Origin: Fibrobacteria bacterium
GTDB taxonomy: Bacteria; Fibrobacterota; Chitinivibrionia; Chitinivibrionales; FEN-1185
Assembly: GCA_037447435.1 (NCBI GenBank)
Contig: JBBIGR010000025.1
Location: forward strand, 1 to 64,000
DNA: 64,000 nt
Direction: 5' to 3'
Below are positions 1 through 64,000 of this stretch, piece after piece (positions within the stretch are counted from its first letter, which is position 1; every line of letters starts with the position of its first letter). The position numbers were made by a program, and so were the translations under genes. The notes below the pieces were generated by a model, which saw only the letters and a program-made list of their open reading frames with translations, was not told the origin of the DNA and ran no database searches.

Positions 1-4
1 CGGA

Positions 5-2071
5 TCAAACGATAATGGGGTGCCGAATGGGCAAGAATAGGCAATTGCCGGATTCATCGGAAAAATTTGCTGCAGACTCGAAAAGACCGGTGATATTCAT
101 GCTTAATTTTGGACCCACAAAAAAAGTGCAGCTCCCTTTAATTTGGTGCAGAGGATATTGCGTCCATCGGGTCGACGACGAATCATTGCTGTTTGCCAAA
201 TATACATACGTTTTAGGGTCGGGTTTCATGCCGAAGGGCCTTGAAAAATCATATCCTAATTGTAAATCAATCCATTTTAATTCGTTGAATCGAAATCCCA
301 GTTCAAATCCCATAGCTTTTAAATCTTCAGGTGAATTCTGAAATGCCCCGGCATATCCGTTCCAATTTTCAATATTTCGCGCCAATGCCAACCGTGCAGT
401 ATCCATATTACTCTCATTATACGCCCGCCATGCGAGTGAATTGGAAGTGATATTCATGTACAAATTGAGGTTTGCCGTAAAACCGAATGTTGAAACAGGT
501 TGCGTTGTAGCATTAATTTCCAATGAACGCATTTTTTCTGCTTCAAGAGCCGGCAGGGTTTCCTTTCCATGCGCTGCAAAGGTATAATTCAGCCGCCCCA
601 GGTACAAAAAATAAGCTGCATCCGGCCAACGGAAACCTTCTTGATAAGAGGTTTTGACAACTGTTTTAGGGAACAATTCATACGCAAGGGCAATACGCGG
701 CGAAAAGGCAGACTGCGAAGGCATTTTATCGTGAACGATAACCGTGTCCGCCGATAATGTATCTGTAAAGGTCCCATATTTAACACCGTCAACACGCCCG
801 CCCAAAGACACAGTCAGGGGATCGGTAATATTCCACAAGTCTTCCGTGTAGGCCTCGTATTCGGTCCAGCTTCCGAGCATGCTTTCCTGCATTTCGAGTT
901 TATCGGATTCAAACCATTGTTTTTTGGGATCGAAGCTTCGGTATCCTACCCCGGCACCAACGACAAATTTGTTCTTTCCGTCAAAAAATTCCTGTCGGTA
1001 CAATCCCCGACCGGCAGCGTGCATTTCACGCCCAGCTTTTGGTCCCTGATTGTAGTTGTCCATGACTCCATGATCAAAAAACTCAACGGGAACCGTGAAT
1101 TCAAGCGAATTGGTATTGCAAAAATCCTTTCTGTATTTGGCCATTAATGCCGTAAAGGTCTGCCAGGAATACCGGTCGTCTACCCTGAATTGCTCATGAT
1201 TATCAATTTCGATGGGACTGTCTGGCGATTTGACAATTCTTTGGATCTGGGCGTTGAGCGAAAATTCCTTAAGTCGCAAATACGCCGCAAATCGTAGCGC
1301 CTCATCCAATTTCATACAAACCAGGTCGTTGGGCACCCACGATTGATCTTTAATAAATTTTCCATCCTGCAAACCCATTTCAGCGCTGTTTTTCGGATGA
1401 AACCCTTCCGCGGTCGCCACTCCGCCATACAAATACAGGTTCCTCTCATTTTTCCAGTCTATGCCCACTCCTGCTTCATATTTTTGCAATTTTTCCAAAA
1501 GCCCGTAGGAAATCTGTCCATTTACGCCTTCATAATCCTTGCCATTTTTGGGAATCATGTTTATAAATCCGTTAATTGCGCCGGATCCATGCAACAATGC
1601 CCCGGGACCGTTGATGACTTCTATTTTAGCAATATCACCTAAAAACGGCGATTCCAATCCCGTCGAATATCCGAAATGGCTTTTTTGATTCAGCCCCTGA
1701 CCGTCGACCATGAAAAGGGTTTTCGAGCTCTGATCGAAATTGAGACCGCGAGTGCCGATTACGGGGCCGGTTTGCTTTTGAAATCCGATATTTATTCCCG
1801 GAGTGTAATATTCAAAAACATCTCTAATATAGGTAATCGGCTTATCTTGCAATTCTTTTGTGGTAATTGTCCAGATAGAGCCTGGAGCCTTGTTTTTATC
1901 CGTGATGAAGAAATTGACAGATTCGACATTCAGATTGAGTATTTCCGCGAGCGACAATTGATTAAGTTCGGCGTCGGGCAACGCAAAAACACGGTCCGAA
2001 TAAAATAAAATAAAAACAATAAAAAGGTAATATTTACACAGGAAAACTAAATACGACAACAACCGTTTCAT
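5..2071 (-). CDS. TonB-dependent outer-membrane receptor (plug + barrel), C-terminus atypical or possibly truncated
   Basis: Signal peptide; plug motifs TRG...LFMVDG and IAKIEVINGPGALLHGSGAINGFINMI; barrel motifs LGGRVD, FSPRIALAY, YQEGFRWP, LEAEK; AGGAGAGG RBS. Ends HPIIV rather than with an aromatic beta-signal. Confidence 0.85.
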   Translation of the reverse strand: MKRLLSYLVFLCKYYLFIVFILFYSDRVFALPDAELNQLSLAEILNLNVESVNFFITDKNKAPGSIWTITTKELQDKPITYIRDVFEYYTPGINIGFQKQTGPVIGTRGLNFDQSSKTLFMVDGQGLNQKSHFGYSTGLESPFLGDIAKIEVINGPGALLHGSGAINGFINMIPKNGKDYEGVNGQISYGLLEKLQKYEAGVGIDWKNERNLYLYGGVATAEGFHPKNSAEMGLQDGKFIKDQSWVPNDLVCMKLDEALRFAAYLRLKEFSLNAQIQRIVKSPDSPIEIDNHEQFRVDDRYSWQTFTALMAKYRKDFCNTNSLEFTVPVEFFDHGVMDNYNQGPKAGREMHAAGRGLYRQEFFDGKNKFVVGAGVGYRSFDPKKQWFESDKLEMQESMLGSWTEYEAYTEDLWNITDPLTVSLGGRVDGVKYGTFTDTLSADTVIVHDKMPSQSAFSPRIALAYELFPKTVVKTSYQEGFRWPDAAYFLYLGRLNYTFAAHGKETLPALEAEKMRSLEINATTQPVSTFGFTANLNLYMNITSNSLAWRAYNESNMDTARLALARNIENWNGYAGAFQNSPEDLKAMGFELGFRFNELKWIDLQLGYDFSRPFGMKPDPKTYVYLANSNDSSSTRWTQYPLHQIKGSCTFFVGPKLSMNITGLFESAANFSDESGNCLFLPIRHPIIV

Positions 2072-2770
2072 ACCTCTCCTTAACCTTAGGTAAAAAAACC
2101 TCTATAATTCTTTTTTATTGCGCGATCGATGAGCCTACAACACGATATTGTTTAAAACGTTCGATTCATGCCGCCATTAACAGCGTAGGCGGCTCAACCG
2201 GAAAACAAATGCAACAACCAACAAAATGTTTGTTGTGGAAATTATAAACAATATTTTTTCTAATATACCAACTTAAGGGAAAATAAAATATTCACAATAT
2301 TTTATTTTAAACAAACTACTTACCTTATAAGTAATTGAAATGCAAAAGCATATAGTACTCATATTATTAAAGTAACAGACATGACCACCTTTATTAATAA
2401 AAACATGATTCCATTTGGAAAATTTTTTCTCCAGCCTTTCCACAAACAATATTTGTTTTTTGCACTTGTTGATTCCTAAACCGCCTCATTGGTATATGTT
2501 TTCTTTTCAACGGTTGCAAAATCCTTTATTGCTAATTTTATTAATACCCAATTATCATATTCTGGTTCGAATTTTTCCTTTATTTTTTTAAAAAAAAGTA
2601 TAACTATACTTAAAATTTAATAAACAAGAAATATTATCCCCCTAAGTCCTTGTATTATAAAATTGTTTTGTACTCAAAACGTTTTTTTCGGGGTATTAAT
2701 TTATTTTTTCATTATATTGGTTATATCAAAAGAAAAATATTGTTGATTGGTTTTTCCAAATGGGGGCTCA

Positions 2771-4333
2771 GTGAAAAGACGGAACTTTCTTACTGCTGGA
2801 GCGAGCTTTTTAGCCGGCTCACCAATGATTTTTAGCAAAAAAAGCCTTCTGTGGGCAGCAAGTCCTTCCTCAAAAATCGCAATTGCATATAACCCAAAAG
2901 CCTCGAGCGTTACCGGCGGCAGCGCCGATGGAACCCTCGCCTGGACTTTTTCAGTCGACCAAACAATTATCAACAATATGGTCGATCAAGCGATCATAGC
3001 CCTTACCGGAATGTCGTCCGTTGGATTGGCTTGGGAATCAATTATTAAAGCAAAAGTTCCGGCTTTATCGACAACGACAAAAATCGGGATTAAAATAAAT
3101 GCAGCCTATTTCGGGACCTATTATACGTACGACAAACGTTGCCCCTATATGAATCGCGGCGAACTTATTGCCGCGGTTGTCAATGGATTGAAGCAAATGC
3201 TGGGCGGAACCTACAATATCGAAAACGTGACCGTATTTGAACGGAAAGTGTATGACGGATTCGAAAAATATATGCCTGCAAACGGTTTCCCGGCTTCTGC
3301 AAACGGATCAAACTCGTACGATGTCGGCGGAAGCGGTACAGGGCAACAACGAACGGTTTTGGTCAATTCTTCCGATACGAGCTCCTCATCGTTTTCAATC
3401 GGCCCCATTCAGGGAACGACCTGCACGCAATCGATTTTGAATATCGTAACCCAGCAAGCGGTACTTATCGATATCGCAGTTCCTAAAGTAAATAGAGGCG
3501 CCGGCGTGACCGGGTGCATGAAAAACTGCTTTGGCATGGTTGGTGACTGTAGCAAAACGCATCCGAAAAACGGCGGACTGGGCGATATTATTCATGATTG
3601 CGTTCCTGCGTATTACAAAGCAATCAATGCCGTCGTACCAATAGCGCTTAATATTTTGGACGGAATCGGCGGTAATTATGCGAAAGACGCCTATGAAGGC
3701 CCCGCATTCATCGCCAATAAAATAGCCCTGAGCACCGATCCGGTGACTCTGGACTTTTTAGCAGTCGAGCTTGTCAACACGGCGCGAACGGCGAACGGCT
3801 GGGCCGCCGTTCAAACCCCGGCGGTGACAACGGACCGCTATACGATGCAGGGCGCAATGTATCCCGGGACCGTAAACAGTTCTCCGACAAAAACCTTTTA
3901 TGATGATATAAACAATTCGTTTTCTACTTATGTCAATTGTCATTCCCTGGCAGTTGCCGCACAATCGGGCCTCGGCACTCTGAATGCAGGAAACAGGATC
4001 ATCATCGACACCAGCGGGGTCATTATGCCTAGCGAGCTTGCATCGCTCGATGTGCCGCACGGCCGAGTGTTAGGCGCACACCGAAACGGGAATTCCTGGC
4101 GCTTGAATATCCAACTCGACGGGTCGGGCCGCACCCATTCGGCGACATCTCGAATTGTCGACCTTACCGGAAGAGAGCTGCGCTCGTTTCCGTCCCAAAA
4201 AACCTCCTTTGCATCTATGTCGTTTGATTGGGACGGGAAAAACTCCTTTGGCCAATCCGCGGCAAAAGGCGTGTATTGCTGGGAAACGACCGTCGACGGT
4301 GTTGCAAGCTCACAAACCATTCATTTTCAATAA
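2771..4333 (+). CDS. Tat-exported DUF362-family protein with C-terminal FlgD/T9SS-CTD-like Ig domain
   Basis: GTG start at 2771 after GGGGG; KRRNFL twin-arginine motif; DUF362-like IGIKIN, PKVNRGAGVTGCMKNCFG and STDPVTLD; C-terminal IVDLTGRELR...WDGKNSFGQSAAKGVY. Confidence 0.75.
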   Translation: MKRRNFLTAGASFLAGSPMIFSKKSLLWAASPSSKIAIAYNPKASSVTGGSADGTLAWTFSVDQTIINNMVDQAIIALTGMSSVGLAWESIIKAKVPALSTTTKIGIKINAAYFGTYYTYDKRCPYMNRGELIAAVVNGLKQMLGGTYNIENVTVFERKVYDGFEKYMPANGFPASANGSNSYDVGGSGTGQQRTVLVNSSDTSSSSFSIGPIQGTTCTQSILNIVTQQAVLIDIAVPKVNRGAGVTGCMKNCFGMVGDCSKTHPKNGGLGDIIHDCVPAYYKAINAVVPIALNILDGIGGNYAKDAYEGPAFIANKIALSTDPVTLDFLAVELVNTARTANGWAAVQTPAVTTDRYTMQGAMYPGTVNSSPTKTFYDDINNSFSTYVNCHSLAVAAQSGLGTLNAGNRIIIDTSGVIMPSELASLDVPHGRVLGAHRNGNSWRLNIQLDGSGRTHSATSRIVDLTGRELRSFPSQKTSFASMSFDWDGKNSFGQSAAKGVYCWETTVDGVASSQTIHFQ

Positions 4334-4361
4334 AGTCAACATACGGAGGACAAATTTTCTT

Positions 4362-4811
4362 ATGCGAATATTTTCAATGGTTTCAATTGTCGGGATTGTG
4401 CTGAGCATTTCGGTATTTTTCATTTCGTGTAACGACCCCGTATCGCCCAAATCCTTTTCGGGAATTTTCAAAGTAAAAAGCAATTCTATCCCGAATGTCG
4501 CAAGCAATCCCGACGCAGTTACCAAAGCATCCAATATTTTGGATTCTCTTTTTGTCAGAATCGATTCGATTCCCAAAACCGACAGCATCATGAATATTAC
4601 CCTCGATTGGGGTGATAACTCAAATATCAATACGTACGCAGGGAACAAATTTACCTTGGGGGCCAACTATGTAGGACTGACGCACTGGTATACGAGAGCT
4701 GCAGACACCATAAACGGTTTTTGCACAACAAAAGCGACGATTACGACATTTGGCGGCACGGCTCATGATACCACTTTCAGGGTTAAAGTTTTAAAAAAAG
4801 GTTCTTATTAA
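4362..4811 (+). CDS. Hypothetical lipoprotein with PKD-like beta domain
   Basis: ATG at 4362 after GGAGG; lipobox FFISC; DWGD...HWY pattern typical of PKD folds. Confidence 0.6.
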   Translation: MRIFSMVSIVGIVLSISVFFISCNDPVSPKSFSGIFKVKSNSIPNVASNPDAVTKASNILDSLFVRIDSIPKTDSIMNITLDWGDNSNINTYAGNKFTLGANYVGLTHWYTRAADTINGFCTTKATITTFGGTAHDTTFRVKVLKKGSY

Positions 4812-4865
4812 CTGTCGACTTATTCTAAACGAAACACAACATTCCCTCTCATTTTGGAGGAACGC

Positions 4866-5972
4866 ATGAAGATAGTTTCCCTTTGCTTGCTGGTACTTTG
4901 CACGTCTTTGACTACGGTAATGGCTCATTCAGTCACCTTGCCGGCTTCGATATACAGTTCTACCGATCAAGTCCAAAACGTGGTAACTACCGGCCTTTCG
5001 ACTGCCGAAGGCCCATCGTGGGACCCGGTGGGAAACGCGCTTTACTTCACCGATTACACGGTCAATGCAATATTTAAGGTACCCGGAGGCAGCGGTACCG
5101 CAACAAAATACAAACAAGGCCTCAACATCGTTTGCGGAACAGCCATAGATGCCCAAAACCGATTGATATTCGGTGAACGGAGCAAAATGTCGGCGGTACA
5201 ATTATCAACCGGGGTCGTAACGGTCCTTACCGATTCGGCCCACGGCATAGCGGCAGGCAGGACGGTCAATGATCTTACATTGGCTTCGGACGGCGGTATA
5301 TTCTTTTCGCATAACGAATGGTCTTCCGAATGTTATGTTTATTATTTGCCGCCGAACGGTACGGCTCAGAAGAAACTAACCTTTCCAAACGGCCAATTTC
5401 CCAATGGGCTTGAATATTTTGAAAAAAAGAATATTCTTTTCGTAAATCTGTCGCAAGTAAATAAAGTCGTTAAATACAGCGTTGACACACAGAAAAACCT
5501 CACCAATCAAACCAATTTTGCCACTGTAAACGGTCCGGACGGCATCACGTTCGATGAAAACGGCAACGTTTACGTAGCTGAGGGCGGAACATCATCAATC
5601 GATGTCTTCGACTCCACCGGCACAAAACTCGGCTCCATTACCATAAATACAGGCGGAGCAACAAATTGCACATTCGGCGGTTCCGACAATCAAACCCTAT
5701 TTATCACTTCCGGAGCCGGCGTCTACAGCGTTCATCTCAAGGTTAAAGGATATAACCCATTCAGCACTCCTATAGCTAATGTCGTTAAGGGAAATGCTTC
5801 GCAAACGGCAAAAACAATTTCCGCATCCAAGAGAACCGTATCTGTCAAGGGAATATCCGGGAATACCGCGACTTCCAAGTGTGAGTTTTCGGTTTTGGGA
5901 AGAAGTGTCTCTAAAAATTCTCAAGCAGGTCTGACAGCAAGCGGCCTTTATTTTGGTACTCAGAAAAAGTAA
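4866..5972 (+). CDS. Secreted SMP-30/gluconolactonase/LRE family beta-propeller
   Basis: GGAGG RBS; signal peptide; EGPSWD, LYFTD, VNDL, FPNGL, PDGITFDENGNVYVA, TNCTFGG motifs; basic C-terminal tail with SVLGR...GLY. Confidence 0.85.
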   Translation: MKIVSLCLLVLCTSLTTVMAHSVTLPASIYSSTDQVQNVVTTGLSTAEGPSWDPVGNALYFTDYTVNAIFKVPGGSGTATKYKQGLNIVCGTAIDAQNRLIFGERSKMSAVQLSTGVVTVLTDSAHGIAAGRTVNDLTLASDGGIFFSHNEWSSECYVYYLPPNGTAQKKLTFPNGQFPNGLEYFEKKNILFVNLSQVNKVVKYSVDTQKNLTNQTNFATVNGPDGITFDENGNVYVAEGGTSSIDVFDSTGTKLGSITINTGGATNCTFGGSDNQTLFITSGAGVYSVHLKVKGYNPFSTPIANVVKGNASQTAKTISASKRTVSVKGISGNTATSKCEFSVLGRSVSKNSQAGLTASGLYFGTQKK

Positions 5973-5994
5973 GGCGTTTTTTAGCAAGAACAAT

Positions 5995-6034
5995 AAAAAA
6001 AGCCGATTCGCACAGTGCGGAATCGGCTTTTTTT
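5995..6034. terminator. Bidirectional intrinsic terminator
   Basis: A-run, AGCCGATTC...GAATCGGCT stem, T-run; lies between convergent genes. Confidence 0.85.
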
Positions 6035-6053
6035 ATTCATTTGGCAACAATCG

Positions 6054-6422
6054 TTATCTCGCTATCGTCACCCTTTTTTTCAAGGTTGCATTTCCGGTAT
6101 TGACAAGGCATACATAACTGCCGGGAACGATTCCGCGCGTGTTCATATATGCATCGACCGTTCCTTCGGTGACATCGACGTAATCGCGAATTCTCGTCAC
6201 GCCGTCAATGGATATGAGAGTAATTTGAACGCTTGTGCCCGTCAATGAAGTCAGGACAATCGACGTCTGTCCAATATGCAATAACGGCATTTTTTGTTTG
6301 GAAACAGCAATTTTGGTCTTTTCGGATCCGGCAGGAGAAGAATTTTCCGCAAAGCTGCCGAAGCTGGCTAAAAGAATAAACACGATAAGTGAAGGAAAAA
6401 GAAACGTGAAATTTCTTTTCAT
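6054..6422 (-). CDS. Small secreted protein, mostly a T9SS-CTD-like domain
   Basis: MKRNFTFLF signal peptide from ATG 6422 after CAGGGGG; C-terminal ISIDG...PGSYVCLVNTG...KKRVTIAR. Confidence 0.55.
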   Translation of the reverse strand: MKRNFTFLFPSLIVFILLASFGSFAENSSPAGSEKTKIAVSKQKMPLLHIGQTSIVLTSLTGTSVQITLISIDGVTRIRDYVDVTEGTVDAYMNTRGIVPGSYVCLVNTGNATLKKRVTIAR

Positions 6423-6721
6423 CCTTGCCCCCTGTATAATGATTTTATACTCCATATGGTAAATATATTATGTATACGATCCTCCTGCATCACAAATTTC
6501 CTTTAAAACCCTAAAATCCAAATTTCCTAATCTGGATTAAAATAGGGCCGCCGCATAATTTTCAGGCCCCATTGTTGTGCTTCTCTATCTCAACAAGTAT
6601 CGTATTTATAAGAAAATCACGCATTTGCGTTAAACGGAGTTTCGCGATTTGCTGAATGTATTTTTAAGTAAGACACTGAGCACCCTCTTGATTATAACAG
6701 GAATTAAATAGGATTGCCATT

Positions 6722-7690
6722 ATGCGCATTTTTATCGACACTTCGTTTCCTTCGGACGCCATGAAACTTTTGCAAGACGGAACGACCGGCCACGAACTTA
6801 TCGTATCGAATGCTCCTTCATCTTCCGTACTTGACGTTGCAAAATGGGATGATAGAATTGTCAACGCCCACGTATTTTTCGGTCAAATTGATCCTGTTTT
6901 TATTGAAAGGGCAAAAGACCTGAAATGGATTCACGTCAGCTCTTCGGGCATTACCCGGTACGACAATAAGGCGTTCAGGGAAATTGTAACAAAACGCAAC
7001 ATTGCAGTCTCGAACAGTGCATCGGTATATAAGGAACAATGTGCTGTTCACGCATTGAGTTTCATTGTGGCACAGGCAAGAAATCTTCCCGATGCGCTAA
7101 AGACGCGCACCGCATGCGGTACTCGGCAATGGCATGAGCTTCGCGCTTCTTGCACGCCGTTACAAAATCAAACTGTTTTACTTTTCGGTTTCGGCGCGAT
7201 CGGCACTCGGCTTGCCGAATTGCTCAAGCCGTTTCAAATGAACGTGTTGGCATATCGCCGCAAAGCGCGCGGTACCGAAAACGTTCCGGTCATATCATCC
7301 GGGCAATTGGAAAGCATACTCTCGATGCAAGTTGACCATATTGTAAATATCCTGCCGTATAGCGCCGAAACGCATCATTTTTTCAACGCACGGTTTTTCT
7401 CTCAGGTTAAACCCGGCGCCGTTTTTTACAACATCGGCCGGGGAGCGACCGTGGATCAGGACGCTCTTTTAAACGCATTGCAATCGCGACGATTAAAGGC
7501 CGCATGGCTTGACGTAACAGACCCGGAACCGCTCGGCGTCGATAACCCGTTGCTTTCGGAGCCTCATTGCTTTATCACACCGCATGTGGCAGGCGGCGAT
7601 TCGGACGAAGTCGTTAAATTGATCCGGCATTTCAACGAAAACTGTGCCCGCTTTACAAAAAACGAGGAGTTGATCGACAGAGTCATGTAA
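6722..7690 (+). CDS. D-isomer-specific 2-hydroxyacid dehydrogenase
   Basis: GFGAIG Rossmann motif, NIGRG, AWLDVTDPEPL, ITPHVAG catalytic motifs. Confidence 0.9.
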   Translation: MRIFIDTSFPSDAMKLLQDGTTGHELIVSNAPSSSVLDVAKWDDRIVNAHVFFGQIDPVFIERAKDLKWIHVSSSGITRYDNKAFREIVTKRNIAVSNSASVYKEQCAVHALSFIVAQARNLPDALKTRTACGTRQWHELRASCTPLQNQTVLLFGFGAIGTRLAELLKPFQMNVLAYRRKARGTENVPVISSGQLESILSMQVDHIVNILPYSAETHHFFNARFFSQVKPGAVFYNIGRGATVDQDALLNALQSRRLKAAWLDVTDPEPLGVDNPLLSEPHCFITPHVAGGDSDEVVKLIRHFNENCARFTKNEELIDRVM

Positions 7691-7735
7691 TGCCCTCCGA
7701 CAAGCCTCGTCAGGGCATGCAGCGACGAATTTTAT

Positions 7736-8677
7736 TTAATGATAATCTTCGTTTTTTATAAGCTTGAGCCGGATTTCCTCAAGCAGTCTTCTGTTGGCGG
7801 CAATCACTTCTCCGATGAGCCCCAGAACAATACTTTGGAACCCCATCAGCGCGAGAATGGCAAGGAGAATGAGCGATTGGACATGACCGGCACTGTTCCC
7901 TTGTGCAAAGAAAACCATATATCTTATCCCAAGTACCAGCGAAACACAAAGAAACAACGATCCTATACCGACGAAAAAACGCAACGGATGATACATGAGA
8001 AATGCGCGAACGACAGCGCCGATCGATCGTCCGATATACCCTGGAATATTTTTTACCAGCCTCGATTTGCGACGAGGTGGATTAATGGTAATGGGCACAT
8101 TAACCAATCGGAATCGTTTGATCCCCGCAAGCATCAAGGTTTCCATGGTATATGAGAATTTCCCGTGAATAAACATCGCCATGATCGCATCGCGATTGAA
8201 CGCACGGAATCCGCTCGCCGCATCCATAACCGGAACGGATGAAAAGAAACGCACAAATACGGTGCCTAAACGTTCCAGCATCATTTTAAGCGGGGAAAAC
8301 GGCTCCGGCGTTGATGAAAGCCTGTTACCTAAAACTATATCCGCTTGCTTTTTAAGTATCGGCAGTATGAGCTGCTCAATATGTACGGAAGGATATGGCA
8401 TATCGGCATCGGTATTGACCAGAATATCCGCATTGCGGCGTATGGCGGCGGCGATGCCCGCAGAAAACGCTTCGGCAAGCCCCATGTGCCGCGGAAGCCG
8501 AACCACCTCGTCAACGCCGGCCTTTGCAGCAACCTCAGCGGTTGCGTCGGAGGAACCGTCATCGATTATCATGATTTCTATGATATCTATCCCCGGCATG
8601 CCACGCGGCAATGACGCTATCACGTCGGCAATGCACGCCTGCTCGTTCCAACATGGAATTTGAATAACCAATTTCAT
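7736..8677 (-). CDS. Glycosyltransferase family 2 (DPM1/GtrB-like, two C-terminal TM helices)
   Basis: IPCWNE, IDDGSSD, DAD (DxD), DAASGFRAF motifs; two hydrophobic C-terminal helices. Confidence 0.9.
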   Translation of the reverse strand: MKLVIQIPCWNEQACIADVIASLPRGMPGIDIIEIMIIDDGSSDATAEVAAKAGVDEVVRLPRHMGLAEAFSAGIAAAIRRNADILVNTDADMPYPSVHIEQLILPILKKQADIVLGNRLSSTPEPFSPLKMMLERLGTVFVRFFSSVPVMDAASGFRAFNRDAIMAMFIHGKFSYTMETLMLAGIKRFRLVNVPITINPPRRKSRLVKNIPGYIGRSIGAVVRAFLMYHPLRFFVGIGSLFLCVSLVLGIRYMVFFAQGNSAGHVQSLILLAILALMGFQSIVLGLIGEVIAANRRLLEEIRLKLIKNEDYH

Positions 8678-8714
8678 ATTACGTTCCTTAAGGATCAGGA
8701 GAATTTAAAGTATA

Positions 8715-9758
8715 TCATTTTCTTACCGCTGGTTGCAATATATCGTCCCCAAAGCGCGAGGAAAGTTGGCCCGCCAGATACATGCCGATGGCCTTATGAG
8801 CTGCATGGTTCCAATGCCCTCTTGTTTTAGTCGCTTTCCAAAAATACGGATCAATACCTTCTTGTTGCAGTGCGTTCAGACACGGCTCGAGCGAGTACAC
8901 GCTGATGCCGGTACTCCGTATAAAGCGGTCTATGTCGGAAGGCACACCGTATTTATAGACTATGATATTCCGCGGGTCCTTTGCCAATTGACGTAGTATC
9001 ATTTTAGTGGTTTCATTGAAACCTTTTTCCGTGCCGGCCATCCGTTTATCGGCGGGATTCTTCCAATATAATTTATCAAGAATGATATGGCCGGTTTCCT
9101 GTGTCGCGATCAGGCCTTCACACTTGAATACGAGCCGAAACAACGAGGAATTCTGCGTGATAAATCTGGTATTGTCATATAATCGGTATTTTCCCCCGTA
9201 TTTATAGTCATCGACGATCGCAATCGAATCGGGTTTTACAACACAGTAAGGCCCCATGTTTTTGTAATACGATTCTGCGAAATCACTGGTATCAACAAAG
9301 AAAACCGCGCAATCGTAATCAAATCCATTTACGACCTTTTTGTAATAACAGTAAATATCCGAAAGGTCGAACCTTCCAAACCCGAAATTCAACACTTCAA
9401 CGGGCTTTTTCCAATGTTCCTCCAACGCCGTTTCCATTAAGCGGCCAAAATAGTATTTTTCGTCAACATTGATACCGGAAACAAAGGAATTTCCGAGCAA
9501 GACAAAACGGTAGGTACCGGGCCTTTTTCCGCGAGATCGCGCGGCTCCAAAATAACCGAACGTATTGGTCGCTCCAAGATAATAGCTTTCGGATAAATAT
9601 AAAATAGGACGATTCGGGATATTCACGATACCGACGGTCGAGTCTATCGTCGTCCATAATGGCGGTTCTATCTCGCCAACCCGCAAATAAACCTCGATCA
9701 GTCCCAGTGCGCCAAAAAAGGATAGTATCCCTAAACTAATAAAAGCAATTTTCTTCAT
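8715..9758 (-). CDS. Membrane-anchored SGNH/GDSL-fold protein (AlgJ/AlgX/PatB-like acyltransferase partner)
   Basis: N-terminal TM ending IEVYLR; LLGNSF block I; EVLNFG; GHWN..AH near the C-terminus; adjacent to MBOAT gene. Confidence 0.7.
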   Translation of the reverse strand: MKKIAFISLGILSFFGALGLIEVYLRVGEIEPPLWTTIDSTVGIVNIPNRPILYLSESYYLGATNTFGYFGAARSRGKRPGTYRFVLLGNSFVSGINVDEKYYFGRLMETALEEHWKKPVEVLNFGFGRFDLSDIYCYYKKVVNGFDYDCAVFFVDTSDFAESYYKNMGPYCVVKPDSIAIVDDYKYGGKYRLYDNTRFITQNSSLFRLVFKCEGLIATQETGHIILDKLYWKNPADKRMAGTEKGFNETTKMILRQLAKDPRNIIVYKYGVPSDIDRFIRSTGISVYSLEPCLNALQQEGIDPYFWKATKTRGHWNHAAHKAIGMYLAGQLSSRFGDDILQPAVRK

Positions 9759-9789
9759 TCCGATACCCCGGTCGGATCAGGAGGATTTC

Positions 9790-11211
9790 CTAGAACTGGA
9801 AATAGACAAACGGCATCGGCGTTGAACTGAACATGTACGCAAACGTCGCACAGAACATTGCAACGCAGATCCCTACACGCATATACGGCGGCACGGCATC
9901 GAATATCCGTCTCCTGTTCTTGTCTACCCAGTCGAAAAACAGCGTTATTCCGATAAATACCGCGCAAATCATTACAATTCGAAGCGTATAGGGACTGCCT
10001 TCCCATACCGCCATTTTATTTACAAACAATACAAGAGAATCCAGGTTTTCCACCCTAAATAAAAGCCAAGCGATAAGAACCAGCATAAAAGTACCCATTA
10101 CTTTTAACCAATGGGTTGAACGATTTTTTAAAGAACGAAGAGGGTATCTTTCAGGCTTTTTCTTTCCCGTCAACATCATACGGTGCACCGTAATATAAAT
10201 GGCATGCAATGCTCCCCAGAAAACGAATTTCCACTGCGCTCCATGCCACAGTCCCGCCAACAACATGGTCACCCACAAATTTACATTTGCCCGAAAATTC
10301 CCTTTTCGGTTGCCGCCCAAGCTGATATAGATGAAGTCACGCATCCAAGTGGAAAGTGAAATGTGCCAACGACGCCAGAATTCCGTAATATTGGGAGAAA
10401 AATACGGCTGTGCGAAATTATCCATTAAATCGACTCCGAAAAATTTTGCCGTGCCCTTTGCAATAAAACTGTACCCTGAGAAATCCATATAAATCTGGAC
10501 CGAAAAGAGTAAAAGTCCCATAAGCAATTCTGGCGATGAATAGTACTTCGGTTGGGCAAACAAATGATCGACGATACGGCCGGCAGTATCGCCGATCATC
10601 ACTTTCCTGAATAGACCTGTGCAAATAAACGTTGCTGCATGAATCACCTGGCCCTGTGTCGGTAATGCTCGTTTTTGGAGTTGCGGAAGCAAATGTCCTA
10701 TTCGTTCCATGGGACCGGCAACAAGCTGAGGGAAAAAAGCAATAAAAACGGAGAAATCGATAAGTGATCGAACGGGTTTTATATCTTTCCGGTAAACCGA
10801 TATCGTATAGGACAAAGCCTGAAACGTATAAAACGACACTCCCACCGGAAGCAAAACATTGACATGAAGGAAATCGAGATGAATATTGAATCGATTGCAC
10901 ATCACGCTCATACTGTCGGCAAAAAAATTGAAATATTTAAAAAATCCCAATACACCCAGATTACAGAAAAGGCTGATCGAAACAAGAATTTTTCTGAGCT
11001 TTGGACCATCTGCTTTATACAGGTATATCCCTATAAAAAAGTCAATGAGCGTTGAAAACGCCAGCAACAGGCAGAACCGCCAATCCCAATACCCGTAAAA
11101 TAGGTAGCTGGAAATTAATAAATGGATCATGCGCCATTTTTTGGGGAGCACACAATAAACAGGCACGACTATACCGAGAAATATGAAAAAAACAAATGAA
11201 TTAAAGAGCAT
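9790..11211 (-). CDS. MBOAT O-acyltransferase (AlgI/DltB family)
   Basis: MLFNS start; LPVGVSFYTFQ, FFPQLVAGP, YMDFSGYS, FWRRWHISLSTW, GLWHGA motifs. Confidence 0.93.
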   Translation of the reverse strand: MLFNSFVFFIFLGIVVPVYCVLPKKWRMIHLLISSYLFYGYWDWRFCLLLAFSTLIDFFIGIYLYKADGPKLRKILVSISLFCNLGVLGFFKYFNFFADSMSVMCNRFNIHLDFLHVNVLLPVGVSFYTFQALSYTISVYRKDIKPVRSLIDFSVFIAFFPQLVAGPMERIGHLLPQLQKRALPTQGQVIHAATFICTGLFRKVMIGDTAGRIVDHLFAQPKYYSSPELLMGLLLFSVQIYMDFSGYSFIAKGTAKFFGVDLMDNFAQPYFSPNITEFWRRWHISLSTWMRDFIYISLGGNRKGNFRANVNLWVTMLLAGLWHGAQWKFVFWGALHAIYITVHRMMLTGKKKPERYPLRSLKNRSTHWLKVMGTFMLVLIAWLLFRVENLDSLVLFVNKMAVWEGSPYTLRIVMICAVFIGITLFFDWVDKNRRRIFDAVPPYMRVGICVAMFCATFAYMFSSTPMPFVYFQF

Positions 11212-12265
11212 GAAAACCCGAAGCTGTCGAAATGGCATTTGTAGAAATCCCGCACCATTTTTTGCAATGAAGCGGAGCTTTGTTCAATAACATTGCCTTG
11301 CGGAAATTGCGCATTAACGTACCATTCCAACACCGAGAAAATCCTTTCTCAAACACATTGCCAAGATTCAAATCCAGGTAGCTGCAACACGGGGTAAGCC
11401 ATCCGCGCCAATTGACATATGCCATTCCTATGAACGGGGCTTTGCATATTCCATGGGCGTATTTACGGTTTGCAAGCAATTCCAAAGCATCGGTGCGGAT
11501 TCCGTGTTTCCTGCATTCCGAACTTATTTCTTTCACGACAGCTTCAGTATCCGCAGCTACCGGATGGTGGTAGCCTGCGGCATCGGACCCTTGCGATTCG
11601 TGCATGGCGAGAAGATACAGTTTTTTACAATTCGGTATTTTTGTCAGGAGTTTTGGAAGAGCGATAAGACTTTGGGCGTTTTCACGCGCGACAACCGCCC
11701 GAACCGAAAGCGGAACCGATGATACGGCTGCAAACTCCGTCATATTCGAGAAAACCTTATCAAGTGCTATTCCTCTGATTTGTTTGAATGTTTCACTATC
11801 GGCAGAATCAACACTCACGACCAGTTCGGTGAGCCCGCTGGATGCAAGGTCTCTGGAAAGCTCACCAAAAAGCAAGGTTGCGTTTGTCGTGACAGCAACA
11901 TGCCGTACATATTTTCGCGCCTCGCGGATTGCTTCGGTTAATTGCGGATATAAGAGCGGTTCGCCCTCGCCAAACAGGTTGATGCATCCGGCTCGCTTAA
12001 GCTGCGGCAACAAATCGAGCAGTTTGGAAAAGTCCATATCTCCGGTACCATGCGTGTTTAAATCGGGAGAATTATGGGAACACCACAAGCATTTGAGATT
12101 GCATCGGTTCGTAACTTCTATTTGTATTTGTGAAGGGAAATTATAGCTGTACAATGAGGTTTTTTTTTTGAGAAGGGCAATTTCGGCAAATCGGACAAGA
12201 TTCAGGGCTGTTTTATTCTCCAGCATAATCCGCATTGCGTCGGTTTTTTCCCAAACACGTTTCAT
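11201..12265 (-). CDS. Radical SAM protein with SPASM/twitch domain
   Basis: EVTNRCNLKCLWC (CxxxCxxC); GEGEPLL; TTNATL; C-terminal CKAPF...TPCC...CKKWC. Start codon uncertain. Confidence 0.88.
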   Translation of the reverse strand: MKRVWEKTDAMRIMLENKTALNLVRFAEIALLKKKTSLYSYNFPSQIQIEVTNRCNLKCLWCSHNSPDLNTHGTGDMDFSKLLDLLPQLKRAGCINLFGEGEPLLYPQLTEAIREARKYVRHVAVTTNATLLFGELSRDLASSGLTELVVSVDSADSETFKQIRGIALDKVFSNMTEFAAVSSVPLSVRAVVARENAQSLIALPKLLTKIPNCKKLYLLAMHESQGSDAAGYHHPVAADTEAVVKEISSECRKHGIRTDALELLANRKYAHGICKAPFIGMAYVNWRGWLTPCCSYLDLNLGNVFEKGFSRCWNGTLMRNFRKAMLLNKAPLHCKKWCGISTNAISTASGFHAL

Positions 12266-12422
12266 GCACCCTCGCCAAGAATCAGCCGGACCTGCTGTGT
12301 AATAATTTTCATTGCCACTATCACGTAATGCTTTACATAAATTATACTCTTCGGAAGGATGTTTGTCAAATTCCGCATTCCCGGTTTTTTGTCCAAACTG
12401 GAAAAACCGTTATGTTCAAAAA

Positions 12423-13394
12423 TCACGGTTTAATCCGCACGCCCGTTTTTTTGGAGAAAGCGGAGTATTTCCGATATAGGCAAAAAGCAATTACACCCAA
12501 AACCATGTCCGAAATCATCGAAAAAAAACGCATTACAAGAGGAATTATAAGGGACATGCCAGTTCCGAAAAACGGATTTAACAAAAAAAACAATGCCCCC
12601 TCGCGCACGCCAAGACCGCCGGGCGAGAACACCATGACAAATCCGACCAGATCCGCCAAAAGCATGCTTGAACAAACCAGGGCCGTTTTACCGGGGGAAA
12701 TTGCAAAGCCGATACTATGACATAAAGCAATGCCAGAAAACCCGAACAACAGGTTTGAACAAATAATGGGAACCTGAATTGCAATCAAGTCCGATCTTTT
12801 CATGCTGTGCACTAGCAGGGTTTTATTGAATCGTCCCAATACCCATGATAAAACCTTGGTTACTCGTTTTTCGGCAATAAGAAATCCCGTATATGCTACC
12901 GCACCCGAACATACTATCAACGCAATAGCAATTCCCCAGAAAGGATTGTGGTAAAACAAAAATACCGGCGTAGCGATCAAAATATTCGTGACAAGCGACG
13001 AAACTATTATGATCGCGTTTATATATAAAACGAACGATTTCGGAATACCTTTTTTTTCCATGATGACCATTTGCAGCGCATATGACCATATTTTCCCCGG
13101 AAGGTACTTCGACAATTGCGTAGAGTTGACAATAGCAACACTTTCGCCAAATTCGATTTTGTTTTCGGACGGGTAGGTCTTTATCGCAAGCAACCAGGCA
13201 TAGGTAGTGGCCAGGTAAGATCCCATTATAAAAAGAATCCCGCACAGCACTCCCCCAACATGAAATCGAAGATGGGCCGAATAAACGGCCCCAAAATTGG
13301 CCCTCAGTTCCTTTACAATATAAAATAACGTTCCTGCAACGACAAGCAGAACAAGCGTTCTTAAAAAAAAATGGTACCCGTTTTTTTTCTTCAT
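12423..13394 (-). CDS. Lysylphosphatidylglycerol-synthase-TM (UPF0104) flippase-like membrane protein
   Basis: Multi-TM protein; SKYLPGKIW and SPGGLGVREG motifs. Confidence 0.8.
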   Translation of the reverse strand: MKKKNGYHFFLRTLVLLVVAGTLFYIVKELRANFGAVYSAHLRFHVGGVLCGILFIMGSYLATTYAWLLAIKTYPSENKIEFGESVAIVNSTQLSKYLPGKIWSYALQMVIMEKKGIPKSFVLYINAIIIVSSLVTNILIATPVFLFYHNPFWGIAIALIVCSGAVAYTGFLIAEKRVTKVLSWVLGRFNKTLLVHSMKRSDLIAIQVPIICSNLLFGFSGIALCHSIGFAISPGKTALVCSSMLLADLVGFVMVFSPGGLGVREGALFFLLNPFFGTGMSLIIPLVMRFFSMISDMVLGVIAFCLYRKYSAFSKKTGVRIKP

Positions 13395-13425
13395 TCTTGA
13401 ACACGGGGCGATGAATTCATAACGA

Positions 13426-14046
13426 TTAATCCTTTATATCACCGGCATCGGGATTTCCTTTGAGAACAACCAATACATGATTTCCCCTTAGTATACCGAC
13501 GTGTTCTATGGAAGCCACACGTTCGCATAATCGCAATAATTCATCTTTTGAAAAACGATCATACACAGGTCCATCCCCATTATCAACCATTATGCCCTTG
13601 ACTTTGTCTTTTAACCGCTGCGGATTAAGGCAGGATCCTACCGGTTCAAGGATAATAATTCTTTGCCCGGTCACTCTCAGGATTTTTTTAAGAATTTCTT
13701 CAGCATGGGTTTTGAAATTATAGAGGATCTTTAAAAGAACATATACTTCGGCTTTTTGAAAGGAACATGTTCTGATATCGGCCACGGTCGCTTCGATTCC
13801 CATTTTTTTCAGATACTTTACAAATACCGGATTTATATCGTTCGAGCGATATCTCCTCACCTTGCGTTTTAGAAAGTGTAAATAAAAATCCCCGGTTCCC
13901 GCTCCAATCTCGAAAACATCGGATTGTTGGGGAACCCATTTCACCACTTCAGCCCACTGTTCCATAAGGCTGGAATTGCTTTGCCGCCAAAGCATTTTAG
14001 TACAAAATTTGTATAGGAAAGGGTGCCAATAGGCCGGGCTTTTCAT
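13426..14046 (-). CDS. Class I SAM-dependent methyltransferase
   Basis: VFEIGAGTG motif I; DIN; ATGA overlap (14043-14046) with the upstream GT4 stop codon. Confidence 0.8.
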   Translation of the reverse strand: MKSPAYWHPFLYKFCTKMLWRQSNSSLMEQWAEVVKWVPQQSDVFEIGAGTGDFYLHFLKRKVRRYRSNDINPVFVKYLKKMGIEATVADIRTCSFQKAEVYVLLKILYNFKTHAEEILKKILRVTGQRIIILEPVGSCLNPQRLKDKVKGIMVDNGDGPVYDRFSKDELLRLCERVASIEHVGILRGNHVLVVLKGNPDAGDIKD

Positions 14047-15176
14047 TGTGTGAGCTCCAGCCACGTTCGTGCGCTTTCGGCTATATTAAATTCTTCGGAA
14101 AGTTTTCGTATCCCCGCAACATAGGTTTTTTCAGGGGAATGAGCCATGGAGATCATAGCCGAACAGAGAGCATCGGGATCTCCCGCGGGCACCACCAGAC
14201 CGGCATTGTATGACTTGACAATTGCGCCCATATCCCCCACGTCTGAAACAATCACCGGTTTTTGGGCCTGAAAGGCGTCGGACAAAACGACCGGGATGCT
14301 TTCCATGCGCGATGGAATAACGACCGCATCGCACGCATGCATAAAGCGGACGACAGTATCGTTGGCCGCATATCCGCCCAAGGTAACATGGCTGCAAAGG
14401 TCAAGGTGCTTTATCCGCTTTTCGATATTGCTGCGAAGCGGGCCCCCGCCGAACAAATACAAATGCCCTTGTCCTTCCGACCGGACAAAACGGGCCATGG
14501 CGTCGATCAAAATGTCGACTCCTTTGACACGGGCATACCGGCCAATGAAAAGAAAACAAAACCCGTTTTTCTCGATCGGGGCTTTGGCTTCGTTCGAAAA
14601 ATCGAGCTTACGGCTTGACGCAAGAAACGGGCATTCACGGCCCGAAATCTTTTGCGCTTCCTTGCCGAGTGCGATTCCGTCGGCAAAAATAAAGTCGCTT
14701 TTTTTCAAAACGTCCGCCACGATCCTTCTCAGAAACGGATAGCGCCCATAGGTCCAGATATCGGAACCGAGACACCACGTCGTATAGGGGACATGAAACC
14801 GTTGTTTAAAACGTGCCGCAAGCAAACCTCCCGGTACAGCCCACATGGCGATGATATGATCGAACGGTTTCTCATGATGCAATATTGCAAGCGCCCGCAT
14901 TCCCCGTATAAACAGACTCAGCATCATGAGAGCATGATGGGGATAATAGGGTTTCATATAAGACAGACGTTTTTTGCCGCCGAGCCAGGGGAACCAGGTA
15001 ACGGAAATTCCGGGCGTAGTTTCTTTGGGAAAAACGTTTTTTTCCGGAACGATTATTCTGACCGCGTGCCCCGCATTGGAAAGCGCCAAGGCAAAATCCC
15101 GTACGAACAGGCCTGCCGTTGCCCTCGCATCATTCGAATTTGCCGGAAAAGAACTGGTCAATATGCCGATGTTCAC
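14043..15176 (-). CDS. Glycosyltransferase family 4
   Basis: TSSFP N-terminus; FIGRYARVKGVD; PSRMESIPVVLSDA; VSDVG. Confidence 0.9.
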   Translation of the reverse strand: MNIGILTSSFPANSNDARATAGLFVRDFALALSNAGHAVRIIVPEKNVFPKETTPGISVTWFPWLGGKKRLSYMKPYYPHHALMMLSLFIRGMRALAILHHEKPFDHIIAMWAVPGGLLAARFKQRFHVPYTTWCLGSDIWTYGRYPFLRRIVADVLKKSDFIFADGIALGKEAQKISGRECPFLASSRKLDFSNEAKAPIEKNGFCFLFIGRYARVKGVDILIDAMARFVRSEGQGHLYLFGGGPLRSNIEKRIKHLDLCSHVTLGGYAANDTVVRFMHACDAVVIPSRMESIPVVLSDAFQAQKPVIVSDVGDMGAIVKSYNAGLVVPAGDPDALCSAMISMAHSPEKTYVAGIRKLSEEFNIAESARTWLELTQ

Positions 15177-15260
15177 TTCAACTTCCCTTTACAATTAAGG
15201 AACCGCCGCCACGTATAGTATACTATTTCATGCGCGATAAAATCGAGAAAATCCCTAAAG

Positions 15261-15290
15261 AAAAGGCCTTGAACGATTCAAGGCCTTTTT
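15261..15290. terminator. Intrinsic terminator downstream of aconitase
   Basis: AAAAGGCCTTGAA-CGA-TTCAAGGCCTTTT perfect stem with A/T runs. Confidence 0.85.
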
Positions 15291-15320
15291 GCTTTTATAC
15301 GTATACCAACCAAAACATAC

Positions 15321-17267
15321 TTACTTCTTGTTTCTGTCCCTTGTTTCATTAATCAACCCGCCGGCGAGTAAAATCGCTTTTTGGCGGTCGGTAGCGTCGA
15401 CAACGAGAGTAAACGTTTTGTTTTGGGTTAGGTTCTTTACGGTAAGCTTTCCCGCTTTTATACCGGCATGAATATCGCCGACTGAAAGCCTGTCGTTGGC
15501 CTTTATCGAATCATAATCCGATGCGTCGGCAAAAACGGCCGGAATAATTCCGAAATTGAAAAGGTTTGCCTTATGGATACGTTCGATGGACTTGGCGGCG
15601 ACGATTTTGACGCCTAAGAACATCGGGCAAATCGCGGCATGTTCGCGGGATGATCCCTGACCGTATGATTCCCCTGCGACAATGATATTGGCTATATTAT
15701 TTTTCTTGTTTTCCATTGCGCGCTTCGAAAACGTCGAATCCTGCCGTTCAAAAACAAATTCGGCATACTTGGGAATATTGGACCGGTATTTCATCCGGGA
15801 ACCGGCGGGCATGATGTCGTCCGTGGTAACCTTGTCGCCGAGAAAAATTGCCACCGCGGCATCAATGTTGTTTGGCCATGCCACGTTCGTCGGAGGAGCG
15901 CCGATATTGGGGCCGCGTTTGATTTCGACCGTTTCTTGTTTATCGACCGGAGCGATAATCATACCGTCGTCTATAAGGAATCTTTTAGGCATTTCGATTA
16001 TCGGGTATTGTTCTTTTGCAAAGGAAACACACGGATCGACGAGCTCGCCGGCAAGGGCGCAGGCAACCGCGGCTTCGGGAGAAACCAAATATACCTGACC
16101 GCTCTCGGTGCCGCTTCTACCATAGAAATTTCTATTCGACGTGCGCACCGAAACGGAATCCGTGGCCGGTGCCATGGAGTTTCCAATACAAAATCCACAG
16201 GCATTTTCCAGAATGCGGGCACCGGACGAAATGATATCGGCCAGGGCGCCGTTTCTGCTTATCATTTCCAAAACCTGACGCGACCCGCAGGATAGCCCGA
16301 GGGAAACCCCGGCAGGAATTTTTTTCCCTTTCAGCGCATGGGCAACGGTCATCAAATCGCTATACGATGAGTTGGTGCAGGAACCGATGAGCACCTGATC
16401 TACCTTGACTCCTTTTAATTCGGAAAGTTTCTTTACATTGCCCGGGGAATGCGGTGTTGCAGCCCGGGGTTCGAGCGATGAAAGGTCTATGGAAATAACC
16501 CTGTCGTACGTCGCGTCGGCATCGGCGATTATTTCCTTAAAGCACGCTTCCCTGCCCTGGGCGAGAAGAAATGCCTTCGTGGTTTGATCGGACGGAAACA
16601 CCGACGTGGTAACGCCGAGCTCTGCGCCCATGTTGGTAATTGTCGCACGCTGGGGAACCGAAAGCGTCGCAACCGCCGGCCCGCCGTATTCGACAACCGT
16701 TCCGACATTCCCTTTTGTCGAAAGGATTTCCAGCACTTTTAAAATCACGTCTTTTGCCGCGACCCACGGAGACAATTTTCCGGCAAGTTCGACTTTAACA
16801 ACCTTGGGATATGCGCAATAAAACAATCCGCCGCCCATGGCAACCGCCACATCGAGACCGCCGGCGCCGATGGCGATCATGCCGATGCCGCCGCCGGTTG
16901 GCGTATGAGAATCGCTGCCGAGCAATGTCTTACCGGGAGCGCCGAAGCGTTCCAAATGCACCTGATGGCAAATGCCGTTTCCGGGTCGTGAAAAATAAAT
17001 ACCGAATTTTTTCGCAACCGACTCCAAATAGCGGTGATCGTCGGCGTTTTCATAGCCTTCCTGAATCGTGTTGTGATCGATATATGATACGGAAAGCTCG
17101 GTTTTAACCCTGTCGAAGCCCAAAGCTTCAAATTGCAGATAGGCCATCGTGCCCGTTGCGTCTTGGGTGAGTGTTTGATCGATTCGAAGCCCGATTTCGC
17201 TTCCCGCTTGCGATTTTCCTTCTACAATATGACTATCGAAAATTTTTTGAACGACATTCTTTCCCAT
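15321..17267 (-). CDS. Aconitate hydratase (short single-chain ~650 aa type)
   Basis: QDATGT, DHN, GICHQVH, DSHT, GSCTN, CGFCIG, SNRNF.GR, GQGSSREHA motifs. Confidence 0.9.
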   Translation of the reverse strand: MGKNVVQKIFDSHIVEGKSQAGSEIGLRIDQTLTQDATGTMAYLQFEALGFDRVKTELSVSYIDHNTIQEGYENADDHRYLESVAKKFGIYFSRPGNGICHQVHLERFGAPGKTLLGSDSHTPTGGGIGMIAIGAGGLDVAVAMGGGLFYCAYPKVVKVELAGKLSPWVAAKDVILKVLEILSTKGNVGTVVEYGGPAVATLSVPQRATITNMGAELGVTTSVFPSDQTTKAFLLAQGREACFKEIIADADATYDRVISIDLSSLEPRAATPHSPGNVKKLSELKGVKVDQVLIGSCTNSSYSDLMTVAHALKGKKIPAGVSLGLSCGSRQVLEMISRNGALADIISSGARILENACGFCIGNSMAPATDSVSVRTSNRNFYGRSGTESGQVYLVSPEAAVACALAGELVDPCVSFAKEQYPIIEMPKRFLIDDGMIIAPVDKQETVEIKRGPNIGAPPTNVAWPNNIDAAVAIFLGDKVTTDDIMPAGSRMKYRSNIPKYAEFVFERQDSTFSKRAMENKKNNIANIIVAGESYGQGSSREHAAICPMFLGVKIVAAKSIERIHKANLFNFGIIPAVFADASDYDSIKANDRLSVGDIHAGIKAGKLTVKNLTQNKTFTLVVDATDRQKAILLAGGLINETRDRNKK

Positions 17268-17311
17268 TTGTTTTCCCTTTTTCTTCTAATAAATTATTTG
17301 AAATTGAAATT

Positions 17312-19261
17312 TTATTTTTCGGGTAGGTCCCTCAAAGCTTTCAACATTTCGCTCTTGTTGAGAATATCGCGCATGATAATGGGATGATACGGATCATCGC
17401 CGCGGAACACGGCCAAAAACGGGACGCTGCGCGAGCCTAAATGATGCAAAAGATCCTCGGCAGGAGGATTGGCCCAGGTCAAATCGGCCTTCAAGGTTAA
17501 AACCTTCTTTTTAATCAGCAAGTCCGCAACCGAAGGGTCGGATAAAACCGTCACGAGGTTATATTGACAATTAATACACCAGCTTGCCGTAAAATCGACG
17601 ACGACGCTTTGCCCCCGCCGATGCGCATCCTTAAGGTCTGCTGCGGTAAATTCTTCCCAATATATTTGCGACGCCTTCGAAGCTGCGTTCATGGACCGGG
17701 AGGCGTATAAAACGTCATAGGAAACATATGCGCCCAGCACCAAAATACCCAGACAAATAAGTGCCACGATGACTTTTCGTACAACAGAAGTTCCAAAAGG
17801 CGCAAACCGAGAATACATCACAATGGCAAATGCGGCGATGAGGCAAAATCCTACGGTTGCGGCAACCATGTCTTTGGGCAAACCGAACAATAAATACGTT
17901 GCGGAACCAAGCAATAAAAAGCCCATGAGATATTTGAAATTCTCCATCCATTTCCCGGGCTTCGGAATAATCTTAAGCAACATTTTATTGGATGACAAAA
18001 GAATATACGGAAAGGCCATACCCAATCCTATGGAACCGAAAACGATAAAAATGACCACTGCGGGTTGGGTAAGGGTCCAAGCAAGCGTTGCACCTAAAAA
18101 CGGCCCGCTGCACGGAGTGGCAAGCGCGGTGGCAAGCATACCTCTAAAGAAATCGCCTGAAAACCCGTTTGCCGGTTTGTTTCCGAGATTTGAAACAGCG
18201 CCCGAAATCGGCACGATATAAATATCGAAAAGGCCGAGACTGAAAACAACCATGATAAGAATAAGCCCGATTAAAAACCAGGGACTTTGAAAATGCTGCC
18301 CCCACGACAAATGCGCAAAAGAAGCAAGTGCGGCAAGGAACATGAATACGGAAAACATTCCGGCAGCAAAAGATATACTCCGTAATAACGCCGATTTGCG
18401 GGAGGAGCCGCTTGCATTTGCAAATGACAGGATTTTTATTCCGAGCACCGGTAATACGCACGGCATCACGTTCAGTATGATTCCGGCGATAAAACCGAAC
18501 AATATCGCTAAAAGCAAATTCATAACTTGCCGGTGTTCGACGGGATCGTAATCCCAGGAAATCGGCGATTCCTTGATCGGCGAGTTCAGTCGAATCGAAC
18601 CGAGCGACGAAACGTTCGGAGCCAGGAGCGCGGCCGAATCGCTGCTCACGGTAAAAGGCATCGGTTCGCATTGTTTAGCAATCTCGGCAAGATCCGGATG
18701 TTTCTCAAAGGAAAGACCGGATGAAGATGCCGACACGCCGACATCGACATCTTTGACCAATGATACGGGAATGCAGGCTGTCGCACACATGAGACCTTGA
18801 AGCACGAACCCCGTATGGATTTCTTTTGAGGGATGCGGCGACAGTACGCCTTTACAATAGAAATAAGCGTTCTTTTCATATGCCCACACCCACCCGCCGA
18901 TTTCGGGCGTGAATTTCTCGGGTGCCGATTTACGCAAAGTCACCCATTGAATATCGTCGGATTTGCCAAGCGAAACGATTACGGGCTTTCCGATGCCGGG
19001 CCCCAGGGGATTTGCGTATAAATGGAATTTGGAGGGTACGAAAACATGAACTGCGGCAACGACCGTATCGCCGGGGCCATATGAGCTTTTATCAAGAACC
19101 ACGTTCGCTGTAAGTTCCGGTTGATCGTCTAAGTCAAGAGAATGACACGGAAAAACCAATACGGCCATAAGAAGCATTGCGATGATTCCGGTCGCTTGGA
19201 CAGTACAAAAATACCCGGCGCATTTTTCTTTCCATGTCGTGCCGGGTCCATTAATTACCAT
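17312..19261 (-). CDS. dsbD: Thiol:disulfide interchange protein DsbD
   Basis: N-terminal Ig-like domain with CATAC; TM domain with MPCVLP and ATPCSGP; C-terminal thioredoxin WCINC. Start codon uncertain. Confidence 0.85.
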   Translation of the reverse strand: MVINGPGTTWKEKCAGYFCTVQATGIIAMLLMAVLVFPCHSLDLDDQPELTANVVLDKSSYGPGDTVVAAVHVFVPSKFHLYANPLGPGIGKPVIVSLGKSDDIQWVTLRKSAPEKFTPEIGGWVWAYEKNAYFYCKGVLSPHPSKEIHTGFVLQGLMCATACIPVSLVKDVDVGVSASSSGLSFEKHPDLAEIAKQCEPMPFTVSSDSAALLAPNVSSLGSIRLNSPIKESPISWDYDPVEHRQVMNLLLAILFGFIAGIILNVMPCVLPVLGIKILSFANASGSSRKSALLRSISFAAGMFSVFMFLAALASFAHLSWGQHFQSPWFLIGLILIMVVFSLGLFDIYIVPISGAVSNLGNKPANGFSGDFFRGMLATALATPCSGPFLGATLAWTLTQPAVVIFIVFGSIGLGMAFPYILLSSNKMLLKIIPKPGKWMENFKYLMGFLLLGSATYLLFGLPKDMVAATVGFCLIAAFAIVMYSRFAPFGTSVVRKVIVALICLGILVLGAYVSYDVLYASRSMNAASKASQIYWEEFTAADLKDAHRRGQSVVVDFTASWCINCQYNLVTVLSDPSVADLLIKKKVLTLKADLTWANPPAEDLLHHLGSRSVPFLAVFRGDDPYHPIIMRDILNKSEMLKALRDLPEK

Positions 19262-19364
19262 AAAAACCTTTACTGGACGAAATATCTTTTATATATTAAA
19301 CGCATAGCGATATTTTTGCAATCAAATATAATTAATATTTGCCCATCGCCCAAAAGGAACTATA

Positions 19365-20141
19365 ATGACGGAATCCCAATCAAACACCGATCATCCCGAT
19401 CTTTTTATCGAAGAGAACCAGAACGCGGAACTGTTCATCGAATCGGGCGAAATTGCCAAAGCAGCAAAAATCCTTGTTGAAGTCATTGCGAAAGATGCCG
19501 GTAATTATAGGGCATATAATAACATAGGAATAATTTCGTGGATGCAAAAGGCATGGGAAGACGCATTCTCCATGTTTAAAAAATCAGCTTCGCTTAAACC
19601 CGATTATACCGACGCATTGATTAACCTTTTTGATGCGGCATTAAAGCTTCGCCGTATCAATGAAGCATTGTCGTTTTTTGAACTCGGAATCGCAAAAAAC
19701 CCGCAATTGGAAGAAATCAGGATCATTCGCGACAGCATTGTTTCCCAGGGCGATGGAATCTACAAATCGGAACGAGGGCTTGTTGTGGGTGTATATAACG
19801 CGCGGGTCGAAGAAGCGCAGAAACTTCTATCGGACGGCAAGCTAATGCCTGCAATGGAAAAATTTATTAAAATTTACGATGAGGAAGGCCCCTCGGCCGA
19901 AGTTCTTTCCGGATTGGGCATTATTTCATATTATCAACAACGTTATAAAGACGCATTTTCATTGTTTTTCGAATCCATAAAGTTGAATCCGACATCAAGA
20001 GATAATTTTCTTAATCTGTTGGACGCTGCAAAACAATGCGGTAGCGTCGATGAAGCAAAGAAAATTTTTAGTTCATACGCAAAAGATTTCCCTTTTCTCG
20101 GCTCATTGGCTCAGGATTTCGAGATTGAATTGACATTATAA
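19365..20141 (+). CDS. Tetratricopeptide repeat protein
   Basis: Two similar TPR blocks (AYNNIGIISW...ALINL and VLSGLGIISY...NFLNL). Confidence 0.75.
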   Translation: MTESQSNTDHPDLFIEENQNAELFIESGEIAKAAKILVEVIAKDAGNYRAYNNIGIISWMQKAWEDAFSMFKKSASLKPDYTDALINLFDAALKLRRINEALSFFELGIAKNPQLEEIRIIRDSIVSQGDGIYKSERGLVVGVYNARVEEAQKLLSDGKLMPAMEKFIKIYDEEGPSAEVLSGLGIISYYQQRYKDAFSLFFESIKLNPTSRDNFLNLLDAAKQCGSVDEAKKIFSSYAKDFPFLGSLAQDFEIELTL

Positions 20142-20166
20142 TTTGCATTCGATATTTTTTACATAT

Positions 20167-20330
20167 AATCACGGGCGTCAGGGAATACCGGTGTAATTCC
20201 GGAGCGGACCTGCCACTGTAATCCCAAAGCCGGTTCTTAAGTGAACCGGGAACTGTCATACAAACCACTGTACCCTCATAGGTATGGGAAGGCGACAGTT
20301 TCGGGAAAGCCAGGAGACCTGCCTGCGATT
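20167..20330 (+). ncRNA. Cobalamin (B12) riboswitch
   Basis: AGGGAA-taccGGTGtaAtTCCgg, GCCACTGTAA, CCACTG...GGGAAGG and the B12 box AGCCAGGAGACCTGCC; closing stem AATCACGGGC/GCCTGCGATT; lies upstream of a TonB receptor. Confidence 0.93.
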
Positions 20331-20378
20331 TTCTTCGTCTTACGGACCTTCATGGTAAAAGGTTCCGGGAGGTTTTCA

Positions 20379-22460
20379 TTGATTTTGCATAGTAGGTTCC
20401 CGCAGGCATTCCGATTTGCCGTTGCAGTTTTATTTTGTATACTGCCTTCGATAAAGGCCGATACGTTGTCCGTACGTTCACAAGCTCCCCTATCCATTGT
20501 TGGCAGCGATTCCGTACAAATTGGATCACCCCAGATTCCTCCCGTAAAAAAGCAAGACTGCAGCGTAAGTACCAAAATTGACAGAATGGTAGTAACCGCA
20601 AAAAAAAACAAGGAGATCACGCCGTCCAAAGTCACCTTGGATGCAAAATCCTTCTCGGGCAAATACACTGATTTGCAATCGGTTTTGGAAACGGTTTCAG
20701 GCGTGGTCATTTGCAATTCGGGCGGTTTCGGTCATTATGCCGATGCCTCGATACGCGGGAGTTCGACAAATCAAGTTCAGGTGTACCTTGATGGAATCCC
20801 CTTGAACGGTGGCAGCGGCAATGCGGTAGACTTATCCAAGATACCGCTAGCCTCTTTGCAATCGATTACAATTAATAAAAGCATTCCTTCGATAGAGTAT
20901 TTCGGGGACAATGCAGGAGGCATAATTACCCTTTCGACGGATTCGAAAAACGATGCGACAACGGCATCGATTGAATTGGGATCATTCGGATATAAAAGCG
21001 GTACGGCCATGATTTGCAAGACCGTTGGTTCTATGGCTCACAGGTTGTCTGTAAATTACGGATGGTCGGACAATAATTTCCACTACACCGACAGTATCAT
21101 TACCCACGGCCCGACCGTTGCAAATGACGATTCGGTAAAAGGAATGGATAACAATTATTTTTCGGAATTCTCTTCCGTATACTCGAACACCTATGCGATA
21201 GACGATAAAAACAAATTGACTTCCCAAATCTTCATATCGTCGTCAAATGAAGGAATATTTTACCTGCCCGAAGCGGGCAATAACGACGGATCGGTACGAA
21301 ATACTGTTTTGTCTTTGATTGAATCGTATAAGTTTTGCTATAGTCCCAAACTATCGCTTGCGGTAATAGCAAAAGGAAAAACCGAAGACCAGCAATTCCG
21401 CAGGATCAGGCCCTTTTATTTAAGCATCGGGCCGATCGCAAAGGATATCAGCCAGCCGTTTGCGTCTCTGGAAACAATTGTCAAGTCATATGCGACCGCC
21501 TATTGTACCCTTAGCGGAACCGCAGGAATTAGTTACACCGGTTTTACTTTAAATAATCTTCTTGTTTCTTCGGACCAACTTTCGCCGCATTACCGGCGCA
21601 TCATCCCGAAAGCCGGACTCGAAGCCTCCTTCAAAACGCAAAACAGCCTCGATGCCCGGCTGGGAGCAGTTTACCGGTATGAAATCGATTCAACAAACGA
21701 CAGCATCACGCTTTTCGGCTCGATAGTTCCATTCGGCAGGACTTCAAAACAAGGGTTCGGCGGCGCTTTCGCCGACCTGAATTACCGTTTATTCGACAGT
21801 CTTGAACTTTCGGGCCAGCTCCGATACTCCGGGCGAAGTCCGGGGTTTTCGGAAAAGTATTCACAAGGTAGCCATGTGTCCGGCAACCCCGACCTTCGTC
21901 CGGAGTATCGATTGGAATATTCGCTCGGATTATCATTTTCCAATCCCGTATGTCTCATTTCGACTGCAGTTTTTGCCAGTACCACAAAAGACAAGATACT
22001 TTTTTTAGGCCATTCAAACATGTTCATACCAAAAAACGTTTCAAAAGTCGAGGGATGGGGGGTGGAAAACGACATCACCGTATCGCCGTTTTCCTGGATC
22101 TCTGTTGTAAATTCGGTATCCTACATGATCAATACCCTTAACTCGGACGAGATACCGATGTGGAACGGAAACGATGAGCCTCTTTTGCCCCGTTTGATCG
22201 ACAATCTGAATGCAAAAATAACGTATAAAAATTTTTATCTCTCACATTCGGCAAAATTCCAATCGGGCTATTTTACGGACCCCACCAATCTCGATTATAT
22301 CGAAAGTCGGCCGCAATTAGGCGCAACTATCGGATTCTTTTTCGGTGGGAATTTCGATTTATCGTATAGAATCGAAAATTATCTCAACGTACGCGATTAT
22401 GATTTTCAAAGGCCTTTGCCAGGAATAGCCCATTATGTTGTTTTGAAATACAGCTTGTAA
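20379..22460 (+). CDS. btuB: TonB-dependent receptor, probable cobalamin transporter (BtuB-like)
   Basis: TTG start after GGGAGG (ATG 20352 is an alternative); MVVTAKK TonB-box region; SIRGSSTNQVQVYLDG plug; GNPDLRPE; IENYLN; under riboswitch control. Confidence 0.8.
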   Translation: MILHSRFPQAFRFAVAVLFCILPSIKADTLSVRSQAPLSIVGSDSVQIGSPQIPPVKKQDCSVSTKIDRMVVTAKKNKEITPSKVTLDAKSFSGKYTDLQSVLETVSGVVICNSGGFGHYADASIRGSSTNQVQVYLDGIPLNGGSGNAVDLSKIPLASLQSITINKSIPSIEYFGDNAGGIITLSTDSKNDATTASIELGSFGYKSGTAMICKTVGSMAHRLSVNYGWSDNNFHYTDSIITHGPTVANDDSVKGMDNNYFSEFSSVYSNTYAIDDKNKLTSQIFISSSNEGIFYLPEAGNNDGSVRNTVLSLIESYKFCYSPKLSLAVIAKGKTEDQQFRRIRPFYLSIGPIAKDISQPFASLETIVKSYATAYCTLSGTAGISYTGFTLNNLLVSSDQLSPHYRRIIPKAGLEASFKTQNSLDARLGAVYRYEIDSTNDSITLFGSIVPFGRTSKQGFGGAFADLNYRLFDSLELSGQLRYSGRSPGFSEKYSQGSHVSGNPDLRPEYRLEYSLGLSFSNPVCLISTAVFASTTKDKILFLGHSNMFIPKNVSKVEGWGVENDITVSPFSWISVVNSVSYMINTLNSDEIPMWNGNDEPLLPRLIDNLNAKITYKNFYLSHSAKFQSGYFTDPTNLDYIESRPQLGATIGFFFGGNFDLSYRIENYLNVRDYDFQRPLPGIAHYVVLKYSL

Positions 22461-22521
22461 AACATGTAAATACTTCACATTCACCATTAAGGCCGGAAAA
22501 TGCCGGCAAAGGAAAGATCAT

Positions 22522-23646
22522 ATGAAAAAAGGCTTGATCGTTGTATGTGCTGTTTCACTCTTGGCCGTCGGATGCATAAAGAAAGCAAGTCCCGTCGCTT
22601 TTCAAGGCGTGTCCGACCGTGCGGTTGTCGGTGTGACTATTTCGGCCGATTATTCCGCGGGCAATATCGGCCTTTACAGTATCACCGATTCTGTCGCCTA
22701 CAAAAACCTTTTATCTAATTGGATCGACAATGACATCAGAACCTATAACGGCGCCATTTATGTGCTCGAGCGATACGGAAAAGACAATATTCTCAAAATA
22801 AACGGGTCGGTAATCAACGGCACCGCTATTGCGTATGAAAAAAACATAGGAACATCCGTAAACATTCAGGATATTGCCTTTATCAACGACACAAAAGCAT
22901 ATATTACCGAATTGGGTAGCTCAAAATTAGCGATTTTCGATCCTTCTACCGGAACAACATCTGCGAAAACAATAGATTTATCCCCGTACAATACTCATTC
23001 GGGAATACCGAATGCGGATGATTTTCCTTATGCGGCGAAAGCGTTATATTATAACGACAGAGTGTATGTAGCTTGTCAACGGCTTACGGCAACTGCCGGC
23101 GGATTGCTTCTTACGACGGATACCAGTAAAATTCTCGTCATCAATTCGACAAAGGATACGATTGAAAAAGCCATCAATCTCTTCGACAAAAACCCGCAGG
23201 AACTTTCCATTTGCAATGGGAAATTGTATGTCGGCAGTTCCGGAACATGGGCTGTCAATGACGCCGGCGGTATAGAAGTCATCGATTTGGCTACAAACAC
23301 CAACACGGGAACGATCATAGACGAATCCGCCTTTTCCGGCGATATCGCATCGATCATCGTGGTAAGCGATACCAAAGGGTATGCCGTCGTATCGACGCCG
23401 TCATTTTCAACCGAGTTACATTCTTTTAACCCGCAGGCAAAAACCGTTGGGCCGAAAATATCGGGCTTAGACGCTCCTTGCAGCGGTCACATGGCCTTTG
23501 ACGGAACATATGTTTACGTAGGAGACAGAAGCGATAAGACCCCGGGAATAGTGATAATTGATCCGTCGACCGACGCAAAAGTCGGCTCGACAAAAGATAT
23601 CGGACTTCCGCCCAATTCACTTGCATTGCTGGAGACTTCGAAATAA
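22522..23646 (+). CDS. Beta-propeller surface lipoprotein (YncE/BtuG-like), probable cobalamin capture
   Basis: Lipobox LAVGC; repeated KAYIT/KLYVG/VYVGD...VID blades; follows the BtuB-like gene. Confidence 0.7.
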   Translation: MKKGLIVVCAVSLLAVGCIKKASPVAFQGVSDRAVVGVTISADYSAGNIGLYSITDSVAYKNLLSNWIDNDIRTYNGAIYVLERYGKDNILKINGSVINGTAIAYEKNIGTSVNIQDIAFINDTKAYITELGSSKLAIFDPSTGTTSAKTIDLSPYNTHSGIPNADDFPYAAKALYYNDRVYVACQRLTATAGGLLLTTDTSKILVINSTKDTIEKAINLFDKNPQELSICNGKLYVGSSGTWAVNDAGGIEVIDLATNTNTGTIIDESAFSGDIASIIVVSDTKGYAVVSTPSFSTELHSFNPQAKTVGPKISGLDAPCSGHMAFDGTYVYVGDRSDKTPGIVIIDPSTDAKVGSTKDIGLPPNSLALLETSK

Positions 23647-23654
23647 AAAAACAC

Positions 23655-23692
23655 ACGGTCTTATTTGCTATAATAATCGCAAATAAGGCCGT
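23655..23692. terminator. Hairpin terminator between convergent genes
   Basis: ACGGTCTTATTTGC/GCAAATAAGGCCGT 14-bp stem; T-rich tail on the minus strand. Confidence 0.75.
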
Positions 23693-23721
23693 AGTATAAA
23701 ATCTTTATAATAATTTACATT

Positions 23722-26700
23722 TTACTGTATTTTTATCAATGTGCTTCCCGATTTCTGGCTTTCGTAATTGAGCCTGATATAATCGGCGCTCATTGCTTTT
23801 TTGATCATCCTCAATTCGTCGATTTTTCCGGAAAACGCTTCAGCTGGATTCAAGCTCCAGGACCCGATATTCCACGGATTATTATTATCCGGAATCGCAG
23901 GAGCAGGGGTTCCTAAATTCTTTTGAATTAACAAAACCCCATTATAATAAAATTTCAAAGTTTGTCCATCATAGGTACCTGTCAAACAACTCCAAGTTTT
24001 AATCGGCAGGGAATTGTCTCCGTCTGCACCGGCGTAATTGTTTTGATTCGCTCCGACATAAAACCTTGTGGCCGACGTTGTTACCTCACCTACTTCAAGA
24101 GAATAGATCAGATAGGGCGTTACGTAGTTTGTCCAAGGTTTGCTCAGAATTTTTCCAAATAGCACGGCATTCACCGGATATACCCACGCGCTCAAGGTTA
24201 TGGTTGGAGAAGTAGGGATTGTCCCCACCGAAAGATATGCATTGTTTGCGAAACTATCGGCAGAGGCGATTATACCCGTTCCTGTCCGAAGCGACGTTTG
24301 GGTCGGCGGTGAGGCAAGCGTTGCATTATAGGCATTTTGTGCAGAGTTAAGGTTTTGCCCTTTTACTGCATCATTGACATGCCATACTCCTTCGTACCCA
24401 TCCGCAGTGTCGAATACGCGGGTTGACGCCATGGGCGAAAGTACGGCATTGTTTCCAGACAACAATCGGAACTTTTGGGTGTTATTGTTCGCAAAAACCG
24501 TATCGACCTTTACCCAAATCTCGGCAACTTGTGCGGAACTGTCGTACCGTTCGATTTCAAAGGGAAGCGGCATCCCATCTCCTTTTGTAAATCTCAGATC
24601 GGAACCGTTGCCCAGAGCCTTGCCAAAAGAGAAATTTCCCGAATTGAGCCTTACCAATAAAGGATAATTATACACATCGGCCGATAAAATGGAAATTCCG
24701 TTTTGAACGGTTTGGACAATAACATCTTTTTTCAATCCCACCAGTATGGGATAAAAAACCGAATCTCTATGCCCTGCCATGTCGGTAATGGAAATGCTTA
24801 CGGTATCGAATCCATGCAACGAAAACATCTCGGGATACAGCACGACAATAAATGACTTTGTCGTATCAACGGTAAATTCCGACCGGGTCGTTGGAAAACG
24901 GATTTTTACTTGTTGATGATCGTAAGTCGACAAATCCGGATCGATAACCGAACAAAACAACGTCTCGGGTATAGTCACATTTGTCAAATCGAGGGAGTTT
25001 CCCCACATCGGTATCGTATGGGTGATTTTAAGCGAACACGGCCGGTTGGGCGGAACAACGGTTATCGCGGGTAACGGCATTATCGTATCATTCACGCCGA
25101 CACTGTCTTTGACGGTAATCAAAAGTTGGTGATAGCCGGTATCGGAAAGTTGCGGTTTCCAAGCAAACATGGTGTTTGCTTGCGATACGGTACTTGCAAA
25201 CAACGGTACAGAACTCCCGAGAAATGCAACCGAAAAATGATATTGCGGATATCCCTTGGTAACGGTTAACGCCTGCAAAATGGAATCTTTGCCCGCTTCC
25301 AGCACCTTGGGAAATACGGCAGAGGCCGTTTGAAAGCGTACAAGGCCCGACGAGTCCTTAAAAACCATGAATTTCCAATTAAGAAACACTTCTTTGGAAA
25401 TGGTGTCGCGTACGGAAAAAACCACGGTCTTGCTTCCCGTGTCCACGGCGGTCGGCGCATACGACAATACCCATTTGTTAAATCCCGCGCTTGTTAGTGT
25501 CATCGTTCTGGGCAATATGCTTGTTTTTAAATCGGCGACATCGTATTCGGGATCTTCGACGACAATGGTATCGACGTATTTTGTTCCTGCGTAAAAATAC
25601 GCGGGAAACGGGTTCGGATGCTCGATCACGGGATCATTGTTTTCCGTTACCGTAAAGGTTTCCTCTTTCACGTTCCCGGATGAGTCGACAACAGATAAAA
25701 CGACCGGAGTATAGGGATGAGAAAACGAAAAATCCTGGATCGACCATGCCGATGCATTTTGCGTTTCGTTACTAAGCGGACGATTATTGGCCGACACCGA
25801 CCGCACTCCGCTGATTTGATCGATGGCGATTACCCTGATGACGCCGAGGGGCCTGGTTGTGGACACCCGCATTTCAACGGTCGAAACGGGATTGTTGTCA
25901 ACGGTGACATCGAGGATTTGAGGTTTGGCGGTATCGACCATAAACGGATCGCGGATTATCGTAATGGTAGTGTCGGCATAGACAAGGGACTTCACCATGG
26001 CAATTGCTTTCACGGTATTATTTCCCGTACTGCACGGAATGGTCCAGGATAACGTTGGGCTTGATTTACCAATTGTCATTTGGGGATTTACCGGTGTCCC
26101 GTTCACCGTGATGCTTACTTGGGCGGAATCGTTTCCCGTATTGTCGACGCCAAGTAAAAAATCGAAAAGCCCTTTTTTGGTATATGCCAATATCTCGGGC
26201 GGGTTAATTAATCGGAATTGCACGAATTTCGACTTTGGACCGGAAGCATCGTAATACAATGAAAAAGTCCGTTTTGTCGTGTTTTTATATTTATCCGTTG
26301 CGATAACCGTCGCAAACAACGGTTTCGATGCGGTGTACGCGCCCATGCCGGTAAACGTTTTTTTAAATATTGTCCTGTCGGAATTCACCCAATCGAAGCC
26401 ATTGCCGACAAATTCGACCGAATCGACCGAGGCACCTGCCTGATCTGCAATGAAAACCGAAAAGTCCAAAAAGTCTTCACCGGTGACCACAATATCGGGG
26501 GCATCGCTGCGGACCCCTTTACTGATGCAAGATATCGACGGCCCGATTGTCGCGTCGAAACGGTATAGAAAACGCGCTTGCGGCGAACGTATCGCGCCTG
26601 TTGAATCCTCGACCCAAAGAAATCCTGTGTCAATGGCACCAACCGGAATGTTTTGAACCATTTCCTCGTTGCCGGAAGCGAATTGCTTTTTATACAACAC

Positions 26701-27225
26701 GTTTTTGCCCTGATACGTACCGAATGACCACACATAATTCACCCGGTCGGAAACGCCGGGGGTGGACAAGGTACAGGGCATTCCCAAAACGCCGGAAATG
26801 ATTTTTTGACTCAGCGGCGAAAAGACGCGTACCGATAACGCTTGGGACTGGTACGAAACGTCGCCGTTGGTGCGAAAGGTTTTTATTGAAATCGATTTTG
26901 TTCCGACGTCATTGAATGAGAGCAGAAAACGAAATTCCATTGTCGGCGAATCGCAAAACACCGTATCGTCTTTCCACAATCTGTTTGAATCCGCATGAAT
27001 GATGAACTTTTGGATTTTCTCCCTGTTTGTCGCGTAGACCCAAAGCGTTTCCGTTGAGAAAATCGAAACGCTGTCCTTTTTCGCAATGGAACTTTTTTCG
27101 GTCAACACCCGTATTTGCGCATTAAGAAAGTTGTCGAACGGATTGTAATCGTTTGAACAAAGCAACAATAGAGGCAATATCATAAGAATGAATATTCGCA
27201 AGGAATGTCTCCTAATGATTGGCAT
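23722..27225 (-). CDS. Large lipoprotein with Ig/cadherin-like repeats, DUF2341 and C-terminal LamG (concanavalin-like) domain
   Basis: LLLLC-SND lipobox-like signal; YPLLVRL...GSDLRF...LPFEIERYD...AEIWVKV (DUF2341); TLSAWV, TYDG..LKFYYNG, FSGKIDELR (LamG). Confidence 0.8.
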   Translation of the reverse strand: MPIIRRHSLRIFILMILPLLLLCSNDYNPFDNFLNAQIRVLTEKSSIAKKDSVSIFSTETLWVYATNREKIQKFIIHADSNRLWKDDTVFCDSPTMEFRFLLSFNDVGTKSISIKTFRTNGDVSYQSQALSVRVFSPLSQKIISGVLGMPCTLSTPGVSDRVNYVWSFGTYQGKNVLYKKQFASGNEEMVQNIPVGAIDTGFLWVEDSTGAIRSPQARFLYRFDATIGPSISCISKGVRSDAPDIVVTGEDFLDFSVFIADQAGASVDSVEFVGNGFDWVNSDRTIFKKTFTGMGAYTASKPLFATVIATDKYKNTTKRTFSLYYDASGPKSKFVQFRLINPPEILAYTKKGLFDFLLGVDNTGNDSAQVSITVNGTPVNPQMTIGKSSPTLSWTIPCSTGNNTVKAIAMVKSLVYADTTITIIRDPFMVDTAKPQILDVTVDNNPVSTVEMRVSTTRPLGVIRVIAIDQISGVRSVSANNRPLSNETQNASAWSIQDFSFSHPYTPVVLSVVDSSGNVKEETFTVTENNDPVIEHPNPFPAYFYAGTKYVDTIVVEDPEYDVADLKTSILPRTMTLTSAGFNKWVLSYAPTAVDTGSKTVVFSVRDTISKEVFLNWKFMVFKDSSGLVRFQTASAVFPKVLEAGKDSILQALTVTKGYPQYHFSVAFLGSSVPLFASTVSQANTMFAWKPQLSDTGYHQLLITVKDSVGVNDTIMPLPAITVVPPNRPCSLKITHTIPMWGNSLDLTNVTIPETLFCSVIDPDLSTYDHQQVKIRFPTTRSEFTVDTTKSFIVVLYPEMFSLHGFDTVSISITDMAGHRDSVFYPILVGLKKDVIVQTVQNGISILSADVYNYPLLVRLNSGNFSFGKALGNGSDLRFTKGDGMPLPFEIERYDSSAQVAEIWVKVDTVFANNNTQKFRLLSGNNAVLSPMASTRVFDTADGYEGVWHVNDAVKGQNLNSAQNAYNATLASPPTQTSLRTGTGIIASADSFANNAYLSVGTIPTSPTITLSAWVYPVNAVLFGKILSKPWTNYVTPYLIYSLEVGEVTTSATRFYVGANQNNYAGADGDNSLPIKTWSCLTGTYDGQTLKFYYNGVLLIQKNLGTPAPAIPDNNNPWNIGSWSLNPAEAFSGKIDELRMIKKAMSADYIRLNYESQKSGSTLIKIQ

Positions 27226-27272
27226 GGGCCATGGTGCCGAGGTTTACCGAGTGTATAGTTTCTTTATAGACG

Positions 27273-28238
27273 CTAAAAAGTAAAACTCCACCAAAACCCT
27301 GTAGCACCCAAAACAGCGATCAGCGCTCCGGCCGCTGTTTCCAGAATGCTTGTATTTCGCTTATCGCGTGTTTTAGTCCAGCTGTCCTGGAACGGATAAT
27401 TTTTTAAGACAAGCGGATCATCGGTACTTATCCGGTTCAAAGATTCCTGATTTTCATGCCATTGAACGCCATAATAGGCCGCACACGCCGAGCCTGCCAA
27501 AAACGCCACTAATCCGCCATACCGCAAACTATTGCGTTTAGCGGCAAGCGGATCCTTGATAAAATTGACAGGTACGCCGTCGACCATTGCATCATTGGCG
27601 GATAATATATAGCTGTACGGTGAGTTACCGACATCCTGTTCCTTACTTTCGATAGTCAGATTTCCCTTTCCGTTACTGCGGAATAAAACCTGATCGAGCC
27701 GGATAAATCGAGTGTCGGAAACAATGCCGTATACGGAAAAGGATACGGAACAAAAAGCCATATTCGTACCGAAACCGCTGTTATGGATATAAATTCCATC
27801 CCAATCGAACGGGTTCGGCAGTAAAGCCGAATTCGCATTGACGTTTTGATCGTTTTCGGAGGTAAAAACAATGGGATTTTCCTTTGTCCCCAAAGCCACA
27901 AGCTTTCCCACGACGTGCAAACCCGTGAAATTTTTAAATAAAAATTTTGTGCCTTTTTCAATGGTAACGGTCTTATCTACCGGGACCTCCAAGGTACTCA
28001 CGACGATATAGGGATTCGGCTTGCATTTTATAACAGCCGGCAGCATCCCTGCCAATGTATCGAGACGCATGGGCCCGGCGTTGGTCTGATGTACGGTCGT
28101 ATGAGAAAGCTGGAGCGAATCCTTTGAATTTTTTAAAAGAGCCGTATCCTCATCGCTATTCTGACAAAATGCGCTCGGCAAAAAAAATGTACAAATTGTC
28201 AAGAAGCTGCAAAACGCATTTATAAATCTATGATGCAT
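27273..28238 (-). CDS. Secreted/membrane protein with beta-helix-like region and C-terminal double hydrophobic helix
   Basis: Signal peptide; PYIV...VTIEKGT...GTKENPIVFTS...WDGI motif seen in beta-helix surface proteins; two hydrophobic segments; ends WWSFTF. Confidence 0.6.
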   Translation of the reverse strand: MHHRFINAFCSFLTICTFFLPSAFCQNSDEDTALLKNSKDSLQLSHTTVHQTNAGPMRLDTLAGMLPAVIKCKPNPYIVVSTLEVPVDKTVTIEKGTKFLFKNFTGLHVVGKLVALGTKENPIVFTSENDQNVNANSALLPNPFDWDGIYIHNSGFGTNMAFCSVSFSVYGIVSDTRFIRLDQVLFRSNGKGNLTIESKEQDVGNSPYSYILSANDAMVDGVPVNFIKDPLAAKRNSLRYGGLVAFLAGSACAAYYGVQWHENQESLNRISTDDPLVLKNYPFQDSWTKTRDKRNTSILETAAGALIAVLGATGFWWSFTF

Positions 28239-28247
28239 GGGAAGTAC

Positions 28248-30089
28248 CTATCCTTTTACGGTTTTCATTTTTGCGGCCATGCGCTGTAATTCCTGAGTTG
28301 CAACGCCGTTATAGCGATGGGATGGATCGGGCCGAAGTACGTCTTTAAGTTGCCACCATGCTGCCAAAGCGTTTTTATACGTTAGCTCCGTGGGTGCAGA
28401 ATCGAAGGTTGCCGTTTCACATAAAGCCGAATAATAAAACGCTTCACGTTTTAAAACTTCGAAATCGATAAACAAATGGGGCGAGGTGAGGCTCTTATCA
28501 AGAAGCTTTTTCGATTCCTGAAATCTTCCGGCATTATAGGCAAGCTTTGCCCGTTCAAGATATACTTCCCCGTCGCTTTGCGTTACGGCGGCACAGACTT
28601 TTGCCATTTGCGACTGCTGACCCAAGAAATCGAGGGCCCTTATTCGCAAAATCATTGCATGAAGCGATTTTTTCACATCCGGCGACAAGGAATCGTATAA
28701 ATCGAGCACTAATTTCATGTTCCTTTGCTTTATTTCCTTTTCCATTATCACAACAAGGTCATCGGTATCGTATTTCTCTTTGAGCACGGTAAGAGGCGAC
28801 AAAGAGCGTTTCACGGCCTTCTGCAAAGGATCGTGCTCTGATTGACGGCTTTTTTGCACGATTTTAGTCTCGACAATGACCTTTTTCACCGTATCGAGGG
28901 GAATCTGTTTTGTCGCCTTAATCACGTTTTGTTCCGGCACACTTCTGTTCACAGCAAATTGCAACGACTGAGATTTTTGCCGTGCTTTACGATCGTGAAT
29001 TTGCAAAAAAAGAAAACCCGAAGATCCGAGTAAAAAGAGTACGGCCGTCGAAATAACCGCCATTCGAATCCGCGATTGCATTTTACGACTTGTCACTATA
29101 ATTTTGCCGTCGGACGGGTTTGCCAAAAACTCGGCAATTGCCGCCTCCGGGGATTTATCGCAAATATCGGCATGAATCGCAGTTAATTCGTCAAGGAGTA
29201 CTGCTGCGGAAGGTATTCTTTTTTGCGGATCATGTTCCATACACCGATGGATGACGCGTCGAAGCCTCACCGGGATATCGAGCGAATATTGTTCGAGCGG
29301 GATGAACTTGTTTTTTTGTTTACTTTCAATAAGCGCCGGAAATGCGGTTTGCGGAAACGCGACCCAGCCCGACACCATTTCGTACAGGGAAACGCCGAGT
29401 GCGTATAAATCGGTGCGAACATCGAGCTTTTTTTTATCAAGCTGTTCCGGGGCCAAATATTGAAGCGTGCCGATGACCGAATCATCGAGCGTATGGAAAG
29501 AAACATCGGGGGGACGCGCTATGCCGAAGTCCATGAGCTTGACAAAGCCGTGCGTACTGATCATGATGTTTTGGGGTTTTAAATCGCGATGAATGACGCC
29601 GTGATATTCTTTTCCGTAAATAGTGCAATCCTGATTATGCGCATAGTCGAGGGCTCTACAAATCAAAATGCCCACCGCCGTGCAAACCTGCGGAGGCATT
29701 GCCCCGCGTTGAAGAATCAATGAGTCCAGCCCTACCCCGTCTATTCGCTCCATTTCGATATACGGCAATCCTTGCCATTCGCCGACACTATGGATTTCAA
29801 CGATATTGGGATGAGACAGTTTTGCGCTGATTTTTATTTCGGTTTGAAACCGTTCTTGGCCGTCTACCGAGGTACTCGGTTTCATAACCTTGACTGCACG
29901 GTACACCTCCAATTGTGAATTCCAGATCTCATAAACAGCAGCCATTCCCCCTTGTCCAAGTACTTTGGTCACAATACCTGAACCGAGAGGATTTTTGTCC
30001 TGGCCGTTAGGCAAAATAACTGCCTGATACAAACCCTGTACCTGACTGTTTTTTTTATGTATCGAGGTGTTTTGTGATTCGATATCCAT
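28248..30089 (-). CDS. Hanks-type transmembrane Ser/Thr protein kinase with TPR-like extracytoplasmic C-terminus
   Basis: GQGGMAAVY, AVK, HRDLKPQN, DFGIAR, GTLQYLAPEQ, DLYALG; one TM helix; helical TPR-like tail. Confidence 0.92.
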   Translation of the reverse strand: MDIESQNTSIHKKNSQVQGLYQAVILPNGQDKNPLGSGIVTKVLGQGGMAAVYEIWNSQLEVYRAVKVMKPSTSVDGQERFQTEIKISAKLSHPNIVEIHSVGEWQGLPYIEMERIDGVGLDSLILQRGAMPPQVCTAVGILICRALDYAHNQDCTIYGKEYHGVIHRDLKPQNIMISTHGFVKLMDFGIARPPDVSFHTLDDSVIGTLQYLAPEQLDKKKLDVRTDLYALGVSLYEMVSGWVAFPQTAFPALIESKQKNKFIPLEQYSLDIPVRLRRVIHRCMEHDPQKRIPSAAVLLDELTAIHADICDKSPEAAIAEFLANPSDGKIIVTSRKMQSRIRMAVISTAVLFLLGSSGFLFLQIHDRKARQKSQSLQFAVNRSVPEQNVIKATKQIPLDTVKKVIVETKIVQKSRQSEHDPLQKAVKRSLSPLTVLKEKYDTDDLVVIMEKEIKQRNMKLVLDLYDSLSPDVKKSLHAMILRIRALDFLGQQSQMAKVCAAVTQSDGEVYLERAKLAYNAGRFQESKKLLDKSLTSPHLFIDFEVLKREAFYYSALCETATFDSAPTELTYKNALAAWWQLKDVLRPDPSHRYNGVATQELQRMAAKMKTVKG

Positions 30090-30339
30090 GCAAAGACGAT
30101 CCAAATAATTGTGATTAACCAAATTTGGTCAAAGGTACCAATAATACATAATTATAGCAATAGGGACAATTTTTGCATAGGCATTTTTTATAAAAATTGA
30201 TTAAACATCAATAAAACATCGGTATATCATTATATCGTTGTATTCCGGACCTATTGCTACAATCGGAGGAAAATGGGATAAGGTATATTATACTCGAACA
30301 TTTGAAGTAAAAATCCCTTTAGAATGAGAATTTTAATCA

Positions 30340-31713
30340 ATGAATGAATTTTCAAAACTAGCCTTAAGTCCTGCAATGATTTCAAATTTGGATAAATTAG
30401 GCTATGTCTCAATGACTCCCATACAGGCAGAAAGCATTCCCAGCATTCTCAATAAAAACGATGTTTTAGCTCAAGCCAAAACCGGCAGCGGAAAAACCGC
30501 CGCATTTGCTATCGGCGTTTTGCAAGACCTGAATCCGTCATATAATCAAGTGCAGGTTCTGGTTTTATGTCCAACACGGGAGTTGTCGGACCAGGTCGCA
30601 GTGGAAATGAGAAAACTTGCCAGATTTGCAAACAATATTAAAATTCTTACCTTATGCGGCGGAACGCCAATAAAGCCGCAAACTCTTTCTCTGGAACATC
30701 GGGCCCATATCGTCGTCGGCACGCCCGGTCGTATCGGAGACCATTTGCGAAGAGGAAACCTTATCCTTGATTATTGCAAAACCCTTGTCTTGGATGAAGC
30801 CGACCGTATGCTCGACATGGGATTTGAGGATGAAATAAACGAAATTGTTTCATTTGTCCCGGAAAACAGGCAAACGCTTTTGTTTTCCGCTACCTTTGCA
30901 GACCCAATCAAGGTTTTAAGTAAACGATTCCAAAACAACGCAAAAGAAATCACGGTTGAACATATTCATAAAACAACCGTTATCGCCCAACGTTTTTATG
31001 AAGTGGAATGGGAAAACAAGCTTTTCGCAACTGCAAAAATACTGTGGTCATATAAACCCGAATCCACGCTTATTTTTTGCAACACCAAACAACAATGCCG
31101 GGATCTGCTTGAATATTTGACTAAAACCAAGTTTCACGCCCTTTGCATCAACGGGGATCTTGAACAAAAAGAACGCACCGAAATGCTGACATTGTTTTCA
31201 AATCATAGCGCGTCGATACTCATTGGAACCGACGTCGCGGCCCGAGGTCTTGACATAAAAGATCTGAGTGCAGTCGTCAATTTTGACTTGCCGTACGATC
31301 CCGAAAGTTACGTCCACCGCATCGGCAGAACCGGCCGGGCCGGAAAAGAAGGACTCGCGTTTTCACTGATGACGCCGAACGAAACCCATAAACTCGATGA
31401 TATCAACCGTTACCAGAAAACAAAATTCAGACCTGAAACCACCGATGGATTAACTGCTTCCGGAGAATCTTTATTACCGCCGATGATGACCATTTCAATA
31501 AACGGCGGACGTAAAAGCAAAATTAGACCGGGCGATATTTTAGGTGCGCTCACCAAAGAAGCGGGATTTTCCGGTTCAAAAATAGGGAAAATTGATATTT
31601 TCGAATTGTTTGCATATATCGCGGTAGACAGAACAATTGCGCAGGAAGCGATACAAAAACTCATGTCTATTCCGATTAAAGGCAAACGGTTTATCGCACG
31701 CCTTCATGAATAA
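30340..31713 (+). CDS. dbpA: ATP-dependent RNA helicase DbpA
   Basis: AKTGSGKT, PTREL, DEADRMLDMGF, SAT, HRIGRTGR and the C-terminal GGRKSKIRPGDILGALT DbpA RNA-binding domain. Confidence 0.93.
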   Translation: MNEFSKLALSPAMISNLDKLGYVSMTPIQAESIPSILNKNDVLAQAKTGSGKTAAFAIGVLQDLNPSYNQVQVLVLCPTRELSDQVAVEMRKLARFANNIKILTLCGGTPIKPQTLSLEHRAHIVVGTPGRIGDHLRRGNLILDYCKTLVLDEADRMLDMGFEDEINEIVSFVPENRQTLLFSATFADPIKVLSKRFQNNAKEITVEHIHKTTVIAQRFYEVEWENKLFATAKILWSYKPESTLIFCNTKQQCRDLLEYLTKTKFHALCINGDLEQKERTEMLTLFSNHSASILIGTDVAARGLDIKDLSAVVNFDLPYDPESYVHRIGRTGRAGKEGLAFSLMTPNETHKLDDINRYQKTKFRPETTDGLTASGESLLPPMMTISINGGRKSKIRPGDILGALTKEAGFSGSKIGKIDIFELFAYIAVDRTIAQEAIQKLMSIPIKGKRFIARLHE

Positions 31714-31770
31714 TGATTTGTTTTCATTTAGTTTCTAAAGTCCTCAAATCTATATGCCGATACATTAAAA

Positions 31771-31870
31771 AAAGGAACCCGGAAGCTTTAGCACCTCCCT
31801 TGTGTGCGTCTGTTCACTCATAGCTTCCCCAAGTTTGCGGGTGACGCAGAAATCGCTATAAGGGTCCTTT
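31771..31870. ncRNA. Candidate structured intergenic RNA (unassigned)
   Basis: Nested complementarity AAAGGAACCC/GGGTCCTTT, TAGC/GCTA, TGCGTC/GACGCA; no family motif recognised. Confidence 0.35.
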
Positions 31871-31876
31871 CCCATA

Positions 31877-31912
31877 AGAAGGCAGATGTCATAATCTGCC
31901 TTCTGTATTTTT
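31877..31912 (+). terminator. Intrinsic terminator-like hairpin
   Basis: AGAAGGCAGAT-gtcata-ATCTGCCTTCT perfect 11-bp stem followed by GTATTTTT. Confidence 0.65.
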
Positions 31913-32119
31913 CTACCCGCTATCCCCTTTTTTATATTAATATTTTTTATTTTACGAGAATTTGTGTTTAAACGTAATTTAAAGAGCAATTCATAAATAT
32001 GGCGACTCATAAAGCCTTTGTCGACTGAATAACAATATTTTTCCGGCTGACTACCTACCTACCCATTACAGTGGATATGAAGTCTGTCGTTTAAACCTAA
32101 AAAAGATTGGGAATCATCT

Positions 32120-34522
32120 TTGAAGCAAACCATTCTTCCCATTGCAATGGTATTCCTGTTTTTAGCGGCTACTTTTACCAATGCTAAAACAACAAATAAA
32201 TACGGGAGCAGTGCACAAACAATTTCAACAGGTCTGTCGTCAACCGCAGCAACAGCAGCCTTTGAATCCAAATTCACTCCCTATTTTTCCTTCCGTACTA
32301 CTCATTCGACGATTCGCGGCAACGTTATTGCGCCAAAAGACGAAGATCTGTTCTTTCTGGCTAAACATTGGCAACTTTTATCACCCTCGTTTAAATCGTT
32401 GTACCTCAAAGCAACCGACTTGCCGTCGGGCTGGCAAACCTATGATTCACCGGGAGGACATTTCCAAATAATTTATTCCCTTACCGGAATCGATTCCGTG
32501 AACAAGGCGGACAGTATCGGGTATTCGAAGGACAGCTGGCGTATCAGACAAAGTGTCCCAAACGGAATACCGGATTACGTTGATGAGGTCGCTTTTGCCG
32601 CAGACAGCGCATGGTCGATGGAAGTCGATAGATTCGGTTTTAACAAACCGATATCATATGCGACCTCGAATTATCCGTCCGCCCGATACAAAATTCTCAT
32701 AAGAAAATTCGACGATATTACGGAAAGCGGGTATTACGGACAAACCTATCCTATGGCCTTATCCGGAAACGGTAAGGGATACAGCAGCTATTTTGAGCTT
32801 CGGAGCGAATGGTGGGTAGATCAAAATTGGCAGAAACCGGGTGCGACGAATTACACTCTGTATCCGGAAAATGCCGCCCGGGTAACTTGCATGCATGAAT
32901 TTTTCCATTCATGTCAATATGCAATGATTTGGCAAGAGATCGGGAATGTATTGCTCGATGATTTCCCTATCGCTTGGATAGAGGCGAGCGCGGTTCTCAT
33001 GGAGAACCTCGGTTTTGACTATATCAATGATTTTTTGCAATATGTTTCGAGTTTTTTCGGCAACATTCAGATGAATTCTTTCGGATATCCGCCGCGAAGT
33101 TCAATGCTCACCGACGGCCCAACCGAACTTGACGGTTATACCAATTCCATTGTGACAATATACCTTTACGGATATGCCTACCAACAGCCCGGAATCGGAT
33201 TCATAAAAGACATGTTCGTGCGAAATTTTCAAAATGTAACGCCATTTCTAAATAATTTGAGAGCTTCCGCCGCAAGCGGCGGAAGAAACTGGTGCGACAT
33301 TCTGGGTGCATTTTTCCAATCAAGCTATTATACGGGATCACGGGCACTTCCCAACCGTTTTATCGCCGAGGCGTCGCTTGTTCCCGATTCCTGGTCGTAT
33401 GCTATCGACGGATCCGACCAAAACACCAGCATTGCAAAAAATGTTGCAAGTTTCGGTATGAATACTTTTGCCGTTACCAACAGCGGAAATTCGGCGGGTA
33501 GCCTCAAAATCGATTTTGCCGGTGATTCATTGCCGCAAAGCGATACCGACACAAACCCCGTTTGGAGCGTAAACTGCATTTTGAAGCATGATAATATTCC
33601 GTCCCATGATTCGCTCTTTTCGATGGTGCTTTCCGGCAAAAACAAGGGGAATGCCGTCATCGGCGCCTGGCCGAATTTCAAGGAAGCACTTGTCATCACG
33701 ACAAACGCAAAAAACGACCATACCCGGAAAGCGTCGGTTTCATTTACGACTTGCCAGGTTTCAATTACAAAAGGAAAACAGGGACTCTACTCGGCCGAAG
33801 GAATTTCCTCAGGTGCGCCGAATGCATTGGTAAACGTAACAGCAAACGAAGACCTTTTTTGCGATATGACAATAGCGCGAAAATCGCCGACGCAGCAAAT
33901 GACGGATACGGCAACACTGTCGGCGCTGGCATCAAGCGGAACCATTTATGATATTTCCTTTCCCCAAACCTGGCCATCGATGTCATCCATGAGTCTTACG
34001 ATTAAGGAATCGTATTCCGCGGTCATGAAAATTGCCGATACCAACAAGTCGGTACAATCGTCATTCTCTATTTTCCAGTGGGACAATACAAAAAAACATT
34101 GGACAATGATCGATAATGTCGTATCCTCATTCGCGGATTCCGAATTTCAATGGCAATGCCAATTATCCGCTCAGGGTTTGTACGGGGTTTTTGGACCGCT
34201 TGTCAATGGTCCGAGCCCAACCGTGGATGTGTTCCCAAACCCGATACATACCAAAAGCGGCAACGTCGTAAAGATACTCGGGCAAAATATACTCGAAGTC
34301 TGGATTTCCACCGTCGACGGCCTGCTTATTTCTCACGGAATAAAAGGCAATGCCGCGTTGGGCCATAGTCTCACCGAAGTTGGCAGCGGTTTTTGGTGGA
34401 AATTGACAAACAATGCAGGCAAGCCCGTTTCTCCCGGCGTATACCTTGCGGCAATCGGGTATAAAGATACAACAACAAAAGGAATGAAGAAAAAAATTCA
34501 AAAGATATTCGTATTGCCCTAA
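32120..34522 (+). CDS. Secreted putative zinc metalloprotease (MXAN_6640-like) with T9SS/FlgD-like CTD
   Basis: Signal peptide; NGIPDYVDEVA; HEFFH (HExxH) plus downstream WIEASA; C-terminal VFPNP...STVDG...NNAGKPVSPGVY. Confidence 0.72.
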   Translation: MKQTILPIAMVFLFLAATFTNAKTTNKYGSSAQTISTGLSSTAATAAFESKFTPYFSFRTTHSTIRGNVIAPKDEDLFFLAKHWQLLSPSFKSLYLKATDLPSGWQTYDSPGGHFQIIYSLTGIDSVNKADSIGYSKDSWRIRQSVPNGIPDYVDEVAFAADSAWSMEVDRFGFNKPISYATSNYPSARYKILIRKFDDITESGYYGQTYPMALSGNGKGYSSYFELRSEWWVDQNWQKPGATNYTLYPENAARVTCMHEFFHSCQYAMIWQEIGNVLLDDFPIAWIEASAVLMENLGFDYINDFLQYVSSFFGNIQMNSFGYPPRSSMLTDGPTELDGYTNSIVTIYLYGYAYQQPGIGFIKDMFVRNFQNVTPFLNNLRASAASGGRNWCDILGAFFQSSYYTGSRALPNRFIAEASLVPDSWSYAIDGSDQNTSIAKNVASFGMNTFAVTNSGNSAGSLKIDFAGDSLPQSDTDTNPVWSVNCILKHDNIPSHDSLFSMVLSGKNKGNAVIGAWPNFKEALVITTNAKNDHTRKASVSFTTCQVSITKGKQGLYSAEGISSGAPNALVNVTANEDLFCDMTIARKSPTQQMTDTATLSALASSGTIYDISFPQTWPSMSSMSLTIKESYSAVMKIADTNKSVQSSFSIFQWDNTKKHWTMIDNVVSSFADSEFQWQCQLSAQGLYGVFGPLVNGPSPTVDVFPNPIHTKSGNVVKILGQNILEVWISTVDGLLISHGIKGNAALGHSLTEVGSGFWWKLTNNAGKPVSPGVYLAAIGYKDTTTKGMKKKIQKIFVLP

Positions 34523-34645
34523 ACCGGTTTTAATGGTATAGTTATATCGTCAAATCCGTTGTTTTCTCCTTCGCCATCGTTTCGGAGGACATACGCAACC
34601 GGATAGTTTTAACCGAGATTTCGTTTTCCATACAAGGCATGCCGT

Positions 34646-35176
34646 ATGATAAAAGCCATTGTGACTATCATATTTTTTTCATCACTATCAATCGCTTTTG
34701 CAAAACCGCATCTCAATTCGGTCGTTTCGATTGCCAACGAACGCGTTTACATCGCACCGTTTAAAGATTCGTCCTCATTGCAACATGCGGATGGCTGGCC
34801 GACCGACAAACCGTCGCAATCCCTGCTCGCGGTTCATTTCAGAGAATGCTACAAGGGTCTTTTTGCGGAATTGAAACGATGTGAGAAATTCGGCTATTAC
34901 GAAGCTGTCGAGGATTCTGCCGCGGCAACCGTTCTCATCATGCTTACCTTGCAGCCTTGCCGGCTTGTTCATGATTCGCTTATCATTCCCGTGAACGTCG
35001 AACTGCAACATAAAACCGGGCTGGACACCTTTAAAAAACGGGTTATTGCATGCGGAATTTACCGGGCTAAAAGTAACTCCAAAAGCCCGTTTCACAAACT
35101 CAATTATTTGCTTGCCGATTTTCGCCGCCACTTCCCCTATTCTGCGGTTATTGCATTCTTTTACGCAAAACAGTAA
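34646..35176 (+). CDS. Hypothetical secreted protein
   Basis: Clear signal peptide MIKAIVTIIFFSSLSIAFA; fills the gap between flanking genes. Confidence 0.6.
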   Translation: MIKAIVTIIFFSSLSIAFAKPHLNSVVSIANERVYIAPFKDSSSLQHADGWPTDKPSQSLLAVHFRECYKGLFAELKRCEKFGYYEAVEDSAAATVLIMLTLQPCRLVHDSLIIPVNVELQHKTGLDTFKKRVIACGIYRAKSNSKSPFHKLNYLLADFRRHFPYSAVIAFFYAKQ

Positions 35177-35335
35177 GCTCCCTTTCGGCACGTTCCTTGT
35201 AGGCTTTTTGTTTCCCGGCCATTTTTTCAAAAATAAAGACCGGCATTCAGTTTTTATTTGACTGATTCGATTTTTTAATTGTATTATTAAGTAATCAACC
35301 ATTCCCTATTTTGACAAATAAAACAAGGACGATCC

Positions 35336-36490
35336 ATGAGCATATTCCTGGAAACCCATGGCGACTATGACGTTTTTAAGCTAAACGGAGAGGTGAAAGT
35401 CAACCTGATCCCCGAAATTTCACCGCGCTTGGCAAAATATATCCAAGGCAATCCGGAAAAAAACCTCATTCTCGATTTGTCGATGGTTGATTTTATTGAC
35501 TCAAGTACGATAAGGATGCTGATAAATTTGCATAAGCGATTGGAACCGCAGCAAAAAAAGCTTTGCCTCCTGTCGCCGTCTTCGGCAGTGAGCAAAATAA
35601 TACAGGATGTGAAACTGGACAGCGTTTTCAGCATCGTTTCATCGACATCGGAAATCGAAAAAGAGACTACTCGGTCATTTTTCCAAATGTATTCGAGATA
35701 TACGACAAACGATAACGATCTGTTAAAGCTCAATTGCACCTGCGCGGTTTGCGGATCTTCGGACGTGCAGGGATATTTGATCGACGAGAACGCTTATGAT
35801 TGGAGTTGGGAAAACGAATCGCTTTTCCCTTCAAGCACAATCAAAGGAACCCAAACGGAATTCGACGTTCTTTGCATGACGCCGATCGTATGTATGAATT
35901 GCTATATGTGCTCGCTTTCCGTAACGCAATTCAACACGGTGGGGACCGACGCGTTGCCCGCCGTCTCGTCGCAGCTTTCGGAAATGGCCAAACAATTGCT
36001 TTCAAAGGGTGCAAAAAGCAGGAAAAAAATCATGGAAGATTGCATAGTCGTATCCGACAAGTTTTTCCTGTACCCGAGGAAAAAGCTCACGACGTATTTC
36101 TGCTTGCGACTGGCAGAGGCATGCGCCCGATCGATGACAACCTTAAAATTACCGTCGATTCCGTTTCAAATTGGCTATTTGAATTATTTGACAGTTCAAT
36201 ACGCGAAATTGGAAGAGAAAGAAGAACTTATCGGCAATATCAGAACCTGGATGAGTCAGGTTATTTCAGAAAAGCAATTATATAAACCCACCGAACTTTC
36301 AAAAGCGTTTTTCGTGCTCTGCGCCGCAGCCATATCCCTGGATAAACCCAAAGAAGCCATTAAACTTTTTGAGGACTTTACCGCGTTCGCGCATTCGATT
36401 TCCGCAGACGTGAATAAAACATCCACCAGTATAAACGATCCGGCATTCTGGTTTGCGCAAGGACAACGGATTTGCGAAAAGCTGTCTTAG
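35336..36490 (+). CDS. STAS (anti-sigma antagonist) domain fused to a DUF2225-like Zn-ribbon/helical domain
   Basis: LILDLSMVDFIDSSTI STAS motif; CAVC...CMNC cysteine pairs; helical C-terminus; AAGGA RBS. Confidence 0.7.
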   Translation: MSIFLETHGDYDVFKLNGEVKVNLIPEISPRLAKYIQGNPEKNLILDLSMVDFIDSSTIRMLINLHKRLEPQQKKLCLLSPSSAVSKIIQDVKLDSVFSIVSSTSEIEKETTRSFFQMYSRYTTNDNDLLKLNCTCAVCGSSDVQGYLIDENAYDWSWENESLFPSSTIKGTQTEFDVLCMTPIVCMNCYMCSLSVTQFNTVGTDALPAVSSQLSEMAKQLLSKGAKSRKKIMEDCIVVSDKFFLYPRKKLTTYFCLRLAEACARSMTTLKLPSIPFQIGYLNYLTVQYAKLEEKEELIGNIRTWMSQVISEKQLYKPTELSKAFFVLCAAAISLDKPKEAIKLFEDFTAFAHSISADVNKTSTSINDPAFWFAQGQRICEKLS

Positions 36491-36543
36491 ACGGAATTGC
36501 AAGAACGCCAGGAACACGTCGCTTATTGCAGTGAACACTCCGG

Positions 36544-37059
36544 CTATTTTTTTGATACAACGGAAATAATGACAAAAGCCTGCATGCCCAATCCCTTACC
36601 AAAGGCCGTTAACCCTTCGCCGGTCGTGGCGGTTATTCCGATTTGATTAACCTGTAAGCCGCATAAAGTTGCCAAGGATTCTTTCATGGCTTCTATATGT
36701 TTTGAAAGTTTAGGCCGCAAAGCTTCGATGGTGACGCTTACATGCACCAGAGAATATGCTTCAAGGGTTTGTAATGCTCTTTGGAGATATGCTTTACTAT
36801 CGGTAATTCCCTGTCCAAGACACAGGTCGTCGGATATTTTTCCGAGAATATTTATGCCCGAAACGCCCGAGATAGCGTTAGTCAACGCATGAAGAACGAC
36901 ATCGGCATCGCTATTGCCTTTGAGTCCGAGGCTCTCCGGTATCTCGATACCGGCAAGAATCAGTTTTTTTTTGGAGCGGGAGGATTCGAAACGATGCGAA
37001 TCCTGGCCGATGGCGCTTTTGTATTCGGGAATGAATGTTTTTATCGTTCTTTTTGCCAT
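36544..37059 (-). CDS. ispF: 2-C-methyl-D-erythritol 2,4-cyclodiphosphate synthase
   Basis: IGQDSHRF (DxH), GNSDADVVLHA, RPKL, GITATTGEGL; ATG 37059 lies 1 nt after the upstream stop. Confidence 0.92.
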   Translation of the reverse strand: MAKRTIKTFIPEYKSAIGQDSHRFESSRSKKKLILAGIEIPESLGLKGNSDADVVLHALTNAISGVSGINILGKISDDLCLGQGITDSKAYLQRALQTLEAYSLVHVSVTIEALRPKLSKHIEAMKESLATLCGLQVNQIGITATTGEGLTAFGKGLGMQAFVIISVVSKK

Positions 37060-37060
37060 T

Positions 37061-39610
37061 TTATTCCTTGGTGTCGAGTTTATTCTTAACGCTTCCAAGA
37101 GAAAGCATCAGCTCGCGGATGGATTCGTCTACCTTGTCGAAGAAAATATTGAACCGGTTATGAATGCGTTTCAGATATTCCAACAGGCTTTCGGTTTGAG
37201 CGGAATTAAGATTAAGGTATTTGTATTTCTTTTTCTCGTCGGTAAGCAAGGTTATGGTTTGCGACAAGGATTGCAATGCCTCGATATTGGTAAGAGAGGC
37301 GGACAAGCTGTCGGTTTTTTCTATGAGCGTATCGTAATCCGACTGAATAGCCGAAGAAATTTCCGCTTTTGCTTTTTGCGCAAGCGAGGATTTGAGCGTT
37401 GCCATTTTTTCTTCCACAACCACTTTATATTTTTCGTCAAGTTCTTGTTTGATCGAATGAACGGTTTCACCGTAAATTTCGCCGCGCAAAGCGGTCAGCA
37501 TTGCTTCCCGCTCTGATATTTTCAATTGTTCGGCAACTTCGTGCCGTAATTGTCCGGTTTCCTGTTCGATGATCTTTTGCTTTTGTTCTTCGATGATTTG
37601 CGATCGTAACTCGATGTTTACACGGATATGTTCTTCCTGTTTGATCTGGCGAATTGCCTCTTCCCGGATTTCATCTTTGTCTTTTTGTGATAGCCCTCCC
37701 CGGATTTCCTGTGCCAACAGCACCCGTTGTTCCGACTCGATTGAAGCCCGCTCCTTTTGCTCGAGCTCAGTACGTACCGTTTCGATCAGGTCCATTCTTT
37801 GACGAATTATTATCGCATCATTTTCCTCATCGAACACCTTTTTAAATGCCTTTTGCCGTAAATCCTGCCGTGCATTTTCGATGTGGGATTCAAATTCTTC
37901 ATGAAGCAGCTTTTCATGCAATTCGCCCGATATTTTTGCCCGTTGCGCTTCGAGAATAGATTCGTATTCGGTGCTTCGGATTTTCTGGGTAATTTCATTT
38001 TCAACGTCAGCTTTTGCTTTTTCCTCAAACGAAGCACCCATCGTTTCCACTATATGGCGATGCGCTTCGGTAGCGACCGCGTTTCGGGCAGCTTCGATAA
38101 GCGATTCCATTTCTTTCTCCAAGACCTGCTGACGTATCGCCTTTTTCAAGGAATCGACTTCTGTTGTGTAAATTTGTTCCCGCATTTCATCGGTAATCGT
38201 TTTTCTGAATTGTTCGGCAATTTCAGAAAGCACTTGTTGTTTGGCGCGCCGTTCCATGTCACCCTGATCGCCAGATTCTTCTGCCATAGCCCTGTTTGCA
38301 ATGCACGGCGACACATCGTCGGAAACGGTCTCTTTTAAATCATTTGGGGCAATAGCGGGATTTTCTCCATTTTCGAGTGGAAGCGGGTCGCTGCTTTCCA
38401 AGGGTGCGTCAACGAGCTCCGGGTATATAGGTTGTTGCTCATTGAAAAAAGGCTCTTGGGGCAACACATCATTCCGGACATCTACGATAGGATCGTCTCG
38501 ATGCGATTGTAATTGCGGAATTTCGGCATACGAAGGCCTATCGGTTTCGAATGACGGGGCTTCGGAAGTACCGGAAGGAATGGACAGTTCTTCTTCGATG
38601 ACACCGCGGTCTTCAATGATACTCCCTTCCTGGTGTTCGGGAGAAACGACTTTGATTTTCTTCATTGACCGCATAGTCGCGATGATAAGCCACGATAGAC
38701 CTGCGATAACGAGAATTGCAATTGTTCCGGCAATTTGTAGAAACATTGAGCCATGCTTTCTTTGATCATGTATTCGGGGCGACGAAAATGATGGTACGGA
38801 ATCTTCCATTACTTCGGCAGCGGCGTGCGTTTGAACGGACCGATGCATTTGCACCGGCATCGATTTTACAGCCGGCGTATCGGTCTTGACAGCCGTGTCT
38901 TGTGCCGCAGTATTGTTTATGACTCTTTCCAATGGTTTTGCTTTTTTCCTTGCAGGAAAACGCAGGATGAAACGTTGTTCTCCGGGAATCCGCATATCGG
39001 TCTCGTCGAAATTCGCCGGGGTATGGGTTGCCGACGAAAAGCAGGGCACACCATCACACATGATTTGAATCGGCGTTTTTTCCTGGGATGCGAAATGAGA
39101 AAATACCCACGTAAAATCGATCGTAAAGGCAATCACCCCCGCGAATCTTCGTTTCCCGTCGGTCATTGCTATGGATAGAGGCTGGCTCCACTGCGCATAC
39201 CATTTTCCATTTTCGCGATACAACGTGCCGTGAAAAGCTTCCTGGGTGGATTTCGGCGTCGCGAACCAGGGTGTCTCCGAAACATCAACAACATGTTCGG
39301 CAACGCTGTCGGTTTGCCGGCCGCAATTGACAACCATCCCCTTTGAGCTCGTCCGGCGGATGCATGAAACAGCCGGATTCGACTTGAGGAGCGTTTCGAT
39401 CACTTCCCTGAACGGATCCACTTCCTTCATTCGCGCTTGCGGTAAATTTGCACAATGCACCAAAACAGAATCGAGACGTAAAAACTGCCGTTCAACAACC
39501 GACTTTTCTACGGACCATGCGACATCCGTGAGAAAGAAAAGAAAGGCAAAAAACAGCGTAAAGAACAAGCAAGGAAGTCTGGCGCTCGATTTGGGATTCT
39601 GCGATTCCAA
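37061..39610 (-). CDS. Membrane protein: Cache-like extracytoplasmic domain, TM helix, acidic linker, long coiled coil
   Basis: N-terminal hydrophobic segment; DVSETPWF...SQPL...FAGVIAFTID resembles Cache domains; TM IAGTIAILVIAGLSWLII; E/K/R-rich helical repeats. Confidence 0.65.
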   Translation of the reverse strand: MESQNPKSSARLPCLFFTLFFAFLFFLTDVAWSVEKSVVERQFLRLDSVLVHCANLPQARMKEVDPFREVIETLLKSNPAVSCIRRTSSKGMVVNCGRQTDSVAEHVVDVSETPWFATPKSTQEAFHGTLYRENGKWYAQWSQPLSIAMTDGKRRFAGVIAFTIDFTWVFSHFASQEKTPIQIMCDGVPCFSSATHTPANFDETDMRIPGEQRFILRFPARKKAKPLERVINNTAAQDTAVKTDTPAVKSMPVQMHRSVQTHAAAEVMEDSVPSFSSPRIHDQRKHGSMFLQIAGTIAILVIAGLSWLIIATMRSMKKIKVVSPEHQEGSIIEDRGVIEEELSIPSGTSEAPSFETDRPSYAEIPQLQSHRDDPIVDVRNDVLPQEPFFNEQQPIYPELVDAPLESSDPLPLENGENPAIAPNDLKETVSDDVSPCIANRAMAEESGDQGDMERRAKQQVLSEIAEQFRKTITDEMREQIYTTEVDSLKKAIRQQVLEKEMESLIEAARNAVATEAHRHIVETMGASFEEKAKADVENEITQKIRSTEYESILEAQRAKISGELHEKLLHEEFESHIENARQDLRQKAFKKVFDEENDAIIIRQRMDLIETVRTELEQKERASIESEQRVLLAQEIRGGLSQKDKDEIREEAIRQIKQEEHIRVNIELRSQIIEEQKQKIIEQETGQLRHEVAEQLKISEREAMLTALRGEIYGETVHSIKQELDEKYKVVVEEKMATLKSSLAQKAKAEISSAIQSDYDTLIEKTDSLSASLTNIEALQSLSQTITLLTDEKKKYKYLNLNSAQTESLLEYLKRIHNRFNIFFDKVDESIRELMLSLGSVKNKLDTKE

Positions 39611-39679
39611 TACGAATTCTCCAAAAATAATAAAAAGGTTTCCTTATAATTATACGTTGGTTTCACCCCTAAGTGCACC

Positions 39680-39708
39680 AAAAAAAAAGCCGCATCAGAG
39701 GATGCGGC
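39680..39708 (-). terminator. Intrinsic terminator of the cold-shock gene
   Basis: GCCGCATC/GATGCGGC stem followed on the minus strand by a T9 run. Confidence 0.85.
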
Positions 39709-39756
39709 AAATCTGCTAGGGACGATCTATTTGTCAAGAATGAAAATAAACCCGCA

Positions 39757-39966
39757 TTAAGAGGCGATCGGCGTTACGTCCTTGGCATTCGGCCCTTTCT
39801 GATTCATCACGATCTCAAATTGTACTTTTTCACCTTCTTTAAGATCTTTAACGCCTTCACCGACGATAGCGGAAAAATGCACGAACACGTCTTTGGAACC
39901 GTCGTCGGGTTTGATGAATCCATACCCTTTTGATCTGTTAAACCATTTCACATCCCCTGTCGCCAT
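39757..39966 (-). CDS. Cold-shock protein (CspA family)
   Basis: [18 protein letters not shown]...[12 protein letters not shown]1/RNP2 motifs; AGAAAGG RBS before ATG 39966. Confidence 0.95.
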
Positions 39967-40169
39967 AAACAAACCTTTCTGAAAATTTATAATACCATAA
40001 CCAGGCAACCAAAGTCGCCCGTTCATAATATTGTTTTTTCCGTTGTGCCCGGTCAAGGAAAAACAACGAATGAAATGCTTATACAAAATAAATTGTTGCT
40101 TGGAGCGGCTTTCGGTACCGAATTATCTTTTAAAGGCAACGAAAACATTCTCAAAACAGGACAAAAATC

Positions 40170-40628
40170 ATGTCGTCACGGCTTAGACAATTTCTCATCG
40201 AAGCATATTTCGGCGAAAAGGATTTTCTGACACGTAAAGTCACAAAAAACACGTTTATCCAAATAGACGATCAGGATGACAACGACGATATAACCACCTT
40301 TTGCAACATTTTCGTAACGGTCAAGAAACACGGGCAATATGAAATTGAAATCCTTGGCCGCGTTCCGGTTACGCAGGATATAGCCGACCTGGCGGAAATT
40401 TACAACGGCTATGCCGACATGGAAAGCGGGAGAATCGTATTAAATCTCGATGTTAACCAAATCGAGGCGGTCATGGATCTTGCGAAGAAAATCCATAAGA
40501 CGTCGCGAATGGGCACTATGATTAAAAACCAGAATTGGACCAAAATGGCAGCACGGACAATCAGCTCGCTGTATCGATTCGTTCGCGTCATCAAGGAATA
40601 TCAGCGGACAAAAGGGCAATTCATTTAA
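40170..40628 (+). CDS. Hypothetical protein
   Basis: 152-aa ORF with AGGA RBS and a downstream hairpin; no recognised motif. Confidence 0.6.
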   Translation: MSSRLRQFLIEAYFGEKDFLTRKVTKNTFIQIDDQDDNDDITTFCNIFVTVKKHGQYEIEILGRVPVTQDIADLAEIYNGYADMESGRIVLNLDVNQIEAVMDLAKKIHKTSRMGTMIKNQNWTKMAARTISSLYRFVRVIKEYQRTKGQFI

Positions 40629-40635
40629 TGCTGCG

Positions 40636-40677
40636 AATGTGCTGTTTCCCGATTGTGTCATCGGAAAACAGCACATT
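40636..40677. terminator. Hairpin between convergent genes
   Basis: AATGTGCTGTTTCCCGAT/ATCGGAAAACAGCACATT 18-bp stem with one mismatch. Confidence 0.7.
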
Positions 40678-40699
40678 TCCCATACTAAACAGATGCCAT

Positions 40700-43600
40700 T
40701 TAATTATTGTTTCCCGGTACGGCCTGCGATGCCGCCGCGGAAACAGCGCTTTCTTTCTTCTCAACAGGATTCAATAAATCCGTCGGGCAATTAAATTCCG
40801 TGAAAACCGGATCGCCGAACGGATGATCGGTACCTGCAACCTGCAAACGGTAATCCTGATAAACCATGTACATATTCTGGACATTGACCTGCCATTTGGC
40901 ATTGATGACGCTGCTGCTGACCTTATTGACCTTTGCATTCTGCAACAACTTTAAAAATCCCCATGCGCCGTTAAAGGTAATGTCTTGGGAAAAATCGGAA
41001 CCGACGAAAATTTTAAGCGATGCGCCGAGCGGCGTCGCATCGATAGGCCAATTGACGGTTACCGATTTTCCGCCGGGTGTCAAATCAAAGCCCTGACCGT
41101 TGACCTCGAGTTTTGCGTTATTTTTATTCGACCCCGAGGGCGTGAACGTCGTCGACAACGTTCGTAAAGTCCCGTCGGGCTTGAAAAATATGTCGCGTAT
41201 CCGTTCTCCATTTGTCAATGCTTTGGCCAGCGACGGGTTGAAATTAAGGGTCAGGCTGCCAACCGACCGGACCATCCAACCGTTTGAAGTCTTGACAACA
41301 AACGGGGAAAGGACGCGTTCGTAAAACCCCCAGAAGGTTCCGGTCTGCGGACGGAAAAAATCCATCACATCGGTAAATGCCGCGTCTTCGCCTCTGTTGA
41401 CAAAAGGATATCTTCCCGAAAAACGGCTCGTATAGGGTTTTATGATTTCCGCATGCCATTTCGCATTAAGAGTTTTGGTGAGAACCGCGGAAGCGGCAAA
41501 CCCCGTATGTTCCAGCGGAAGCAAGAGAACGCCTTTGAGCGAGGCCCCGAGATCTTCGGGCATTGTCGCCATTGCGCTTTGGGCAAATTTCCAGGCATTG
41601 AGCAATGCGTCGTCGTCTTTGCCGCTGAACACCACAAGGGCAAAATCCTCGCTTTGCGTTTGCAATGCGGCAAGCTTGCCCGAAAGCGTCATGATTTTGT
41701 CCTTATACCCTTCGTAACCGGAAAGCGAGCCGCCGGTGGAACGAGCAAAAGAACGCAACGGATCGAACGTTGCATTTAAATCGTCGAACGGGGATTTCTG
41801 GCCAAGCGCAAAAGCGCTTGCCTTATCGGCAGCGCTGTCGGCTTTGGAAAGGGCTTTGGCCAGCCCTTTTGTCGCTTTCAATTTGCTTGCTGCTTCAATA
41901 ACCGCGCCGCCAGCTTTATCGGCCATATTGTCTTTTTTAAGTACCGTATACGTTGCAACGGTTTGGAGCAAGGCCGACAATTCGGAATTATCGGCAACAA
42001 GCTTTTGCAAAATTCTTTGGCTCCTTGCGAGATCGCCGAACGGATCCATGGTCACCGATTTCAGGAATCCGAGCCATTGAAGTTTAAAGTCCGCAAGATA
42101 CGCCGCAACCATATCGTCGTATAGTTTCTTTTTATCGAGCGATGCCTCCGGTACGTCGGCATCGGCAAGGCCGATGACCCAGTCGAGCTTGAACGGGTCT
42201 TTGCTTGCCTGCCCGATACCTTCGGCAACGAATTTATCCCAACCGTCCTGGGTATACAGCACGCTGATGTTTCTGTCGGACTTTAAAATGCCTTCCTGTT
42301 GACGGTTAAGCATTTGGTCGAGTGAAATTTTTGGCGCTTCCTGCGACAACCTGTTGATCACCGCCTGATACAGATTTTCGGCAGATGGGAGGCGGCGAAG
42401 TTTTGTTCGCGCCAGCGTGACCACGCGCTGGTTTTCCTGGATCGGGGGTATTGCTTGACGTTTGAGATACAGAAGGTAAACGCCCATATTTTCCTGGAGA
42501 ATGGATTCTATCTGCTGCGGCAAACGGGACTGGTTGCCATCGGCGGCAAGAAGGGACTGTTTTACCGCATCCAGCAGAATCGGCCTTAAAAATGTCGTAT
42601 CGATGTCTTTGGGATGCGAAGACATGGCTTCGGAAAGCGACAAATAGGCCTTAAGCTGCATATATAAATTGTCGTAGTCCTCGCCTGCCAAATCGCCGTA
42701 CCCCTGGACCTTTTCCCATACGACGTATTCGAGATACTTTACAGAAGGTATTACGACGAGATTCCTCAGTTTTGTAAAATATTGGCTCCGCAGCTCCGAA
42801 AGCACGCTTCCGCCGCGATATAAACCCGAAAACGCCGTTGAAAAAGGAGCTCCCCGGTCTTCGTACCGTTGCAGCCGATAGACTGCTTTGCCGAGAACGT
42901 CCAGTCCGGCATATTGATCGTATAATCCGATCTGGTCTTTGGGAGCTTGACTGAGTTGCGTTTGGATTTCATTGAACAGCCCGAGCGAACCCAAAAGCCC
43001 GCTTGCAACGAACCCGATTATGCCGATCGCCGCCACCCCGATCGCCGCGGTTATGAGATAATGGCGAACGGTTTCCTGGCGCGTCCGTTTCTGGGTCGTC
43101 TTGACAAGAGATTTATCCCTCACCATTATTTCACGGAATAGGGGCAATACGAACAATGATGTTATATCGGCTTTTTTACCGACCTGCCCGGCGCGCTGCG
43201 CATCGGTACCTTGTTGCGCGGCAAGCATTTTCCGCGGATTGAGCGGATGATTTGCAATTGTCATTCCGACATCGGGTTTGCCCGCCTGCTCCTCGGTTGC
43301 ATTCTGGGGTTTGATGTCGAGACAACTGGTGAAATAAAACCCGCGAAAAAGAGGTTTGCCTTCATAATTGCTGGGTTTGAAAAGCTCGGTGACAAAACCG
43401 CCCAGTTTTTCCTGCATGGCTTCGAAATGGATGACAAAGCGGCAAATCATGCGCCGCCTGGCCTCGTCTTTTTCCTTGAAAAGCTTGTCGAGCCGCAAAT
43501 CGGTCAACGATTTCGAAAGCAGCCCGAATTCCTGCGCAAACGACATGCGCGGCATGACTTTGTCCTGATCGACCGACAATGTTGCGCCGAAGATCTGATC

Positions 43601-44386
43601 CTGCGATTTAATGAACTGATCTCCGAAATAATCGGCAAAACCCGGGATTTTATCAGATTGATTAAACAGAAGAGAAACTGGAAACTCTATGCCCCATGCG
43701 GCGATAAGGTCGTCGACCCTAAAGCGCAAGGTTTTGGCAAGTTCCTTGACCGTACTGTCGTCGGCAGTGAGGACATCGTGCGCCGAGACGACCATCGCCA
43801 TGCCGTCGACCGGCCGTTCGGGCCGCACCTGTTGCAGAGACAAAAGAAATGCCTGCCAAATGTCTTTTTTGTCGTCTTGCATCAAGGAACCGGGAACATC
43901 GATCCAGACCGCTTCGTTGGCAAAATACCACGTTATCTGATCGGAGCCTTCGAGCATGATACCGTCTTTTTCACTGGGGTACCGCAACGGGAAATTCAAA
44001 CCAGCTCCGCGGAGCAACGCGGTTTTCCCCGCCTTCGGCGCGCCGCACAATAGAAACCATGGTCGCTCGTAAATGGCGCTTTTTTTCATGATTCCTTTGC
44101 GCATCACCGCATCCATATAGCGTTGCACCGCCTCATTTGTTTCTTTACTGATGCGTTGATACGCCGACTGATTTCCCACGAAAACGCCGTTGGTTTTGGA
44201 TTTTTTCTTTTTCGATTTGAGGATTGTCGAAACTGCCCAGGCAGCATCGCCGATCCACAGACACAATGCCAAAACGCACTGCAACCAACCGGGAAACGAC
44301 AACAAGCCGCCGATGACGAAAGAAAGTATTCCGACAATACACAGCAACGACCAAACGATGAAAAGCCACACTGGAATTTTTTTCAT
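40700..44386 (-). CDS. tssM: Type VI secretion membrane subunit TssM (IcmF)
   Basis: Two N-terminal TMs; YERPWFLLCGAPKAGKT P-loop; WYFANEAVWID.PG; FPVSLLF...D.IPGF; FRGFYFTS; third TM; YTQDGW, GRYPF, FF.P..G, GAWGFLKLL. Confidence 0.92.
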   Translation of the reverse strand: MKKIPVWLFIVWSLLCIVGILSFVIGGLLSFPGWLQCVLALCLWIGDAAWAVSTILKSKKKKSKTNGVFVGNQSAYQRISKETNEAVQRYMDAVMRKGIMKKSAIYERPWFLLCGAPKAGKTALLRGAGLNFPLRYPSEKDGIMLEGSDQITWYFANEAVWIDVPGSLMQDDKKDIWQAFLLSLQQVRPERPVDGMAMVVSAHDVLTADDSTVKELAKTLRFRVDDLIAAWGIEFPVSLLFNQSDKIPGFADYFGDQFIKSQDQIFGATLSVDQDKVMPRMSFAQEFGLLSKSLTDLRLDKLFKEKDEARRRMICRFVIHFEAMQEKLGGFVTELFKPSNYEGKPLFRGFYFTSCLDIKPQNATEEQAGKPDVGMTIANHPLNPRKMLAAQQGTDAQRAGQVGKKADITSLFVLPLFREIMVRDKSLVKTTQKRTRQETVRHYLITAAIGVAAIGIIGFVASGLLGSLGLFNEIQTQLSQAPKDQIGLYDQYAGLDVLGKAVYRLQRYEDRGAPFSTAFSGLYRGGSVLSELRSQYFTKLRNLVVIPSVKYLEYVVWEKVQGYGDLAGEDYDNLYMQLKAYLSLSEAMSSHPKDIDTTFLRPILLDAVKQSLLAADGNQSRLPQQIESILQENMGVYLLYLKRQAIPPIQENQRVVTLARTKLRRLPSAENLYQAVINRLSQEAPKISLDQMLNRQQEGILKSDRNISVLYTQDGWDKFVAEGIGQASKDPFKLDWVIGLADADVPEASLDKKKLYDDMVAAYLADFKLQWLGFLKSVTMDPFGDLARSQRILQKLVADNSELSALLQTVATYTVLKKDNMADKAGGAVIEAASKLKATKGLAKALSKADSAADKASAFALGQKSPFDDLNATFDPLRSFARSTGGSLSGYEGYKDKIMTLSGKLAALQTQSEDFALVVFSGKDDDALLNAWKFAQSAMATMPEDLGASLKGVLLLPLEHTGFAASAVLTKTLNAKWHAEIIKPYTSRFSGRYPFVNRGEDAAFTDVMDFFRPQTGTFWGFYERVLSPFVVKTSNGWMVRSVGSLTLNFNPSLAKALTNGERIRDIFFKPDGTLRTLSTTFTPSGSNKNNAKLEVNGQGFDLTPGGKSVTVNWPIDATPLGASLKIFVGSDFSQDITFNGAWGFLKLLQNAKVNKVSSSVINAKWQVNVQNMYMVYQDYRLQVAGTDHPFGDPVFTEFNCPTDLLNPVEKKESAVSAAASQAVPGNNN

Positions 44387-44392
44387 AATATT

Positions 44393-45139
44393 TTATTTTA
44401 CCGCCGATGAGGGAATTGAGCCCAGTAATGTTGACAATGCGGATGAATTGATGAAGAACATGACAAGCCAAGCCGCAACCACCGTCGAAGCGGCGATCAC
44501 GCCGGTGAGCCAGAACGGAAAAAGAAATGAGTTTGATTTTTTTGCAACGGACGTTTCGGCACGCCGTCCGTGAGGCGATAATTCCGCTGAAACGCGGACG
44601 CGCGTCCGCCTAAGTTTCCTCCCCAAATCATCCATAATGGCGATACGTTCTTCCGGATTACCCATTTTGTATTTACCTTCAAAACCAAGAGCAAGGCACA
44701 GAAAATAAACCTCAAGAACGTCTTTTTTGTTTTCGGGTTGCAAAAGAAGGTTTTGCAATTTATTGAAAAATTCCTGGCCCGCAATATTGTCGCCGAAATA
44801 ATCGAGCTGCATGGGACGTGAAATCCAATAATCCCTGCACGCACCGGGTACGCTGAGCACCGTTTCGTCCATGAGCGCGACAAGTGAGTATTTCGCTTCC
44901 GCGATGGAATCTGCGGCCATGCCGATGGTTTTGCAGTTTTTTTCGAATAAGTCAAGATAATAGGCGATCAGTTTCCGAAGCGACGCCGGATCACCGAGGT
45001 CTTCTGCTTCACGCATGCGAATAATCATCAGAAACAGATCGGTGCAAAGCGCACTGATGTCCCGCGACCCGCCCAATGTCTTGGAAAGGTCGAGGTTCAT
45101 GGTCTGGGTGACCATTGTCTGGGCGAATGATGATGACAT
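44393..45139 (-). CDS. tssL: Type VI secretion protein TssL (DotU), no OmpA domain
   Basis: AKYSLVALMDETVL, W..RPMQLDYFG...AGQEFF, LEVYFLCLALGFEGKY, LSPH, C-terminal TM. Confidence 0.92.
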   Translation of the reverse strand: MSSSFAQTMVTQTMNLDLSKTLGGSRDISALCTDLFLMIIRMREAEDLGDPASLRKLIAYYLDLFEKNCKTIGMAADSIAEAKYSLVALMDETVLSVPGACRDYWISRPMQLDYFGDNIAGQEFFNKLQNLLLQPENKKDVLEVYFLCLALGFEGKYKMGNPEERIAIMDDLGRKLRRTRVRVSAELSPHGRRAETSVAKKSNSFLFPFWLTGVIAASTVVAAWLVMFFINSSALSTLLGSIPSSAVK

Positions 45140-45174
45140 TGTTTTACCTTTGAAAATAATGATGTCTTATATAT

Positions 45175-46527
45175 TTATTCCTTCAAAGCAAGCATTTCGA
45201 TTTTAAGTTCCGGATAATTGTTCGGGAAATAAAACGCGATGCTGCCGGTGGCCTTGATTTGTTGCCAGAAATCGCCCTGCTGGTCGAGGCTGAAATACAC
45301 AAAACCCGGTTTTGTGGAAAGCCCCTGCGGCGGATGCATGATATGGCGCAATGGCAGTCCCGGCATAGCCGAGGATATGAGCAAATCGAGTTTGTTGCGA
45401 GAGCACATTTTTATCCGCTGCAAAACGCCGACCACCAGTTCTTTTTCCTGCACTTTTGCGGAAACGCCGAGGAAAAACTTTGCAACGGATAATAATTTTT
45501 CGTCGGGCACTTTGCAGACAAACGTGGACTGATTGACCGTTTCGATGGGAACGGGAACGCAACCGGCCTGGATATCGGCCTCGAGCACCGTGCGGATAGC
45601 CTTGACAAGCAAAACATAGGTCGATGCGACATTCGCATGATCGTACCGAGGCAGGTTCTTGAGCGATATCTCGGAACTGAACGTGCAGAGCGAGCCGGCA
45701 AATTGGGTAAGCGTGCAGAACACGTCGAACGGATGCAAATGCGGAAACGAATGAAAGTGCGTGAGCAACGGCGTATACGTGTTCAGCGTTTGTAAAAGCC
45801 GGAACGGAGTTTCCTCGCCGCTCGCAAAATCGGCAAATCCGCCTTCGACCTGTTTTCGGCCCGCAGACAGGGCGGTTATCTTTGCAAGAAGGAATTCGAG
45901 CAGCGACCGTAAAAGATTGAGCACCGGCTGCGATGCCCCGATTTGCAAGAGGGGCGGCACAAATGCGGTTGAAATTTCGACCTGACCGCTCTGATTGCGG
46001 ACAAGCTTTGCTATTTGGAAAGACGCATGACTGTCGAGCGCTTCGTCTCCGAATAAAATCACGAAATTAAATGCCCCGGTTTCGATGTCTTTTCTTTGCG
46101 TACCGATGACTTCGTCGACTACCGGCACGACACGGGAACGGTACCGGGAAGCGGATGCCCCTTCCATCGTATTGGGAACGACGTTTGTTTTTCCTTCTAT
46201 TATAAGGGGCAACCCTAAAAACACGTCCAACGATTGCTGATCGGGTGTAAAATGATCGGCAAACGAACGTGCATTCGGGGCTGCGTCCTGCTTGGGCATG
46301 GAGAACACCACGCCGTCGGGCAATATGCCGCTACAGCGAAGAATTGAAATGAGGCCGTTGCTGACTGCGTCTTTATCGATTTCGAGCTCCGAAACGCCAA
46401 ACAGATAGGGCGACGCGGCATTTCGGACGGCATTGATTGCGTTTAGAACATAGCGTTCAGCCTGCTGAAAATGATGAGGCTGAAGAAACATGCCTTCTTT
46501 CCAAACAACTTTGCTGTTACTGAGCAC
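45175..46527 (-). CDS. tssK: Type VI secretion baseplate subunit TssK
   Basis: KVVWKEGMFLQPHHFQQAERY, GILPDG, FVPP, HPF, YDH, PGLPLRH, GFVYFSL, W...G.IAFY; GTG start after AGAGG. Confidence 0.93.
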   Translation of the reverse strand: MLSNSKVVWKEGMFLQPHHFQQAERYVLNAINAVRNAASPYLFGVSELEIDKDAVSNGLISILRCSGILPDGVVFSMPKQDAAPNARSFADHFTPDQQSLDVFLGLPLIIEGKTNVVPNTMEGASASRYRSRVVPVVDEVIGTQRKDIETGAFNFVILFGDEALDSHASFQIAKLVRNQSGQVEISTAFVPPLLQIGASQPVLNLLRSLLEFLLAKITALSAGRKQVEGGFADFASGEETPFRLLQTLNTYTPLLTHFHSFPHLHPFDVFCTLTQFAGSLCTFSSEISLKNLPRYDHANVASTYVLLVKAIRTVLEADIQAGCVPVPIETVNQSTFVCKVPDEKLLSVAKFFLGVSAKVQEKELVVGVLQRIKMCSRNKLDLLISSAMPGLPLRHIMHPPQGLSTKPGFVYFSLDQQGDFWQQIKATGSIAFYFPNNYPELKIEMLALKE

Positions 46528-46712
46528 GGTAACCTCTTTTCATTATGACAATCAGGAATCGCTGTTTTAAATATTGATTTTGTTTTATTCGGTAAACTAT
46601 TGTATTTTTACATTCCAAATCGGTTTTATGCACGTTTACCCAAGTTGGTAAATATAAAATCTGACTGCTTTTAATAGAAAGCTTTTCTACTTTTTCCCCA
46701 AGGAGCGTATCT

Positions 46713-47405
46713 ATGCGGAAAATTTCAATTGCCTGGATCGTGCTGTGCATTGCCACACTTTTGCACACCAGAGTATTTGCCGAAGCCGAGGGAGTACTTT
46801 CGGTAAAAACAGATCCCGACGGCATTGAAGTATGGCTTGATGATAAATATATCGGCGATTCGCCGATTATCGATAAAAAATTAAAAAGCGGGAGATATTC
46901 TCTCAAACTGGTAGATCCGGTACAGCACTCGAGTTCAACGGAAGAAGTTTTTATTCAACCGGGCGAACAAACCATGGTAGAGAAAACCATGAAATCACGC
47001 TTCGGATCGTTGAAAGTTAATACCAACCCCGAAGGTTCGGAAGTTTCGATTTTAACATCCCTTGGAAAAACACCGCTTTCAAATGATTTCATTATTCCGG
47101 GAAAATATCGATTGGAAATACGCAATCCGAACGGTTATAAGCCATTATCAACCGACGTGGTCGTTCCAAAAGGCGAGGTATTGTCCATTCAAAAATCGCT
47201 TGAAAAAACCGGCGGTCTCGACGGCAGGGGTGTAGCGCGTCTGGCTTTGGGTCTGGGTGCGATTGCCGGTACCGTTTTATCGATGGTCGAAATCGGCGAC
47301 GATAATTTTAAAAATGCAACCGACGGATCCAGAACCGGGTGCATCGTTGGCGGTACCTTAAGTATCTTATGCGTGATTTCATTTGAAATAGTCGCATTTT
47401 TCTAA
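46713..47405 (+). CDS. PEGA-domain protein with C-terminal double hydrophobic helix
   Basis: Signal peptide; two PEGA repeats (LSVKTDPDG.EVWLDD..IGDSP; LKVNTNPEG...GKTPL); AAGGAG RBS; ends IVAFF. Confidence 0.85.
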   Translation: MRKISIAWIVLCIATLLHTRVFAEAEGVLSVKTDPDGIEVWLDDKYIGDSPIIDKKLKSGRYSLKLVDPVQHSSSTEEVFIQPGEQTMVEKTMKSRFGSLKVNTNPEGSEVSILTSLGKTPLSNDFIIPGKYRLEIRNPNGYKPLSTDVVVPKGEVLSIQKSLEKTGGLDGRGVARLALGLGAIAGTVLSMVEIGDDNFKNATDGSRTGCIVGGTLSILCVISFEIVAFF

Positions 47406-47511
47406 CCCGTTGTATGGAACTCAATGAGGATATCGTTTTTTTGCCCGGTTTATAGTACAATTGACTCACTGTATAAGAATTTTAATTCAATAATAGAGTA
47501 AAAATCAAGTC

Positions 47512-49542
47512 ATGAACACCCAGGATTCCTCGAATCAGAAACCGCAACAACCGAACTTCGACAAGACCTTTGTCGAAGGATCGACCGGGCAAACCCAGTT
47601 TAATAATTTGAATGCGGGCTCGCGCATAGACGCAACCAATATTTCACAGACAAACCCCTACGGCGTAAAACGGCCTGCGCCGACGGCAAATGATTTACCG
47701 AGTGGCAATGAGCCGCTTCCTTTGGGTTCCGGAACAATCGTCGGACTTCTCGGGGCCGGCGGCATGGCACGCGTCTATAAAATTTGGAACGAAAAACTTG
47801 AGGTTTTCCGCGCAGTCAAGATTCTCATTCCTACGCAGCAAGGTGACTTGCGGAACCGTTTCGAAACGGAAGCGAAAATAACCGCGAAATTGCGACATCC
47901 CAATATCGTGGAAATTTACAGCGTCGGCGATTTTCGTGGACTTCCCTATTTGGAAATGGAACTCATAGACGGTTCCGCGCTCGACCAAATCATCCACAAC
48001 ACCGGCGTGCTTCCCCCTGCGGTTTGTTCCTCGATCGCGATTTTCGTGGTACGTGCATTGACTTATGCGCACAACCAGGAATTTTTGCTCTATGGAAAAA
48101 CGTATCAGGGCATCATACACCGCGATTTGAAACCCGCCAACATCATGATTTCGAAACACGGGGATTTGCGATTGATGGACTTCGGCATCGCACGTCCGAC
48201 CGAGGCAAGCCTGCATACGGTCGAGGGCAACATCGTCGGTACCATGCAATATTTGTCGCCCGAACAAATGGACGGCGTCGATGTCGATGCACGAGCCGAC
48301 ATTTACTCTTTCGGCGCCATATTATATGAAATGATTACCGGCACCAAAACGTTTCCGCAGGACACGATCACCAACCTGATGAAACGTAAAATCATGAATG
48401 AATACCGAAAATTCGATGATTTTGACTTTAACGTGCCGCAGGGACTGGCCAAAATATCGCAAAAATGCCTACAACTTGACAAGAACGACAGATACGCGAA
48501 CGCGCAGTTGCTTCTTGACGATTTGGAAAACGCCCATCGATCGCTTTCGTCGCAATCGCCGGAAGCGGTATTAAAAGCCTACCTCGACGATCCGTCGAGC
48601 ATTTCCAGTCATGTCGGCGGAAAAAAGCCTGCGTGGCTTTCGTTGAAAATAACGATACCTGCTGCGGCGGTTGTGGTAGTTTTGGCCCTTGTCGCGATAT
48701 TCATGTTGACAGGGCCGAAACCGGAACCCCAAGTTCAGCAACAAAGCCCGGCGGTCAAGGAGCCTGTTACGCAGCCGGTTATTCCTGCGCAACCGCAACA
48801 GCCCGAAGCGATGCAGCCCCTTGCCCCGGCATCGCCAACGCAAACAACGCAACAAATAAAACCCGCAGAACCGAACGAACCGGATCCGTTTACGCAACAA
48901 ACGACGCAAAAATCCCATGATCCCCGCATCAAGCAATCCCGGTTCGCATCCGTTGCCCCCAAAAGCGGCAAAACGGAAAAAAACGCTTCCGCTTCGCAAA
49001 AAGAGACTGCTGCCGAAAAAAACCTTGCGCCCATCGACCGGCTTAAAAAGGAGTATAATTCTTCGGACTTTCTCGACATCGCGCAGGCGGCTATTGCAAA
49101 AAACGCACATGACGATGCCTTGCTCGCGCTTGACAATGCCCCCCAAAACGACCGCGCATTTCTTCTTCTTATAGAAGCGCTCGTGTCGGCCGACAAGCTC
49201 CGGGCAGCAAAAGAAAAAGTGCAGAGCGCGCAAATCAACGACGCGCAATACAACTTGCTTGCGGGCGAATTATACCAAAAAATGGGACGCAACAAAGACG
49301 CTTTGGAGAATTTCCAAACAGCGCTTACCAAGCCGAGCAGGTATCGCAATATCCGGGAAGTTCGCAACGACGCCCTGTATTATACGGCGGTTGCCTACAG
49401 TGAAATTTACAAAGACGACCCGACACCCGACAACCGCGGCCTCGCGCTGCAATCGTGGCGCGTTGTCAAGAACATGTATTCGAACGCCCCGGACAATAAC
49501 CGCTATAAAAAGGCAGTGAGCGAACTTTCTTCAATCAATTAG
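47512..49542 (+). CDS. Hanks-type transmembrane Ser/Thr protein kinase with Pro/Gln linker and TPR-like tail
   Basis: GAGGMARVY, AVK, HRDLKPAN, DFGIAR, GTMQYLSPEQ, DIYSFG; TM helix; P/Q-rich linker; TPR-like helices. Confidence 0.92.
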   Translation: MNTQDSSNQKPQQPNFDKTFVEGSTGQTQFNNLNAGSRIDATNISQTNPYGVKRPAPTANDLPSGNEPLPLGSGTIVGLLGAGGMARVYKIWNEKLEVFRAVKILIPTQQGDLRNRFETEAKITAKLRHPNIVEIYSVGDFRGLPYLEMELIDGSALDQIIHNTGVLPPAVCSSIAIFVVRALTYAHNQEFLLYGKTYQGIIHRDLKPANIMISKHGDLRLMDFGIARPTEASLHTVEGNIVGTMQYLSPEQMDGVDVDARADIYSFGAILYEMITGTKTFPQDTITNLMKRKIMNEYRKFDDFDFNVPQGLAKISQKCLQLDKNDRYANAQLLLDDLENAHRSLSSQSPEAVLKAYLDDPSSISSHVGGKKPAWLSLKITIPAAAVVVVLALVAIFMLTGPKPEPQVQQQSPAVKEPVTQPVIPAQPQQPEAMQPLAPASPTQTTQQIKPAEPNEPDPFTQQTTQKSHDPRIKQSRFASVAPKSGKTEKNASASQKETAAEKNLAPIDRLKKEYNSSDFLDIAQAAIAKNAHDDALLALDNAPQNDRAFLLLIEALVSADKLRAAKEKVQSAQINDAQYNLLAGELYQKMGRNKDALENFQTALTKPSRYRNIREVRNDALYYTAVAYSEIYKDDPTPDNRGLALQSWRVVKNMYSNAPDNNRYKKAVSELSSIN

Positions 49543-49608
49543 CCGTATTCCGCCCTATTTGCCTGAGCGCAAAGGACAATCGCCTATTTGTGAAATAAAG
49601 TGCATAAC

Positions 49609-49626
49609 TTGTGAAAAAAAGCACAA
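49609..49626. promoter_or_regulatory. Putative Rex (NADH/NAD+ sensor) operator
   Basis: TTGTGAAAAAAAGCACAA fits the 18-bp TTGTG-N8-CACAA palindrome; extra TTGTGAAA half-sites at 49588 and 49661. Confidence 0.6.
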
Positions 49627-49725
49627 TATTATTGTAGAAATTGCGAAAATATATTTTTTATTGTGAAAAAAAGTATATATTAATGTTTCTATTAGTAATT
49701 AGACTTGCCACAAGGAGTAGGCTTC

Positions 49726-51735
49726 GTGAGCCATCATTTAAGCACTTGTACGTTCTGCGGTGTCGGCTGCGGGCTATTTTTAGAGTCGCAAAATAATGAA
49801 ATTACGGGCGTTTACCCCAGCATGTCGCATCCTGCCAATCACGGACGCTTATGCGTTCGCGGTTGGCATGTGCATGAAGTCGCCAGTTCGCCCGACCGGT
49901 TGCGCACTCCGCTTCTTCGCAAAAACGGCGAACTTGTTCCCGTGTCGTTTAACGAAGCATATGATGCGATAGCGGAAAACCTTTCGGTCATCAAGCGCAA
50001 ATACGGACCGGATGCCATAGGCTTTTTGGATTCCGCCCGCGTATCGAACGAAGACGGGTATATTTTGCAAAAATTCGCCCGCAGTATCATCGGGACGAAC
50101 AACGTAGATCAAGGCACCAGCTTTTACCGTACGACAACAGTCAACGTCCTTCGTGAAATGCTCGGCATTGCGGCAGCAACGAATCCTCTCGAAGATGTTT
50201 TTGCCAGTAAAGCCATACTACTCAATGAAATCGACATCGGCCAGCAATTGCCCACTCTGGGCGGCGCAATCATTCGCGCTCATCTTTCGGGGACTAAACT
50301 TATCGTCGTCGGGTCCCGAAGGCACCGCGTGACCGAACATGCGGACATATTCCTTAATATCAAGCCCGGTACCGAACTGTTCCTGTATGCCGCAATGGCC
50401 AAAATCATCGTAGACCGCGGCCTCATGGATCTTGAGTTTGTACGAAACCGCTGTAAAGGCTATGAGAATTTTCTGCAAAACATCCAATCGTTCGATATTT
50501 TGCATGCCGCACACCGGTGCGACGTAGCGCCCGCGCTGATCGAGCAAGCGGTTCTTATGTATTGCCAAAACAGCCCCGGCATGCTCTTATACCCTTCGGC
50601 GACCGCAGACATCGGCGAAGATGCATTGTCGGCAATGGTCAATTTGGTATTGCTCAGCGGCAACCTTGGGAAAAAGGGCGCGGGAATAATTCCGCTTTCG
50701 GAACACAACAATGCTCAGGGCGGATGCGACATGGGCGTCATGCCCTGTTGTTTGCCCGGGTACGTGAAAGTGACCGATGCGACCAAGCGTCTCGCAATCG
50801 AAAAGCGCTGGAACGCCGCAATACCGCAAAGTCAAGGAAGGGATGCGGCGGAAATACTTGATTCGCTGTCTCCCGTCAAGGCGTTGTGGCTCGACAGGCA
50901 CAACCCCGTTGTTTCGGCATCGTACAAAGACGCCGTCGAACAAATCAAAAAAATGGAATTTGTCGTTTTACAGAATTTGTTCCTCACGAAAACGGCCCAA
51001 TTCGCGCACGTGGTTCTGCCTGTAGCCGCCTACGGCGAAGAGGAAGTAACCTTTACAAGTACGGAACGGCGCGTTCAGTTGGCGGTTAAAGCGATAGAGC
51101 CGCCTCAGGGTTTCGTTTCCGCCTGGCAACAGGTCGTCGAGGTCGCAAACCGCATGGGCGCGAAATGGGAGTACGCATCTTCACGAAACGTATTGGCCGA
51201 AATAGCCGACGTCGTACCCGATTACAGCGGTATTTCTGCAGAAAATTTATGCCGCGATTACGGCCGGCAATGGCCGTGCACGCAAGATCTTCCGCTCGGC
51301 ACGCCGGTGCTTTTTACTGAAAGTAAAGGAAGTCGTTTATTCTCGTTTGCCACCGTGTCGATGACCCCTCCCGCAGCGACCGTTAACGGTGATTTCCCGT
51401 TCGCACTTACCTTTGGCCATTCGCTGTATTATTGGCATCAAAACACGCTCGTTCGGCACAGCGAGACGCTCAAGCGCGAATACGGAATACTTCTTTTGGA
51501 TTACCCGGAAGGATTTGTAGAAATCAACGATGAAGACGCGAAGGTCTTGACGATACGCGACAACCAGAAAATAAAGCTTGTTTCGCCCCAAGGATCGGCG
51601 CAAACGGTTGCGCGCGTCACCTCCGAAGTCAGAAAAGGAAGCATTTTCATCCCATTCTTTTTACAGGACGTGATGAAAACAATCGGCAAGGATAACGTGA
51701 AAAACACTTTTGTGCGGATCGAGAAGGCAGGTTGA
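49726..51735 (+). CDS. Formate dehydrogenase alpha (FdhF)-like molybdopterin-oxidoreductase-fold protein lacking catalytic residues
   Basis: GTG after AAGGAG; CTFCGVGC...LC [4Fe-4S] motif; QKFAR...GTNNVD, NNAQGGCDMG, FTSTERRVQ FdhF motifs; the Sec/Cys-His position reads Tyr-Arg. Confidence 0.85.
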   Translation: MSHHLSTCTFCGVGCGLFLESQNNEITGVYPSMSHPANHGRLCVRGWHVHEVASSPDRLRTPLLRKNGELVPVSFNEAYDAIAENLSVIKRKYGPDAIGFLDSARVSNEDGYILQKFARSIIGTNNVDQGTSFYRTTTVNVLREMLGIAAATNPLEDVFASKAILLNEIDIGQQLPTLGGAIIRAHLSGTKLIVVGSRRHRVTEHADIFLNIKPGTELFLYAAMAKIIVDRGLMDLEFVRNRCKGYENFLQNIQSFDILHAAHRCDVAPALIEQAVLMYCQNSPGMLLYPSATADIGEDALSAMVNLVLLSGNLGKKGAGIIPLSEHNNAQGGCDMGVMPCCLPGYVKVTDATKRLAIEKRWNAAIPQSQGRDAAEILDSLSPVKALWLDRHNPVVSASYKDAVEQIKKMEFVVLQNLFLTKTAQFAHVVLPVAAYGEEEVTFTSTERRVQLAVKAIEPPQGFVSAWQQVVEVANRMGAKWEYASSRNVLAEIADVVPDYSGISAENLCRDYGRQWPCTQDLPLGTPVLFTESKGSRLFSFATVSMTPPAATVNGDFPFALTFGHSLYYWHQNTLVRHSETLKREYGILLLDYPEGFVEINDEDAKVLTIRDNQKIKLVSPQGSAQTVARVTSEVRKGSIFIPFFLQDVMKTIGKDNVKNTFVRIEKAG

Positions 51736-51736
51736 T

Positions 51737-52825
51737 ATGCGCGGACGTCTGATCCATAAAAACGACCTCATCAAAATCGTCGAAGCGCTTATGAAAACGC
51801 ATCGAGTCGTGGCCCCTTTTGCCGGACGCGGGCGCGACAGTTATTTCGACGTCGTAAACAACGAAAACAAAAACAGCATCGCGATACATGTCGCAAACCC
51901 GTATTACCCGCCTAAGCGATACGTGTTTCCGCATATGCATAAGCTCATGACGATCGAAGCCGGGGCCTCTCCCACGGTCGAAACTAATTGCGTTGAGGAA
52001 AAAGTCGCGGTTTTCGGCATGCGGTCTTGCGATGTGGAAGGCATTTTCCATTTGGACCGGTTCTATCTGGGCAATGCGTTTAGGGACCCCTACTACGAGG
52101 AATTCCGAAAAAATTTATTTATTGTCAACATGGTCTGTACCGACACGAAAACCGATGTCGACGACGATTGTTTCTGCGTCTGCGCGGACGCGGGCACTGC
52201 CGCAAAAGCCCATTTTGATTTGCAGCTTATTGATTTGCACGATGAAAGCGGCGATTTTTTGGCAGTTGCCGGATCTATCGGCGGCGAAGAGTTGCTAGCG
52301 CAGCCTTTTTTCCATCAAGCAACCCCAGCGCATGTCGCCCGCAGGAAAAGCGTACTTGCCGAAGTTCGCAAACGGTTCAAAACCGCGACAGGCTGGTATT
52401 CCGCAGTCACCAAATACATCACCCGCGGCGGCGAAATAAAAGACCAAACCTGGAAAAAGATCGGCGACCGTTGTCTTGAATGCGGTGCATGCAGCTATGT
52501 ATGCCCGGCCTGCACCTGTTTTACCGTAACCGACAGACCAGCGGGCGACAATACGTTTAATCGCGTCCGTGTATGGGACGCCTGCGCCTTGTCGGGGTTC
52601 ACCCGCATGGCGGGCGGCCACAATCCTCGCCGCGCCGTGCATGACAGACGCAACAGACGTTTCTTCCGTAAATTGAGCCATTATTTCATACAGCGCGAAT
52701 TCACCATGGCATGCGTTGGCTGCGGACGATGCGTTCGAGTTTGTCATGGCGATATCGGCATGCCTGCAGTTGTTGAAATCCTACGGCGGGACACTGCCGC
52801 TCTTTTGCAACAGGAGAAAGCATGA
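51737..52825 (+). CDS. AsrA/sulfhydrogenase-beta-like 2x[4Fe-4S] subunit
   Basis: PPKRYVFP, FGMRSCD, DPYY, CLECGACSYVCPACTCF, R.WDAC...FTRMAGGHNPR, CVGCGRCVRVC. Confidence 0.85.
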   Translation: MRGRLIHKNDLIKIVEALMKTHRVVAPFAGRGRDSYFDVVNNENKNSIAIHVANPYYPPKRYVFPHMHKLMTIEAGASPTVETNCVEEKVAVFGMRSCDVEGIFHLDRFYLGNAFRDPYYEEFRKNLFIVNMVCTDTKTDVDDDCFCVCADAGTAAKAHFDLQLIDLHDESGDFLAVAGSIGGEELLAQPFFHQATPAHVARRKSVLAEVRKRFKTATGWYSAVTKYITRGGEIKDQTWKKIGDRCLECGACSYVCPACTCFTVTDRPAGDNTFNRVRVWDACALSGFTRMAGGHNPRRAVHDRRNRRFFRKLSHYFIQREFTMACVGCGRCVRVCHGDIGMPAVVEILRRDTAALLQQEKA

Positions 52826-53667
52826 GCTGCAAAAACGGGAACATTTACGAACCGTCGATTGTCGTGCTCGACGAAATTCGCGATGAAATCAAAGACGTAA
52901 AAACGTTTTTCTTTCATTTTGACGATCATGACAAAGAAACCCAATTTCGTACATTCATGCCGGGGCAGTTTGCCATGGTATCGATTTTCGGTGCCGGCGA
53001 AATTGCAATATCGCTGCCGCCGAGCCCCACTGAAGACCGGCTTTTCTTTACAACCCGTAAAGTAGGCAGCGTCACCAATGCGATGCATTCGCTTAAGGTC
53101 GGAGACAAATTCGGCGTACGCGGGCCTTACGGCAACGGTTTTCCTATGAAGCAATATGAAGGCCGGAACCTCATCATCGTTGCGGGCGGCATCGGGCTTA
53201 TCCCGTTGCGGTCGGTCATCATCTACGCGCTCCACAACAGGAGCAAATTCGGGAAAATTCAGGTTTTTTACGGTTCGAGGACCCCGAGCGATCTAATGTA
53301 CACGGAAAACCTTTCCCAATGGCAAGAGGACAAAGGATTCGAATGTTATTTGACGGTGGATAAAGCGGACGATTCCTGGAAACGAAATGTCGGCGTTGTC
53401 GGAAGTTTGTTCAAATTGCCCGGCGTTGAAATGCCCGTGAACAATACGACCGTCTTCGTTTGCGGTCCGCCTATCATGTTCCGCTTCGTCCTTGCCGACT
53501 TGCTCAACATGGGATTTAAAGACCAAAACATGGTTTCGACCTTGGAGCGGTACATGAAATGCGGCGTGGGCAAATGCGGCCATTGCTGCATCGGTGTTGC
53601 GTACGTTTGCACCGACGGACCGGTATTCACCCTTGAACAGATCCGAAAGCTCGGCGAAGTGATATGA
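52822..53667 (+). CDS. AsrB/sulfhydrogenase-gamma-like FAD/NAD(P)-binding [2Fe-2S] subunit
   Basis: PGQFAM, RGPYGNGFP, AGGIGLIPLR, CGPPIM, LERYMKCGVGKCGHC...C.DGPVF; ATGA overlap with the previous gene. Confidence 0.9.
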   Translation: MSCKNGNIYEPSIVVLDEIRDEIKDVKTFFFHFDDHDKETQFRTFMPGQFAMVSIFGAGEIAISLPPSPTEDRLFFTTRKVGSVTNAMHSLKVGDKFGVRGPYGNGFPMKQYEGRNLIIVAGGIGLIPLRSVIIYALHNRSKFGKIQVFYGSRTPSDLMYTENLSQWQEDKGFECYLTVDKADDSWKRNVGVVGSLFKLPGVEMPVNNTTVFVCGPPIMFRFVLADLLNMGFKDQNMVSTLERYMKCGVGKCGHCCIGVAYVCTDGPVFTLEQIRKLGEVI

Positions 53668-54182
53668 CAGACGATATTTGTTTGGCTCTTGGAAAAATAT
53701 GCGCGGGCAAAACCGCGTTTTGCGCAATCGGCAACTCCGACCGCGCCGACGACGGGGCCGGCATGGTACTTGGTACCCTTTTAGAGCGGGCTGGCGTTGA
53801 CAATGTATTTTTCGGCGGCATGACCCCGGAAAAAGTCCTGCCAACGATACGCGACAAAGGCTTCGACTCGATAGTTTTTCTTGACGCAGTGGAAATCGGC
53901 GCAGAAGCGGGGGCATTCGCGTTTTTGGATGCCATGCAAATCGTTTCGATGTTTCCCCAGGTTTCCACGCATAAAATGTCTTTGGCAACCCTTGCCGCAA
54001 TCGTACGCGATACGACGCAGTCGCAAGTCTGGCTTATCGGCATTCAGCCGCAATCCATTGCAATAAGCAGCTCCGGCATAAGCACCGGAGTCTTTAACAC
54101 TATAGAAATGCTGTCGCGTTGCATTGCAGACACCCTGACCGCAATGCCTTCTGCGACGAATAAGGAATACGTATGCAAATGA
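53664..54182 (+). CDS. hycI: Hydrogenase maturation endopeptidase (HycI-like)
   Basis: IGN.DRADDGAG, TPE, DAV, STH, IGIQP motifs; ATGA overlap. Confidence 0.85.
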   Translation: MTDDICLALGKICAGKTAFCAIGNSDRADDGAGMVLGTLLERAGVDNVFFGGMTPEKVLPTIRDKGFDSIVFLDAVEIGAEAGAFAFLDAMQIVSMFPQVSTHKMSLATLAAIVRDTTQSQVWLIGIQPQSIAISSSGISTGVFNTIEMLSRCIADTLTAMPSATNKEYVCK

Positions 54183-56053
54183 ACCCGCTCGGCATTATTC
54201 ATACCGCCATGCTATTACTCATGGCAGGATCCGTTCTGGTATTATTATTATCCGGCAATAGAAAATTGGCCGGATGGGTGACGTTCATCATTACCCTTGC
54301 TGCAAGTACGGCTACGCTGTGCGCATCGGTCTCGGTGATTTTAAGCGGTCCGTGCGAACCCGTGATCATCAAAGCCTTTTCCCTGTGGGGTTCGACACTG
54401 CGGTTTTACGTTGACGGACTTGGCGCGGTGTTTTTGGCCCTTATTTCCATTGTGTCCACAATGGCCGCATTGTATTCGATTTCCTATATGGACCATTACC
54501 CCGATTATCATTTGGGAAGATATTATCCCTGGTTTCTTTTGTTCATTGCCGGCATGTACGGCATTGTGACCGTTACGGACACCATGGTGTTTTTCTGCGT
54601 TTTCTGGCAGCTTATGACCATTCCCTCGTTTGCGCTTATCCGTTTCGAATATAAAAAGCCCGAAAACGTCAAGGCCGCAAATAAATACCTTATTATAATG
54701 GAAATCGCCTGTCTGCTTATCATGGCAGGATCCGCGGTGCTTGTTTACACCGGACATATTCCTGAACGTATGGCGGGATTGCCGCGATTCGACTTTGACA
54801 CGTTGCGTAATCAGATCCTTTCGGAAGGAATGCATCCCCACGCACTTTTCCCGGCATTGCTTCTCATGCTCATAGGCTTCGGCATTAAAGCCGGTATTTG
54901 GCCGTTCGGGCTTGCCTGGCTCCCTGATGCACATCCGGCGGCGCCGTCGCCGGTAAGCGCGTTACTTTCGGGCGTCATGATAAAAACCGGCATTTACGGA
55001 TTGATACGGACGTTTTTCTGGCTTGTTCCCAATGCGTCGGTGCGCGGTTTTTCTCCGGCTTTTTGGGGCGGTCTGTTGGCAATTGTCGGAACGGTTACTT
55101 TGGTCGTGGGGACATTCCAGGCCTTGAAACAGGAACAAACCAAAAGGCTGTTGGCTTTTCATAGCATCGGTCAAGTCGGCTATATCGTTTTAGGCCTCGG
55201 TGCAAGCCTCATGTTGCTTCCGCTCGGACCTGTTGCCGGAACGCTGGCGACAATCGCATTGCTGGGCGCATTATTTCACACAATCAACCATGCGCTGTTT
55301 AAAAGCCTGTTGTTTTTCAATGCCGGCACCATTCTGAAAGCAACGCATACGCAAGACTTAAACAAACTCGGCGGCCTCATGCAATTCATGCCGCTGACCG
55401 CAGTCACCTGTCTGATCGCCTCATTTTCCATAGCCGGTGTTCCGCTGTTCAACGGTTTTGCCAGCAAATGGAGTATTTACACGGCGACAATTTTAGGCGG
55501 TAAACATGCGGGAATCCTTGCGCTGTGCGGACTCTTCGGCATTTTGACAAGCGCGCTCACACTGGCCTCGTTTATGAAATTTTTCGGCATGACTTTTTTA
55601 TCGAGACCAAGCACACTTGTAAAGAAACAAACGGAAAACGGCAAGATCGTCGAGGCCGGAGCGCTTATGCAAATACCCCAGGTCGTTCTTGCTTTTGTTT
55701 GTGTTATTTTAGGCCTTGTTCCGGGTTTTGCCTACTTGTTTTTAGACAAGGCCATTGCATCGGGCCCGGCAGGAGTTTCGCAATTCCTTCCCCGATTGCA
55801 CGTTGAGGCAAATACCCTTTTTGCAGGAATTTCGATCGGCAATGGCGCCGCGTTGTTCGTCCCGCTTGCGATAGCAGGGTCGATCCTGTTGCTCTTTGCA
55901 TTGGCATTCCTTATTTCAAAGTTGGGCAATGCGACCCGCAAAACCGGCGACGTCTGGTTGTGCGGTTACGATGCCGAAGCCGACATTCATCGCTATGGCG
56001 CGCATAATTTATATGGCGAAGTCAAACATTTATTCAGCCAAAAACACAAATAG
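54173..56053 (+). CDS. hycC: Hydrogenase membrane antiporter-like subunit (HycC/HyfB, NuoL/M/N family)
   Basis: Many TMs; GFGIKAG, WLPDAHPAAPSPVSALLSGVMIK, KRLLAFHS, NHALFKSLLF, PLFNGFASKW. Confidence 0.88.
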   Translation: MQMNPLGIIHTAMLLLMAGSVLVLLLSGNRKLAGWVTFIITLAASTATLCASVSVILSGPCEPVIIKAFSLWGSTLRFYVDGLGAVFLALISIVSTMAALYSISYMDHYPDYHLGRYYPWFLLFIAGMYGIVTVTDTMVFFCVFWQLMTIPSFALIRFEYKKPENVKAANKYLIIMEIACLLIMAGSAVLVYTGHIPERMAGLPRFDFDTLRNQILSEGMHPHALFPALLLMLIGFGIKAGIWPFGLAWLPDAHPAAPSPVSALLSGVMIKTGIYGLIRTFFWLVPNASVRGFSPAFWGGLLAIVGTVTLVVGTFQALKQEQTKRLLAFHSIGQVGYIVLGLGASLMLLPLGPVAGTLATIALLGALFHTINHALFKSLLFFNAGTILKATHTQDLNKLGGLMQFMPLTAVTCLIASFSIAGVPLFNGFASKWSIYTATILGGKHAGILALCGLFGILTSALTLASFMKFFGMTFLSRPSTLVKKQTENGKIVEAGALMQIPQVVLAFVCVILGLVPGFAYLFLDKAIASGPAGVSQFLPRLHVEANTLFAGISIGNGAALFVPLAIAGSILLLFALAFLISKLGNATRKTGDVWLCGYDAEADIHRYGAHNLYGEVKHLFSQKHK

Positions 56054-56065
56054 GAAACCGTATTC

Positions 56066-57760
56066 ATGAAAGCCCGTGAAATTGTTGACCAAATAGACAA
56101 GCGTTTTGCCGGCGCAGTGGTGAGAACGGATATTCCGCGAGACAACCGGCTTATCGTATACATCAACCGCGAGTCTCTTCGGGAAGTCGCGAATTACATT
56201 TTCCGGGAATGCGATGCGCGATATTGCGTTGGTATCGGCATCGACGACCGGGATGTTTCGGGCGGGTACCTCGTATCGCACGACTTCGCATTCGACAAGG
56301 GCAACGTGCTTCTCAGCCTTATGGTTCCCATGCCGGAAACAGACCCGACGCTGCCGAGCATTTCGGACCTCATCCCGGCCGCGGGATGGAGCGAACGCGA
56401 AATGCGGGACCTCGTCGGCATCACGCCGACGGGAATGGTAAATCCCAAACGGCTCGTTTTATCGGACGGATGGCCCGAAAACCTTCATCCGCTCCGTAAA
56501 GATGTCCCCTGGAACATCAAACCCAAAGATTATGATCCGACAAAAACATATCCCTTCGACGCAGCGCCGCCCAATACGACGGTCGTGCCGTTCGGGCCGT
56601 TCCACCCCACTCTTGACGAACCAGAACATTTCAGACTGTTCGTCGAAGGCGAAGTCATACGCGGCTGCGAATACCGCGGGTTTATGGTGCACAGAGGCAT
56701 CGAAAAACTTGCCGACTCGGTAATGACCTATAATGAAATTCCCATGCTTGCAGAGCGAATCTGCGGAATTTGCGGCTGCGTGCATGCGGTCACCTATGCC
56801 CAGGCGGTCGAACAGGCGGCTGCAATAACGCCGGCGCCCCGTTCGGAATTCATCCGCACCATCATGCTTGAAATAGAACGACTGCACAGTCATATGCTAT
56901 GGGTGGGATTAGCTTCGCACATCCTTGGATTCGATACGCTTTTCATGCAGGCTTTCCGCATTCGCGAACCCATCATGTGGATATCGGAAAAAATCACCGG
57001 CAACAGAAAGACGTACGCGTTGTGCCTGATCGGCGGTGTCCGCTGGGACATTACGCCCGAGCTGAAAGCCGAGCTCAACGCGGTGCTTAACAAACTCGAA
57101 AAAGAATGGACCGGCGCCTATAACGCCATTAAAGGCGATAAAAACATACAGGCCCGTACGCGCGGCATCGGCGTTGCGGACAAGCAACTTGTCAAGGACC
57201 TGGGGCTTTTGGGCCCAATCGCACGATCCGCGGGCGTTGCGATCGACGCACGCCGCGATCATCCGTACGCCGCGTATGACAAAGTGGAATTCGACGTCGT
57301 GACCGCCGACACCGCCGATGTGTGGGGCCGGATCGTGGTCCGCACGCTCGAGGTGTTCGAATCGATTCGCATAATCCGTCAATGCCTGAACATCATGCCC
57401 GACGGCCCGATCGCATGCGAACCGCAAAGCGAATTGCCCAGCCACCGCATCGGCCTATCGTCGGTGGAGGCGCCGCGCGGAGAAGCGCATCATTTCGTGG
57501 TGACCGGCGAAAACAACAGGCCGCATCGCTGGCGCGTTCGCGCGCCGACGTATCAGAACCTTCAGGGAATTCCGGCAATGATCAAGGATCAGCGGCTTTC
57601 CGATATGACCATAACCTTAGGAAGCATCGATCCTTGTTTCTCCTGCACGGACCGAATGGAAATCGTGGACATAAAAACCGGCACAATGAAAATCTGGCAC
57701 CCGAAAAACGATATCGTCAATAAGAAGGACATAAAGGTCGTTGTGAGGAAACACGTATGA
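56066..57760 (+). CDS. hycE: Group 4 [NiFe]-hydrogenase large subunit (fused NuoC-NuoD type, HycE/HyfG)
   Basis: ERE..DL.G and HPLRKD (NuoC part); GPFHP...EP.HFRL..EGE, HRGIEK; intact Ni ligands RICGICG and DPCFSCTDR plus a cleavable C-terminal tail. Confidence 0.93.
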   Translation: MKAREIVDQIDKRFAGAVVRTDIPRDNRLIVYINRESLREVANYIFRECDARYCVGIGIDDRDVSGGYLVSHDFAFDKGNVLLSLMVPMPETDPTLPSISDLIPAAGWSEREMRDLVGITPTGMVNPKRLVLSDGWPENLHPLRKDVPWNIKPKDYDPTKTYPFDAAPPNTTVVPFGPFHPTLDEPEHFRLFVEGEVIRGCEYRGFMVHRGIEKLADSVMTYNEIPMLAERICGICGCVHAVTYAQAVEQAAAITPAPRSEFIRTIMLEIERLHSHMLWVGLASHILGFDTLFMQAFRIREPIMWISEKITGNRKTYALCLIGGVRWDITPELKAELNAVLNKLEKEWTGAYNAIKGDKNIQARTRGIGVADKQLVKDLGLLGPIARSAGVAIDARRDHPYAAYDKVEFDVVTADTADVWGRIVVRTLEVFESIRIIRQCLNIMPDGPIACEPQSELPSHRIGLSSVEAPRGEAHHFVVTGENNRPHRWRVRAPTYQNLQGIPAMIKDQRLSDMTITLGSIDPCFSCTDRMEIVDIKTGTMKIWHPKNDIVNKKDIKVVVRKHV

Positions 57761-58671
57761 CATCAATACTAACGATTCTGAGCGCACTATGCAACATAGC
57801 GCTTGCTTTGGTTTTGGCCCCGCTGTTTGAAGGCGTGGTACGGAAAATAACCGCAATTGTCCAGTCGCGTAAAGGGCCGCCCGTTTTTCAGCCTTATATG
57901 GACATAGCCAAATTGCTTATCAAGGACGATATCGAGGTCGGCAGCGTTCCGATTATGCAACGATTCAGCGCTTTGTTGTCTCTTTCCGTTATGCTTTGCG
58001 TGGTATTATTCGTGCCGATCACCGGGCACAGCCCGTTTTCGCGAAATGCGGATTCGATTCAAATGATTTATCTTTTGTCGCTTGCGGGCATCGCAGTCCT
58101 GCTTGCAGGGTTGTCTGCGGGGTCAACGTATTCCATTATCGGGATGAGCCGTGAAATGATGGCGATGATGACCCTTGAACCGCTGTTTGCCGTCACGGTT
58201 GTCATGGCTGCGGTAAAATCGGGTTCACTCCGCCTGGATGCGGTATTCTTCGGCGCCGTATATCAGGGCGGCATTTCTTCCGGCCTTTTGATGCTCGGAG
58301 TGATGTTATTCGCGTTGCAGGCGTTTGTGGGTCGTGCGCCGTTCGACGTCACCGAGGCTGAAACGGAAATCATGGAAGGACCGCTCATCGAGTATTCGGG
58401 GCCCAAACTCGCAATGTTTAAATATTCGCACATGATAAAACTCTTCGTGTACGCCGGACTGTTCACCGCGCTCTTTATTCCGCATATCGCAACCGGACTT
58501 CGAATTCTGGACGTTTTGATTTTTATCGCATGCCAAATCGGAATCGTCCTTTTGGTCACACTGGTTGCCGCGACGCATGCCCGTTATCGCATCGATCAGG
58601 TTGTTCGCTATTATGCAATGTTGTTTTTTGCAGCGATAGGATGCCTGTCGCTTTCTTTGTTCGGACTGTAA
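57757..58671 (+). CDS. hycD: Hydrogenase membrane subunit (HycD/HyfC, NuoH family)
   Basis: RK..A..QSRKGPP..QPY.DI.KL, SRE, PFDVTEAETEIMEGPLIEYSG. Confidence 0.9.
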   Translation: MTSILTILSALCNIALALVLAPLFEGVVRKITAIVQSRKGPPVFQPYMDIAKLLIKDDIEVGSVPIMQRFSALLSLSVMLCVVLFVPITGHSPFSRNADSIQMIYLLSLAGIAVLLAGLSAGSTYSIIGMSREMMAMMTLEPLFAVTVVMAAVKSGSLRLDAVFFGAVYQGGISSGLLMLGVMLFALQAFVGRAPFDVTEAETEIMEGPLIEYSGPKLAMFKYSHMIKLFVYAGLFTALFIPHIATGLRILDVLIFIACQIGIVLLVTLVAATHARYRIDQVVRYYAMLFFAAIGCLSLSLFGL

Positions 58672-58681
58672 GGAGACGACA

Positions 58682-59206
58682 ATGTCATTTGTAAGCAAGA
58701 TAAAGGAAGCAATATTGTGCCTGAGAGCCGGAAGAGTGACGCTTTCCTATCCGGTCGACCCCAAGCCGGTTCCGGAACGCTTTCGCGGACGGCCGGTATT
58801 TGATCCGCTCAAATGCGTCGGTTGCGCGGGATGCGCGAATAATTGTCCGGCCCGGGAAATCCTGATCACGGACAAATGCCAGGAAATACGTGTTGTCAAG
58901 TATATCGGCCGTCGCTGCACCTATTGCGGACGATGCGCCGATTTGTGCCCGGAAAAAGCGATCACCATGAGCAAGGAATACGAAAACGCCTCGGAAAACA
59001 TCCGCGATATTTCGCAGGACCTTGACATTTGGATGGGAACGTGCCAACGCTGCGGACGTTGCTTTAAAGCGGGCGGCGCATTGGACCAGCTTATGATGAA
59101 GGGATACCGCGAAGACGATTGCGAAGGGGAATTGTGGATATATAAATCAAGGGCATATCTTGACTCGGACAAAGTTACCGACGACATTGAAATAACCGTG
59201 GACTAG
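58682..59206 (+). CDS. hycF: Hydrogenase 2x[4Fe-4S] subunit (HycF/HyfH, NuoI family)
   Basis: T..YP, FRGRP, CVGCAGCANNCP, CTYCGRCADLCP, extra CQRC. Confidence 0.9.
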   Translation: MSFVSKIKEAILCLRAGRVTLSYPVDPKPVPERFRGRPVFDPLKCVGCAGCANNCPAREILITDKCQEIRVVKYIGRRCTYCGRCADLCPEKAITMSKEYENASENIRDISQDLDIWMGTCQRCGRCFKAGGALDQLMMKGYREDDCEGELWIYKSRAYLDSDKVTDDIEITVD

Positions 59207-59255
59207 CCTCATGCTTCGCATGGGGTAACATATATATTTGCTAACCGGAGTGCGC

Positions 59256-59792
59256 ATGCTGCAAAATTTTTTGAAAAAATATTTCGGACGTTCGCTGTGG
59301 GTATATCACTGCAATAGCGGCGGATGCAATGGATGCGATATCGAAGTTGTCAACGTTTTGACTCCCTATTACGATGTCGAACGTTTCGGTATCAAGCTTG
59401 TCGGGTCTCCGCGCCATGCCGATGTGATGCTATTCCAGGGGCCTGCCGGTCTTGCAACCGCTCCTGCTTTAAAACGCGCCTATGATGCGATGCCCAATCC
59501 CAAGCTCGTGTTTGCCATCGGGTCTTGCGCCTGCGGCGGCGGAGTCTGGTACGATTCGTACAATATCATCGGCCCCGTCGAGAAAGTCATTCCTGTCAAC
59601 TATTACATTCCCGGCTGCCCTCCTCGCCCGGAAGCGATCGTGTACGGCGTGGCATTGGCATTAAATCTTGTCAAGAAGAACGCGGTGCCGACAAAATACC
59701 ATCCCGTCGAGTTGCCCATAGTACGGTATCATCCGGATGAAATCGTGGCCATCAACGGTTGGGACACGTATGAAAAGCTGGAGAAAGTGTAA
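59256..59792 (+). CDS. hycG: Hydrogenase small subunit (HycG/HyfI, NuoB family)
   Basis: GGCNGCDIE, YDVERFG, SPRHAD, GSCACGGG, IPGCPPRP. Confidence 0.92.
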   Translation: MLQNFLKKYFGRSLWVYHCNSGGCNGCDIEVVNVLTPYYDVERFGIKLVGSPRHADVMLFQGPAGLATAPALKRAYDAMPNPKLVFAIGSCACGGGVWYDSYNIIGPVEKVIPVNYYIPGCPPRPEAIVYGVALALNLVKKNAVPTKYHPVELPIVRYHPDEIVAINGWDTYEKLEKV

Positions 59793-59797
59793 AGGAC

Positions 59798-60286
59798 ATG
59801 CCGACTCGCCCCGTTGGAAAAATTGCGTTATTGTTTTTGGGAACCATAGCTTCATTTTTGTTTATTACCGGCTGCAGCGCACCGGTAATTCCCCTCTGGT
59901 CGAAAGTCCTCATTAACGGAAAAGAACAGCAACTGGCAATAGATACGCGTTGCGGGTCTTTTTCCATTACAAAGCTCACCGAAGGCGACGGCCCCTTCTT
60001 TGCCCTGCGCGCAAAAAACGATAATGTCCGGGCAAACCACGAACTATTAAAAGCAACGGCATTCCGGAACGGCAAAGCTTTAGAAATGCACAGGCATGAA
60101 AAAAAAGACAGTCTGGATGACTTGTCGTTCACAACGTTTCCCGGAATGCCCGGTGTCATTTTTTTCGGTTTTGGACATACGGCCGCGGATTCGTTTCAGA
60201 TCGATATTTTGGATTGTTTTTCGAATCACGGCTCATACTGCTATGACTCCACCATTACCATTGCCCCCTTCGTCTCAAAGAAATAA
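59798..60286 (+). CDS. Hypothetical lipoprotein
   Basis: Lipobox ITGC after a hydrophobic stretch; starts 5 nt after the hycG stop with AAGGA RBS. Confidence 0.55.
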   Translation: MPTRPVGKIALLFLGTIASFLFITGCSAPVIPLWSKVLINGKEQQLAIDTRCGSFSITKLTEGDGPFFALRAKNDNVRANHELLKATAFRNGKALEMHRHEKKDSLDDLSFTTFPGMPGVIFFGFGHTAADSFQIDILDCFSNHGSYCYDSTITIAPFVSKK

Positions 60287-60573
60287 TCAGATTATTTTTT
60301 TTTCAGGTTGTACGTATTGTTTTATCCGAGTCCTGACCTGATGATTTTCCGAATTTTATATCTCGAAATTCCGGAAGTCTCAATCGTAATTACCAAAAAA
60401 AAGATGCTGTAAATAAAATTGAATCATGGTATAATTCCCCTTTACTAAACTCTGAAATTTTAGGGGCCGATTCCTTGAAAATCGCAGAGGAAACATGTAT
60501 TTTAATAGACTTTTCGTTTTGGTTCTTTTAGGGCGAAAGCCCTTCACTTTTTCCGCTCGAAGGGAGCATTGTA

Positions 60574-63500
60574 ATGGCTAAAAAATTTATTACTTGCGAT
60601 GGTAACTATGCTGCTGCGCATATAGCGTATATGTTCAGCGAAGTTGCCGCAATTTACCCGATCACCCCGTCTTCCACCATGGCAGAATATGTGGACGAAT
60701 GGGCATCTCAGGGACGAAAAAACATTTTCGGCTCTGTCGTTAAAGTCACTGAAATGCAAAGCGAAGCAGGCGCGGCCGGTGCGGTACACGGTTCCTTGCA
60801 AGCCGGTGCCTTGACCACGACTTATACAGCTTCCCAGGGTTTGCTCCTGATGATTCCGAATATGTATAAAATCGCCGGTGAATTGCTTCCCGGTGTTTTC
60901 CATGTTTCTGCACGATCGCTTGCAGCACAGGCTTTATCGATTTTCGGCGACCACAGCGACGTCATGAGCACACGTCAGGCAGGTTTTGCAATGCTCGCAA
61001 CAGGCTCGGTCCAGGAAATAATGGATTTGGCCGCTGTCGCGCATTTGGCATCCATCAAGTCGCGCATTCCGTTCCTTCATTTCTTCGACGGTTTCCGTAC
61101 TTCGCACGAAATCCAGAAAATTGAAGCTGTCGATATGGCCGATCTCGACAAACTGCTTGACAAAAATGCAGTCCAGGCGTTCCGCGACAATGCGCTGAAT
61201 CCCGAACATCCCGTAACGCGCGGAACAGCTCAGAACCCCGACATCTACTTCCAGGCACGCGAGGCGGCAAACCTGTTTTACGATGCAGTGCCGGACATCG
61301 TGGCTCATTATATGGAAGAACTCGGCAAGGTTACCGGACGCAAATATCAGCCGTTCGACTATTACGGCGATCCCAATGCAGAGAATGTCGTTGTGGCAAT
61401 GGGTTCCGTTACCGAAACAACCCGTGAAGTCGTCGATGCATTGATTGCAAAAGGACAAAAGGTCGGATTGCTTGCGGTTCATTTGTATCGTCCGTTCTCG
61501 GCAAAATATTTCTTCAAAGCCATGCCGGCATCTGTCAAACGCATCACCGTGCTCGACCGTACCAAAGAACCGGGCGCAAACGGCGAACCGTTGTACCTTG
61601 ATATTAAAGACTTGTTCTACGGAAAGCAGAACGCCCCGCTCATCGTTGGCGGACGCTACGGACTTTCATCAAAAGACACGACACCTGCGCAGATTTTCTC
61701 GGTTTTCGAGAATATGGCCATGAAGGAACCTAAAAACGGTTTCACCGTCGGAATCACCGACGACGTGTCGTTCTTATCGCTTCCTATTCTTCCTGAAGTC
61801 AATGTTGTTCCCGCAGGCACGTTCCAGGCCAAGTTTTACGGCCTGGGTTCGGACGGTACCGTCGGGGCGAACAAGAACTCCATCAAGATCATCGGTGAAA
61901 CCACCGACAAGTACTGCCAGGCATATTTCGCCTACGATTCCAAGAAATCGGGCGGCGTCACGATTTCGCATCTGCGTTTCGGCGACACCCCTATCCGTTC
62001 GACCTATTTGGTTACCACTCCCGACTTTGTCGCATGCCATGTTCTTTCGTATCTCGACAAATACGACATGCTCAAAGGTTTGAAAAAGGGCGGCACATTC
62101 CTGCTCAATACCATTTGGAGCGAGGAAGAAACCAAAAAGAACATTCCCGACTACATGAAGAAATATATGGCAGAAAACGATATCAAGTTCTATATCATCA
62201 ATGCCACGAAAATCGCCGAAGATCTTGGTTTGGGCAATCGCACCAACACCATCATGCAGGCAGCGTTCTTCAAAATTTCCAACGTCATCGACTATACGCT
62301 TGCTGAAAAAGAAATGAAGAAGATGGTCGTGAAGTCGTATGCCAAAAAAGGCGAAGAAATAGTGACCATGAATAATGCCGCCATCGACCGCGGTACGGAA
62401 TTCACCAAAATCGAAATCCCCGGCGACTGGAAAAACCTTGCCGTTGCCAAGGCCGTTGGGTATGGCGATGTTCCCGAATTCATCAGCAGCTTCGTAATGC
62501 CCGTGACAAAGCTCAAAGGCGACGACCTGCCGGTAAGCATTTTCAAAGGCCGCGAAGACGGTACGCTTCCTGCCGGTACATCGGCATATGAAAAGCGCGC
62601 CATCGCGGTGAATGTTCCCGAATGGATTCCTGAGAATTGCATCCAGTGCAACCAGTGCGCATACGTTTGTCCGCATGCCTGTATCCGTCCGTTCCTGTTT
62701 AACGAACAGGAATTGAAAGGCGCACCGGCCGGAACAAAAACGCTTCCCGCCATGGGTCCCGCACTCAAGGGTTTGCAGTTTAAAATCCAGGTAAGTACGC
62801 TCGACTGCTCCGGTTGCGGCAACTGCGCGGAACGCTGCCCAGCCAAGACCAAAGCGCTTGTCATGAAGCCCATTGCTTCACAGGCAGTCGAGATCGAACG
62901 CTGGAACTACATTGCAAAGAACGTTTCCTACAAAGACACGTTGGTTCCCAAAGACGCAAACGTCAAGAACTCCCAGTTTTCACAGCCGTTGTTCGAATTT
63001 TCGGGCGCATGCGCGGGCTGCGGCGAAACACCGTATATCAAGCTCATCACCCAGATGTTCGGCGACCGTATGATGATCGCCAATGCGACGGGTTGCACCT
63101 CGATTTACGGCGGATCTTCACCGTCGTCACCGTATACCAAAAACGCGGCAGGAAAAGGCCCGGCTTGGGCAAACTCCCTGTTCGAAGACAATGCGGAATA
63201 CGGTTTCGGTATGGCCACCGGCGTTAGCCAGATTCGCGATCAGATCGCCAATTACATGACCGGCGCAATGGACAGCGTCAAGCCGGAAACAAAAGAAGCG
63301 TTCACCAGCTGGCTCGCAGATAAAAACGATGCGAACAAATCCAAGATCGCATCGGAAAAAGTGCTTGCGGCCCTCAAGAACGAAAGCGGCAAATTCGTTG
63401 ACGAAATTCTCAAGCTCAAGCAGTATCTTGTCAAGAAATCCATATGGATTTTCGGCGGAGACGGCTGGGCGTACGATATCGGCTTCGGCGGTTTGGACCA

Positions 63501-64000
63501 TGTTGTCGCCAGCGGCGCGGATGTAAACATCCTCGTTGTGGACACCGAAGTGTATTCCAATACCGGCGGGCAGGCTTCCAAGTCCACTCCTGTCGCCGCT
63601 GTTGCGAAATTCGCGGCATCGGGCAAACGCATCCGCAAAAAAGATCTCGGTATGATCGCCATGAGCTACGGCTACGTGTATGTCGCACAGGTAAATATGG
63701 GCGCCAACCAGAGCCAGTATCTCAAAGCAATCCGCGAAGCCGAAGCTTACGCGGGGCCGTCTCTTATCATCGCGTACGCACCGTGTATCAATCACGGCTT
63801 CCGCAATATGGGAAATTCGCAGATGCAGGCCGAGATGGCCGCAGAATGCGGTTACTGGAGCATGTACCGTTACAATCCGCTTCTGGAAAACGAAGGAAAG
63901 AACCCGTTCCAGCTTGATTCGAAAGAACCGAACTGGGCGAATTTCCAGAAATTCCTCCAGACCGAAGTACGCTACACATCGCTTTCAAAGGCTTTCCCCA
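60574..64000 (+). CDS. nifJ: Pyruvate:ferredoxin (flavodoxin) oxidoreductase, single-chain type, 3' end outside the window
   Basis: Read directly from the DNA (absent from the ORF track): MAKKFITCDGNYAAAH..YPITPSS, EMQSEAGAAG, FFDGFRTSHE, GGRYGLSSKD, GLGSDGTVGANK, CIQCNQCAYVCPH, FEFSGACAGCGETPY, GGDGWAYDIG; GAAGGGAG RBS. Confidence 0.96.
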   Translation, partial: MAKKFITCDGNYAAAHIAYMFSEVAAIYPITPSSTMAEYVDEWASQGRKNIFGSVVKVTEMQSEAGAAGAVHGSLQAGALTTTYTASQGLLLMIPNMYKIAGELLPGVFHVSARSLAAQALSIFGDHSDVMSTRQAGFAMLATGSVQEIMDLAAVAHLASIKSRIPFLHFFDGFRTSHEIQKIEAVDMADLDKLLDKNAVQAFRDNALNPEHPVTRGTAQNPDIYFQAREAANLFYDAVPDIVAHYMEELGKVTGRKYQPFDYYGDPNAENVVVAMGSVTETTREVVDALIAKGQKVGLLAVHLYRPFSAKYFFKAMPASVKRITVLDRTKEPGANGEPLYLDIKDLFYGKQNAPLIVGGRYGLSSKDTTPAQIFSVFENMAMKEPKNGFTVGITDDVSFLSLPILPEVNVVPAGTFQAKFYGLGSDGTVGANKNSIKIIGETTDKYCQAYFAYDSKKSGGVTISHLRFGDTPIRSTYLVTTPDFVACHVLSYLDKYDMLKGLKKGGTFLLNTIWSEEETKKNIPDYMKKYMAENDIKFYIINATKIAEDLGLGNRTNTIMQAAFFKISNVIDYTLAEKEMKKMVVKSYAKKGEEIVTMNNAAIDRGTEFTKIEIPGDWKNLAVAKAVGYGDVPEFISSFVMPVTKLKGDDLPVSIFKGREDGTLPAGTSAYEKRAIAVNVPEWIPENCIQCNQCAYVCPHACIRPFLFNEQELKGAPAGTKTLPAMGPALKGLQFKIQVSTLDCSGCGNCAERCPAKTKALVMKPIASQAVEIERWNYIAKNVSYKDTLVPKDANVKNSQFSQPLFEFSGACAGCGETPYIKLITQMFGDRMMIANATGCTSIYGGSSPSSPYTKNAAGKGPAWANSLFEDNAEYGFGMATGVSQIRDQIANYMTGAMDSVKPETKEAFTSWLADKNDANKSKIASEKVLAALKNESGKFVDEILKLKQYLVKKSIWIFGGDGWAYDIGFGGLDHVVASGADVNILVVDTEVYSNTGGQASKSTPVAAVAKFAASGKRIRKKDLGMIAMSYGYVYVAQVNMGANQSQYLKAIREAEAYAGPSLIIAYAPCINHGFRNMGNSQMQAEMAAECGYWSMYRYNPLLENEGKNPFQLDSKEPNWANFQKFLQTEVRYTSLSKAFP

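What the first reader, a model, noticed from the sequence alone, without database searches (positions are those of the whole stretch)
49726..59792. Candidate new complex: NAD(P)H-linked, formate-independent FHL-like membrane hydrogenase
Seen: nine tightly coupled genes (ATGA overlaps at 52822, 53664, 57757) in the order pseudo-FdhF, AsrA-like, AsrB-like, HycI, HycC, HycE, HycD, HycF, HycG. The NiFe ligands are intact and there is one antiporter-like subunit. There is no HycB/HyfA, AsrC, formate channel or group 3b small/large subunit. Known: HycCDEFG is the FHL-1 core; AsrA/AsrB-type pairs serve as the NAD(P)(H) diaphorase of group 3b hydrogenases and anaerobic sulfite reductase. Inference: a hybrid in which the diaphorase replaces formate as electron input or output. 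It would couple NAD(P)H/H2 interconversion to ion translocation, either ion-gradient-driven H2 evolution from NADH or H2-dependent NAD(P)+ reduction. It parallels complex I with a different N-module. I cannot exclude that similar operons were noted in comparative surveys.
Basis: partly seen in the sequence, partly recalled or inferred. Interest (0 to 1): 0.88.

Follow-up and report, generated by a model that had tools for sequence, protein, structure and literature searches.

The report
Membrane hydrogenase with dead formate dehydrogenase
Nine conserved genes encode a membrane-bound nickel-iron hydrogenase whose formate-dehydrogenase-like subunit has lost its catalytic residues, in a genome where no molybdenum-cofactor genes were found, so it likely swaps electrons between NADH and hydrogen gas instead of using formate, and probably pumps few or no ions.

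Summary
The nine genes, their order, the three ATGA overlaps and the NiFe ligands are present. The order is kept in 25 of 26 long metagenome loci and in genomes labelled with six phylum-level names.

Formate independence is strongly supported. The FdhF-like subunit lacks Sec/Cys, His and Arg in 81 of 81 family members. In the 99.6%-complete host genome no MoaA, MoaC, MoeA, FdhD, PFL or formate channel was found.

AsrB carries an Asp (62 of 62) that points to NADH. HycF has four extra Cys that could replace HycB.

The concept is not new. Related larger clusters were described in silico in 2019 (PMC6349859) and 2026 (PMC13582414), and this scan noted the family four times before on other DNA. 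No assay was found in nine literature searches. Verdict: new variant of a known kind.

The parts
49726..51735 (+). Pseudo-FdhF, 669 aa. Keeps one [4Fe-4S] ligand set (C8, C11, C15, C43). Sec140->Tyr134, His141->Arg135, Arg333->Ser325, Gly334->Glu326. Likely a cofactor-less scaffold.
   Evidence: the only PF00384 protein found in the genome
51737..52825 (+). AsrA/SHI-beta-like FeS subunit, 362 aa, with 16 Cys invariant in 67 of 67 (ligands for three or four clusters, inferred)
   Evidence: 9nez_B, E 2e-32
52822..53667 (+). AsrB/SHI-gamma-like FAD/[2Fe-2S]/NAD-binding subunit, 281 aa. Asp180 of TVD is in 62 of 62 and aligns with the NADH-specificity Asp of cytochrome b5 reductase.
   Evidence: (9nez_C, E 3.5e-58)
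53664..54182 (+). HycI-type maturation endopeptidase
54173..56053 (+). Single antiporter-like subunit (HycC/HyfB type). TM5 Glu is replaced by Gln146; TM7 K239, TM8 K271 and TM12 K432 are kept.
56066..57760 (+). Fused NuoC/D-type NiFe large subunit (HycE, 39% identical to E. coli) with both CxxC motifs and the DPCxxCTDR end
57757..58671 (+). HycD/NuoH-like membrane subunit; E-channel acids kept (E133, E141, D197, E200, E202, E204, E212)
58682..59206 (+). HycF/NuoI-like 2x[4Fe-4S] protein with four further conserved Cys (C66, C121, C124, C127), a possible third cluster
59256..59792 (+). HycG/NuoB-like small subunit with four cluster Cys

Best explanation
The nine genes encode a group 4 [NiFe]-hydrogenase with a catalytically dead FdhF-like subunit and an AsrA/AsrB flavoprotein pair, which likely assemble into one membrane-anchored enzyme that likely interconverts NADH/NAD+ and H2 without formate and probably translocates few or no ions. 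Inferred wire: NADH -> FAD and [2Fe-2S] (AsrB) -> FeS clusters (AsrA) -> extra cluster and two [4Fe-4S] (HycF) -> [4Fe-4S] (HycG) -> NiFe (HycE). The pseudo-FdhF would be a cofactor-less scaffold with one [4Fe-4S], like the Mo-less domain of complex I NuoG (established knowledge). The inferred role is redox balancing in a fermenter: an NADH valve when H2 is low, and an NAD+-reducing uptake enzyme when H2 is high. Shown: gene content, conservation, residue losses, and the failure to find Moco and formate genes in the host. Inferred: assembly, wiring, coenzyme choice, direction and weak coupling.
For: (1) No family sequence (0 of 81, 71 distinct at 90%) has Cys at the Sec140 position, His at 141 or Arg at 333; Gly334 is Glu in 81 of 81. 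(2) The host genome (99.57% complete) gave no match to MoaC, MoeA, MoaA, FdhD, PFL or formate channel families (the positive controls rang). The pseudo-FdhF is its only molybdopterin-fold hit, while HypD is present. Two more carriers, G058 (same contig as G047's L017; 95% complete) and G043 (completeness not given), show the same pattern. (3) The order is conserved, and pairwise distances of the three input genes track HycE in 29 loci (Spearman 0.84, 0.89, 0.82, against 0.73-0.89 for the core genes; kin are not independent). (4) AsrA and AsrB have SHI beta and gamma as their best solved relatives. (5) AsrB TVDKA aligns to rat b5 reductase TVDKA, where D239T switches NAD to NADP (PMC5817062, table row; the residue numbering is partly recalled). 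SHI gamma aligns poorly there. (6) TM5 is Gln in 46 of 46 family copies covering the site and in 3 of 3 sister-lineage one-antiporter operons. It is Glu in 6 of 6 antiporters of two three-antiporter relatives, in 66 of 68 control hits and in 8 of 8 other host hits. (7) NADH->H2 costs +18 kJ/mol at 1 bar and yields only -5 at 10 Pa. (8) The host's soluble group 3b cluster is a relic without a large subunit, while congener G002 has it intact; this is one case only.
Against: There is no structural or biochemical test of assembly. TM7, TM8 and TM12 lysines and the HycD E-channel are well kept, so the membrane arm is under selection. MrpA E113Q and NuoL E144Q kept near-normal Na+ handling in one study, although NuoL E144Q was reported to cut complex I activity (PMC4938563, passages). 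HycC E135A did not lower H2 output of FHL (PMC9474812, passages), which shows the Glu is dispensable for turnover and says nothing on pumping. The 669-aa pseudo-FdhF has many invariant residues, more than a bare spacer might need. Four of nine related carriers have MoaC, so the absence of Moco genes is not family-wide. The host has other NADH/H2 routes: four [FeFe]-hydrogenase-family hits and three RnfD/NqrB-type hits.
Confidence: 0.5

Rival explanations
1. The same complex, but tightly ion-coupled: an ion gradient drives H2 evolution from NADH, or H2-dependent NAD+ reduction pumps one ion.
For: The E-channel acids and central-axis Lys/His are conserved. The best PDB match of the antiporter is MbhH. 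About 18 kJ/mol is available for H2->NAD+ at 1 bar, near the cost of one ion. Three loci carry a second antiporter copy.
Against: The TM5 Glu is lost across the clade, second copies included. The arm is of the FHL-1 type, and for FHL-1 energy conservation lacks substantiation (PMC13277316) and no path from the E-channel to the P-side was seen (PMC9474812). The driving force vanishes near 100 Pa H2.
Confidence: 0.25
2. A three-way bifurcating or confurcating enzyme: the pseudo-FdhF branch takes a third partner (ferredoxin or an unknown substrate), as proposed for related clusters.
For: Proposed from AlphaFold models in PMC13582414. The pseudo-FdhF cluster ligands and the adjacent Arg45 are invariant, with a conserved insertion. 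A PFOR gene lies 0.8 kb downstream.
Against: No Mo-cofactor route was found in the host, so a Mo-based substrate site is very unlikely there. An FNR-type FAD is not a known bifurcating flavin (recalled). PFOR was not among the recurring flank clusters of related loci, and congener G005 has kinase followed by a PFOR paralogue without the operon. Ferredoxin docking on the cluster is not excluded.
Confidence: 0.15
3. Pseudo-FdhF/AsrA/AsrB form a separate soluble module, co-transcribed with but not bound to a ferredoxin-dependent hydrogenase.
For: In L147, L155 and L165 the three genes lie after the hydrogenase genes as a block. L141 has the pseudo-FdhF without AsrA. Group 3-type large subunits lie upstream in a few loci.
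Against: Linkage and co-divergence are near-perfect. No HycB/CooF or other input subunit was found in 94 loci. HycF carries clade-specific extra Cys.
Confidence: 0.07
4. An unusual formate hydrogenlyase, as database names imply.
For: Best HMM is Fdh-alpha, below its cut-off. JGI names several homologues formate dehydrogenase.
Against: The Mo ligand and catalytic residues are lost in 81 of 81. No Moco, FdhD, PFL or formate channel genes were found in the host.
Confidence: 0.02

Closest known systems
Group 4b clusters with Cys/Sec-less Fdh plus SHI-beta/gamma homologues (PMC13582414, Takano et al. 2026; read: passages, parts 2-3 of 6, supplement PDF, two searches of Table S1)
   Same: Group 4 NiFe core, Fdh without the Mo ligand, SHI-beta/gamma pair, proposed NAD(P)H link; in silico only.
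   Different: Their typical cluster has HyfE, several antiporters and several ferredoxin subunits, and they propose NADPH and a third substrate. Here there is one antiporter with TM5 Gln, no HyfE and no HycB-like gene, an NADH-type Asp, and a host with no Moco genes found. Their Table S1 has no Fibrobacterota, Spirochaetota or Verrucomicrobiota row, and the CGICGC rows retrieved continue VHS, not VHA as in the window. Whether the lineages are sisters was not tested with their sequences.
'Enigmatic' group 4 hydrogenase of Saganbacteria RX5A (PMC6349859, 2019; read: passages and Supplementary Note 5)
   Same: FdhF-like protein with one [4Fe-4S] that could not be classed as FDH, plus AsrA and AsrB, suggested as an oxidoreductase module akin to NuoE/F.
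   Different: It has CooF and two Mrp antiporters and was called Mbh-like; loss of the formate catalytic residues was not stated in what was read.
E. coli formate hydrogenlyase 1 (FdhF-HycBCDEFG, PDB 7Z0S/7Z0T)
   Same: Two-subunit membrane arm, fused HycE (39%), HycF, HycG, HycI, same C-D/E-F-G core; a broken TM5/TM7 Glu-Lys pair in both (HycC lacks the Lys, this one the Glu).
   Different: No HycB, dead FdhF, added AsrA/AsrB, a different HycF metal site, hycE before hycD.
Group 3b soluble hydrogenase I of P. furiosus (PDB 9NEZ) and AsrAB of anaerobic sulfite reductase
   Same: Beta- and gamma-type subunits.
   Different: No alpha/delta or AsrC partner; joined to a group 4 membrane core; NADH-type Asp.
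Respiratory complex I
   Same: Homologous NuoB/C/D/I/H and an antiporter-like subunit; a cofactor-less Mo-enzyme fold next to an NADH module, like NuoG (established knowledge).
   Different: An FNR-type FAD module instead of NuoEF; NiFe/H+ acceptor instead of quinone; one antiporter instead of three.

Membership tests
Group 4 [NiFe]-hydrogenase | Large subunit with both CxxC Ni ligands | tested here: met
   C233/C236 in 38 of 38, C524/C527 in 37 of 38
Group 4 [NiFe]-hydrogenase | NuoB/I/H-like and antiporter-like partners | tested here: met
Group 4 [NiFe]-hydrogenase | Maturation genes (hyp, endopeptidase) | tested here: met
   HycI in the operon; HypB, C, D and F found on C7; HypA not found with the E. 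coli query
Group 4 [NiFe]-hydrogenase | HydDB subgroup assignment (4a or 4b) | not testable with these tools
   In a quick tree of 119 rows, 38 family rows form one clade (SH-aLRT 99) next to E. coli HycE/HyfG (93), with a long-branch warning and no 4b references
Energy-converting (ion-pumping) hydrogenase | Intact TM5 Glu/TM7 Lys pair in the antiporter-like subunit | tested here: not met
   Gln at TM5 in 46 of 46
Energy-converting (ion-pumping) hydrogenase | Measured ion translocation | not testable with these tools
   needs proteoliposomes
Formate hydrogenlyase (FHL-1/FHL-2) | FDH with Sec/Cys-His-Arg and Mo-bisPGD | tested here: not met
   no Moco genes found
Formate hydrogenlyase (FHL-1/FHL-2) | HycB/HyfA connector | tested here: not met
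   no hit in 94 loci; one weak unlinked hit on host C5
Group 3b NAD(P)H hydrogenase | Beta and gamma diaphorase subunits | tested here: met
Group 3b NAD(P)H hydrogenase | Soluble group 3 alpha/delta subunits | tested here: not met
   the large subunit is group 4 type; a congener's HydA matches it at only 22%
Dead-Fdh/SHI-beta-gamma group 4b clusters (PMC13582414) | Cys/Sec-less Fdh with SHI-beta/gamma next to a group 4 core | tested here: met
Dead-Fdh/SHI-beta-gamma group 4b clusters (PMC13582414) | HyfE-like subunit, multiple antiporters and multiple ferredoxin subunits | tested here: not met
   HyfE hit only in L218 among 94 loci; a single antiporter in the window

The most novel reading that the evidence does not exclude
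A minimal hydrogen-evolving 'complex I': NADH enters at an FNR-type flavin module mounted on a molybdenum-free formate-dehydrogenase relic, and a single rewired antiporter uses the ion gradient to push electrons uphill to H2 without ferredoxin or bifurcation. It would be an independent replay of how NuoG arose, and a new mode of reverse electron transport in wetland and sediment anaerobes.
Probability: 0.2. Interest if true: 0.85.

Novelty: new variant of a known kind. Interest (0 to 1): 0.58.

Why it matters
These operons carry formate dehydrogenase names in databases, so formate metabolism is likely over-called in genomes of uncultured anaerobes. I found no assay of an NAD(P)H-linked group 4 hydrogenase in my searches. 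The family comes as a natural pair, a three-antiporter form with Glu and a one-antiporter form with Gln, that mirrors FHL-2 and FHL-1. That makes the old question of whether a two-subunit membrane arm pumps testable with a clean substrate. It is also a living example of a Mo enzyme turning into a scaffold, the step invoked for NuoG.

Tried and rejected
No RNA holder was listed for the operon; this is not evidence either way. The promoter and terminator scan was at chance level (9 found against 10.9 expected). A 301-genome search with the pseudo-FdhF profile at E 1e-200 rang nowhere, even in a known carrier, and is uninformative; repeated with AsrA it gave 7 of 301. The ESM Atlas only returned molybdopterin oxidoreductase clusters. 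The Caldithrix paper (PMC5317091, passages), the peatland Acidobacteria preprint (10.1101/197269, passages) and T. onnurineus Fdh3 (PMC8965080, passages) did not describe this system in the passages read. The SHI structure paper was not found, so its cluster layout is not cited. Flanking-gene clustering gave mostly shadow ORFs; hypA/hypB occur next to 5 of 94 loci. The apparent divergence of L015 and L019 is due to frameshifts, probably assembly errors; their broken genes fell out of the residue counts. Rejected: active FDH, Asr sulfite reductase (no place for AsrC), a split group 3b operon, and a chance cluster. Supplement files 13-29 of PMC6349859 were not searched and figures of both key papers could not be seen, so a one-antiporter cluster may be drawn there.
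Full report
OBSERVATION. The nine ORFs exist as described between 49726 and 59792. Pfam and NCBIfam give: a molybdopterin oxidoreductase fold, below the Fdh-alpha cut-off; sulfhydrogenase beta/AsrA; sulfhydrogenase gamma/AsrB; a HycI protease; a HyfB-type antiporter; a fused NuoC/D NiFe large subunit; and NuoH-, NuoI- and NuoB-like proteins. The three stated ATGA overlaps are present, and no gap exceeds about 50 bases. The Hyc-like subunits match E. coli Hyc/Hyf proteins at 29-46%.

CONSERVATION. Anchored on HycE in species genomes, 9 of 80 loci were close relatives (67-80%). All nine show the same order as far as their contigs reach, with hycI not detected in L019. They are labelled Spirochaetota, Lentisphaerota, Verrucomicrobiota, Acidobacteriota, Fibrobacterota, Planctomycetia and a deltaproteobacterium; six phylum-level names if the first two PVC labels are counted as one. 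The other 71 loci had 28-39% identity and other contexts. Anchored independently on the pseudo-FdhF in metagenomes (best 80 of 509 confirmed), AsrA follows in 65 of 66 loci with room, and the seven scored downstream genes are in order in 25 of 26 long loci, 24 of those 25 with hycI. Variants: a second antiporter copy (L108, L116, L136), hydrogenase genes placed upstream (L147, L155, L165), and a lone pseudo-FdhF (L141). The large subunits of 38 carriers form one clade in a quick tree. The operon is sporadic. None of 5 congeners has an orthologous HycE, and their orthologous kinase gene is followed by other genes. Of 200 other genomes of the host's phylum only G058 showed an orthologous AsrA piece. 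Horizontal spread is inferred. The host phylum is inferred to be Fibrobacterota, because G058's contig has the same length and gene positions as L017.

THE FDH IS DEAD. Against E. coli FdhF, the Sec140 position is Tyr, Phe or His in 81 of 81 family sequences, His141 is never kept and Arg333 is Thr, Ala or Ser. Gly334 is always Glu, and several other positions I recall as pterin contacts (Arg581, Asp478, Asn662, Lys679) are lost or variable. The four cluster cysteines are kept in 80 of 81, one being truncated. The host genome (99.57% complete, 2% contaminated) gave no match to MoaA, MoaC, MoeA, FdhD, pyruvate formate-lyase or formate channel families, with controls ringing, and this is its only molybdopterin-fold hit. 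An intact 669-residue gene kept in a cell with no detectable Moco pathway must work without Mo/W. G058/G047 and G043 repeat the pattern; 4 of 9 related carriers do have MoaC. Other degenerate FdhF lineages appear among 50%-identity representatives.

THE INPUT MODULE. The only PDB match of AsrA at E 1e-5 and the best match of AsrB are SHI beta and gamma. AsrA has 16 invariant Cys (67 of 67), and AsrB keeps the [2Fe-2S] and CGPP motifs. Asp180 is in 62 of 62 and aligns with the b5 reductase TVDKA Asp, whose D239T change shifts NAD to NADP (PMC5817062, table row). NADH is therefore more likely than the NADPH proposed in print; one residue is not proof. HycB is absent, but HycF carries CxxCxxC (C121, C124, C127; 36 of 36) plus C66 (35 of 36). 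E. coli has only the first two of these and uses two other Cys for a mononuclear site. C66 is present in the three one-antiporter sister operons and absent in the two three-antiporter ones. I infer a third cluster that could link AsrA to the core.

THE MEMBRANE ARM. HycD keeps its E-channel acids, and the antiporter keeps K239 (39 of 42), K271 and K432 (42 of 42). The TM5 Glu, called strictly conserved in PMC9474812, is Gln in 46 of the 46 copies covering it (47 aligned). It is Glu in 66 of 68 control hits and in 8 of 8 other host hits. Of six Acidobacteriota-phylum loci fetched, three are a sister lineage with the one-antiporter order and Gln. Two have dead Fdh, AsrAB and three antiporter-like genes, all with Glu, and one is unrelated. 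Loss of antiporters thus coincides with loss of the Glu, mirroring FHL-1, whose HycC lost the partner Lys and for which energy conservation lacks substantiation (PMC13277316). Mutagenesis is mixed: NuoL E144Q was reported to cut complex I activity, but E144Q and MrpA E113Q hardly changed Na+ handling (PMC4938563). Energetics: NADH (1:1) to H2 is +18, +1, -5 and -10 kJ/mol at 1 bar, 100, 10 and 1 Pa. One ion at 150-200 mV costs about 14-19 kJ/mol (my arithmetic). Outward pumping on NADH oxidation is therefore excluded at these values; only gradient-driven H2 evolution or pumping during H2 uptake at high pressure remain.

HOST CONTEXT. The host also has an Ech-like cluster (C66), a group 3c-like hydrogenase (C10), four [FeFe]-family hits, three RnfD/NqrB-type hits, Ehr-like clusters (C37) and a Nuo-like cluster (C5) (cluster names inferred). 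Next to its hyp genes lies a decayed group 3b operon: hydB, a fused hydG/hydD relic, and no large subunit. Congener G002 has it whole. The membrane enzyme may have replaced the soluble NAD(P)H hydrogenase; this rests on one genome.

MECHANISM AND RIVALS. Most likely (0.5) it is a membrane-anchored NADH:H2 oxidoreductase with weak or no ion coupling. An ion-coupled version gets 0.25, a three-way bifurcating version 0.15, separate modules 0.07 and a formate enzyme 0.02. That it is an NAD(P)H-linked, formate-independent complex in some form is about 0.75-0.9.

PRIOR ART. PMC6349859 (2019) described a Saganbacteria group 4 hydrogenase with an unclassifiable FdhF-like protein, AsrA, AsrB, CooF and two antiporters. 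PMC13582414 (2026) reported group 4b clusters with Cys/Sec-less Fdh and SHI-beta/gamma homologues and proposed bifurcation. Nine paper searches (five aimed at this system) showed no biochemical study and no description of the one-antiporter Gln form; subscription journals are mostly outside the library. This scan had noted the family in four other genomes; those notes are not independent evidence.

VERDICT. The feature is real and conserved, and it is a new variant of a known kind. What this analysis adds is the Moco-less host, the NADH-type Asp, the candidate extra HycF cluster, the Glu-to-Gln change tied to membrane-arm reduction, and the decayed group 3b operon. Interest 0.58.

Noticed in passing
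G000:C7:90358-98146: Decayed group 3b hydrogenase operon: hydB, a fused hydG/hydD relic and no hydA, followed by hypB, F, C, D and a hypE-like ORF; intact in congener G002 (L203).
   Followed up: yes
window 40700-46527 (-): Type VI secretion genes tssK, tssL and tssM, all above NCBIfam cut-offs, divergent from a PEGA protein and a Ser/Thr kinase.
   Followed up: partly
window 60574-64000 (+): Pyruvate:ferredoxin oxidoreductase-like ORF (named from its sequence) just downstream of the operon; congener G005 has the kinase followed directly by a 50%-identical paralogue.
   Followed up: partly
window 59798-60286 (+): 162-aa ORF starting 6 bases after hycG, lipoprotein-like N-terminus, no Pfam or NCBIfam match; not seen in the five congener loci or L207.
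   Followed up: partly
window 49543-49725: A+T-rich leader with repeated TTGTGAAA(A) words, perhaps a regulator site; not tested.
   Followed up: no
L025-L090 (Nitrospirota): Complex I-like loci in which an FdhF/NuoG-like gene lies several kb downstream of nuoCD and before nuoH; probably nuoG, not examined.
   Followed up: no
P0123-P0270: Many further FdhF-like clusters lack the Cys/Sec-His-Arg set, so loss of FDH catalysis may have happened several times.
   Followed up: no
G000:C10:45500-50400 (L206): Group 3c-like NiFe hydrogenase beside an HdrA-like ORF and a maturation protease (named from sequence).
   Followed up: no
L014, L093, L105, L111, L112, L218: A soluble group 3-type hydrogenase gene lies just upstream of the operon in a few loci.
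   Followed up: partly
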